In this document: piece after piece, positions 1 through 64,000 of the stretch
Layout: every line of letters begins with the position of its first letter
Position numbering within the stretch: the stretch's first letter is position 1
Assembly: GCF_006345805.1 (NCBI RefSeq)
Contig: NC_043024.1
Coordinates: 2,852,001-2,916,000, forward strand
Length of the DNA: 64,000 nt
Source of the DNA: Octopus sinensis
Taxonomy: Eukaryota
Direction of reading: 5' to 3'
Made by a program: the position numbers and the translations under genes
The notes under the pieces: model-generated
Database searches by the model: none
Told to the model about the DNA's origin: nothing
What the model saw: only the letters and a program-made list of their open reading frames with translations

Positions 1-202
1 GGTTAGCGGTAGGAGATAAGGGTTTCTGTTATCTTCAGAAATGTAAACAAAGCCACATCTGGTGCTTACGGTACCTATACCGAAGGATCACCATAAACTT
101 CCTCTTTCTGTTGGTATTTGATATTAAGATTTAGGGTATATCGAAAATTAGAGTGGAGCTTCAAAGGGAGAACGAAATGTTGAAAGTAATAAGACAACTA
201 CC

Positions 203-354
203 TATTTCTTTATTGCCAACAAGGGGCTAAACACAGAGGGGACAAACAAGGACAGACAAAGGAATTAAGTCGATTATATCGACTCCAGTGCGTAACTGGT
301 ACTTAATTTATCGACCCCGAAAGGATGAAAAGCAAAGTCGACCTCGGCGGAATT
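203..354 (-). mobile_element. 5'-truncated SINE, family A (tRNA-like head, Meta/MESC-like core, Tx1-like tail)
   Basis: Minus strand reads ccgccgaggtcgactttgcttttcatcctttcggggtcgataaattaagtaccagttacgc...gccccttgttggcaataaagaaata. Many copies, e.g. ~846-1045, 4800-5085, 12460-12650, 13138-13290, 13545-13720, 23714-23870, 32007-32160. The core-domain name is from memory and unverified. Confidence 0.75.
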
Positions 355-956
355 ATAGCTTCAGTAACGTTTATCATCAAAATAAGCTTCAAAATAAACA
401 TACGTACTTATGACATGTATACAATATAAATGCTTGTGTGTATATAATACTTACATATTAATATAGAGAGTCAACGGGGAAGATGTGACGGAACTGAAGT
501 CAGAGCGGACAATAACAGCTTCGAAAGAATTTCTAGGTTTTTACAACAAACGTTGGTTTATATTTTTTGAAATCTACATAATAAAAGAATGCTGTTTGTA
601 TACCTTTACACGGTTGATTATCAGTCCTATAAGTTCAATTGTGTCCGTTAAAAGGATGGGTAATTAAACAGGAGCAGGTGCGACCATTTTTAAAGGTCTT
701 AAACTATTAATTGCCAGGGGAAGTAACTCTTTTTCTTCGCTTTGCTTGCTTCTTCAACTCTTGTTGAGGCTGTTGCGAAAAAATCAGCATGTATTAGGCA
801 TTTTAAACCTCGCGGGGCCCATTCCTCTCCGAATAGAAAGCATCTATTTTTTTTTTATTGCCCACAAGGGGCTAAACACAGAGAGGACAAACAAGGACAG
901 ACAGACGGATTAAGTCGATTATATCGACGCCAGTGCGTAACTGCTACTTATTTAAT

Positions 957-1113
957 CGAAAGGATGAAAGGTAAAGTCGACCTCGGCGGAATTTGAACTC
1001 AGAACGTAGCATCAGACGAAATACTGCTGAGCATTTCACCCGGCAGTATTTCGTCTGATGCTACGTTCTGAGTTCAAATTCCGCCGAGGTCGACTTTACC
1101 TTTCATCCTTTCG
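957..1113. repeat. Perfect 71-bp inverted repeat with 15-nt loop (fold-back of a SINE-A 5' part)
   Basis: 957-1027 is the exact reverse complement of 1043-1113; loop tgagcatttcacccg. Confidence 0.95.
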
Positions 1114-1252
1114 GGGTCGAAAGCATCATCTAAGCTCTCAAGTCATACTCGCTTGTGAACATCTGTTAAGCTTACATACATGCACACGATTCTATTTTCC
1201 AACATCAGCCTTCATTTAAATAAGTCCTGGAGTACTTTATATAGTTTATTTG

Positions 1253-1681
1253 ATAATTCGGATCTTTTCGCTTTGACGGACAGATTTTTAAAATAATATC
1301 TTTGTAACTAAGCACTTTTAAACTTAGTATACTGGTAGAATGTGTTTATAAAACATCTTTTTCTCTTGGCTCTCATGAGAAAATTCTGTAGTTTGTAAGC
1401 TATTTCTTGTTAAATGTCTCGGATTTTAGCAATTTCAACCAATCAATGACGTCTATTGAGGTGAATCCAATTACTGCTGTTGTTTGTCAACAAGTTCAAC
1501 AACAACGTCCGGTGAGAAATTAAACAAGAAATAGCATACAAACTACAGAATTTTCTCAAGAAATCCAAGAGAAAAAGATGTTTTATAAACACATTCTACC
1601 AGTATACGAAGTTTAAAAGTGTTTAGTTGCAAAGAAATTATTTTTAAAATCTGCTGGTCAAAGTGAGAAGATCTGATAATT
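1253..1681. mobile_element. ~430-bp MITE-like element with long (~160 bp) imperfect TIRs
   Basis: Left end aattcggatcttttcgctttgac...cagatttttaaaataatatctttgtaactaagcac; right end gtgtttagttgcaaagaaattatttttaaaatctgctggtcaaagtgagaagatctgataatt. No coding capacity. Confidence 0.8.
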
Positions 1682-1749
1682 CTTCTTCATCCTCATTATT
1701 ATCATGTTGAGAAGACTCGTCAAGCAAAGTGAATTCGTAGTTGTGGTCG

Positions 1750-1960
1750 ATACTGGTGTCACGTAACTGGCACCCGTGCACGTGACATGCTAAAAGCATC
1801 CATTACACTCTTGGACTGGTTGGCGTTAGGAAGGACATCCAACCGTAGAAGCCGTGCCAAATCAGATTGGAACTTGGTGAAGCTCTCTGGCTTACCAGTT
1901 CCAGTCAAACCGTTTGACCTATGCCAGTAAGTAGGAATTGATAAGATGTACCCAGTGTTA
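1750..1960 (+). mobile_element. RTE-tail-like non-autonomous retroposon fragment
   Basis: Contains ggttggcgttaggaaggacatccaaccgtagaa, homologous to the insert at 43081-43836 and to the RTE 3' region. Repeated in each unit (~11545-11760, 19950-20150, 22105-22320, 30410-30630, 46970-47170, 49120-49335). Confidence 0.55.
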
Positions 1961-1963
1961 GGT

Positions 1964-2617
1964 ATGGACACATAAGAGGTGCAGCAACATCAAAGGAAAA
2001 TTAACTGAGAAGATAGCTTTCATGTGCGGCAAATGCACAGGGACAATAGACACCACAGATACTCAGAAAACAGATTCCATCACACTCCAGGGGGAGAAAC
2101 TAGAAATAGTTGATAGTTTCCGCTACCTGGGTGACCAAGTTAGTAGTGGGGGTGGATGCTCAGAGAGTGTCACCACTAGAATACGAATAGCTTGGGCTAA
2201 GTTTAGAAAGCTCCTACCCCTACTGGTGGCAAAGGGTCTCTCGCTCAGAGTGAAAGTTAGATTGTATGATGCATGCGTGTGTATAGCCATGCTTCACGGT
2301 AGTGAAAAATGGGTTGTGACTGCAGAGGACATACGTAGACTTGAAAGAAATGAAGCTAACATGATCCGCTGGATGTGTAATGTCAGTGTGCACACACGAC
2401 AGAGTGTAAGCGCCCTGAGTGAAATGCTGGACATAAGAAGCATCAGATGTGGTGTGCAAGAGAGACGTCTGCGCTGGAATGGTCATGTACTGTGGATGGA
2501 TGAAGTGAAATGTGTGAAGTGCCACTGTTGCAGCGTCCTGGCTACCCAGACCCCGGTCGAACCGTGCAACCCGTACTAGCGCGGAAAACGGACTTTAAAC
2601 GATAATGATGTTGATGA
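1964..2617 (+). mobile_element. RTE-clade LINE 3' fragment (RT C-terminal part)
   Basis: WTHKRC...CGKC, VDSFRYLGDQVSSGGG, RIRIAWAKFRKLLPLL, MLHGSEKW and RRLRWNGHV are RTE-type RT C-terminal motifs. Ends in a degenerate (gat)n tail that abuts the Helitron sequence. Confidence 0.85.
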
Positions 2618-3209
2618 ATTTTTTGTTGACATGTACGCCAAAATTGAATCAAAGATTCACCTATATAAGAACACACCAAAAACATCTCCAGGTTGCTTCA
2701 TGTATTCGCTTAGGGGACAGCATAAATAATGATGGGTATGGAAATAATCTGGGGCAATTGTGCATCCTTCCATTGAGCTTCATAAGTGGACCCCACCCCT
2801 ACTATATGCATGAAAGAACACAAGAAGCCGTGACATGTGTACAAAATTATGGTAGACCAGATATATTTATTATAACTTTTACATGTGACCCAAAATGGCC
2901 TGAAATACAAAAGAAACTCTTTCTTCATCAACAGGCACACCATAGACAAGATCTCATAGAATTGGTTTTTAACTTAAAATAAAATAATATGATGATGCAC
3001 CCCTTTTCTAAATCATATAGCCTCGGGTAAGTTCACTGTTTTATGAATATAGTGGAATGACAGAAAAGGGAATTACCTCATGCCTGTATTTTACTCTGGC
3101 TATGCACAAAAATAAACTCAACCAAATTATGTATATCATAATACTTAGAATGTAGCTCCTGAGAAACAGTGAAAGTAATTACTCGATCAACGATGGGTAT
3201 TGCTGCTAG
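2618..3209 (+). mobile_element. Helitron relic: Rep (HUH) fragment plus 3' terminus
   Basis: VDMYAKIES, GPHPYYMHERTQEAVTCVQNYGRPDIFIITFTCDPKWPEI and a degenerate E*QKRELPHACILLWL (cf. EWQKRGLPHAHIL). Subterminal hairpin at 3180-3199 and CTAG at 3206-3209. Confidence 0.85.
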
Positions 3210-3352
3210 TCTATATATATAAAAGAGAGATTCTGTCTGTCTGTTTGTTTGTCGAGCAAAATGGAAGTAAATTGTTCAAAGGAAGCTATTATGCTTTGTC
3301 TATATATATAAAATCGAAATTCCCTTTCTTTCTTTCACCGAATGAAAGTACT
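3210..3352 (+). mobile_element. Two tandem Helitron 5'-end-like segments
   Basis: TCTATATATATAAAAGAGAGATTCTGTCTGTCTG at 3210 and TCTATATATATAAAATCG at 3299. TC + (TA)n + A-run starts resemble animal Helitron 5' ends. Confidence 0.6.
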
Positions 3353-3380
3353 CGAAAACAAACTTGATAATTTTTCAATC

Positions 3381-3712
3381 TCTTTTACTTGTTTCAGTCA
3401 TTTGACTGCGGCCATGCTCGAGCACCGCCTTTAATCGAGCAACTCGACCCCGGGACTTATTCTATCGGTCTATTTTGCCGAACCGCTAAGTAACGGGGAC
3501 ATAAACACACTAGCATCGGTTGCCAAGCAATGCTAGGGGGACAAACACAGACGCACAAACACACACACGCATATATATATATACATATATACCACGGGCA
3601 ACTTTCAGTTTCCGTCTACCAAATCCACTCACAAGGCTTTGGTCGGCCCGAGACTATAGTAGAAGACCCTTGCCCAAGGTGCTACGCAGTGGAACTGAAC
3701 CCGGGGGGAAAA
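3381..3712 (-). mobile_element. SINE family B (tRNA-derived, CORE-like)
   Basis: Minus strand has ggttcagttccactgcgtagcaccttgggcaag, an internal (TA)/(TG) tract and the tail ggcggtgctcgagcatggccgcagtcaaatgactgaaacaagtaaaaga. Confidence 0.75.
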
Positions 3713-3921
3713 ATATGTAGTCGATGCAGGAATCGGAATTCAGAGATCCAAGAATATATCTATTGAGCCCCAACGACATTATATAATGATTTATAACAAA
3801 ATTATCAGTACAATAGTTGACCAAATAAAAGCACGATATTCATCCTTAGAAGAGTTGAAATTCATGGAACTTTCGAATTTCAACAAATTTGATGAGTATT
3901 GCAAACAATTTTAAAATCATG

Positions 3922-4162
3922 GGTACTATTTAAGAAGAGTGGTCCGGTGCGCGCTCCCGAGCATCCACGCCAGCTAGTCGTGACTAGTCGATCCTTACTT
4001 TGTGTTTTATTTACTTTGTTTAAAACATTATTTACTTTGTGTTTTTGTGTTTTATATATTTTGTATAAAAAATTTATTTACTTTGCTAGATAGTCGTAGG
4101 ATCGACTAGCCAGCGCGGATGCGGGAGCACGCGCAACGGGACCACTCTTCTTAAATAGTACC
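3922..4162. mobile_element. 241-bp MITE with ~60-bp TIRs
   Basis: The terminal 24 nt ggtactatttaagaagagtggtcc are perfectly inverted at 4139-4162. Imperfect GC-rich inner TIR and a T-rich core. Single copy in the window. Confidence 0.8.
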
Positions 4163-4799
4163 AGGGCGACGTTTTTTTTTAATTCTAGGTCATACGGGGT
4201 TGATTGCATATTCAGAATCTCCCATATGTAAATCGTAGGAATTCCAAAATTTGTTTTACTTAAAAATTGCCCGGGGAGGGGGGGGGCAAAGGAATTCATT
4301 GCATGCCCAGCCCCGGAAGTCACCGCACGCCACTGACATACTGTTTTTTCGCAACAGCCTCAACAAGAGTTGAAGAAGCAAAGCAAAGCGAAGAAAAAGA
4401 GTTACTTCCCCTGGCAATTAATTGTTTAAGACCTTTAAAAATGGTCGCACCTGCTCCTGTTTAATTACCCATCCTTTTAACGGACACAATTGAACTTATA
4501 GGACTGATAATCAACCGTGTAAACGTATACAAACAGCATTCTTTTATTATGTAGATTTCAAAAAATATAAACCAACGTTTGTTGTAAAAACCTAGAACTT
4601 CTTTCGAAGCTGTTATTGTCCGCTCTGACTTCAGTTCCGTCACATCTTCCCCGTTGACTCTCTATATTAATATGTAAGTATTATATACACACAAACATTT
4701 ATATTGTATACATGTCATAAGTACGTATGTTTATTTTGAAGCTCATTTTGATGATAAACGTTACTGAGGGTATAATTCTCTAAATCTTAATATCAAAAC

Positions 4800-5085
4800 T
4801 GAACCAGTGCATAACTGGTACTTTAATTTATGGACCCCGAAAGGATGAAAGGCAAAGTCGACCTCGGCGGAATTTGAACCCAAAACTCTTAACGGCAGAC
4901 GAAATACCTATTTCTTTACTACCCACAAGGGGCTAAACTTAGAGGCGACAAACAAGGACAGACATAGGTATTAAGTCGATTACATCGACCCAGTGCGGAA
5001 CTAGTACTTAATTATCGACCCCGAAAGGATGAAAGGCAAAGTCAACCTCGGCGGAATTTGAACTCACAACGTAACGACAGAGCCA
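4800..5085 (-). mobile_element. Two adjacent SINE-A copies
   Basis: gaaaggatgaaaggcaaagtcgacctcggcggaatttgaac occurs twice; tail atttctttactacccacaaggggc at 4910-4933. Confidence 0.75.
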
Positions 5086-5135
5086 TATATATATGTATGT
5101 ATGTGTGTGTGTGTATGTATGTATGTGTATATATA
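5086..5135. repeat. Short (TA)/(TG) microsatellite, unit 1
   Basis: atatatatatgtatgtatgtgtgtgtgtgtatg...; same position as the longer (TA)n tracts of the other units. Confidence 0.9.
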
Positions 5136-5199
5136 GTTGTCCTACGTCCCCTGTAAAGATAACAGCGTCACCCTTTTGCAATACCCTTAAAACCAAGCA

Positions 5200-5522
5200 C
5201 TTTCCAGCACCAGCCCCGCCACCCTACGCACGAATTCACAAAAGAATTGTGAAAACCAGATCCATAAATACGAAGAACGTGGTTATAGGAAAAACGAAAT
5301 GTTTCTCTAATTTCAACCAATCAGATCCATCCATTCCCGACACTGCGGACACCGTCGCAACCGTTTCCTCTTCTTAATTTCCCCAACATCAATATTTGCA
5401 TTTCTTTTTTGATGTGGAAACTGAAGTGAAGCCCACTTGATCGAAACCACACTCGAAAGTGTCTGAACCGTGACCACCCTGTCGCGTTTTTAGCTGCTAT
5501 TTCCAGCAGTTCCCTTACTGGT
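5200..5522 (+). promoter_or_regulatory. Putative ZNF promoter / non-coding exon 1
   Basis: Locally CpG-rich. GC box cagccccgcc at 5211-5220, CCAAT at 5317-5321, octamer ATTTGCAT at 5394-5401, candidate donor ctg|gttcgt at 5521. Conserved at ~14160, 24465, 39820 and 60105. Motif-based inference only. Confidence 0.35.
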
Positions 5523-6534
5523 TCGTATATATTTTTATGTTCTGTTGTTGTTCTTGTTGCTGTTTAACCCCAGGTCGACTCATAGCAGGACTTTTATCGT
5601 AGATGTTCCTGCTGTGACTAGGAACGTGTTCAGACCGAGTGGGACCCCTACGATTTTCCTAATTCGAAGCAAATTAATGAAGAGGGTGCCATGGAATCTA
5701 AGGTTACAAAGTTTAAAAAGCCGTCGATAAATTCAAAGGGACTCAGTTAAAACGAATGGCTTTTTAAATCTAAAAGGGCCCATTATATTAAAAGAAGGTT
5801 GAATAATTTTAAAGGAACCTTAGAATTAAAAAAATTGCCAGGTTTAAAAAAAAATACAAATTATTTTGCTGTAAACATGGTTCGGGGTTCAGTTCCAGTG
5901 CGTGGCACCTTGGGCAAATGTCTTCTACTATAGCCTCGGGCCGACCAAAGCATTGTGAGTGGATTTGGTGGACGGAAACTAAAAGAAGCCCGTTGTATAT
6001 AAATATGTGTGTGTGTGTGTGTACAGTTACTGCTTGGCAACCGGTGTTGTGTTTACATCTCCGTAACGTAGCTATGCAGGAAAAGGCGTAGGAGTGGCTG
6101 TGTGGTAAGTAGCTTGCTTACCAACCACATGGTTCCGAGGCTTAACAAAGAATGATGGATATATATTGACATGTATATATACACATATGTGTGTGTCTGT
6201 ACACACATAAAAAGTAAAAACAATTTCTGTTATGCATAATTTTTAGGAATGTTTTTGAAGAAAACAGTTTCTGGAAATTTTTCCATGATTTTCATAAAAA
6301 AGATCAAATAACAAAAATCAAGAATTAAAAACATTTGAAAGTGTTCAAAAAATATTTACGATAGGCTTACATAGAGTAAGCCCTGGAGTAGATATGCTCA
6401 ACTAAAGGCGGTGCTCCAGCATGGCCACAGTCAAATGACTGAAACAAGTAAAAGAGTATCTATAATTTATCTGTACAGAAATGTAGGAAATATTCGCTGT
6501 TGCCATTTCTACGGTTTAAATGTATTCTCTATCT

Positions 6535-6556
6535 TATATTATTTCTGTTGTTTCAG
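6535..6556 (+). other. Putative 3' splice acceptor of the ZNF exon
   Basis: ttatattatttctgttgtttcag|aataatgg, with AG ending at 6556. Conserved at 15556, 25887, 41174 and 61459. Confidence 0.55.
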
Positions 6557-6999
6557 AATAATGGAATAGTAGAATTGTTACAACAGAAACATCACCAGAA
6601 TATATTCATCATCTTTTAAAGACTAAAGGAAGGAATGTTTATACAGAATTGATATAACCTCGTTTAATATGAAGCTGAGGGGAAACATTTCCTCTTGGGT
6701 GAGATTATAAACAACACTTCTCTGTGTTTGCTCTCTGGAACCTGTTCGAGATAATCTTGCATTCTAAATAAACTTGAATTCAATTTACAAAGGAAATTGC
6801 AACGTTTCCAAATTACAGCAGAGATTACAGTTGATGGAAACGTAGCTGAATGAATATTTGTCAGGAATGATTTATAACAACTAAACTAGAAGATATATAT
6901 TTTGGTGAAAGAAGAAAAACTATTGAAGTTTTCATAATGCAGAGAAGATAAAGGATTGATTTTTTTTTTCCCTGAAGAGTTGTCAAATAAGTGATGGAA

Positions 7000-7196
7000 A
7001 TTATGTGACTGCAATATCTGTAAAAATATCAGTCTCTCAGAGAAAGCATATTCATACAGAGGAACACCTTTATCACTGTGATATCTGTAGAAGCTTAAAG
7101 ACCCAGAAACCTATTCATACAAGAAAGAAATATCCATCAGTGTGATACGTGTGGTAATCATTCTTGCAAATCCATCATTTAACTGTTTACAAATAA
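7000..7196 (+). pseudogene. Decayed zinc-finger repeats upstream of the ZNF ATG
   Basis: Translates in pieces as RKHIHTEEHLYHCDICRSLKTQKPIHT and a CDTCG...HLTVYKCI finger, separated by frameshifts. Same in all five units. Confidence 0.75.
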
Positions 7197-8978
7197 ATGT
7201 ATTATACAGGAAAGAAATCATATCAATGTGATATCTGTGGTAAATCATTCTCTCAAACATCTAGTTTGACTAATCACAAACGTATTCATACGGGTGAGAA
7301 ACCATATCAGTGTGAAATCTGTGGTAAATCTTTCTCCCATAGCGGTAGCTTAACTAAACATAAACGTATTCATACAGGTGAGAAACCATATCAGTGTGAT
7401 ATCTGTGGTAAATCTATCTCTCGTAATAGTGATGTAACTAAACATAAACGTATTCATACAGGAGAGAAACCATATCAATGTGAAATCTGCGGCAAATCAT
7501 TTTCTCAGAATCAACACTTATCTAATCACAAATACATTCATACAGGTGAGAAACCATATCAGTGTGATATCTGTGGTAAATCATTCTCTCAAACTAGTGC
7601 TGTAACTAAACATAAACCTATTCATACAGGGGAGAAACCATATCAGTGTGATATCTGTGGTAAATCTTTCTCTCGTACTAGTGATGTAACTCAACATAAA
7701 CGTATTCATACAGGTGAGAAACCGTATAAGCGTGATATCTGTGGCCAATCGTTCTCTCGAAATCATCATTTAATGATTCACAAACATATTCATACAGGAG
7801 AAAAACCATATCACTGTGATATCTGTGGTAAATCATTCTCTCGAAATCACCACTTAACTACTCACAAATACATTCATACAGGAGAAACACCATATCAGTG
7901 TGATATTTGTGGTAAATCTTTCTCTCATACTAGTAATGTAACTAAACATAAACGTATTCATACAGGAGAAACACCATATCAGTGTGATATCTGTGGAGAA
8001 TCATTCTCTCGAAATCAACACTTAACTGCTCACAAATACATTCATACAGGAGAAACACCATATCAGTGTGATATTTGTGGTAAATCTTTCTCTCGTAATA
8101 GTGATGTAACCAGACATAAACGTATTCATACAGGTGAGAAACCATATCAGTGTGATATTTGTGGAGAATCATTCACTCAGAATCAACACCTAACGAGTCA
8201 CAATCGTATTCATACAGGGGAGAAACCATATCAGTGTGATATCTGTGGTAAATCTTTCTCTCGTAATGGTTCTGTAACTGAACATAAACGTATTCATACC
8301 GGTGAGAAACCATATCAGTGTGGTACCTGTGGCCAATCGTTCTCTCGAAATCATCATTTAATAACTCACAATCGTATTCATACACAAGAAAAACCATATC
8401 AGTGTGATATCTGTGGTAAATCTTTCTCTCACACTAGTGATGTAACTAAACATAAACGTATTCATACAGGTGAGAAACCATATCAGTGTGATATTTGTGG
8501 TAAATCTTTCTCTCATACTAGTGATGTAACTCAACATAAACGTATTCATACAGGGGAGAAACCATATCATTGTGATATCTGTGGTAAATCTTTCTCTCAG
8601 ACATCTAGTTTTACTAATCACAAACGTATTCATACAGGAGAAAAACCATATCAGTGTGATATTTCTGGTAAATCTTTCCCTCATACTAGTGATGTAACTA
8701 AACATAAACGTATTCATACAGGTGAGAAACCATATCAGTGTGATATTTGTGGTAAATCTTTCTCTCATACTAGTGAAGTAACACAACATAAACGTATTCA
8801 TACAGGGGAGAAACCATATCAGTGTGATATCTGTGGCAAATCATTCTCTCAAACATCTAGTTTGACTAATCACAAACGTATTCATACAGGAGAAAAACCA
8901 TATCAATGTGATATCTGTGGCAAATCATTCTCTCAAACATCTAGTTTGACTAATCACAAACGTATTCATACAGGATAG
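7197..8978 (+). CDS. Poly-C2H2 zinc-finger protein ZNF1 (21 repeats, 19 with intact CCHH), no effector domain
   Basis: 593 aa of 28-aa [28 protein letters not shown] repeats; repeat 7 has C>R and repeat 18 has C>S. The true start is uncertain. Confidence 0.85.
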
Positions 8979-9290
8979 AAACCATATCAGTGTGATGTCT
9001 GTGGAGAATCATTCACTCAGAATCAAAACCTAACCGGTCACAAACGTATTAATACAGGATAGAAACCATATCAGTGTGATATCTGCGGCAGATTATTTCC
9101 TCAGATTCATCACTTATCTAATCACAAATGCGTCCATATGGAGGAAAAATAAAGTCAACGTGATATCTGCGGAGAATCATTCTCTCAAAGTGCTGAGTTA
9201 ATTTCCCATAAATGCATCCATCCAGCATAGAAACTACATCACTGTATTATCTCTAGTAAATCATTCTCCCAAATCATCTTCTGTATTATG
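8979..9290 (+). pseudogene. In-frame fingers beyond the stop codon
   Basis: After TAG 8976: [56 protein letters not shown], then more decayed repeats. Confidence 0.85.
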
Positions 9291-9294
9291 ATAT

Positions 9295-9735
9295 TGAATT
9301 TATTGTATACTGTTCTCATTGGAAAAAGTTAAAACAAGAAATAGAAAGAAGACATATAGTTGTAAAATAAAGACAGCAGTGAAAGCTTGAAGTTGATGCA
9401 CTGTACACAATAAAACACAAAATATCCCCAGAAATGCATGCAGGGATAGAACCTCAAAGAGGAAAGAGAGCATAGGAACATCAGGGGTAGTGATGACGTA
9501 TTTGGGGAAACCTGAAAGTTTTGAAGGTTGCAGTCAACGTATAGTTTATTCCCCGCTTCACTAATTGTGCACATGAAAAAATATCTCTGAAAGCCATGGG
9601 TGCTGCACTGTTTTTGTTTTTTTTTAATTTTATAAGCATGTCCATGGCTAGTTGAGGTATGGACTTCAAAAAAGTGACCAAAGTTGCTGGAAAGATGGTA
9701 GATAATCTTGCAAACTTCAATCAAATCAGACATTT
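9295..9735 (-). mobile_element. CR1/L2-like LINE 3' relic
   Basis: DLIEVCKIIYH...FFEVHTSTSHGHAYKIKK...RYFF...GNKL resembles the CR1/L2 ORF2 C-terminus; AATAAA on the minus strand near 9300. Copies at ~18549-18985, 28796-29235 and 44754-45195. Confidence 0.65.
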
Positions 9736-10237
9736 GACATCAAAACTAAGGTGTAAAATGTTATCCTTGTACCATGACTTCTTCTTTTCGACCAAGTCTC
9801 TCAAAAATCATTATTTAACTGGACACAAATTTATACACACAGAAGAGGAACCTTTTATTATAAATGAAGTGTGTAATATTCTGTGTGAATTGCCACGATT
9901 GTTTGTCATCACCTTTCTAAGGGCCAAAATCTTAAATGGTAACCTCATCAACCTTTGTGAATATTTATAATGTGAAATCTAAATAAAGCTGTTTTACTCT
10001 TTAAGTATTCTTCTGTCATATTGTATGTCCAACATCTAAAACCAAGACTTGTATTGACCCAATCATAAACTAGACAATTCACAGACCCAATGAGTATGAG
10101 ATAAAAGGTTAACTCCACCATGCTTAGCTTTATAAGCTGTTCATTTCCATGTTCCAGCCCTTCTCAGCCCTCTTTTATCCATCCATCATAGCGTTATGGG
10201 CCATTGCAGGGGAGACAAATTAGGCAATAGCAGACAG

Positions 10238-10975
10238 GTACTTTCATTTTGCCGGTGAATGAAAGAAAGGGAATTTTGATTTTATATATATAGACAAAGC
10301 ATAATAGCTTCCTTTGAACAATTTACTTCCATTTTGCTGGACAAACAAACAAACAGACAGAATTTCTCTTTTATATACATAGACTAGCAGCAATACCCAT
10401 CGTTGATCGAGTAATTACTTTCACTGTTTCTCAGGAGCTACATTCTAAGTATTATGATATACATAATTTGGTTGAGTTTATTTTTGTGCATAGCCAGAGT
10501 AAAATACAGGCATAAGGTAATCCCCTTTTCTGTCATTCCACTGTATACATAAAACAGTGAACTTACCCGAGGATATATGATTTAGAAAAGAGGTGCATCA
10601 TCATATTATTTTATTTTAAGTGAAAAACCCATGCTATGAGATCTTGTCTATGGTGTGCCTGTTGATGAAGAAAGAGTTTCTTTTGTATTTCAGGCCATTT
10701 TGGGTCACATGTAAAAGTTATAATAAATATATCTGGTCTACCATAATTTCGTACATATGCCACGGCATCTTGTGTTCTTTCATGCATATAGTAGGGGTGG
10801 GGTCCACTTGTGAAGCTCAATGGAAGGATGCACAATTGCCCCAGATTATTTCCATACCCATCATTATTTATGCTGTCCCCTAAGCGAATATATGAAGCAA
10901 CCTGGAGCTGTTTTTGGTGTGTTCTTACATAGGTGAATCTTTGATTCAATTTTGCCGTACATGTCAACAAAAAAT
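10238..10975 (-). mobile_element. Helitron 5'-end segments + CTAG|TC junction + Rep relic
   Basis: Reverse complement of 2618-3352; junction gactag at 10382-10387. Confidence 0.8.
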
Positions 10976-11541
10976 TCATCAACATCATCATCGTTTAACG
11001 TCCGTTTTCCGCGCTAGTACGGGTTGGACGGTTCGACCGGGGTCTGGGAATCCAGGACGCTGCAACAGTGGCACTTCACACATTTCTCCTCATCCATCCA
11101 CAGTACATGACCATACCAGCGCAAACGTCGCTCTTGCACACCACATCTGATGCTTCTTATGTCCAGCATTTCTCTCAGGGCGCTTACACTCTGTCGTGCA
11201 TGCACACTGACATTACACGTCCAGTGGATCATGTTAGCTTCATTTCTTTCAAGTCTACCCATGTCCTCTGCAGTCACAGCCTATGTTTCACTACTGTGAA
11301 GCATTGCAATTCGTATTCTGGTGGTGACACTCTCTGAGATTTCAGCATCCACCCCAACTACTAACTTGGTCACCTAGGTAGCAGAGACTATCAACTACTT
11401 CTAGTTTCTCCCCCTGGAGTGTGATGGAATCTGTTTTCTGAATATCTCTGGTGTCTATTGTCCCTGTGCATTTGCTGCACCTGAAAGCTATCTTCTCAGT
11501 TAATTTTCCTTTGATGTTGCTGCACCTCTTATGTGTCCATA
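10976..11541 (-). mobile_element. RTE LINE 3' fragment
   Basis: Copy of 1964-2617 (RRLRWYGHV) with an internal deletion. Confidence 0.85.
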
Positions 11542-11822
11542 GCTTACACTAGGTACATCTTATCAATTCCTACTTACTGGCATAGGTCAAACGGTTTGAC
11601 TGGAACTGGTAAGCCAGAGAGCTTCACCAAGTTCCAATCTGATTTGGCACGGCTTCCACGGTTGGATGTCCTTCCTAACGCCAACCAATCCAAGAGTGTA
11701 ATGGATGCTTTTAGCGTGTCATGTGCACGGGTGCCAGTTACGTGACACCAGCATCGACCACAACTACGAATTCACTTTGATTGACGAGACTTCTCAACAT
11801 GATAATAATGAGGATGAAGAAG

Positions 11823-12251
11823 AATTATCAGATCTTCTCACTTTGACCGGCAGATTTTTAAAATAATTTCTTTGTAACTAAACACTTTTAAACTTCGTAT
11901 ACTTGTAGAATGTGTTTATAAACATCTTTTTCTTTTGGATTTCTTGAGAAAATTCTGTAGTTTGTATGCTATTTCTTGTTTAATTTCTCACCGGACGTAG
12001 TTGTAGAACTTGTTGACAAACAACAGCAGTAATTGTATTCACCTCAATAGACGTCATTGATTGGTTGAAATTGCCAAAATCCGATAAATTTAGCAAGAAA
12101 TAGCTTACAAACTACAGAATTTTCTCAAGAAAGCTGAGAGAAAAAGATGTTTTATGTAACACATTCTACCAGTATACTAAGTTTAAAAGTGTTTAGTTAC
12201 AAAGAAAATATTTTTAAAATCTGTCGGTCAAAGCGAAAAGATCCGAATTAT
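11823..12251. mobile_element. ~430-bp long-TIR MITE
   Basis: Copy of 1253-1681. Confidence 0.8.
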
Positions 12252-12383
12252 GAAATGAACTATATAAAGTACCCCAGGACTTATTTAAATGAAGGCTGAT
12301 GTTGGAAAATAGAATCGTGTGCATGTATGTAAGCTTAACAGACATTCACAAGCGAGTATGACTTGAGAGCTTAGATGATGCTT

Positions 12384-12555
12384 TCGACCCCGAAAGGATG
12401 AAAGATAAAGTCGACCTCGGCGGAATTTGAACTCAGAACGTAGCATCAGACGAAATACTGCCGGGTGAAATGCTCAGCAGTATTTCGTCTGATGCTACGT
12501 TCTGAGTTCAAATTCTGCCGACGTCGACTTTACCTTTCATCCTTTCGGGGGTCGA
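12384..12555. repeat. Fold-back SINE-A hairpin
   Basis: tcgaccccgaaagg...aaatactgc / 15-nt loop / gcagtattt...cctttcgggggtcga, with a few mismatches. Confidence 0.92.
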
Positions 12556-13722
12556 TTAAATAAGTACCAGTTACGCACTGCGGTCGACGTAATCGACTTA
12601 ATCCGTCTGTCTGTCCTCTCTGTGCCCCTTGTGGGCAATAAAAAAAAAATAGATGCCTTCGACTCGGAGAGGAATAGGCCCCGCCAGGTTTAAAATGCCT
12701 AATACATGCTGGTTTTTTCGCAACAGCCTCAACAAGAGTTGAAGAAGCAAAGCAAAGCGAAGAAAAAGAGTTACTTCCCCTGGCAATTGTTTAAGACCTT
12801 TAAAAATGGTCGCACCTGCTCCTGTTTAATTACCCATCCTTTTAACGGACACAATTGAACTTATAGGACTGATAATCAACCGTGTAAACGTATACAAACA
12901 GCATTCTTTTATTATGTAGATTTCAAAAAATATAAACCAACGTTTGTTGTAAAAACCTAGAAATTCTTTCGAAGCTGTTATTGTCCGCTCTGACTTCAGT
13001 TCCGTCACATCTTCCCCGTTGACTCTCTATATTAATATGTAAGTATTATATACACACAAGCATTTCTATTGTATACATGTCATAAGCACGTATGTTTATT
13101 TTGAAGCTTATTTTGATGATAAACGTTACTGAAGCTATAATTCCGCCGAGGTCGACTTTGCCTTTCATCTTTTCGGGGTCGATAGATTAAGTACCAGTTA
13201 CGCACTGGGGTCGATACAATCGACGTAATCCCTTTGTCTGTCCTTGTTTGTCCCCTCTGTGTTTAGCCCCTTGTGGGCAACAAAGAAATAGGTAGTTGTC
13301 TTATTGCTTTCAATGTTTCGTTCTCCCTTTGAAGCTCCACTCTAATTTTTGATATTCCCTAAATCTTAATATCAAATACCAACAGAAAGAGGAAGTTTAT
13401 GGTGGTCCTTCGGTATAGGTACCGTAAGCACCAGATGAGGCTTTGTTTACATTTCTGAAGATAACAGAAACCCTTATCTCCTACCCCTAATCCCCCATAT
13501 ATAAAGAAAAACACTTTCTTGAACTGTATCCGGTACTTATACCTCTTTCTTTTCTATCCACAATCGGCTAAACACAAGGGGACAAACAAGGACAGACATA
13601 GGTATTAAGTCGATTAGATCGACCCCAGTGCATAACTGGTACTGTAATTTATCGACACCGAAAGGATGAAAGGCAACGTCGACCTCGGCGGAATTTGAAC
13701 TCACAACGTAACGACAAAGCCG

Positions 13723-14098
<376 letters not shown>

Positions 14099-15042
14099 GT
14101 TGTCCTACGTCCCCTGTAAAGATAACAGCGTCACCCTTTTGCAATACCCTTAAAACCAAGCACTTTACAGCACCAGCCCCGCCACCCCACACACGAATTC
14201 ACAAAAGAATTGTGAAAACCAGATCCATAAATACGAAGCACGTGGTTAAAGGAAAAACGAAATGTTTCTCTAATTTCAACCAATCAGATCCATCCATTCC
14301 CGACACTGCGGACACCGTCGCAACCGTTTCCTCTTCTTAATTTCCCCAACGTCAATATTTGCATTGCTTTTTTGATGTGGAAACCGAAGTGAAGCCCACT
14401 TGATCGAACCCACACTCGAAAGTGTCTGAACCGTGACCACCCTGTCGCGTTTTTAGCTGCTATTTCCAGCAGTTCCCTTACTGGTTCGTATATATTTTTA
14501 TGTTCTGTTGTTGTTCTTGTTGCTGTTTAACCCCAGGTCGACTCATAGCAGGACTTTCATCGTAGATCTTCCTGCTGTGACTAGGAACGTGTTCAGAGTG
14601 GGATCCCTACGATTTTGCTAATTCGAAGCAAAATAATGAAGAGGGTACCATGAAATCTAAGGTTGCAAAGTTTAAAAAGCCGTCGATAAATTCAAAAGGA
14701 CTCAGTTAAAACGAATGGCTTTTTAAATCTAAAAGGTCCCATTATATTAAAAGAAGGTTGAATAATTTTAAAGGAACCTTTGAATTAAAAAAATTGCCAG
14801 GTTTAAAAAAAAATACAAATTATTTTGCTGTAAACATGGTTCGGGGTTCAGTTCCAGTGCGGAGCACCTTGGGCAAATGTCTTCTGCTATAGCCCCGGGC
14901 CGACCAAAGCTTGTGAGTGGATATGGTGGACAAAAACTGAAAGAAGCCCGTTGTATATAAATATGTGTGTGTGTCCAGTTACTGCTTGGCAACCGGTGTT
15001 GTGTTTACATCTCCGTAACGTAGCTTTTCAGGAAAACGCGTA

Positions 15043-15213
15043 GGAGTGGCTGTGTGGTAAGTAGCTTGCTTACCAACCACATGGTTCCGGGTTCAATCCC
15101 ACCTAGTGACACCTTGGGCAAGTGTCTTCTAGTCTAGCCTCAGCCCGACTAAAGCCTTGTGAGTGGATTTGGTAGATGGAAACTGAAAGAAGCCCGTCGT
15201 ATATATATATATA

Positions 15214-15256
<43 letters not shown>

Positions 15257-15456
15257 GTGTGTGTCTGTGTTTGTCCCCCAACATCACTTGAAAACCGATG
15301 CTGGCGTGTTTACGTCCCCGTAACCTAGCGGTTCGGCAAAAGGAACAGATAGAATAAGTACTAGGCTTACATAGGATAAGCCCTGGTGTAGATATGCTCG
15401 ACTAAAGGCGGTGCTCCAGCATGGCCACAGTCAAATGACTGAAACAAGTAAAAGAG
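15043..15456 (+). mobile_element. Full-length SINE-B in the putative intron
   Basis: A-box-like tggctgtgtggt, B-box ggttcaatccc, ccttgggcaagtg, internal (TA)n, tail ...gactgaaacaagtaaaagag. Confidence 0.8.
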
Positions 15457-16194
15457 TATCTATAATTTATCTGTACAGAAATGTAGGAAATATTCGCTGT
15501 TGCCATTTCTACGGTTTAAATGTATTCTCTATCTTATATTATTTCTGTTGTTTCAGAATAATGGAATAATAGAATTGTTACAACAGAAACATCACCAGAA
15601 TATATTCCTCATCTTTTAAAGGCTAAAGGAAGGAATTTTTATACAGAATTGATATAACCTCGTTTAATATGAAGCTGAGGTGAAATATTTCCTCTTGGGT
15701 GAGATTATAAACAAGACTTCTCTGTGTTTGCTCTCTGGAACCTGTACGAGATAATCTTGCATTCTAAATAGACTTGGATTCAATTTACAAATGAGATTGC
15801 AACGTTTCCAAATTACAGCAGAGATTACAGTTGATGGAAACGTAGCTGAAGGAATATTTGTCAGGAATGATTTATAACAACTAAAGTAGAAGATATATAT
15901 TTTGGTGAAAGAAGAAAAACTATTGAAGTTTTCATGATGCAGAGAAGATAAAGGATTGATTTTTTTTTTCCCCTGAAGAGTTGTCAAATAAGTGATGGAA
16001 ATTATGTGACTGCAATATCTGTAAAAATATCAGTGTCTCAGAGAAAGCATATTCATACAGAGGAACACCTTTATCACTGTGATATCTGTAGAAGCTTAAA
16101 GACCTAGAAACCTATTCATACAGGAAAGAAATATCCATCAGTGTGATACGTGTGGTAAATCATTCTTGCAAATCCATCGTTTAACTGTTTACAA

Positions 16195-18312
16195 ATGTAT
16201 TATACAGGAAAGAAATCATATCAATGTGATATCTGTGGCAAATCATTCTCTCAAACATCTAGTTTGACTAATCACAAACATATTCATACAGGGGAGAAAC
16301 CATATCAGTGTGATATTTGTGGTAAATCTTTCTCTCATAATAGTAATGTAACTAAACATAAACGTATTCATACGGGGAAGAAACCATATCAGTGTGATGT
16401 CTGTGGTAAATCTTTCTCTCACACTCGTGATGTAACTAAACATAAACGTATTCATACAGGAGAGAAACCATATCAGTGTGGTACCTGTGGCCAATCATTC
16501 TCTCAAAATCATCATTTAATGAATCACAAACGTATTCATACAGGAGAAAAACCATATCAATGTGATATATGTGGCAAATCATTCTCTCGAACATCTAGTT
16601 TGACTGATCACAAACGTATTCATACAGGTGAGAAACCATATCAATGTGATATCTGTGGTAAATCATTCTCTCGTAATCAACACTTAACTACTCACAAATA
16701 CATTCATACAGGAGAGAAACCATATCAGTGTGATATTTGTGGTAAATCATTCTCTGGAAATCACCACTTAACTGCTCACAAATACATTCATACCGGAGAG
16801 AAACCATATCAGTGTGATGTCTGTGGTAAATCATTCTCTCATACTAGTAATGTAACTCAACATAAACGTATTCATACAGGTGAGAAACCATATCAGTGTG
16901 ATATCTGTGGAGAATCATTCACTCAGAATCAACACTTAACTACTCACAAATACATTCACACAGGAGAGAAACCATATCATTGTGATATCTGTGGTAAATC
17001 ATTCTCTGGAAATCACCACTTAACTGCTCACAAATACATTCATACAGGAGAGAAACCATATCAGTGTGATATCTGTGGTAAATCATTTTCTGGAAATCAC
17101 CACTTAACTGCTCACAAATACATTCATACAGGTGAGAAACCATATCAGTGTGATATCTGTGGTAAATCTTTCTTTCAAAGCGGTAATTTAATTAAACATA
17201 AACGTATTCATACAGGAGAAAAACCATATCAGTGTGATATTTGTGGTAAATCTTTCACTCACACTAGTGATGTAACTAAACATAAACGTATTCATACAGG
17301 TGAGAAACCATATCAGTGTGATATCTGTGGTAAATCTTTCTCTCATAGCTATAGCCTAACTACACATATACGTATTCATACAGGGGAGAAACCATATCAG
17401 TGTGATATTTGTGGTAAATCTTTCCCTCATACTAGTGATGTAACTAAACATAAACGTATTCATACAGGTGAGAAACCATATCAGTGTGATATTTGTGGTA
17501 AATCTTTCTCTCATACTAGTGATATAACTAAACATAAACGTATTCATACAGGTGAAAAACCATATAAGTGTGATATTTGTGGTAAATCTTTCCCTCATAG
17601 CGGTAACTTAAATAAACATAAACGTATTCATACAGGGGAGAAAATATATCACTGTGAAATCTGTGGTAAATCATTTCCTCAGAACCATCACTCATCTAAT
17701 CACAAACGTATTCATACAGGTGAGAAACCATATCAGTGTGATATCTGTGGTAAATCTTTCTCTCAAGATATTCATGTAACTAAACATAAACGTATTCATA
17801 CAGGTGAGAAACCATATCAGTGTGATATCTGTGGTAAATCTTTCTCTCATAATAGTGAAGTAACTAAACATAAACGTATTCATACAGGGGAGAAACCATA
17901 TCAGTGTGATATCTGTGGTAAATCTTTCTCTGAAGATATTCATGTAACTAAACATAAACGTATTCATACAGGGGAGAAACCATATCAGTGTGATATTTGT
18001 GGTAAATCTTTCTCTGATAATAGTGATGTAACTAAACATAAACGTAGTCATACAGGGGAGAAACCATACCAGTGTGATATTTGTGGTAAATCTTTCTCTC
18101 ATAGCGGTAGCTTAACTAAACATAACCGTATTCATACAGGGGAGAAACCATATCAGTGTGATATCTGTGGTAAATCATTCTCTGACACTAGTGCTGTAAC
18201 TAGACATAAACGTATTCATACAGGGGAGAAACCATATCAGTGTGATGTCTGTGGAGAATCATTCACTCAAAATCAAAACCTAACTAGTCACAACCGTATT
18301 CATACAGGATAG
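16195..18312 (+). CDS. Poly-C2H2 zinc-finger protein ZNF2 (25 fingers)
   Basis: 705 aa, all repeats with intact C-x2-C and H-x3-H; ends at the linker TAG. Confidence 0.88.
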
Positions 18313-19320
18313 AAACCATATCACTGTGATATCTGCGGCAGATCATTTCCTCAGAATCATCACTTATCTAATCACAAATGCGTCCATATGGAGGAAAAGT
18401 AAAGTCAACGTGATATCTGCGGAGAATCATTCTCTCAAAGTGCGGAGTCTATTTCCCATAAATGCATCCATCCAGCATCGAAACTACATCACTATATTAT
18501 CTCTAGTAAATCATTCTCCCAAATCATCTTCTGTCTTATGATAATAAGTTTATTGTATACTGTGCTCATTGGAAAAAGTTAAATGAAGAAATAGAAAGAA
18601 GACATATAGTTGTGAAATAAAGACAGTAGGGAAAGCTTAAAGTAGATGCACTGTACACAATAAAACACAAAATGTCCCCAGAAATGTATGCTAGGATAGA
18701 ACCACAAAGAGGAAAGAGAGCATAGGAACATCAGGGGTTGTGATGACGTATTTGGGGAAACCTGAAAGTTTTGATGGTTGCAGTCAACGTATAGTTTATT
18801 CCCCGCTTCACTAATTGTGCATATGAAAGATTATCTCTGAAAGCCATGGGTGCTGCACTGTTTTTGTTTTTTTTTAATTTTATAAGCATGTCCATGGCTA
18901 GTTGAGGTATGGACTTCAAAAAAGTGACCAAAGTTGCTGGAAAGATGGGAGATAGTCATGCAAACTTCAATCAAATCAGACATTTGACATCAAAACTAAG
19001 GTGTAAAATGTTGTCCTTGTACCATGACTTCTTCTTTTCAACCAAGTCTCTCAAAAATCATTATTTAACTGGACACAAATGTATACACACAGAAGAGGAA
19101 CCTTTGTTATAAATGAAGTGTGTAATATTCTGTGTGAATTGCCACGATTGTTTGTCATCACCTTTGTAAGGGCCAAAATCTTGAATGGTAACCTCATCAA
19201 CCTTTGTGAATATTTATAATGTGAAATCTAAATATAGCTGTTTTACACTTTAAGTATTCTTCTGTCATTTTGTATGTCCAACATCTAAAACCAAGACTTG
19301 TAAAACCTGTCCAACATCTA

Positions 19321-20535
19321 CAACCTGGAGCTGTTTTTGGTTTGTTCTTACATAGGTGAGTCTTTGATTCAATCTTGGCGTACATGTCAACAAAAAATTC
19401 ATCAACATCATCATCGTTTAACGTCCGTTTTCCGTGCTAGCATGGTTAGGATGGTTCCACCGGGGTCTGGGAAGCCAGGACGCTGGAACAGTGCCTCTTC
19501 ACACATTTCTCCTCATCCATCCACAGTACATGACCATACCAGTGCAAATGTCGCTCTTGCACATCACATCTGATGCTTCCTATGTCCAGCATTTCTCTCA
19601 GGGTGCTTACACTCTGTCATGTGTGCACACTGACATTACACATCCAGCAGATCATGTTAGCTTCATTTCTTTCAAGTCTACGCATGTCCTCTGCAGTCAC
19701 AGCCCATGTTTCACTACTGTGAAGCATGGCAATTCGCACACATGCATCATACAATCTAACTTTCACTCTGAGCGAGAGACCCTTTGCCACCAGTAGGGGT
19801 CGGAGCTTTCTAAACTTTGCCCATGCTATTCGTATTCTAGTGGTGACTCTCTCTAAGCATCCACCCCCACTACTAACGTGGTCACCCAGGTATCGGAAAC
19901 TATCAACTACTTCTAGTTTCTCCCCCTGGAGTGTGATGGAATCTGTTATCAATTCCTACTTGCTGGCGTAGGTCAAACAGTTTGACTGGAACTGGTAAGC
20001 CAGAGAGCTTCACCAAGTTCCAATCTGATTTGGCACGGCTTCTACGGTTGGATGTCCTTCCTAACGCCAACCAGTCCAAGAGTGTAATGGATGCTTTTAG
20101 CGTGTCACCTGCACGGGTGCCAGTTGCGTGACACCAGTATCGACCACAACTACGAATTCACTTTGCTTGACGAGTCTTCTCAACATGATAATAATGAGGA
20201 TGAAGTAGAATTATCAGATCTTCTCACTTTGACCGGCAGATTTTTAAAATAATTTCTTTGTAACTAAACACTTTTAAACTTCGTATACTGGTAGAATGTG
20301 TTTATAAAACATCTTTTTCTCTTGGATTTCTTGAGAAAATTCTGTAGTTTGTATGCTATTTCTTGTTTAATTTCTCACCGGACGTTGTTGTTTAACTTGT
20401 TGACAAACAACAGCAGTAATTGTATTCACCTCAATAGACGTCTTTGATTGGTTGAAATTGCCAAATAGCTTACAAACTACAGAATTTTATCAAGAAAGCC
20501 GAGAGGAAAAGATGTTTTATAAACACATTCTACCA
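19321..20535 (-). repeat. Extra truncated copy of the Helitron/RTE/MITE block (internal duplication in unit 2)
   Basis: RTE ORF 19617-19952; MITE 20209-20535 truncated and joined to atcacaaactagacaattcacag at 20536. Confidence 0.8.
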
Positions 20536-20857
20536 ATCACAAACTAGACAATTCACAGACCCAATGAGTATGAGATAAAAGGTTAACTCCACCATGCTTA
20601 GCTTTATAAGCTGTTCATTTCCATGTTCCAGCCCTTCTCAGCCCTCTTTTATCCATCCATCATAGTGTTATGGGCTATTGCAGGGGAGACAAATTAGGCA
20701 ATAGCAGACAGGTACTTTCATTTTGCCGGTGAAAGAAAGAAAGGGAATTTTGATTTTATATATATAGACAAAGCATAATAGCTTCCTTTGAACAATTTAC
20801 TTCCATTTTGCTGGACAAACATACAGACAGACAGAATTTCTCTTTTATATATATAGA

Positions 20858-21445
20858 CTAGCAGCAATACCCATCGTTGATCGAGTAATTGCTTTCACTG
20901 TTTCTCAGGAGCTACATTCTAAGTATTATGATATACATAATTTGGTTGAGTTTATTTTTGTGCATATCCAGAGTAAAATACTGGCATGAGGTAATCCCCT
21001 TTTCTGTCATTCCACTATATTCATAAAACAGAGAACTTCCCCAAGGATATATGATTTAGAAAAGAGGTGCATCATCATATTATTTTATTTTAAGTTAAAA
21101 GCCCAGGCTATGAGATCTTGTCTATGGTGTGCCTGTTGATGAAGAAAGAGTTTCTTTTTTCAGGCCATTTTGGGTCACATGTAAAAGTTATAATAAATAT
21201 ATCTGGTCTACCATAATTTCGTACATATGTCACAACATCTTGTGTTCTTTCATGCAAATAGTAGGGGTGGGGTCCATATGTGAAGCTCAATGGAAGGATG
21301 CACAATTGCCCCAGATTATTTCCATACCCATCATTATTTATGCTGTCCCCTAAGCGAATATATGAAGCAACCTGGAGCTGTTTTTGGTGTGTTCTTACAT
21401 AGGTGAGTCTTTGATTCAATTTTGGCGTACATGTCAAAAAAAAAT
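20858..21445 (-). mobile_element. Helitron Rep relic with 3' CTAG
   Basis: YGRPDIFIITFTCDPKWPE; junction gactag at 20856-20861. Confidence 0.8.
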
Positions 21446-22100
21446 TCATCAATATCATCATCGTTTAACGTCCGTTTTCCGTGCTAGTACGGGTTGGACG
21501 TTTCGACCGGGGTCTGGGAAGCCAGGACGCTGCAACAGTGGCACTTCACACATTTCTCCTCATCCATCTGCAGTACATGACCATACCAGCGCAAACGTCG
21601 CTCTTGCACACCACATCTGATGCTTCTTATGTCCAGCATTTCTCTCAGGGCGCTTACACTCCGTCATATGTGCACACTGACATTACACATCCAGCGGATC
21701 ATGTTAGCTTCATTTCTTTCAAGTTTACACATGTCCTCTGCAGTCACAACCCACTTTTCACTACCGTGAAGCATGGCTATACACACGCATGCATCATACA
21801 ATCTAACTTTCACTCTTAGCAAGAGACCCATTTCCACCAGTAGGGGTAGGAGCTTTCTAAACTTTGCCCAGGCTATTCGTATTCTAGTGGTGACACTCTC
21901 TGAGCATCCACCCTCACTACTAACTTGGTTACCTAGGTAGCAGAGACTATCAACTACTTCTGGTTTCTCCCCCTGGAGTGTGATGGAATCTGTTTTCTGA
22001 GTATCTGTGGTGTCTATTGTCCCTGTGCATTTGCCGCACATGAAAGCTATCTTCTCAGTTAATTTTCCTTTGATGTTGCTTCACCTCTTATGTGTCCATA
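21446..22100 (-). mobile_element. RTE LINE 3' fragment
   Basis: ORF 21664-22041, RIRIAWAKFRKLLPLL. Confidence 0.85.
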
Positions 22101-22381
22101 GCTTACACTGGGTACATCTTATCAATTCCTACTTGCTGGCATAGGTCAAACGGTTTGACTGAAACTGGTAAGCCAGAGAGCTTCACCAAGTTCCAATCTG
22201 ATTTGGCACGGCTTCTACGGTTGGATGTCCTTCCTAACACCAACCAGTCCAAGAGTGTAATGGATGTTTTTAGCGTGTCACCTGCACGGGTGCCAGTTGC
22301 GTGACACCAGCATCGACCACAACTACGAATTCACTTTGCTTGACGAGTCTTCTCAACATGATAATAATGAGGATGAAGAAG

Positions 22382-22810
22382 AATTATCAGATCTTCTCAC
22401 TTTGACCGGCAGATTTTTAAAATAATTTCTTTGTAACTAAACACTTTTAAACTTCGTATACTGGTAGAATGTGTTTATAAAACATCTTTTTCTCTTGGAT
22501 TTCTTGAGAAAATTCTGTAGGTTGTATGCTATTTCTTGTTTAATTTCTCACCGGACGTTGTTGTTGAACTTGTTGACAAACAACAGCAGTAATTGTATTC
22601 ATCTCAATATACGTCATTGATTGGTTGAAATTACCAAAATCCGAGAAATTTAACAAGAAATAGGTTTAAAACTTCAGAATTTTCTCAAGAAAGCCAAGAG
22701 AAAAAGATGTTTTATAAACACATTCTACCAGTATACTAAGTTTAAAAGTGTTTAGTTATAAAGAAATTATTTTAAAAATCTGTCCGTCAAAGCGAAAAGA
22801 TCCGAATTAT
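22382..22810. mobile_element. ~430-bp long-TIR MITE
   Basis: Copy of 1253-1681. Confidence 0.8.
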
Positions 22811-22942
22811 CAAATAAACTATATAAAGTACCCCAGGACTTATTTAAATGAAGGCTGATGCTGGAAAATAGAATCGTGTGCATGTATGTAAGCTTAACAG
22901 ACATTCACAAGCGAGTATGACTTGAGAGCTTACATGATGCTT

Positions 22943-23113
22943 TCGACCCCGAAAGGATGAAAGGTAAAGTCGACCTCGGCGGAATTTGAACTCAGAACGT
23001 AGCATCAGACGAAATATTGCCGGGCGAAATGCTCAGCAGTATTTCGTCTGATGCTACGTTCTGAGTTCAAATTCTGCCGACGTCGACTTTACCTTTCATC
23101 CTTTCGGGGTCGA
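22943..23113. repeat. Fold-back SINE-A hairpin
   Basis: As 12384-12555. Confidence 0.92.
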
Positions 23114-24298
23114 TTAAATAAGTACCAGTTACGCACTGCGCTCGACGTAATCGACTTAATCCGTCTGTCTGTCCATGTTTATCCTCTTTGTGTTTAGCCC
23201 CTTGTGGGCAATAAAAAAAAAATAGATGCTTTCGACTCGGCGAGGAATGGGCCCCGCGAGGTTTAAAATGCCTAATACATGCTGGTTTTTTCGCAACAGC
23301 CTCAACAAGAGTTGAAGAAGCAAAGCAAAGCGAAGAAAGAGAGTTACTTCCCCTGGCAATTAATTGTTTAAGACCTTTAAAAATGGTCGCACCTGCTCCT
23401 GTTTAATTACCCATCCTTTTAACGGACACAATTGAACTTATAGGACTGATAATCAACCGTGTAAACGTATACAAACAGCATTCTTTTATTATGTAGATTT
23501 CAAAAAATATAAACCAACGTTTGTTGTAAAACCTAGAAATTCTTTCGAAGCTGTTATTGTCCGCTCTGACTTCAGTTCCGTCACATCTTCCCCGTTGACT
23601 CTCTATATTAATATGTAAGTATTATATACACACAAGCATTTATATTGTATACATGTCATAAGCACGTATGTTTATTTTGAAGCTTATTTTGATGATAAAC
23701 GTTACTGAAGCTATAATTCCGCCGAGGTCGACTTTGCCTTTCATCCTTTCGGGGTCGATAGATTAAGTACCAGTTACGCACTGGGGTCGATACAATCGAC
23801 GTAATCCCTTTGTCTGTCCTTGTTTGTCCCCTCTGTGTTTAGCCCCTTGTGGGCAACAAAGAAATAGGTAGTTGTCTTATTGCTTTCAATGTTTCGTTCT
23901 CCCTTTGAAGCTCCACTCTAATTTTTGATATTCCCTAAATCTTAATATCAAATTCCAACAGAAAGAGGAAATTTATGGTGGTCCTTCGGTATAGGTACCG
24001 TAAGCACCAGATGAGGCTTTGTTTACATTTCTGAAGATAACAGAAACCCTTATCTCCTACCCCTAATCCCCCATATATAAAGAAAAACACTTTCTTGAAC
24101 TGTATCCGGTACTTATACCTCTTTCTTTTCTATCCACAATCGGCTAAACACAAGGGGACAAACAAGGACAGACATAGGTATTAAGTCGATTAGATCGACC
24201 CCAGTGCATAACTGGTACTGTAATTTATCGTCACCGAAAGGATGAAAGGCAACGTCGACCTCGGCGGAATTTGAACTCACAACGTAACGACAAAGCCG

Positions 24299-24346
24299 TA
24301 TATATATATATATATATATACACATATATATATATATGTATGTATG

Positions 24347-24378
<32 letters not shown>

Positions 24379-24396
24379 TATGTATGTATATATATA
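24299..24396. repeat. (TA)n microsatellite, ~100 bp
   Basis: Direct reading. Confidence 0.97.
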
Positions 24397-25345
24397 GTTG
24401 TCCTACGTCCCCTGTAAAGATAACAGCGTCACCCTTTTGCAATACCCTTAAAACCAAGCACTTTACAGCACCAGCCCCGCCATCCTATGCACGAATTCAC
24501 AAAAGAATTGTGAAAACCAGATCCATAAATACGAAGCACGTGGTTAAAGGAAAAACGAAATGTTTCTCTAATTTCAACCAATCAGATCCATCCATTCCCG
24601 ACACTGCGGACACCGTCGCAACCGTTTCCTCTTCTTAATTTCCCCAACGTCAATATTTGCATTGCTTTTTTGATGTGGAAACCGAAGTGAAGCCCACTTG
24701 ATCGACCCCACACTCGAAAGTGTCTGAACCGTGACCACCCTGTCGCGTTTTTAGCTGCTATTTCCAGCAGTTCCCTTACTGGTTCGTATATATTTTTATG
24801 TTCTGTTGTTGTTCTTGTTGCTGTTTAACCCCAGGTCGACTCATAGCAGGACTTTTATCGTAGATCTTCCTGCTGTGACTAGGAACGTGTTCAGACAGAG
24901 TGGGACCCCTACGATTTTGCTAATTCGAAGCAAAATAATGAAGAGGGTGCCATGAAATCTAAGGTTGCAAAGTTTAAAAAGCCGTCGATAAATTCAAAAG
25001 GACTCAGTTAAAACGAATGGCTTTTTAAATCTAAAAGGTCCCATTATATTAAAAGAAGGTTGAATAATTTTAAAGGAACCTTAGAATTTAAAAAATTGCC
25101 AGGCTTAAAAAAAAATGCAAATTATTTTGCTGTAAACATGGTTCGGGGTTCAGTTCCAGTGCGTGGCACCTTAGGCAAATGTCTTCTGCTATAGACCCAG
25201 GCCGACCAAAGCCTTGTGAGTGGATATGGTGAACGGAAACTGAAAGAAGCCCGTTGTATATAAATATGTGTGTGTGTCCAGTTACTGCTTGGCAACCGGT
25301 GTTGTGTTTACATCTCCGTAACGTAGCTTTTCAGGAAAACGCGTA

Positions 25346-25501
25346 GGAGTGGCTGTGTGGTAAGTAGCTTGCTTACCAACCACATGGTTCCGGGTTCAAT
25401 CCCACCTAGTGACACCTTGGGCAAGTGTCTTCTAGTCTAGCCTCAGCCCGACTAAAGCCTTGTGAGTGGATTTGGTAGATGGAAACTGAAAGAAGCCCGT
25501 C

Positions 25502-25587
<86 letters not shown>

Positions 25588-25787
25588 GTGTGTGTCTGTG
25601 TTTGTCCCCCAACATCACTTGAAAACCGATGCTGGCGTGTTTACGTCCCCGTAACCTAGCGGTTCAGCAAAAGGAACAGATAGAATAAGTACTAGGCTTA
25701 CATAGGATAAGCCCTGGTGTAGATATGCTCGATTAAAGGCGGTGCTCCAGCATGGCCACAGTCAAATGACTGAAACAAGTAAAAGAG
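25346..25787 (+). mobile_element. Full-length SINE-B
   Basis: As 15043-15456. Confidence 0.8.
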
Positions 25788-26525
25788 TATCTATAATTTA
25801 TCTGTACAGAAATGTAGGAAATATTCGCTGTTGCCATTTCTACGGTTTAAATGTATTCTCTATCTTATATTATTTCTGTTGTTTCAGAATAATGGAATAA
25901 TAGAATTGTTACAACAGAAACATCACCAGAATATATTCCTCATCTTTTAAAGGCTAAAGGAAGGAATTTTTATACAGAATTGATATAACCTCGTTTAATA
26001 TGAAGCTGAGGTGAAATATTTCCTCTTGGGTGAGATTATAAACAAGACTTCTCTGTGTTTGCTCTCTGGAACCTGTACGAGATAATCTTGCATTCTAAAT
26101 AGACTTGGATTCAATTTACAAAGGAGATTGCAACGTTTCCAAATTACAGCAGAGATTACAGTTGATGTAAACGTAGCTGAAGGAATATTTGTCAGGAATG
26201 ATTTATAACAACTAAACTAGAAGATATATATTTTGGTGAAAGAAGAAAAACTATTGAAGTTTTCATGATGCAGAGAAGATAAAGGATTGATTTTTTTTTT
26301 CCCCTGAAGAGTTGTCAAATAAGTGATGGAAATTATGTGACTGCAATATCTGTAAAAATATCAGTGTCTCAGAGAAAGCATATTCATACAGAGGAACACC
26401 TTTATCACTGTGATATCTGTAGAAGCTTAAAGACCTAGAAACCTATTCATACAGGAAAGAAATATCCATCAGTGTGATACGTGTGGTAAATCATTCTTGC
26501 AAATCCATCGTTTAACTGTTTACAA

Positions 26526-28559
26526 ATGTATTATACAGGAAAGAAATCATATCAATGTGATATCTGTGGCAAATCATTCTCTCAAACATCTAGTTTGACT
26601 AATCACAAACGTATTCATACAGGGGAGAAACCATATCAGTGTGATATTTGTGGTAAATCTTTCTCTCATAATAGTAATGTAACTAAACATAAACGTATTC
26701 ATACGGAGGAGAAACCATATCAGTGTGATGTCTGTGGTAAATCTTTCTCTCACACTCGTGATGTAACTAAACATAAACGTATTCATACAGGAGAGAAACA
26801 ATATCAGTGTGGTACCTGTGGCCAATCATTCTCTCAAAATCATCATTTAATGAATCACAAACGTATTCATACAGGAGAAAAACCATATCAATGTGATATA
26901 TGTGGCAAATCATTCTCTCAAACATCTAGTTTGACTGATCACAAACGTATTCATACAGGTGAGAAACCATATCAATGTGATATCTGTGGTAAATCATTCT
27001 CTCGTAATCAACACTTAACTACTCACAAATACATTCATACAGGAGAGAAACCATATCAGTGTGATGTCTGTGGTAAATCTTTCTCTGGAAATCACCACTT
27101 AACTGCTCACAAATACATTCATACCGGAGAGAAACCATATCAGTGTGATGTCTGTGGTAAATCTTTCTCCAATACTAGTAATGTAACTCAACATAAACGT
27201 ATTCATACAGGTGAGAAACCATATCAGTGTGATATCTGTGGAGAATCATTCACTCAGAATCAACACTTAACTACTCACAAATACATTCACACAGGAGAGA
27301 AACCATATCATTGTGATATCTGTGGTAAATCATTCTCTAGAAATCACCACTTAACTGCTCACAAATACATTCATACAGGAGAGAAACCATATCAGTGTGA
27401 TATCTGTGGTAAATCATTTTCTGGAAATCACCACTTAACTGTTCACAAATACATTCATACAGGTGAGAAACCATATCAGTGTGATATCTGTGGTAAATCT
27501 TTCTTTCAAAGCGGTAATTTAATTAAACATAAACGTATTCATACAGGAGAAAAACCATATCAGTGTGATATTTGTGGTAAATCTTTCACTCACACTAGTG
27601 ATGTAACTAAACATAAACGTATTCATACAGGTGAGAAACCATATCAGTGTGATATCTGTGGTAAATCTTTCTCTCATAGCTGTAGCTTAACTACACATAT
27701 ACGTATTCATACAGGGGAGAAACCATATCAGTGTGATATTTGTGGTAAATCTTTCCCTCATACTAGTGATGTAACTAAACATAAACGTATTCATACAGGT
27801 GAGAAACCATATCAGTGTGATATTTGTGGTAAATCTTTCTCTCATACTAGTGATATAACTAAACATAAACGTATTCATACCGGTGAAAAACCATATAAGT
27901 GTGATATTTGTGGTAAATCTTTCCCTGATAGCGGTAACTTAAATAAACATAAACGTATTCATACAGGGGAGAAAATATATCACTGTGAAATCTGTGGTAA
28001 ATCATTTCCTCAGAACCATCACTCATCTAATCACAAACGTATTCATACAGGTGAGAAACCATATCAGTGTGATATTTGTGGTAAATCTTTCTCTCATAAT
28101 AGTGAAGTAACTAAACATAAACGTATTCATACAGGGGAGAAACCATATCAGTGTGATATCTGTGGTAAATCTTTCTCTGAAGATATTCATGTAACTAAAC
28201 ATAAACGTATTCATACAGGGGAGAAACCATATCAGTGTGATATTTGTGGTAAATCTTTCTCTGATAATAGTGATGTAACTAAACATAAACGTAGTCATAC
28301 AGGGGAGAAACCATACCAGTGTGATATTTGTGGTAAATCTTTCTCTCATAGCGGTAGCTTAACTAAACATAACCGTATTCATACAGGAGAGAAACCATAT
28401 CAGTGTGATATCTGTGGTAAATCATTCTCTGACACTAGTGCTGTAACTAGACATAAACGTATTCATACAGGGGAGAAACCATATCAGTGTGATGTCTGTG
28501 GAGAATCATTCACTCAGAATCAAAACCTAACTAGGCACAACCGTATTCATACAGGATAG
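26526..28559 (+). CDS. Poly-C2H2 zinc-finger protein ZNF3 (24 fingers), close paralogue of ZNF2
   Basis: 677 aa; colinear with ZNF2 but lacks finger 19 (QDIHVTK), exactly 28 aa. Confidence 0.88.
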
Positions 28560-29548
28560 AAACCATATCACTGTGATATCTGCGGCAGATCATTTCCTCA
28601 GAATCATCACTTATCTAATCACAAATGCGTCCATATGGAGGAAAAGTAAAGTCAACGTGATATCTGCGGAGAATCATTCTCTCAAAGTGCGGAGTCTATT
28701 TCCCATAAATGCATCCATCCAGCATCGAAACTACATCACTATATTATCTCTAGTAAATCATTCTCCCAAATCATCTTCTGTCTTATGATAATAAGTTTAT
28801 TGTATACTGTGCTCATTGGAAAAAGTTAAATGAAGAAATAGAAAGAAGACATATAGTTGTGAAATAAAGACAGCAGGGAAAGCTTAAAGTAGATGCACTG
28901 TACACAATAAAACACAAAATGTCCCCAGAAATGTATGCTGGGATAGAACCACAAAGAGGAAAGAGACCATAGGCACATCAGGGGTTGTGATGACGTATTT
29001 GGGGAAACCTGAAAGTTTTGATGGTTGCAGTCAACGTATAGTTTATTCCCCGCTTCACTAATTGTGCATATGAAAGATTATCTCTGAGAGCCATGGGTGC
29101 TGCACTGTTTTTTTTTTTTTTTTTATTTTATAAGCATGTCCATGGCTAGTTGAGGTATGGACTTCAAAAAAGTGACCAAAGTTGCTGGAAAGATGGGAGA
29201 TAGTCATGCAAACTTCAATCAAATCAGACATTTGACATCAAAACTAAGGTGTAAAATGTTATCCTTGTACCATGACTTCTTCTTTTCGACCAAGTCTCTC
29301 AAAAATCATTATTTAACTGGACACAAATGTATACACACAGAAGAGGAACCTTTGTTATAAATGAAGTGTGTAATATTCTGTGTGAATTGCCACAATTGTT
29401 TGTCATCACCTTTGTAAGGGCCAAAATCTTGAATGGTAACCTCATCAACCTTTGTGAATATTTATAATGTGAAATCTAAATAAAGCTGTTTTACTCTTTA
29501 AGTATTCTTCTGTCATTTTGTATGTCCAACATCTGAAACCAAGACTTG

Positions 29549-30406
29549 TGTTCTTTCATGCATATAGTGGGGGTGGGGTTCACTTATGAAACTCAATGGA
29601 AGGATGCACAATTGCCCCAGATTATTTCCATACCCATCATTATTTATGCTGTCCCCTAAGCGAATATATGAAGCAACCTGGAGCTGTTTTTGGTGTGTTC
29701 TTACATAGGTGAGTCTTTGATTCAATCTTGGCGTACATGTCAACAAAAAATTCATCAACATCATCGTCGTTTAACGTCCGTTTTCCGTGCTAGTACGGGT
29801 TGGACGTTTCGACTGGGGTCTGGGAAGCCAGGACGCTGCAACAGTGGCACTTCACACATTTCTCCTCATCCATCCACAGTACATAACCATACCAGCGCAA
29901 ACGTCGCTCTTGCACACCACATCTGATGCTTCTTATGTCCAGCATTTCTCTCAGGGCACTTACACTCCGTCATATGTGCACACTGACATTACACATCCAG
30001 CGGATCATGTTAGCTTCATTTCTTTCAAGTTTACACATGTCCTCTGCAGTCACAGCCCATGTTTCACTACCGTGAAGCATGGCTATACACACGCATGCAT
30101 CATACAATCTAACTTTCACTCTTAGCAAGAGACCCATTTCCACCAGTAGGGGTAGGAGCTTTCTAAACTTTGCCCAGGCTATTCGTATTCTAGTGGTGAC
30201 ACTCTCTGAGCATCCACCCTCACTACTAACTTGGTTACCTAGGTAGCAGAGACTATCAACTACTTCTGGTTTCTCCCCCTGGAGTGCGATGGAATCTGTT
30301 TTCTGAGTATCTGTGGTGTCTATTGTCCCTGTGCATTTGCCGCACATGAAAGCTATCTTCTCAGTTAATTTTCCTTTGATGTTGCTTCACCTCTTATGTG
30401 TCCATA
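29549..30406 (-). mobile_element. Helitron remnant (3' end deleted) + RTE 3' fragment
   Basis: ORFs 29513-29764 and 29970-30347; deletion junction ccaagacttgt|gttctttc at ~29548. Confidence 0.8.
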
Positions 30407-30687
30407 GCTTACACTGGGTACATCTTATCAATTCCTACTTGCTGGCATAGGTCAAACGGTTTGACTGAAACTGGTAAGCCAGAGAGCTTCACCAAGTTCC
30501 AATCTGATTTGGCACGGCTTCTACGGTTGGATGTCCTTCCTAACACCAACCAGTCCAAGAGTGTAATGGATGTTTTTAGCGTGTCACCTGCACGGGTGCC
30601 AGTTGCGTGACACCAGCATCGACCACAACTACGAATTCACTTTGCTTGACGAGTCTTCTCAACATGATAATAATGAGGATGAAGAAG

Positions 30688-31116
30688 AATTATCAGATCT
30701 TCTCACTTTGACCGGCAGATTTTTAAAATAATTTCTTTGTAACTAAACACTTTTAAACTTCGTATACTGGTAGAATGTGTTTATAAAACATCTTTTTCTC
30801 TTGGATTTCTTGAGAAAATTCTGTAGTTCGTATGCTATTTCTTGTTTAATTTCTCACCGGACGTTGTTGTTGAACTTGTTGACAAACAACAGCAGTAATT
30901 GTATTCATCTCAATATACGTCATTGATTGGTTGAAATTGCCAAAATCCGAGAAATTTAACAAGAAATAGGTTTAAAACTTCAGAATTTTCTCAAGAAAGC
31001 CAAGAGAAAAAGATGTTTTATAAACACATTCTACCAGTATACTAAGTTTAAAAGTGTTTAGTTATAAAGAAATTATTTTAAAAATCTGTCGGTCAAAGCG
31101 AAAAGATCCGAATTAT
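30688..31116. mobile_element. ~430-bp long-TIR MITE
   Basis: Copy of 1253-1681. Confidence 0.8.
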
Positions 31117-31248
31117 CAAATAAACTATATAAAGTACCCCAGGACTTATTTAAATGAAGGCTGATGCTGGAAAATAGAATCGTGTGCATGTACGTAAGCT
31201 TAACAGACATTCACAAGCGAGTATGACTTGAGAGCTTACATGATGCTT

Positions 31249-31419
31249 TCGACCCCGAAAGGATGAAAGGTAAAGTCGACCTCGGCGGATTTGAACTCAG
31301 AACGTAGCATCAGACGAAATACTGCCGGGCGAAATGCTCAGCAGTATTTCGTCTGATGCTACGTTCTGAGTTCAAATTCTGCCGACGTCGACTTTACCTT
31401 TCATCCTTTCGGGGGTCGA
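31249..31419. repeat. Fold-back SINE-A hairpin
   Basis: As 12384-12555. Confidence 0.92.
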
Positions 31420-32560
31420 TTAAATAAGTACCAGTTACGCACTGCGGTCGACGTAATCGACTTAATCCGTCTGTCTGTCCTCTCTGTGCCCCTTGTGGGT
31501 AATAAAAAAAAAATAGATGCTTTCAACTCGGAGAGGAATGGGCCCCGCGAGGTCTAAAATGCCTAATAGATGCTGGTTTTTTCGCAACAGCCTCAACAAG
31601 AGTTGAAGAAGCAAAGTAAAGCTAAGAAAAAGAGTTACTTCCCCTGGCAATTAATTGTTTAAGACCTTTAAAAATGGTCGCACCTGCTCCTGTTTAATTA
31701 CCCATCCTTTTAACGGACAGAATTGAACTTATAGGATTGATAATCAACCGTGTAAAGGTATACAAACAGCATTCTTTTATTATGTAGATTTCAAAAAATA
31801 TAAACCAACGTTTGTTGTAAAAGCCTAGAAATTCTTTCGAAGCTGTTATTGTCCGCTCTGACTTCAGTTCCGTCACATCTTCCCCGTTGACTCTCTATAT
31901 TAATATGTAAGTATTATATACACATAAGCATTTATATTGTATACATGTCATAAGTACGTATGTTTATTTTGAAGCTTATTTTGATGATAAACGTTACTGA
32001 AGCTATAATTCCGCCGAGGTCGACTTTGCCTTTCATCCTTTCGGGGTCGATAAATTAAGTACCAGTTACGCACTGGGGTCCGATATAATCGACTTAATCC
32101 GTTTGTCTGTCCTTGTGTGTCCTCTCTGTGTTTAGCCCCTTGTTAGCAATAAAGAAATAGGTAGTTGTCTTATTGCTTTCAATGTTTCGTTCTCCCATTG
32201 AAGCTCCACACTAATTTTCGATATTCCCTAAATCTTGATATCAAATACCAACTGAAAGTTTATGGTGATCCGTCGGTATAGGTACACACGTGATTTTGTT
32301 TACATTTTTGAAGATAACAGAAACCATTATCTCCTACCTCTAAACCCCCATATATAAAAAAAAAACACTTTCTTGAAATGTATCCGGTACTTATACCTAT
32401 TTCTTTACTACCCACAAGGGGCTAAACTTAGAGGCGACAAACAAGGACAGACATAGGTATTAAGTCGATTACATCAACTTCAGTGCATAACTGGTACTTT
32501 AATTTACCGACCCCGAAAGGATGAAAGGCAAAGTCGGACTCACAACGTAACGACAGAGCC

Positions 32561-33336
<776 letters not shown>

Positions 33337-33866
33337 GTCATCAAAAAAGGGGTAGAATTAATTAATTGTTAATAAATTCGACCAAGCAGTATTCGGTATG
33401 TAAAGACCATTTACGGTATATTTGAAGTATTAATTTATAAAAATATGGTAAAGTAAAAATTCACTTTACCACACACCGAACTTTTCAGAAATAGCAGCCA
33501 AAAATTTGGCTATTTCTTCAACTGTAAATAAAAGTCTCCAGACAATGCATACTCAGAAAATAACTCACATAGGTATAAGGGAAAACAATGAAAGATCACA
33601 TCCATATACGATACCCGAGGACAGTCTGTTTCTGGATTTGTGGGTAAAACGCCACTTTTCCTTCATCAGCTCAGAGATTTCTTCTGATTTAGATTTGAAA
33701 ATACTAAGAATCAAACATACCCGGTGTGTGGTAAAGTGAATTTTTTTTACTTTACCATATTTTTATAAATTAATACTTCAAATATACCGTAAATGGTCTT
33801 TACATACCGAATACTGCTTGGTCGAATTTATTAACAATTAATTAATTCTACCCCTTTTTTGATGAC
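33337..33866. mobile_element. 530-bp MITE with ~140-bp near-perfect TIRs
   Basis: gtcatcaaaaaaggggtagaattaattaattgttaataaattcgaccaagcag... is inverted at ...ctgcttggtcgaatttattaacaattaattaattctacccctttttt gatgac. Confidence 0.9.
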
Positions 33867-34218
33867 AATATAATGCTTTCTCTCCAAGAATTTGAACTGC
33901 AGTTTTTACCTCTGTAGAAATGTAATGCTCTATGACTCACGTGGGTGGACAGGGAGAATAATGGATCTCATTCGTATTTTTGGATTCGCTAGTACTGGGT
34001 GTCTGGCATGGTTTGTCCGATAATTAAGTATTGAACTTTTACCACGTGAGTTTTTTCAGTGAAATATTGTTGTTGAATTTGTGTTAAAACCTGTTTAAAT
34101 TGTCTTGTTTAAAAAATTGTTTGAACTGTTGCTGGTTTTGAACCAGGAAAACTTTGTTTTCCCCTCCTCACGGAGGGGAACTGCTGTACATTGAAACACA
34201 CACACATTCCACGGCGAA

Positions 34219-35772
34219 ATGAACAAAAATATTTGTTCAAAAATGTCAAAAAATGATGACGTAGTAGGTTTGCCTACACAAAAAAATGTGAAAATTGTTG
34301 AAGCTAAAATTGCGGAAGGTGTGACTTCCAATGAAACTGTGAAAACAGCAAAAGCGAATGAAGGTTCGCCGATTAAAAAAGCTGTGAAAACGGCTAAAGT
34401 CGCGGAAGGGTTGACTTCCAACGAAGCTGAGAAATCAGCAAATGTGTGTGACGCTTCCAAACCAAGTGAAAAAACCAAGATGTTTAACTTTGCTGCCGCT
34501 GCTGGTAGGAAGACAGAGGAAATAAAGATGGAGGAGGTGGAGTACGAAAAGTTTTTTAAAATGTTTAAAAAAGAGGGAAATAACGCGATAGCTGCCCTCC
34601 CACAAACAATTAAAGAGGAAACCGAGAAAAGGACGATAATTTATAAATCCTATGTAATAAAAGAGAAGAAAATTGAAAGGATAACCAAAGACCAAGCTGA
34701 GAAATGCCTTAAACCAATGTGGAGTGATATGGACTACGTTACGTGGGGGAGAAAGTTTGCAACAATAGAGGTGCACTTCAGAAATGAAGAAACGGCCAAA
34801 AAACACTCCCTAACACCAATAAAGACGGAGGAAATAATATTATTACCCTCGTATTTAGGGAGGAGAACCTCAAAAATCAGAGTGGAGGATGTGCCGCCAC
34901 AGGTCGACGTGAGGTGGTTGCTTCCAGCACTGTTAATGGGGCTGGAAGAGAAAATAACTGTGATAAACATCAGAAGAGTGATAAAGGAAAACTGGAGAGG
35001 ACAAGCATTGCACGTGGTGGTGCAAGCGACCCCGGAGGCAATGGAGGAAGTTCCAGAAGGAATACAATTCGGGGAAGAAATTAACTTGCGGGTGGTGGTG
35101 GAGGGGCGAAAGCCACGTTGCTACGGATGTGGCGAGATAGGTCACATCCGTATGGAATGCCCCACCAGCAAGAAAGAGGAAGAAAGAAAAAAGACAGAAG
35201 AAGAAGCAGAGAAAAAAACAGAAGAAGAAGAAGAGAACGATTTCACAACGGTGAGGCGGAAGAAAACGCCAAAGAGAAAGAATGCGGACACAAACCCAAC
35301 CAACCCTGGCACAATCAAAAAGAAATCCAACTCTCAGGGGGGAAAACCATCCCCACCCAACCACGGTTCCCCACAAAAAGAGAAGCCCCCACCCAATCCA
35401 CCCCCACCCCTCAGTGCCGAGCATTACCCCTCCATTTCAACCCCCTCCTCGTGTTCCTCCCCATCATACTCCCCGGGGTCCTCCCCATCACCCCCACAAA
35501 GCCCACAAAAAAGCAGATTTACAGAAGCCCAAATAGTATATGCGGCAATAGACAAAAATAATGACCGACTTAAAAGTGGAATGGGAAATATCCCAAGCGC
35601 AGAAAGGGTGAAAACCCACAGAAATCTACAAAAAAATGTAGAAATTTATAAATTGGACTTACGGAACTTTAACATGTTAAATGCACAGTTCGCAGGGGAC
35701 ATAAAGGGTCCGCGACTCGGAGTGGACGAGTCACTGATTAATGCGGACTTCCCCGCCACGACCACGGAATAA
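34219..35772 (+). CDS. Tx1 ORF1 (gag-like, CCHC zinc knuckle)
   Basis: 517 aa; CYGCGEIGHIRMEC (CX2CX4HX4C), then a K/E-rich and a P/S-rich region. Confidence 0.88.
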   Translation: MNKNICSKMSKNDDVVGLPTQKNVKIVEAKIAEGVTSNETVKTAKANEGSPIKKAVKTAKVAEGLTSNEAEKSANVCDASKPSEKTKMFNFAAAAGRKTEEIKMEEVEYEKFFKMFKKEGNNAIAALPQTIKEETEKRTIIYKSYVIKEKKIERITKDQAEKCLKPMWSDMDYVTWGRKFATIEVHFRNEETAKKHSLTPIKTEEIILLPSYLGRRTSKIRVEDVPPQVDVRWLLPALLMGLEEKITVINIRRVIKENWRGQALHVVVQATPEAMEEVPEGIQFGEEINLRVVVEGRKPRCYGCGEIGHIRMECPTSKKEEERKKTEEEAEKKTEEEEENDFTTVRRKKTPKRKNADTNPTNPGTIKKKSNSQGGKPSPPNHGSPQKEKPPPNPPPPLSAEHYPSISTPSSCSSPSYSPGSSPSPPQSPQKSRFTEAQIVYAAIDKNNDRLKSGMGNIPSAERVKTHRNLQKNVEIYKLDLRNFNMLNAQFAGDIKGPRLGVDESLINADFPATTTE

Positions 35773-35781
35773 AGGTAAGTA

Positions 35782-38700
35782 ATGTCTCATATTCGTGTAG
35801 GGTGTTTGAATGTGCGTGGCCTGATGCAGAGCTGGAAGCAAGGGCGCTTCCTAAATGACATCAGGTCACGGGATTTAGATGTTGTCGTTGCCACAGAAAC
35901 CCGGTTAAAGGGGCCAAGAGATCTGCTCCCGCTGTTCGGCGGTTACGAGAGTGTCATCTCTCCGAACCCGTCGGTCAGCGGAAGCGGGGTGTTGGTCCTG
36001 TGTAAAAAGAACCGGGTTTCTGAGAAAAAGTTGATTTTTGCGGATCCGGAAGGTAGGCTGGTCGTCGTTGAGTTGACGTTCAGTAGCCGTAAGACAATCA
36101 GGCTGGTTGCGGTTTACGCTCCCCCCAGTAAGGGGAAAAGTGATTATTATCGGAACCTGGAGAAGTTTCTGAGTACATCGTGCCCAGTAGTAATGTTAGG
36201 GGACTTCAACACAATCTGCGATGTGCGGGTAGACTGTGAAGGCTCGCGAACAGACAGAAAAGGAAATACTTGCTTCCTGGATCTACTAAGACGTTTTGAG
36301 CTGGTAGATCCATATAGACTGGAACATCCGGGCGCTCCACTGTGGACGTGGTCAAATAGCGACGGATCGGCAAAGTCGTATATAGACAGGATATTAATTA
36401 GGAAGGTAGATAAGAACCTAGTTAAGAGTCCACAACTCCATATAGTCAGCTACAGTGACCACAAGATGGTCACCTGTAGGCTAGACGTAGATAAGATAAC
36501 TAGAGGTCCTGGTTACTGGAAACTTAATACGTCCCTTTTGGCGATTAAGGAGTACAGGGACAGGATTAGGTTAATAATCCAGAGGGCCATGACCGGCTCC
36601 ATTTGTAACAACAAATGGTGGTATGCCCTTAAGCGAGCCATAAAATATGAGTCCGTTAGATATAGTACTAATCTTGTAGCTAGAGAGGCTAGAAAGGTAA
36701 CTACACTAGTTAAGGACTTAGAGGAAGCAATGCGAACTGGCAATGCGGACCAGGTGAAGGTCAAGAGACTGGTTCTTAACCAGCACCTCGAAGCCCAACA
36801 CATGGGTTGCATTGTCAGGGCTAGACAACGTACGATGGGGAGCGAAGGAATCAAGGCTGCAGGATGGGCCCGAGTGGTGGAAGCCCAACGTGGCAACGAT
36901 GCTACAATTCGATCTCTGGCGAACCAACAAGGTAAGTTGACAGACGAGCCCGAGGAGATGTGTCAAGCTTTTCAGGACCACTTCGCCCAGCTTTTCGGGG
37001 GGAGCGGCGGACCGGATAGGGGGAGGGACCTTACGGACCTCCTCGAAGGGCTGCCGCGCCTCTCGGGGCAGGACGCGAAGTGTAGTGAGGAGCCGATCAC
37101 ACCTGGGGAGGTAATAGAGGCCATGGCGGACTGCGGTGCGGGTAAGGCGCCGGGACTGGATGGTCTACCCTACGAGCTTTATAAAAGTATGCCGGACTTG
37201 TTCGGGGACTTACTGACGGGCGTCTACGCAAACTGGCAGCAGAATGGGTTTATCCCCAGATCTGTGCGCCGGGGAGTGGTGACGCTAATCAGGAAGGACC
37301 AGAGCAAGGGGGACGTAATAGATAATTTCAGGCCCATCACTCTGCTTAACGCAGAGTTGAAGATTTTGGCCAAAGTGTTATCGAACAGATTGGCGCGTGT
37401 CGCGAATGGACTGATTGGGAAAGCGCAAACGTGCGCCGTACCGGGCAGAGCCATTCAGGATAATCTCCATCTTATTAGATACACGATAGAGGGAATAAAT
37501 AACGATCCCGGCAAGGGAGGGGCAGTGGTCCATTTAGACCAGTCTAAAGCGTTCGATAGGGTCGACCATCACTACCTGGTGTCCGTTCTGGCTCAGTTCG
37601 GCCTAGGTCTTGGCTTCCTCAGGTGGATCATCGAAATGTATGACAACGCCGACTCGGTAGTTCAGGTGAACGGCTTTCTTTCTAAGCCGTTCAAGGTCAA
37701 ACGCTCGGTTCGCCAGGGATGTCCGCTCTCCCCGCTTTTGTATGTAGTGGCCCTGGAGCCGCTGCTGTGAAGACTGAGCGGCATCCCGAGGCAACCAGGA
37801 CGTGATATGTCGGTTTCGGCGTACGCGGATGACATCACTATCATCGTGACTGAAGTGGACCACCTACGTAAAGTAGGCAAGGCCATAGAGGTTTACGAGA
37901 CGGTGACAGGAGCAAAAGTTAATCGTGAAAAGTCGGTCGGCTTGCAACTCGGCACCTGGAGAGGCAAGTCGATGCCTCCAGACAGCGTCGTGGGACGTTG
38001 GACGGAGGGCCCGATTAAGTTGCTCGGGGTTTGGTTCGGTCCGGACCTCCAAATAGAGAAGAACTGGAGCGAGGTATCGAGCAAGGTGGCTGCAATAGTC
38101 AAGATTTGGTCTTGGCGGTGGTTATCCTTGAAAGGTAGGGCGGAGGTGGCCAATGTGTTTATAGCATCGGTGATCACCTACCGCCTTGCCGTCGTGCCTT
38201 GCCCGGATTCGTGGTTGATCAAGTTGGAGAGACAGCTCTTTCGCTTCTTGTGGAAGGGCTCGAAACCGCTTGTGAGACGCTCTGTCTGCTGTCAAAAACC
38301 GTTACAGGGTGGACTAGGGATGCCGTGGCTAATGATGCGCAGAAATGCGCTGAGGCTAAGGCACCTGTGGCTCCATCTGGGTAGTGAACGGGTGTGGTCT
38401 CCGCTGGCGAAACAGATGTTCCCCAGGTTCACCAGTTTCGGTGGCCGGGAGGACTGGTATAATCGCAGATCGAAGTTGGGTACGTGGTATACGGAGTGTC
38501 GCAAGGCACTCCGACTATTCCGTCGCTCGGGTAATGCCTGCGGCAGTGGTTCTACCGCTGTGTTTTATAGAGGGTTTGTAGAGGCCGGTAACGATGATAC
38601 GCTGGGGGAAGCCCTAGGTTTCGACGATAATCAGCTGGCCAGTCTGTTCCAACGTACATTCGGGCCGAAGACACTGGATAATTTCCAGAAGTCTTTGGCT

Positions 38701-39174
38701 TGGCAGTGCTACCGAGGAGCCTTACCTGTTCGGGACAAGCTTGCAAGGCACGGTTGCCAAGTCAGCCCGACCTGTACGAGATGTGGGCGAGAACGGGAAA
38801 CCGTCTCGCACGCGATCGTGCAGTGTTCGGGGGTGAAAGATATGTGGGATTGTGCCGAACAACTAATGTCAGGCGAACGAAGAGTACAGCTATCAGCCGA
38901 ATCTATTGTAAAAATCAGCCCACCTGATTTCTTAACGAAAGAAGGTAAGTTTTGTTTTCTCGCCGTGGTTTCAACTGCGAAACAGGTAGTATGGAAGACA
39001 AGGATGAAAGGAATGATAACAGGCGACTTCATCTCTGGTTCAAGTCTGGTGGAATATTTTAAATTCCACCTGAAAAGACACATAGAACTGGAGAGAAGGA
39101 GCCTGAGTAAGAAAGTGTTTGATGAAAGATGGAAAAATGTGGAGAGTAAAAGATCCCTCACAAATGTGAGATAG
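35782..39174 (+). pseudogene. Tx1 ORF2 (APE endonuclease + RT + C-terminal zinc finger), nonsense-disrupted
   Basis: NVRGL, ETRL, GDFN, SDH, FRPITLLN, QGCPLSP, YADD and CxxC-x8-HxxxxC motifs. TGA at 37768-37770 where copy 2 has CGA. Confidence 0.92.
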
Positions 39175-39430
39175 GAAGAAAAAGGAAACCACAAGGCTAA
39201 GTGTCGTGGCGGGGAGCATGGGGTCGCGAACCCGCCCCACTGCATCTTGTAATTTTGTTAATTGTGTCTATTGTGTAACCATTCGATTTATTATTCATTT
39301 CCGATTTTTAACCGACCCCAAATGTTCATAATTATTTTTTTCATCATTCGTGATTGTATGTGTTCTCTATGTCGCCCCTAGTGGGTAATAAAGAAATTGG
39401 CATGGTTTGTCCGATGTTACAGATATCGGA

Positions 39431-39725
39431 CGGGTATGTTTGATTCTTAGTATTTTCAAATCTAAATCAGAAGAAATCTCTGAGCTGATGAAGGAAAAGT
39501 GGCGTTTTACCCACAAATCCAGAAACAGACTGTCCTCGGGTATCGTATATGGATGTGATCTTTCATTGTTTTTCCCTTATACCTATGTAAGTTATTTTCT
39601 GAGTATGCATTGTCTGGAGAGTTTTATTTGCAGTTGAAGAAATAGCCAAATTTTTGGCTGCCATTTCTGAAAAGTTCGGTGTGTGGTAAAGTGAATTTTT
39701 TTTACTTTACCATATTTTTATAAAT
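39431..39725 (-). mobile_element. Partial inverted copy of the 530-bp MITE (internal part + truncated TIR)
   Basis: Reverse complement of ~33430-33723; (TA)n resumes after it. Confidence 0.88.
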
Positions 39726-40704
39726 ATATATGTATATATATATATATATAGTTGTTCTACGTCCCCTGTCAAGGTAACAGCGTCACCCTTTTGCAATACC
39801 CTTAAAACCAAGCACTTTTCAGCACCAGCCCCGCCACCCTACGCACGAATTCACAAAAGAATTGTGAAAACCAGATCCATAAATACGAAGCACGTGGTCA
39901 AAGGAAAAACGAAATGTTTCTCTAATTTCAACCAATCAGATCCATCCATTCCCGACACTGCGGACACCGTCGCAACCGTTTCCTCTTCTTAATTTCCCCA
40001 ACATCAATATTTGCATTTCTTTTTTGATGTGGAAACCGAAGTGAAGCCCACTTGAACGAACCCACAGTCGAAAGTGTCTGAACCGTGAACGCCCTGTCAC
40101 GTTTTTAGCTGCTATTTCCAGCAGTTCGCTTACTGGTTCGTATATATTTTTATGTTCTGTTGTTGTTCTTGTTGCTGTTTAACCCCAGGTCGACTCATAG
40201 CAGGACTTTTATCGTAGATGTTCCTGCCGTGACTAGGAACGTGTTCAGACAGAGTGGGACCCCTACGATTTTGCTAATTCGAAGCAAAATAATGAAGAGG
40301 GTGCCATGAAATCTAAGGTTACAAAGTTTAAAAAGCCCTCGATAAATTCAAAGGGACTCAGTTAAAACGCATGGCTTTTTCAATCTAAAAGGGCCCATTA
40401 TATTAAAAGAAGGTTGAATAATTTTAATGGAACCTTTGAATTAAAAAAATTGCCAGGTTTAAAAAAAAATACAAATTATTTTGCTGTAAACATGGTTCGG
40501 GGTTCAGTTCCAGTGCGTGGCACCTTGGGCAAATGTCTTCTACTATAGCCCCGGGCCGACCAAAGCTTGTGAGTGGATATGGTGGACGAAAACTGAAAGA
40601 AGCCCGTTGTATATAAATATGTGTGTGTGTGTGTGTCCAGTTACTGCTTGGCAACCGGTGTTGTGTTTACATCTCCGTAACGTAGCTGTTCAGGAAAAGG
40701 CATA

Positions 40705-41074
40705 GGAGTGGCTGTGTGGTAAGTAGCTTGCTTACCAACCACATGGTTCCGGGTTCAATCCCACCTAGTGACACCTTGGGCAAGTGTCTTCTAGTATAGC
40801 CTCGGTCCGACTAAAGCCTTGTGAGTGGATTTGGTAGATGGAAACTGAAAGAAGCCTGTCGTATATATATGTATGTGTGTGTCTGTGTTTGTCCCCCAAC
40901 ATCACTTGACAACCGATGCTGGTGTGTTTACGTCCCCGTAAACTAGCGGTTCGGCAAAAGAGACCGATAGAATAAGTACTAGGCTTACATAGAATAAGCC
41001 CTGGGGTAGATATGCTCGACTAAAGGCGGTGCTCCAGCATGGCCACAGTCAAATGACTGAAACAAGTAAAAGAG
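40705..41074 (+). mobile_element. Full-length SINE-B
   Basis: As 15043-15456. Confidence 0.8.
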
Positions 41075-43080
41075 TATCTATAATTTATCTGTACAGAAAT
41101 GTAGGAAATATTCGCTGTTGCCATTTCTACGGTTTAAATGTATTCTCTATCTTATATTATTTCTGTTGTTTCAGAATAATGGAATAATAGAATTGTTACA
41201 ACAGAAACATCACCAGAATATATTCCTCATCTTTTAAAGACTAACGGAAGGAATTTTTATACAGAATTGATATAACCTCGTTTAATATGAAGCTGAGGTG
41301 AAATATTTCCTTTTGGGTGAGATTATAAACATGACTTCTCTGTGTTTGCTCTCTGGAACCTGTACGAGATAATCTTGCATTCTAAATAAACTTGGATTCA
41401 ATTTACAAAGGAGATTGCAACGTTTCCAAATTACAGCAGAGATTACAGTTGGTGGAAACGTAGCTGAAGGAATATTTGTCAGGAATGATTTATAACAACT
41501 AAACTAGAAGATATATATTTTGGTGAAAGAAGAAAAACTATTGAAGTTTTCATGATGCAGAGAAGATAAAGGATTGATTTTTTTTTCCTCTGAAGAGTTG
41601 TCAAATAAGTGATGGAAATTATGTGACTGCAATATCTGTAAAAATATCAGTCTCTCAGAGAAAGCATATTCATACAGAGGAACACCTTTATCACTGTGAT
41701 ATCTGTAGAAGCTTAAAGACCCAGAAACCTATTCATACAGGAAAGAAATATCCATCTGTGTGATACGTGTTGTAAATCATTCTTGCAAATCCATCATTTA
41801 ACTGTTTACAAATGTATTATACAGGAAAGAAATCATATCAGTGTGATATCTGTGGCAAATCATTCTCTCAAACATCTAGTTTGACTAATCACAAACGTAT
41901 TCATACAGGGGAGAAGCCATATCAGTGTGATATCTGTGGAGAATCATTCTCTCAGAATCAGAACCTAACGAGTCACCATCGTATTCATACTGGGGAGAAA
42001 CCATATCAGTGTGATATTTGTGGTAAGTCTTTCTCTCGTAATAGTGCTGTAACTGAACATGAACGTATTCATACAGGAGAGAAACCATATCAGTGTGGTA
42101 CCTGTGGCCAATCATTCTCTCAAAATCATCATTTAATGAATCACAAACGTATTCATAGAGGAAAGAAACCATATCAATGTGATATTTGTGGCAAATCATT
42201 CTCTCAAACATCTAGTTTGACTGATCACAAACGTATTCATACAGGTGAGAAACCATATCAATGTGATATCTGTGGTAAATCATTCTCTCTTAATCAACAC
42301 TTAACTAAACATAAACGTATTCATACAGGTGAGAAACCATATCAGTGTGATATCTGTGGAGAATCATTCACTCAGAATCACAGCTTAACTACTCACAAAT
42401 ACATTCATACAGGTGAGAAACCATATCAATGTGATATCTGTGGTAAATCATTCTCTCTTAATCAACACTTAACTAAACATAAACGTATTCATACAGGGGA
42501 GAAACCATATCAGTGTGATATTTGTGGTAAATCATTCTCTCGAAATCACCACTTAACTGCTCACAAATACATTCATACAGGTGAGAAACCATATCAATGT
42601 GATATCTGTGGTAAATCATTCTCTCTTAATCAACACTTAACTAAACATAAACGTATTCATACAGGAGAGAAACCATATCAGTGTGATATTTGTGGTAAAT
42701 CTTTCTCTAATACTAGTAATGTAACTCAACATAAACGTATTCATACAGGTGAGAAACCATATCAGTGTGATATCTGTGGAGAATCATTCACTCAGAATCA
42801 ACACTTAACTACTCACAAATACATTCACACAGGAGAGAAACCATATCAGTGTGATATCTGTGGTAAATCATTCTCTGGAAATCACAGCTTAACTGCTCAC
42901 AAATACATTCATACAGGAGAGAAACCATATCAGTGTGATATTTGTGGTAAATCTTTCTCTCATAGCTGTAGCTTAACTACACATATACGTATTCATACAG
43001 GTGAGAAACCATATCAGTGTGATATTTGTGGTAAATCTTTCCCTCATACTAGTGATGTTACTAAACATAAACGTATTCAT

Positions 43081-44700
<1,620 letters not shown>

Positions 44701-45509
44701 TTATCTCTAGTAAATCATTCTCCCAAATCATCTTCTGTCTTATGATAATATGTTTATTGTATACTGTGCTCATTGGAAAAAGTTAAATGAAGAAATAGAA
44801 AGAAGACATATAGTTGTGAAATAAAGACAGCAGTGAAAGCTTGAAGTAGATGCACTGTACACAATAAAACACAAAATGTCCCCAGAAATGCATGCAGGGA
44901 TAGAACCACAAAGAGGAAAGAGAGCATAGGAACATCAGGGGTAGTGATGACGTATTTGGGGAAATCTGAAAGTTTTGAAGGTTGCAGTCAACGTATAGTT
45001 TATTCCCCGCTTCACTAATTGTGCATATGAAAGATTATCTCTGAGAGCCATGGGTGCTGCACTGTTTTTGTTTTTTTTTTTATTTTATAAGCATGTCCAT
45101 GGCTAGTTGAGGTATGGACTTCAAAAAAGTGACCAAAGTTGCTGGAATGATGGTAGATAATCATGCAAACTTCAATCAAATCAGACATTTGACATCAAAA
45201 CTAAGGTGTAAAATGTTATCCTTGTACAATGACTTCTTCTTTTCGACCAAGTCTCTCAAAAATCATTATTTAACTGGACACAAATGTATACACACAGAAG
45301 AGGAACCTTTGTTATAAATGAAGTGTGTAATATTCTGTGTGAATTGCCACAATTGTTTGTCATCACCTTTGTAAGGGCCAAAATCTTGAATGGTAACCTC
45401 ATCAACCTTTGTGAATATTTATAATGTGAAATCTAAATAAAGCTGTTTTACTCTTTAAGTATTCTTCTGTCATTTTGTATGTCCAACATCTAAAACCAAG
45501 ACTTGTATT

Positions 45510-47555
45510 GACCCAATCATAAACTAGACAATTCACAGACCCAATGAGTATGAGATAAAAGGTTAACTCCACCATGCTTAGCTTTATAAGCTGTTCATTT
45601 CCATGTTCCAGCCCTTCTCAGCCCTCTTTTATCCATCCATCATAGCGTTATGGGCCATTGCAGGGGAGACAAATTAGGCAATAGCAGACAGGTACTTTCA
45701 ATTTGCCGGTGAATGAAAGAAAGGGAATTTTGATTTTATATATATAGACAAAGCATAATAGCTTCCTTTGAACAATTTACTTCCATTTTGCTCGACAAAC
45801 AAACAAACAGACAGAATCTCTCTTTTATATATATAGACTAGCAGCAATACCCATCGTTGATCGAGTAATTACTTTCACTGCTTCTCAGGAGCTACATTCT
45901 AAGTATTATGATATACATAATTTGGTTGAGTTTATTTTTGTGCATATCCAGAGTAAAATACGGGCATGAGGTAATTCCCTTTTCTGTCATTCCACTGTAT
46001 ACGTAAAACAGTGAACTTCCCCAAGGATATATGATTTAGAAAAGAGGTGCATCATCATATTATTTTATTTTAAGTTAAAAACCCATGCTATGAGATCTTG
46101 TCTATGGTGTGCCTGTTGATGAAGAAAGAGTTTCTTTTGTATTTCAGGCCATTTTGGGTCACATGTAAAAGTTATAATAAATATATCTGGTCTACCATAA
46201 TTTCGTACATATGTCACAACATCTTGTGTTCTGTCATGCATATAGTAGGGGTGGGGTCCACTTATGAAGCTCAATGGAAGGATGCACAATTGCCCCAGAT
46301 TATTTCCATTTATGCTGTCCCCTAAGCGAATATTTGAAGCAACCTGGAGCTGTTTTTGGTTTGTTCTTACATAGGTGAGTCTTTGATTCAATCTTGGCGT
46401 ACATGTCAACAAAAAATTCATCAACATCATCATCGTTTAACGTCCGTTTTCTGTGCTAGCATGGGTAGGATGGTTCCACCGGGGTCTGGGAAGCCAGGAC
46501 GCTGCAACAGTGCCTCTTCACACATTTCTCCTCATCCATCCAGAGTACATGACCATACCAGTGCAAATGTCGCTCTTGCACATCACATCTGATGCTTCCT
46601 ATGTCCAGCATTTCTCTCAGGGCGCTTACACTCTGTCATGTGTGCACACTGACATTACACATCCAGCGGATCATGTTAGCTTCATTTCTTTCAAGTCTAC
46701 GCATGTCCTCTGCAGTCACAGCCCATGTTTCACTACCGTGAAGCATGGCAATTCGCACACATGCATCATACAATCTAACTTTCACTCTGAGCGAGAGACC
46801 CTTTGCCACCAGTAGGGGTAGGAGCTTTCTAAACTTTGCCCAGGCTATTCGTATTCTAGTGGTGACTCTCTCTAAGCATCCACCCTCACTACTAACGTGG
46901 TCACCTAGGTAGCAGAAACTATCAACTACTTCTACTTTCTCCCCCTGGAGTGTGATGGAATCTGTTATCAATTCCTACTTGCTGGCGTAGGTCAAACGGT
47001 TTGACTGGAACTGGTAAGCCAGAGAGCTTCACCAAGTTCCAATCTGATTTGGCACGGCTTCTACGGTTGGATGTCCTTCCTAACGCCAACCAGTCCAAGA
47101 GTGTAATGGATGCTTTTAGCGTGTCACCTGCACGGGTGCCAGTTACGTGACACCAGCATCGACCACAACTACGAATTCACTTTGATTGACGAGACTTCTC
47201 AACATGATAATAATGAGGATGAAGTAGAATTATCAGATCTTCTCACTTTGACCGGCAGATTTTTAAAATAATTTCTTTGTAACTAAACACTTTTAAACTT
47301 CGTATACTTGTAGAATGTGTTTATAAAACATCTTTTTCTCTTGGATTTCTTGAGAAAATTCTGTAGTTTGTATGCTATTTCTTGCTTAATTTCTCACCGG
47401 ACGTTGTTGTTTAACTTGTTGACAAACAACAGCAGTAATTGTATTCACCTCAATAGACGTCTTTGATTGGTTGAAATTGCCAAATAGCTTACAAACTACA
47501 GAATTTTCTCAAGAAAGCTGAGAGAAAAAGATGTTTTATAAACACATTCTACCAA
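45510..47555 (-). repeat. First of two tandem Helitron/RTE/MITE blocks in unit 4
   Basis: Junction gactag at 45836-45841; Helitron ORF 46065-46433; RTE ORF 46636-46971; truncated MITE 47228-47553. Confidence 0.8.
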
Positions 47556-47876
47556 TCACAAACTAGACAATTCACAGACCCAATGAGTATGAGATAAAAG
47601 GTTAACTCCACCATGCTTAGCTTTATAAGCTGTTCATTTCCATGTTCCAGCCCTTCTCAGCCCTCTTTTATCCATCCATCATAGTGTTATGGGCTATTGC
47701 AGGGGAGACAAATTAGGCAATAGCAGACAGGTACTTTCATTTTGCCGGTGAAAGAAAGAAAGGGAATTTCGATTTTATATATATAGACAAAGCATAATAG
47801 CTTCCTTTGAACAATTTACTTCCATTTTGCTGGACAAACAAACAGACAGACAGAATTTCTCTTTTATATATATAGA

Positions 47877-49118
47877 CTAGCAGCAATACCCATCGTTGAT
47901 CGAGTAATTACTTTCACTGTTTCTCAGGAGCTACATTCTAAGTATTATAATATACATAATTTGGTTGAGTTTATTTTTGTGCATATCCAGAGTAAAATAC
48001 TGGCATGAGGTAATCCCCTTTTCTGTCATTCCACTATATACATAAAACAGTGAACTTCCCCGAGGATATATGATTTAGAAAAGGGGTGCATCATCATATT
48101 ATTTTATTTTAAGTTAAAAACCCATGCTATGAGATCTTGTCTATGGTGTGCCTGTTGATGAAGAAAGAGTTTCTTTTTTCAGGCCATTTTGGGTCACATG
48201 TAAAAGTTATAATAAATATATCTGGTCTACCATAATTTCGTACATATGTCACAACATCTTGTGTTCTTTCATGCAAATATTAGGGGTGGGGTCCATATGT
48301 GAAGCTCAATGGAAGGATGCACAATTGCCCCAGATTATTTCCATACCCATCATTATTTATGCTGTCCCCTAAGCGAATACATGAAGCAACCTGGAGATGT
48401 TTTTGGTGTGTTCTTACATAGGTGAGTCTTTGATTCAATTTTGGCGTACATGTCAACAAAAAATTCATCAACATCATCATCGTTTAACGTCCGTTTTCCA
48501 TGCTAGTACGGGTTGGACGGTTCGGCCGGGGTGTGGGAAGCCAGGACGCTGCAACAGTGGCACTTCACACATTTCTCCTCATCCATCTGCAGTACATGAC
48601 CATACCAGCGCAAACGTCGCTCTTGCACACCACATCTGATGCTTCTTATGTCCAGCATTTCTCTCAGGGCGCTTACACTCCGTCATATGTGCACACTGAC
48701 ATTACACATCCAGCGGATCATGTTAGCTTCATTTCTTTCAAGTTTACACATGTCCTCTGCAGTCACAGCCCATGTTTCACTACCGTGAAGCATGGCTATA
48801 CACACGCATGCATCATACAATCTAACTTTCACTCTTAGCAAGAGACCCATTTCCACCAGTAGGGGTAGGAGCTTTCTAAACTTTGCCCAGGCTATTCGTA
48901 TTCTAGTGGTGACACTCTCTGAGCATCCACCCTCACTACTAACTTGGTTACCTAGGTAGCAGAGACTATCAACTACTTCTGGTTTCTCCCCTGGAGTGTG
49001 ATGGAATCTGTTTTCTGAGTATCTGTGGTGTCTATTGTCCCTGTGCATTTGCCGCACATGAAAGCTATCTTCTCAGTTAATTTTCCTTTGATGTTGCTTC
49101 ACCTCTTATGTGTCCATA
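47877..49118 (-). mobile_element. Helitron Rep relic (47877-48464) + RTE fragment (48465-49118)
   Basis: Junction gactag at 47875-47880; ORFs 48280-48480 and 48683-49057. Confidence 0.8.
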
Positions 49119-49399
49119 GCTTACACTGGGTACATCTTATCAATTCCTACTTGCTGGCATAGGTCAAACGGTTTGACTGAAACTGGTAAGCCAGAGAGCT
49201 TCACCAAGTTCCAGTCTGATTTGGCATGGCTTCTACGGTTGGATGTCCTTCCTAACACCAACCAGTCCAAGAGTGTAATGGATGTTTTTAGCGTGTCACC
49301 TGCACGGGTGCCAGTTGCGTGACACCAGCATCGACCACAACTACGAATTCACTTTGCTTGACGAGTCTTCTCAACATGATAATAATGAGGATGAAGAAG

Positions 49400-49828
49400 A
49401 ATTATCAGATCTTCTCACTTTGACCGGCAGATTTTTAAAATAATTTCTTTGTAACTAAACACTTTTAAACTTCGTATACTGGTAGAATGTGTTTATAAAA
49501 CATCTTTTTCTCTTGGATTTCTTGAGAAAATTCTGTAGTTTGTATGCTATTTCTTGTTTAATTTCTCACCGGACGTTGTTGTTGAACTTGTTGACAAACA
49601 ACAGCAGTAATTGTATTCATCTCAATATACGTCATTGATTGGTTGAAATTGCCAAAATCCGAGAAATTTAACAAGAAATAGGTTTAAAACTTCAGAATTT
49701 TCTCAAGAAAGCCAAGAGAAAAATATGTTTTATAAACACATTCTACCAGTATACTAAGTTTAAAAGTGTTTAGTTATAAAGAAATTATTTTAAAAATCTG
49801 TCGGTCAAAGCGAAAAGATCCGAATTAT
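49400..49828. mobile_element. ~430-bp long-TIR MITE
   Basis: Copy of 1253-1681. Confidence 0.8.
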
Positions 49829-49960
49829 CAAATAAACTATATAAAGTACCCCAGGACTTATTTAAATGAAGGCTGATGCTGGAAAATAGAATCGTGTGCA
49901 TGTACGTAAGCTTAACAGACATTCACAAGCGAGTATGACTTGAGAGCTTACATGATGCTT

Positions 49961-50130
49961 TCGACCCCGAAAGGATGAAAGGTAAAGTCGACTCGGCGGA
50001 TTTGAACTCAGAACGTAGCATCAGACGAAATACTGCCGGGCGAAATGCTCAGCAGTATTTCGTCTGATGCTATGTTCTGAGTTCAAATTCTGCCGACGTC
50101 GACTTTACCTTTCATCCTTTCGGGGGTCGA
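49961..50130. repeat. Fold-back SINE-A hairpin
   Basis: As 12384-12555. Confidence 0.92.
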
Positions 50131-51273
50131 TTAAATAAGTACCAGTTACGCACTGCGGTCGACGTAATCGACTTAATCCGTCTGTCTGTCCTCTCTGTGC
50201 CCCTTGTGGGCAACAAAAAAAAAAATAGATGCTTTCAACTCGGAGAGGAATGGGCCCCGCGAGGTCTAAAATGCCTAATACATGCTGGTTTTTTCGCAAC
50301 AGCCTCAACAAGAGTTGAAGAAGCAAAGTAAAGCTAAGAAAAAGAGTTACTTCCCCTGGCAATTAATTGTTTAAGACCTTTAAAAATGGTCGCACCTGCT
50401 CCTGTTTAATTACCCATCCTTTTAACGGACAGAATTGAACTTATAGGATTGATAATCAACCGTGTAAACGTATACAAACAGCATTCTTTTATTATGTAGA
50501 TTTCAAAAAATATAAACCAACGTTTGTTGTAAAAGCCTAGAAATTCTTTCGAAGCTGTTATTGTCCGCTCTGACTTCAGTTCCGTCACATCTTCCCCGTT
50601 GACTCTCTATATTAATATGTAAGTATTATATACACATAAGCATTTATATTGTATACATGTCATAAGTACGTATGTTTATTTTGAAGCTTATTTTGATGAT
50701 AAACGTTACTGAAGCTATAATTCCGCCGAGGTCGACTTTGCCTTTCATCCTTTCGGGGTCGATAAATTAAGTACCAGTTACGCACTGGGATCCGATATAA
50801 TCGACTTAATCCGTTTGTCTGTCCTTGTGTGTCCTCTCTGTGTTTAGCCCCTTGTTAGCAATAAAGAAATAGGTAGTTGTCTTATTGCTTTCAATGTTTC
50901 GTTCTCCCATTGAAGCTCCACTCTAATTTTCGATATTCCCTAAATCTTGATATCAAATACCAACTGAAAGTTTATGGTGATCCGTCGGTATAGGTACACA
51001 CGTGATTTTGTTTACATTTTTGAAGATAACAGAAACCATTATCTCCTACCTCTAAACCCCCATATATAAAAAAAAAAACACTTTCTTGAAATGTATCCGG
51101 TACTTATACCTATTTCTTTACTACCCACAAGGGGCTAAACTTAGAGGCGACAAACAAGGACAGACATAGGTATTAAGTCGATTACATCAACTTCAGTGCA
51201 TAACTGGTACTTTAATTTACCGACCCCGAAAGGATGAAAGGCAAAGTCGGACTCACAACGTAACGACAGAGCC

Positions 51274-53629
<2,356 letters not shown>

Positions 53630-54160
53630 GTCATCAAAAAAAGGGGTAGAATTAATTAATTGTTAATAAATTCGACCAAGCAGTATTCGGTATGTAAAGA
53701 CCATTTACGGTATATTTGAAGTATTAATTTATAAAAATATGGTAAAGTAAAAATTCACTTTACCACACACCGAACTTTTCAGAAATAGCAGCCAAAAATT
53801 TGGCTATTTCTTCAACTGCAAATAAAAGTCTCCAGACAATGCATACTCAGAAAATAACTCACATAGGTATAAGGGAAAACAATGAAAGATCACATCCATA
53901 TACGATACCCGAGGACAGTCTGTTTCTGGATTTGTGGGTAAAACGCCACTTTTCCTTCATCAGCTCAGAGATTTCTTCTGATTTAGATTTGAAAATACTA
54001 AGAATCAAACATACCCGGTGTGTGGTAAAGTGAATTTTTTTTACTTTACCATATTTTTATAAATTAATACTTCAAATATACCGTAAATGGTCTTTACATA
54101 CCGAATACTGCTTGGTCGAATTTATTAACAATTAATTAATTCTACCCCTTTTTTGATGAC
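53630..54160. mobile_element. 531-bp long-TIR MITE
   Basis: Near-identical to 33337-33866. Confidence 0.9.
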
Positions 54161-54512
54161 AATATAATGCTTTCTCTCCAAGAATTTGAACTGCAGTTTT
54201 TACCTCTGTAGAAATGTAATGCTCTATGACTCACGTGGGTGGACAGGGAGAATAATGGATCTCATTCGTATTTTTGGATTCGCTAGTACTGGGTGTCTGG
54301 CATGGTTTGTCCGATAATTAAGTATTGAACTTTTACCACGTGAGTTTTTTCAGTGAAATATTGTTGTTGAATTTGTGTTAAAACCTGTTTAAATTGTCTT
54401 GTTTAAAAAATTGTTTGAACTGTTGCTGGTTTTGAACCAGGAAAACTTTGTTTTCCCCTCCTCACGGAGGGGAACTGCTGTACATTGAAACACACACACA
54501 TTCCACGGCGAA

Positions 54513-56060
54513 ATGAACAAAAATATTTGTTCAAAAATGTCAAAAAATGATGACGTAGTAGGTTTGCCTACACAAAAAAATGTGAAAATTGTTGAAGCTA
54601 AAATTGCGGAAGGTGTGACTTCCAATGAAACTGTGAAAACAGCAAAAGCGAATGAAGGTTCGCCGGTTAAAAAAGCTGTGAAAACGGCTAAAGTCGCGGA
54701 AGGGTTGACTTCCAACGAAGCTGAGAAATCAGCAAATGTGTGTGACAAACCAAGTGAAAAAACCAAGATGTTTAACTTCGCTGCCGCTGCTGGTAGGAAG
54801 ACAGAGGAAATAAAGATGGAGGAGGTGGAGTACGAAAAGTTTTTTAAAATGTTTAAAAAAGAGGGAAATAACGCGATAGCTGCCCTCCCACAAACAATTA
54901 AAGAGGAAACCGAGAAAAGGACGATAATTTATAAATCCTATGTAATAAAAGAGAAGAAAATTGAAAGGATAACCAAAGACCAAGCTGAGAAATGCCTTAA
55001 ACCAATGTGGAGTGATATGGACTACGTTACGTGGGGGAGAAAGTTTGCAACAATAGAGGTGCACTTCAGAAATGAAGAAACGGCCAAAAAACACTCCCTA
55101 ACACCAATAAAGACGGAGGAAATAATATTATTACCCTCGTATTTAGGGAGGAGAACCTCAAAAATCAGAGTGGAGGATGTGCCGCCACAGGTCGACGTGA
55201 GGTGGTTGCTTCCAGCACTGTTAATGGGGCTGGAAGAGAAAATAACTGTGATAAACATCAGAAGAGTGATAAAGGAAAACTGGAGAGGACAAGCATTGCA
55301 CGTGGTGGTGCAAGCGACCCCGGAGGCAATGGAGGAAGTTCCAGAAGGAATACAATTCGGGGAAGAAATTAACTTGCGGGTGGTGGTGGAGGGGCGAAAG
55401 CCACGTTGCTACGGATGTGGCGAGATAGGTCACATCCGTATGGAATGCCCCACCAGCAAGAAAGAGGAAGAAAGAAAAAGACAGAAGAAGAAGCAGAGAA
55501 AAAAACAGAAGAAGAAAGAAGAGAACGATTTCACAACGGTGAGGCGGAAGAAAACGCCAAAGAGAAAGAATGCGGACACAAACCCAACCAACCCTGGCAC
55601 AATCAAAAAGAAATCCAACTCTCAGGGGGGAAAACCATCCCCACCCAACCACGGTTCCCCACAAAAAGAGAAGCCCCCACCCAATCCACCCCCACCCCTC
55701 AGTGCCGAGCATTACACCTCCATTTCAACCCCCTCCTCGTGTTCCTCCCCATCATACTCCCCGGGGTCCTCCCCATCACCCCCACAAAGCCCACAAAAAA
55801 GCAGATTTACAGAAGCCCAAATAGTATATGCGGCAATAGACAAAAATAATGACCGACTTAAAAGTGGAATGGGAAATATCCCAAGCGCAGAAAGGGTGAA
55901 AACCCACAGAAATCTACAAAAAAATGTAGAAATTTATAAATTGGACTTACGGAACTTTAACATGTTAAATGCACAGTTCGCAGGGGACATAAAGGGTCCG
56001 CGACACGAAGTGGACGAGATACTGATTAATGTGGACTTCCCCGCCACGACCACGGAATAA
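54513..56060 (+). CDS. Tx1 ORF1 (CCHC knuckle)
   Basis: 515 aa, near-identical to copy 1. Confidence 0.88.
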   Translation: MNKNICSKMSKNDDVVGLPTQKNVKIVEAKIAEGVTSNETVKTAKANEGSPVKKAVKTAKVAEGLTSNEAEKSANVCDKPSEKTKMFNFAAAAGRKTEEIKMEEVEYEKFFKMFKKEGNNAIAALPQTIKEETEKRTIIYKSYVIKEKKIERITKDQAEKCLKPMWSDMDYVTWGRKFATIEVHFRNEETAKKHSLTPIKTEEIILLPSYLGRRTSKIRVEDVPPQVDVRWLLPALLMGLEEKITVINIRRVIKENWRGQALHVVVQATPEAMEEVPEGIQFGEEINLRVVVEGRKPRCYGCGEIGHIRMECPTSKKEEERKRQKKKQRKKQKKKEENDFTTVRRKKTPKRKNADTNPTNPGTIKKKSNSQGGKPSPPNHGSPQKEKPPPNPPPPLSAEHYTSISTPSSCSSPSYSPGSSPSPPQSPQKSRFTEAQIVYAAIDKNNDRLKSGMGNIPSAERVKTHRNLQKNVEIYKLDLRNFNMLNAQFAGDIKGPRHEVDEILINVDFPATTTE

Positions 56061-56069
56061 AGGTAAGTA

Positions 56070-59000
56070 ATGTCTCATATTCGTGTAGGGTGTTTGAATG
56101 TGCGTGGCCTGATGCGGAGCTGGAAGCAAGGGCGCTTCCTAAATGACATCAGGTCACGGGATTTAGATGTTGTCGTTGCCACAGAAACCCGGTTAAAGGG
56201 GCCAAGAGATCTGCTCCCGCTGTTCGACGGTTACGAGAGTGTCATCTCTCCGAACCCGTCGGTCGGCGGAAGCGGGGTGTTGGTCCTGTGTAAAAAGAAC
56301 CGGGTCTCTGAGAAAAAGTTGATTTTTACGGATCTGGAAGGTAGGCTGGTCGTCGTTGAGTTGACGTTCAGTAGCCGTAAGACAATCAGGCTGGTTGCGG
56401 TTTACGCTCCCCCCGGTAAGGGGAAAAGTGATTATTATCGGAACCTGGAGAAGTTTCTGAGTACATCGTGCCCAGTAGTAATGTTAGGGGACTTCACCAC
56501 AATCTGCGATGTGCGGGTAGACTGTGAAGGCTCGCGAACAGACAGAAAAGGAAATACTTGCTTCCTGGATCTACTAAGACGTTTTGAGCTGGTAGATCCA
56601 TATAGACTGGAACATCCGGGCGCTCCACTGTGGACGTGGTCAAATAGCGACGGATCGGCAAAGTCGTATATAGACAGGATATTAATTAGGAAGGTAGATA
56701 AGAACCTAGTTAAGAGTCCACAACTCCATATAGTCAGCTACAGTGACCACAAGATGGTCACCTGTAGGCTAGACGTAGATAAGATAACTAGAGGTCCTGG
56801 TTACTGGAAACTTAATACGTCCCTTTTGGCGATTAAGGAGTACAGGGACAGGATTAGGTTAATAATCCAGAGGGCCATGACCGGCTCCATTTGTAACAAC
56901 AAATGGTGGTATGCCCTTAAGCGAGCCATAAAATATGAGTCCGTTAGATATAGTACTAATCTTGTAGCTAGAGAGGCTAGAAAGGTAACTACACTAGTTA
57001 AGGACTTAGAGGAAGCAATGCGAACTGGCAATGCGGACCAGGTGAAGGTCAAGAGACTGGTTCTTAACCAGCACCTCGAAGCCCAACACATGGGTTGCAT
57101 TGTCAGGGCTAGACAACGTACGATGGGGAGCGAAGGAATCAAGGCTGCAGGATGGGCCCGAGTGGTGGAAGCCCAACGTGGCAACGATGCTACAATTCGA
57201 TCTCTGGCGAACCAACAAGGTAAGTTGACAGACGAGCCCGAGGAGATGTGTCAAGCTTTTCAGGACCACTTCGCCCAGCTTTTCGGGGGGAGCGGCGGAC
57301 CGGATAGGGGGAGGGACCTTACGGACCTCCTCGAAGGGCTGCCGCGCCTCTCGGGGCAGGACGCGAAGTGTAGTGAGGAGCCGATCACACCTGGGGAGGT
57401 AATAGAGGCCATGGCGGACTGCGGTGCGGGTAAGGCGCCGGGACTGGATGGTCTACCCTACGAGCTTTATAAAAGTATGCCGGACTTGTTCGGGGACTTA
57501 CTGACGGGCGTCTACGCAAACTGGCAGCAGAATGGGTTTATCCCCAGATCTGTGCGCCGGGGAGTGGTGACGCTAATCAGGAAGGACCAGAGCAAGGGGG
57601 ACGTAATAGATAATTTCAGGCCCATCACTCTGCTTAACGCAGAGTTGAAGATTTTGGCCAAAGTGTTATCGAACAGATTGGCGCGTGTCGCGAATGGACT
57701 GATTGGGAAAGCGCAAACGTGCGCCGTACCGGGCAGAGCCATTCAGGATAATCTCCATCTTATTAGATACACGATAGAGGGAATAAATAACGATCCCGGC
57801 AAGGGAGGGGCAGTGGTCCATTTAGACCAGTCTAAAGCGTTCGATAGGGTCGACCATCACTACCTGGTGTCCGTTCTGGCTCAGTTCGGCCTAGGTCTTG
57901 GCTTCCTCAGGTGGATCATCGAAATGTATGACAACGCCGACTCGGTAGTTCAGGTGAACGGCTTTCTTTCTAAGCCGTTCAAGGTCAAACGCTCGGTTCG
58001 CCAGGGATGTCCGCTCTCCCCGCTTTTGTATGTAGTGGCCCTGGAGCCGCTGCTGCGAAGACTGAGCGGCATCCCGAGGCAACCAGGACGTGATATGTCG
58101 GTTTCGGCGTACGCGGATGACATCACTATCATCGTGACTGAAGTGGACCACCTACGTAAAGTAGGCAAGGCCATAGAGGTTTACGAGACGGTGACAGGAG
58201 CAAAAGTTAATCGTGAAAAGTCGGTCGGCTTGCAACTCGGCACCTGGAGAGGCAAGTCGATGCCTCCAGACAGCGTCGTGGGACGTTGGACGGAGGGCCC
58301 GATTAAGTTGCTCGGGGTTTGGTTCGGTCCGGACCTCCAAATAGAGAAGAACTGGAGCGAGGTATCGAGCAAGGTGGCTGCAATAGTCAAGATTTGGTCT
58401 TGGCGGTGGTTATCCTTGAAAGGTAGGGCGGAGGTGGCCAATGTGTTTATAGCATCGGTGATCACCTACCGCCTTGCCGTCGTGCCTTGCCCGGATTCGT
58501 GGTTGATCAAGTTGGAGAGACAGCTCTTTCGCTTCTTGTGGAAGGGCTCGAAACCGCTTGTGAGACGCTCTGTCTGCTGTCAAAAACCGTTACAGGGTGG
58601 ACTAGGGATGCCGTGGCTAATGATGCGCAGAAATGCGCTGAGGCTAAGGCACCTGTGGCTCCATCTGGGTAGTGAACGGGTGTGGTCTCCGCTGGCGAAA
58701 CAGATGTTCCCCAGGTTCACCAGTTTCGGTGGCCGGGAGGACTGGTATAATCGCAGATCGAAGTTGGGTACGTGGTATACGGAGTGTCGCAAGGCACTCC
58801 GACTATTCCGTCGCTCGGGTAATGCCTGCGGCAGTGGTTCTACCGCTGTGTTTTATAGAGGGTTTGTAGAGGCCGGTAACGATGATACGCTGGGGGAAGC
58901 CCTAGGTTTCGACGATAATCAGCTGGCCAGTCTGTTCCAACGTACATTCGGGCCGAAGACACTGGATAATTTCCAGAAGTCTTTGGCTTGGCAGTGCTAC

Positions 59001-59462
59001 CGAGGAGCCTTACCTGTTCGGGACAAGCTTGCAAGGCATGGTTGCCAAGTCAGCCCGACCTGTACGAGATGTGGGCAAGAACGGGAAACCGTCTCGCACG
59101 CGATCGTGCAGTGTTCGGGGGTGAAAGATATGTGGGATTGTGCCGAACAACTAATGTCAGGCGAACGAAGAGTACAGCTATCAGCCGAATCTATTGTAAA
59201 AATCAGCCCACCTGATTTCTTAACGAAAGAAGGTAAGTTTTGTTTTCTCGCCGTGGTTTCAACTGCGAAACAGGTAGTATGGAAGACAAGGATGAAAGGA
59301 ATGATAACAGGCGACTTCATCTCTGGTTCAAGTCTGGTGGAATATTTTAAATTCCACCTGAAAAGACACATAGAACTGGAGAGAAGGAGCCTGAGTAAGA
59401 AAGTGTTTGATGAAAGATGGAAAAATGTGGAGAGTAAAAGATCCCTCACAAATGTGAGATAG
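56070..59462 (+). CDS. Tx1 ORF2, uninterrupted 1130 aa (EN-RT-zinc finger)
   Basis: YADD intact; the endonuclease GDFN motif is changed to GDFT. Confidence 0.93.
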   Translation: MSHIRVGCLNVRGLMRSWKQGRFLNDIRSRDLDVVVATETRLKGPRDLLPLFDGYESVISPNPSVGGSGVLVLCKKNRVSEKKLIFTDLEGRLVVVELTFSSRKTIRLVAVYAPPGKGKSDYYRNLEKFLSTSCPVVMLGDFTTICDVRVDCEGSRTDRKGNTCFLDLLRRFELVDPYRLEHPGAPLWTWSNSDGSAKSYIDRILIRKVDKNLVKSPQLHIVSYSDHKMVTCRLDVDKITRGPGYWKLNTSLLAIKEYRDRIRLIIQRAMTGSICNNKWWYALKRAIKYESVRYSTNLVAREARKVTTLVKDLEEAMRTGNADQVKVKRLVLNQHLEAQHMGCIVRARQRTMGSEGIKAAGWARVVEAQRGNDATIRSLANQQGKLTDEPEEMCQAFQDHFAQLFGGSGGPDRGRDLTDLLEGLPRLSGQDAKCSEEPITPGEVIEAMADCGAGKAPGLDGLPYELYKSMPDLFGDLLTGVYANWQQNGFIPRSVRRGVVTLIRKDQSKGDVIDNFRPITLLNAELKILAKVLSNRLARVANGLIGKAQTCAVPGRAIQDNLHLIRYTIEGINNDPGKGGAVVHLDQSKAFDRVDHHYLVSVLAQFGLGLGFLRWIIEMYDNADSVVQVNGFLSKPFKVKRSVRQGCPLSPLLYVVALEPLLRRLSGIPRQPGRDMSVSAYADDITIIVTEVDHLRKVGKAIEVYETVTGAKVNREKSVGLQLGTWRGKSMPPDSVVGRWTEGPIKLLGVWFGPDLQIEKNWSEVSSKVAAIVKIWSWRWLSLKGRAEVANVFIASVITYRLAVVPCPDSWLIKLERQLFRFLWKGSKPLVRRSVCCQKPLQGGLGMPWLMMRRNALRLRHLWLHLGSERVWSPLAKQMFPRFTSFGGREDWYNRRSKLGTWYTECRKALRLFRRSGNACGSGSTAVFYRGFVEAGNDDTLGEALGFDDNQLASLFQRTFGPKTLDNFQKSLAWQCYRGALPVRDKLARHGCQVSPTCTRCGQERETVSHAIVQCSGVKDMWDCAEQLMSGERRVQLSAESIVKISPPDFLTKEGKFCFLAVVSTAKQVVWKTRMKGMITGDFISGSSLVEYFKFHLKRHIELERRSLSKKVFDERWKNVESKRSLTNVR

Positions 59463-59717
59463 GAAGAAAAAGGAAACCACAAGGCTAAGTGTCGTGGCGG
59501 GGAGCATGGGGTCGCGAACCCGCCCCACTGCATCTTGTAATTTTGTTAATTGTGTCTATTGTGTAACCATTCGATTTATTATTCATTTCCGATTTTTAAC
59601 CGACCCCAAATGTTCATAATTATTTTTTTCATCATTCGTGATTGTATGTGTTCTCTATGTCGCCCCTAGTGGGTAATAAAGAAATGGCATGGTTTGTCCG
59701 ATGTTACAGATATCGGA

Positions 59718-60012
59718 CGGGTATGTTTGATTCTTAGTATTTTCAAATCTAAATCAGAAGAAATCTCTGAGCTGATGAAGGAAAAGTGGCGTTTTACCCA
59801 CAAATCCAGAAACAGACTGTCCTCGGGTATCGTATATGGATGTGATCTTTCATTGTTTTTCCCTTATACCTATGTAAGTTATTTTCTGAGTATGCATTGT
59901 CTGGAGAGTTTTATTTGCAGTTGAAGAAATAGCCAAATTTTTGGCTGCCATTTCTGAAAAGTTCGGTGTGTGGTAAAGTGAATTTTTTTTACTTTACCAT
60001 ATTTTTATAAAT
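59718..60012 (-). mobile_element. Partial inverted MITE copy
   Basis: As 39431-39725. Confidence 0.88.
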
Positions 60013-60989
60013 ATATATGTATATATATATATATAGTTGTTCTACGTCCCCTGTCAAGGTAACAGCGTCACCCTTTTGCAATACCCTTAAAACCAAGCAC
60101 TTTTCAGCACCAGCCCCGCCACCCTACACACGAATTCACAAAAGAATTGTGAAAACCAGATCCATAAATACGAAGCACGTGGTTAAATGAAAAACGAAAT
60201 GTTTCTCTAATTTCAACCAATCAGATCCATCCATTCCCGACACTGCGGATACCGTCGCAACCGTTTCCTCTTCTTAATTTCCCCAACATCAATATTTGCA
60301 TTTCTTTTTTGATGTGGAAACCGAAGTGAAGCCCACTTGAACGAACCCACAGTCGAAAGTGTCTGAACCGTGAACGCCCTGTCACGTTTTTAGCTGCTAT
60401 TTCCAGCAGTTCGCTTACTGGTTCGTATATATTTTTATGTTCTGTTGTTGTTCTTGTTGCTGTTTAACCCCAGGTCGACTCATAGCAGGACTTTTATCGT
60501 AGATGTTCCTGCCGTGACTAGGAACGTGTTCAGACAGAGTGGGACCCCTACGATTTTGCTAATTCGAAGCAAAATAATGAAGAGGGTGCCATGAAATCTA
60601 AGGTTACAAAGTTTAAAAAGCCCTCGATAAATTCAAAGGGACTCAGTTAAAACGCATGGCTTTTTCAATCTAAAAGGGCCCATTATATTTAAAGAAGGTT
60701 GAATAATTTTAAAGGAACCTTTGAATTAAAAAAATTGCCAGGTTTAAAAAAAAATACAAATTATTTTGCTGTAAACATGGTTCGGGGTTCAGTTCCAGTG
60801 CGTGGCACCTTGGGCAAATGTCTTCTGCTATAGCCCCGGGCCGACCAAAGCTTGTGAGTGGATATGGTGGACGAAAACTGAAAGAAGCCCGTTGTATATA
60901 AATATGTGTGTGTGTGTGTGTCCAGTTACTGCTTGGCAACCGGTGTTGTGTTTACATCTCCGTAACGTAGCTGTTCAGGAAAAGGCATA

Positions 60990-61359
60990 GGAGTGGCTGT
61001 GTGGTAAGTAGCTTGCTTACCAACCACATGGTTCCGGGTTCAATCCCACCTCGTGACACCTTGGGCAAGTGTCTTCTAGTATAGCCTCGGGCCGACTAAA
61101 GCCTTGTGAGTGGATTTGGTAGATGGAAACTGAAAGAAGCCCGTCGTATATATATGTATGTGTGTGTCTGTGTTTGTCCCCCAACATCACTTGACAACCG
61201 ATGCTGGTGTGTTTACGTCCCCGTAAACTAGCGGTTCGGCAAAAGAGACCGATAGAATAAGTACTAGGCTTACATAGAATAAGCCCTGGTGTAGATATGC
61301 TCAACTAAAGGCGGTGCTCCAGCATGGCCACAGTCAAATGACTGAAACAAGTAAAAGAG
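60990..61359 (+). mobile_element. Full-length SINE-B
   Basis: As 15043-15456. Confidence 0.8.
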
Positions 61360-62043
61360 TATCTATAATTTATCTGTACAGAAATGTAGGAAATATTCGC
61401 TGTTGCCATTTCTACGGTTTAAATGTATTCTCTATCTTATATTATTTCTGTTGTTTCAGAATAATGGAATAATAGAATTGTTACAACAGAAACATCACCA
61501 GAATATATTCATCATCTTTTAAAGACTAAAGGAAGGAATTTTTATACAGAATTGATATAACCTCGTTTAATATGAAGCTGAGGTGAAATATTTCCTCTTG
61601 GGTGAGATTATAAACAACACTTCTCTGTGTTTGCTCTCTGGAACCTGTTCGAGATAATCTTGGATTCAATTTACAAAGGAGATTGCAACGTTTCCAAATT
61701 ACAGCAGAGATTACAGTTGATGGAAACGTAGCTGAAGGAATATTTGTCAGGAATGATTTATAACAACTAAACTAGAAGATATATATTTTGGTGAAAGAAG
61801 AAAAATTATTGAAGTCAAATGATGCAGAGAAGATAAAGGATTGATTTTTTTTTTTCCCCTGAAGAGTTGTCAAATAAGTGATGGAAATTATGTGACTGCA
61901 ATATCTGTAAAAATATCAGTCTCTCAGAGAAACATATTCATACAGAGGAACACCTTTATCACTGTGATATCTGTAGAAGCTTAAAGACCCAGAAACCTAT
62001 TCATACAGGAAAGAAATATCCATCTGTGTGATACGTGTTGTAA

Positions 62044-63938
<1,895 letters not shown>

Positions 63939-64000
63939 GTGAGAAACCATATAAGTGTGATATTTGTGGTAAATCTTTCCCTCATAGCGGTAACTTAAAT

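What the first reader, a model, noticed from the sequence alone, without database searches (positions are those of the whole stretch)
3180..3352. Helitron head-to-tail CTAG|TC junction in the ZNF repeat unit: possible rolling-circle amplification of a zinc-finger gene
Seen: the Helitron Rep relic ends with a 20-nt hairpin (tactc-g-atc-aac-gat-gggta, 3180-3199) 10 nt before the end of CTAG (3206-3209). It is followed immediately by TCTATATATATAAAA (3210), with a second such start at 3299. The same junction (gactag on +) is at 10382, 20856, 45836 and 47875, and is deleted in unit 3. Established: Helitrons start with TC, end with hairpin+CTRR, capture host genes and form head-to-tail tandems. Inference: cutting the array at this junction gives, on the minus strand, units that begin with a Helitron 5' end, contain a whole antisense ZNF gene and promoter, and end with a Helitron 3' end. 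That is the structure expected if the ZNF gene were Helitron cargo amplified by rolling-circle replication, which would be a new mechanism for the cephalopod C2H2 expansion. Against: the visible breakpoints (4330, 20536, 47556) are not at Helitron ends, so unequal crossover or microhomology events also operate.
Basis: partly seen in the sequence, partly recalled or inferred. Interest (0 to 1): 0.8.

Follow-up and report, generated by a model that had tools for sequence, protein, structure and literature searches.

The report
Old Helitron tail-to-head joint, a passenger
The CTAG|TC site is very probably a real joint between the tail of one decayed Helitron transposon and the head of the next, but such joints are common, and nothing in this window shows that it, rather than ordinary segmental duplication, copied the neighbouring zinc-finger genes.

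Summary
CTAG|TC is at 3206-3211 and in four more copies (10387, 20861, 45841 and 47880, minus strand), and it is deleted in unit 3. The five copies are about 95% identical parts of one duplicated block, so they count as one ancestral site.

The window alone gave weak support. CTAGTC occurs 24 times against about 26 expected, and the proposed hairpin is not stable as DNA (z = +0.34). Outside comparison changed this:
- A full-length pseudoscorpion Helitron from the same Rep clade, and 47 metagenome contigs, carry the same joint: GC hairpin, GGGTA-N5-GCTAG, then TCTATATATATAAAA and (TGTYTG)n.
- The window's tail ranks first of 304 CTAG sites.
- The window's heads are the best hits of a head profile (E = 5e-8).

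So this is very probably a real Helitron tail-to-head joint. It lies next to a dead Rep relic (2608-3138) whose stop codons are shared by all copies.

The rolling-circle reading for the zinc-finger unit is not supported:
- No mapped duplication or deletion breakpoint lies at the joint.
- An inverted copy of the same age reads 142 bp through it.
- A 2-kb tandem duplication of the same age, and a younger 15-20-kb one, have other ends, with microhomology (CCA, ACAAG) and a templated insertion.
- In the metagenome contigs examined, such joints link 0.2-0.3-kb elements.

The reading is not excluded, because the array ends lie outside the window.

The parts
2608..3138 (+). Helitron Rep relic, copy 1. 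It covers the Helitron_like_N domain through the HUH motif (QKRELPHACILLWL), with in-frame stops at 2980, 3028 and 3058; homology ends at the stop at 3139.
   Evidence: Pfam PF14214, E = 4e-19, profile positions 38-153 of 191. tblastn of 150 RepHel proteins reaches 3138. The stops at 2980, 3058, 3139 and 3160 are shared by all five copies.
3139..3209 (+). Helitron tail (3' end). It holds a decayed hairpin CTCGATCAACGATGGG (3182-3197), then TA, N5 and GCTAG, ending at 3209.
   Evidence: 15 of 23 positions upstream of GCTAG match the tail in L006 (CCCGGGCAACGCCGGGTAGGCCTGCTAG), ranking first of 304 CTAG sites. The GGGTA-N5-GCTAG spacing is the same as in the pseudoscorpion Helitron. The hairpin is not stable as DNA.
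3210..3298 (+). Helitron head 1 (5' end): TCTATATATATAAAAGAGAGATTCTGTCTGTCTGTTTGTTTGTC...
   Evidence: The 15-mer is identical to the 5' ends at L004:3930, L002:9556 and L004:9556. It differs by 3 edits from the Helraiser LTS 22-mer in two copies (20857, 47876; copy 1 only at 5 edits or fewer to HelibatN), while reversed and rotated controls give 0 hits. Head profile E = 1.7e-7.
3299..3351 (+). Helitron head 2 (TCTATATATATAAAATCGAAATTCC...). In copy 1 it is cut at 3351/3352 by the end of the inverted duplication.
   Evidence: Head profile E = 0.016.
10295..11099 (-). Copy 2: Rep relic 11099-10455, tail 10454-10384, head 1 10383-10295. Head 2 starts at 10294.
20769..21512 (-). Copy 3: Rep relic 21512-20929, tail 20928-20858, head 1 20857-20769. 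Head 2 starts at 20768.
45749..46544 (-). Copy 4: Rep relic 46544-45909, tail 45908-45838, head 1 45837-45749. Head 2 starts at 45748.
47788..48549 (-). Copy 5: Rep relic 48549-47948, tail 47947-47877, head 1 47876-47788. Head 2 starts at 47787.
29545..29824 (-). Unit 3: only the N-terminal part of the Rep relic. The joint was removed by a 716-bp deletion with ACAAG microhomology.
16195..18312 (+). Context: one of the C2H2 zinc-finger ORFs. The others are at 7197-8978, 26526-28559, 41812-43218 and 43488-44402. All are antisense to the Helitron relic, which lies downstream of them; the joint is about 1.1 kb beyond the end of the zinc-finger repeat array in unit 1 (about 1.4 kb beyond the ORF stop) and farther in other units.

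Best explanation
The site is a genuine but old tail-to-head joint between decayed Helitron copies.

Copy A is an internally deleted derivative of an autonomous element. It keeps about 178 codons of Rep (2608-3138) and a 71-bp tail that ends in GCTAG. Directly after it come one or two head-only stubs, starting at 3210 and 3299.

Such joints arise in normal Helitron life, in one of two ways. Two rounds of rolling-circle copying can fail to separate. Or a second element can insert into the A|T formed by the host A and the first T of a resident element's TC (inferred).

This composite relic already lay downstream of a C2H2 zinc-finger gene, on the opposite strand and a little over 1 kb from it, and was already dead when the locus began to multiply. 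The whole segment of about 10 kb, relic included, was then copied by ordinary segmental duplication: unequal crossing-over and microhomology- or template-switch-mediated events. The joint is a passenger in each copy, not the engine.

Shown: the joint, its match to real Helitron ends, the death of Rep before the duplications, and the non-Helitron breakpoints. Inferred: the order of events and the way the joint first formed.
For: Rep relic.

Ends match independent Helitrons:
- Two pseudoscorpion copies, 99.4% identical with different flanks, show A|TCTCTATATATATAAAAATG...GGGTACATCCGCTAG|T.
- A third head in L004 follows a host A.
- 47 metagenome contigs carry GCTAG|TCTATATATATAAAA, with GC hairpins upstream and (TGTYTG)n downstream.
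- The tail ranks first of 304 CTAG sites, and the head profile gives E = 5e-8.
- A TA-rich LTS (TATATAAA), TC/CTAG ends and an RTS hairpin are described as canonical (PMC12001565; PMC4778049).

Passenger status:
- Four in-frame stops are shared by all five copies.
- No breakpoint lies at the joint.
- The inverted copy reads through the joint.
- The 2-kb tandem duplication junction has CCA microhomology, the unit-3 deletion has ACAAG, and 19321 carries a templated insertion.
- Duplications are nested, from 2 kb to 15-20 kb, at 94-98% identity.
- Helitron fragments are frequent in octopus genomes: 43,735 copies (0.7%) in O. bimaculoides and 3.7% in O. minor (PMC6279123). One lying in a 10-kb unit is therefore unremarkable.
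- In the four contigs examined, the joint links diverged elements of 188-331 bp.
Against: - Apart from one 98% pair, the junction-block copies are nearly equidistant (about 95%). A single concatemer event would also give that pattern.
- No separate 5' end for copy A was established. The candidate at 569 is not significant.
- The array's outer ends, and copies elsewhere in the genome, were not available.
- The tail match rests on a few reference families. A tail profile dominated by one family finds nothing.
- Beyond the first 15 nt, the head similarity is low-complexity and is shared with SINE microsatellites.
Confidence: 0.7

Rival explanations
1. Each unit of about 10.5 kb is one Helitron running head, antisense zinc-finger gene with promoter, Rep relic, tail. 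The array began as a rolling-circle concatemer mobilised in trans, and later rearrangements blurred it.
For: The joint is genuine and precise. Every intact unit has one. Four lineages of the junction block are nearly equidistant. No nearer 5' end for the Rep-bearing element could be proven. Tandem Helitron arrays and precise circle junctions are documented (PMC5876387; PMC4778049).
Against: - No mapped breakpoint lies at the joint.
- The left edge of the direct array (4336) is 2.3 kb inside the unit.
- Copy 1 is inverted and reads 142 bp past CTAG.
- A 2-kb tandem duplication and the inverted copy have the same age as the units but non-Helitron ends.
- Only one joint-to-joint interval is present in the window.
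- A second head lies 89 bp after the first.
- Reported Helitron tandem monomers are 121-1,996 nt (PMC12001565), and the dimers seen here are 188-331 bp.
- Rep carried four stops before amplification.
Confidence: 0.08
2. The joint and the sequence within about 330 bp of it form a fragile spot, through Helitron ends, a (TA)n run or nicking by an active RepHel in trans. This spot seeded several of the local rearrangements without clean rolling-circle copying of the unit.
For: Four separate events have a breakpoint 142-331 bp on the head side of the joint: the end of the inverted copy (3351), the boundary of the 2-kb duplication (10058/9), and two deletions that end at 10052/3.
Against: No breakpoint is at the nick site itself. 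The events show microhomology and templated insertion, which are typical of replication errors anywhere. The count is small and the events may share ancestry. No active RepHel was seen in the window.
Confidence: 0.12
3. Chance. The CTAG, the weak palindrome and a TA-rich low-complexity run merely mimic Helitron ends next to an unrelated truncated Rep fragment.
For: - CTAGTC is at its expected frequency and the hairpin is not stable.
- An unrelated 3-mismatch match to the Helraiser LTS lies inside a LINE ORF1 (34648/54936).
- SINE microsatellites score as high as the joint in free alignment with the pseudoscorpion LTS.
- A tail profile finds nothing.
Against: - The exact 15-mer head occurs only at the joints, and only at true 5' ends in the reference loci.
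- The tail ranks first of 304 CTAG sites.
- The head profile gives E = 5e-8.
- The site is on the same strand as the only Rep relic of the unit and 68 nt downstream of it.
- The identical 20-mer joint, with hairpin and (TGTYTG)n context, occurs in 47 unrelated contigs.
Confidence: 0.07

Closest known systems
Canonical (Helitron1-type) Helitron termini, as in Helibat/Helraiser and Heli1Xen1
   Same: 5' TC, a TA-rich head (TATATAAA), 3' CTAG, and a palindrome ending 10-12 nt before the end. A Rep with the HUH motif lies upstream on the same strand (PMC4778049; PMC12001565).
   Different: The palindrome has decayed to five transitions or transversions away from CCCGGGCAACGCCGGG and is no longer stable. 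The helicase and most of Rep are missing. No host A|T flanks are visible, because tail and head abut.
Precise head-to-tail Helitron junctions: circle intermediates, tandem dimers and tandem arrays
   Same: CTAG is joined directly to TC with no intervening base, as in Helraiser circles and in the tandem arrays reported in bats and plants (PMC4778049, PMC5876387). The identical 20-mer joint occurs in 47 metagenome contigs.
   Different: Known and observed monomers are short: 121-1,996 nt in Xenopus and 188-331 nt in the contigs. The proposed 10.5-kb monomer carrying a gene would be far outside that range and is not demonstrated.
The full-length Helitron of Cordylochernes scorpioides (L002 9555-15993 and L004 9555-15441)
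   Same: Its Rep is about 50% identical to the relic. Its head is TCTCTATATATATAAAAATGAATG(TTTGTATG)n...GTTTGTTTGTC. Its tail is ...CCCGGGCGAAGCCGGGTACATCCGCTAG|T.
   Different: It is intact in Rep and helicase regions, is flanked by host A and T, and has a stable GC hairpin.
Tandem segmental duplication of C2H2 zinc-finger clusters
   Same: Repeated units of about 10 kb, each with one zinc-finger gene, showing nested duplications, deletions, an inverted copy and microhomology at junctions. Octopus genomes hold about 1,800-2,300 C2H2 genes (PMC6279123).
   Different: Nothing unusual. The unit happens to carry a Helitron relic, LINE and SINE pieces, and in some units a full-length LINE.
Helitron gene capture (maize, bats, Xenopus)
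   Different: Documented captures are mostly gene fragments or promoters inside dispersed, terminus-bounded copies. No such dispersed copy or outer terminus was seen here.

Membership tests
Canonical Helitron (termini) | 5' end begins with TC followed by a TA-rich head | tested here: met
   TCTATATATATAAAA at 3210 and 3299. It is identical to the 5' ends at L002:9556, L004:9556 and L004:3930 and to 47 metagenome heads. Head profile E = 5e-8.
Canonical Helitron (termini) | 3' end is CTRR | tested here: met
   GCTAG at 3205-3209. The GGGTA-N5-GCTAG spacing matches the pseudoscorpion element, L006 and L017.
Canonical Helitron (termini) | A 16-20-nt palindrome able to form a hairpin 10-12 nt upstream of the 3' end | tested here: inconclusive
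   The position is right, and 13 of 18 positions match the hairpin plus TA of L006 and L027. As DNA the fold is -1.6 kcal/mol, z = +0.34. This is a decayed remnant, not a working hairpin.
Canonical Helitron (termini) | Insertion between host A and T without target-site duplication, ideally with an empty site | not testable with these tools
   Tail and head abut each other. The outer ends of both elements were not identified, and no orthologous or paralogous empty site was available.
Autonomous Helitron | Rep (HUH, two Tyr) plus SF1 helicase in one ORF | tested here: not met
   Only Helitron_like_N through the HUH motif is present, with stops. tblastn with full-length RepHel proteins found no helicase homology anywhere in the window.
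Helitron tandem array with the 10.5-kb zinc-finger unit as monomer | Array ends coincide with A|TC and CTAG|T | tested here: not met
   The left edge of the direct array is at 4336 (unit position 12704). The adjacent inverted copy ends at 3351, 142 bp past CTAG. The right end is outside the window.
Helitron tandem array with the 10.5-kb zinc-finger unit as monomer | All monomers are direct, of one length, and delimited only by tail|head joints | tested here: not met
   One copy is inverted. The joint spacings are 10,474 bp and 2,039 bp, and one joint is deleted. The 2,039-bp spacing comes from a tandem duplication with CCA microhomology, not from Helitron ends.
Helitron tandem array with the 10.5-kb zinc-finger unit as monomer | Dispersed copies of the monomer bounded by the same termini | not testable with these tools
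   No cephalopod genome collection was searchable. The octopus-specific head 28-mer had no match in the metagenome contigs.
Segmental duplication by unequal crossing-over or microhomology-mediated repair | Breakpoints at arbitrary positions with short microhomology or templated insertions, in nested blocks of differing size and age | tested here: met
   CCA at 47552-4 and 20533-5. ACAAG at the unit-3 deletion and a templated insertion at 19321. Blocks range from 2 kb to 15-20 kb at 94-98% identity.

The most novel reading that the evidence does not exclude
The roughly 10.5-kb unit (head, antisense C2H2 zinc-finger gene with its promoter, Rep relic, tail) was at least once copied as a Helitron, by rolling-circle concatenation or trans-mobilisation. 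This seeded the array, which ordinary duplication then expanded. Helitrons would then have contributed to the cephalopod C2H2 expansion.
Probability: 0.07. Interest if true: 0.8.

Novelty: new member of a known kind. Interest (0 to 1): 0.25.

Why it matters
If Helitrons had amplified whole zinc-finger genes, that would give a new mechanism for one of the largest gene-family expansions in animals. The evidence here points the other way. The joint is a typical relic of Helitron dimer formation that was carried along when the locus duplicated by ordinary means.

The useful outcomes are modest. The window yields a well-defined head and tail for an octopus Helitron family. It also shows that precise tail|head dimers with this exact 20-mer are widespread in other organisms. 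And it gives a concrete, cheap genome-wide test that would settle the rolling-circle idea.

Tried and rejected
1. Coding continuity of Rep through the joint. One tblastn alignment (P0071, copy 5) ran through CTAG in frame. Searched alone, however, the segments after the HUH motif score 17 bits or less forward against 16.5 bits reverse, and three different frames each gave a plausible-looking motif. Rejected as not demonstrable.

2. A 5' end for the Rep-bearing element at 569 (GAAA|TCTACATAATAAAAGAATGCTGTTTGTA; equivalents at 4559, 12924, 23501, 31792 and 50504 on the minus strand). It appears only at 5 or more edits, where controls give 0-8 hits. It was not found with a 24-mer of the pseudoscorpion head, and no N-terminal RepHel homology lies between 569 and 2545. 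Kept only as a lead.

3. The head as a truncated SINE tail. Similarity to the SINE microsatellite region is real but weaker (score 34-40 against 58) and is confined to low-complexity sequence.

4. A tail for a short element that starts at 3299 and ends at the CTAG|T near 10073. It matches reference tails at 9 of 23 positions, which is average.

5. Independent similarity of the 50 nt before head 2 to the tail. Not significant, P = 0.16.

6. Protein word-index searches. The Rep piece found one distant protein. The zinc-finger ORF was swamped by generic C2H2 proteins.

7. The cuttlefish (L003) and frog (L005) Helitron loci showed no recognisable ends. The Nucella proteins were not on record.

8. 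The literature holds no report linking Helitrons to octopus C2H2 expansion. Searches for terminal sequences in full text were unproductive.

9. A sub-threshold Pfam hit of ORF 2022-2579 to Pertussis_S2S3 (E = 0.046, 14.1 bits against a cut-off of 27) was treated as chance and not pursued.

Full report
WHAT IS THERE. The window is eukaryotic, cephalopod-type sequence. It holds C2H2 zinc-finger ORFs on the plus strand (7197-8978, 16195-18312, 26526-28559, 41812-43218, 43488-44402), octopus-type SINE-like repeats, a full-length LINE and long TA-rich satellites. The finding's coordinates are exact: tactcgatcaacgatgggta at 3180-3199, ttgctg, CTAG at 3206-3209, then TCTATATATATAAAA at 3210 and again at 3299. 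The same sequence lies on the minus strand at 10387, 20861, 45841 and 47880.

THE FIVE COPIES ARE ONE OBSERVATION. Self-comparison shows that all five lie inside one duplicated block. Copy 1 (3-3351) is inverted relative to the others. Pairwise identity of about 1.05 kb around the joint is 94.5-95.8%, and 98% for copies 3 and 5. In unit 3 the joint is removed by a 716-bp deletion with ACAAG microhomology.

THE REP RELIC. The ORF at 2605-2979 matches Pfam Helitron_like_N (E = 4e-19, profile positions 38-153 of 191). A full HMMER search found 3,130 relatives, the best at 56% identity. Named members come from spiders, a pseudoscorpion, a gastropod, a frog and a cuttlefish. tblastn carries the homology in one frame, through three stops, to ...QKRELPHACILLWLCTKINSTKLCIS at 3138. 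That point is about 27 residues after the HUH motif, and full-length relatives continue for 600-900 more residues. No helicase homology exists anywhere in the window. In-frame stops at 2980, 3058, 3139 and 3160 are shared by all five copies, so Rep was dead before the block was duplicated. Beyond 3138 no coding homology can be shown.

IS THE JOINT MORE THAN CHANCE? The window alone says no. CTAGTC occurs 24 times against about 26 expected. The upstream fold is ordinary. As DNA the proposed hairpin is no better than shuffles (-1.6 kcal/mol, z = +0.34).

Real Helitron ends say yes.
1. The Helraiser LTS (supplement of PMC4778049) begins TCCTATATAATAAAAGAGAAAC. Two of the joint copies (20857, 47876) match it with 3 edits, a third (10383) with 4, while reversed controls and rotations that do not overlap the real match give no hits. 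One unrelated 3-mismatch hit inside a LINE ORF1 (34648/54936) shows that chance hits do occur.
2. I fetched two copies of a full-length pseudoscorpion Helitron whose Rep belongs to the relic's clade. They are 99.4% identical over 5.4 kb and have different flanks. Their ends are host A|TCTCTATATATATAAAAATGAATGTTTGTATG...GTTTGTTTGTC and ...CCCGGGCGAAGCCGGGTACATCCGCTAG|T. A third head in L004 reads A|TCTATATATATAAAAATG. The window has TCTATATATATAAAAGAGAAATTCTGTCTGTCTGTTTGTTTGTCC after the joint and GGGTATTGCTGCTAG before it, with the same GGGTA-N5-GCTAG spacing.
3. A metagenome scan for the 20-mer GCTAG|TCTATATATATAAAA returned 47 contigs from several data sets and families. Upstream they carry GC hairpins, for example CCCGGGCAACGCCGGG-TA-N5/6-GCTAG in L006 and L027. 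Downstream they carry (TGTYTG)n runs, for example TCTATATATATAAAACAGAGAGGTGTGTCTGTCTGTTTGTTTGTTTGTTTGTCTCC in L019.
4. Quantitatively, the exact head 15-mer occurs in the window only at the joints. A head profile gives E = 5e-8 to 1e-4 there, with SINE microsatellites next at about 1e-3. The 23 nt upstream of GCTAG match a reference tail at 15 of 23 positions, against 13 or less for all 299 other CTAG sites.

Two cautions apply. Beyond the first 15 nt the head similarity is low-complexity. And a tail profile dominated by one family finds nothing.

I conclude that this is very probably a genuine Helitron tail|head joint. Its hairpin is the decayed remnant of the family hairpin: CTCGATCAACGATGGG against CCCGGGCAACGCCGGG.

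WHAT SUCH JOINTS USUALLY ARE. In the four metagenome contigs that show both elements and were examined, the joint links two diverged copies (roughly 70-92% identical over the aligned parts) of short non-autonomous Helitrons of 188-331 bp. In two of the four the first element follows a host A; in the other two it follows another CTAG or CTAG+TA. Where the second element's end is within the contig, it ends CTAG|T. Tandem Helitron arrays and precise circle junctions are documented (PMC4778049; PMC5876387), with monomers of 121-1,996 nt in Xenopus (PMC12001565). A precise joint can also arise by canonical insertion into the A|T formed by the host A and the T of a resident TC; this is my inference. 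In the window a second head follows the first after 89 bp, and an approximately 87-bp periodic structure surrounds the joint. This points to short units rather than a 10-kb one.

DID IT AMPLIFY THE ZINC-FINGER UNIT? The joint's presence in each unit is uninformative, because any internal point of a duplicated block recurs. The informative features are the breakpoints, and none lies at the joint:
- 3351/3352: the end of the inverted copy, 142 bp past CTAG.
- 4336: the left edge of the direct array, 2.3 kb inside the unit.
- 10058/9 (also 20533-5 and 47552-4): the boundary of a 2-kb tandem duplication, with CCA microhomology.
- 10052/3 with 10768/9: the unit-3 deletion, with ACAAG microhomology.
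- 19321: a deletion with a templated insertion.
- 46965/6.
- A younger duplication of 15-20 kb (29545-43898 against 48258-64000, 97%).

The inverted copy and the 2-kb duplication are as diverged (about 95%) as the unit copies. Duplication that a head-to-tail concatemer cannot explain was therefore active in the same burst. Only one joint-to-joint interval (10,474 bp) exists in the window. Helitron fragments are common in octopus genomes: 0.7% with 43,735 copies in O. bimaculoides, and 3.7% in O. minor (PMC6279123). A relic inside a 10-kb unit is therefore expected fairly often.

WHAT REMAINS OPEN. Four lineages of the junction block are almost equidistant, which one concatemer event would also give. 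I could not prove a nearer 5' end for the Rep-bearing element. The array's outer ends and any dispersed copies were out of reach, because no cephalopod genome was searchable. I therefore leave the rolling-circle reading at about 7-8%. A weaker alternative, that the region near the joint is a fragile spot, rests on four events with breakpoints 142-331 bp on the head side. I give it about 12%.

VERDICT. The feature is a new member of a known kind, and interest is low to moderate.

Noticed in passing
window 54513-59462 (and 34219-39174): A full-length non-LTR retrotransposon. ORF1 (515 aa, with a CCHC knuckle) and ORF2 (1,130 aa, endonuclease plus RT by my reading of motifs) are intact in the right-hand copy. 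In the left-hand copy ORF2 is split into 35782-37770 and 37807-39174. It sits inside the 15-20-kb duplicated block (97% identity), so it inserted before that duplication.
   Followed up: partly
window 34648-34669 and 54936-54957: TCCTATGTAATAAAAGAGAAGA matches the Helraiser LTS 22-mer with three mismatches but lies inside the LINE ORF1 coding sequence. It is a useful reminder that chance look-alikes of Helitron heads occur.
   Followed up: yes
window 569 (+); 4559, 12924, 23501, 31792, 50504 (-): GAAA|TCTACATAATAAAAGAATGCTGTTTGTATAC is a head-like sequence preceded by A. It is on the strand of the Rep relic and 2.0 kb upstream of it, and it shares CTGTTTGTA with the metagenome heads. If real, it would bound a 2.64-kb Helitron (569-3209) that excludes the zinc-finger gene. 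It is not statistically significant.
   Followed up: partly
window 2546-2579 (+) and equivalents (48506, 46459 on the minus strand): CCCCGGTCGAACCGTGCAACCCGTACTAG is a tail-like sequence, with 13 of 23 positions matching the pseudoscorpion tail (second rank, tied with an unrelated LINE site). It ends about 30 nt before the Rep homology starts. It overlaps the stop of ORF 2022-2579, which looks like a retrotransposon RT C-terminal region from its motifs (untested; it is unrelated to the window's LINE).
   Followed up: no
window 3351, 10052-10059, 19321, 20533, 29545, 47552: Several independent rearrangement breakpoints cluster 142-331 bp on the head side of the joint. Two deletions share the same distal end (10052/3). 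The one at 19321 carries a templated insertion (TAGATGTTGGACAGGTTTT) copied from nearby sequence.
   Followed up: partly
window 350-792 and 4336-4778; 1258-1673: A 443-bp inverted repeat (97.7% identity) flanks the spacer between the inverted copy and the first direct unit. The segment 1258-1673 is about 81% self-complementary, a fold-back or inverted TE pair present in every unit.
   Followed up: no
window 32560-33340 and 51275-53630: TA-rich satellite blocks, with GC down to 9%. They are internally repetitive on both strands and lie at the start of the LINE-bearing part of the large duplicated block.
   Followed up: no
L006-L052 (metagenome contigs), e.g. L048, L034, L008, L014: One organism in sample Ga0194133 carries dozens of precise GGCTAG|TCTATATATATAAAA joints between short (188-331 bp) non-autonomous Helitrons that are roughly 70-92% identical over their aligned parts. 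This suggests either frequent dimer formation or a preference for inserting at the A|TC boundary of resident copies.
   Followed up: partly
L002 10055-11190 and L004 10055-10638: The pseudoscorpion Helitron carries a 69-bp tandem repeat array about 0.5 kb from its 5' end, with different copy numbers in the two copies.
   Followed up: no
window 804-851 (-): A 14-16-residue match (RCFLFGEEWAPRGL) to the motif just before HUH in many RepHel proteins, on the opposite strand. E = 0.007-0.08 in a 2.6-kb search. It is probably chance, or possibly a second tiny Rep fragment.
   Followed up: no
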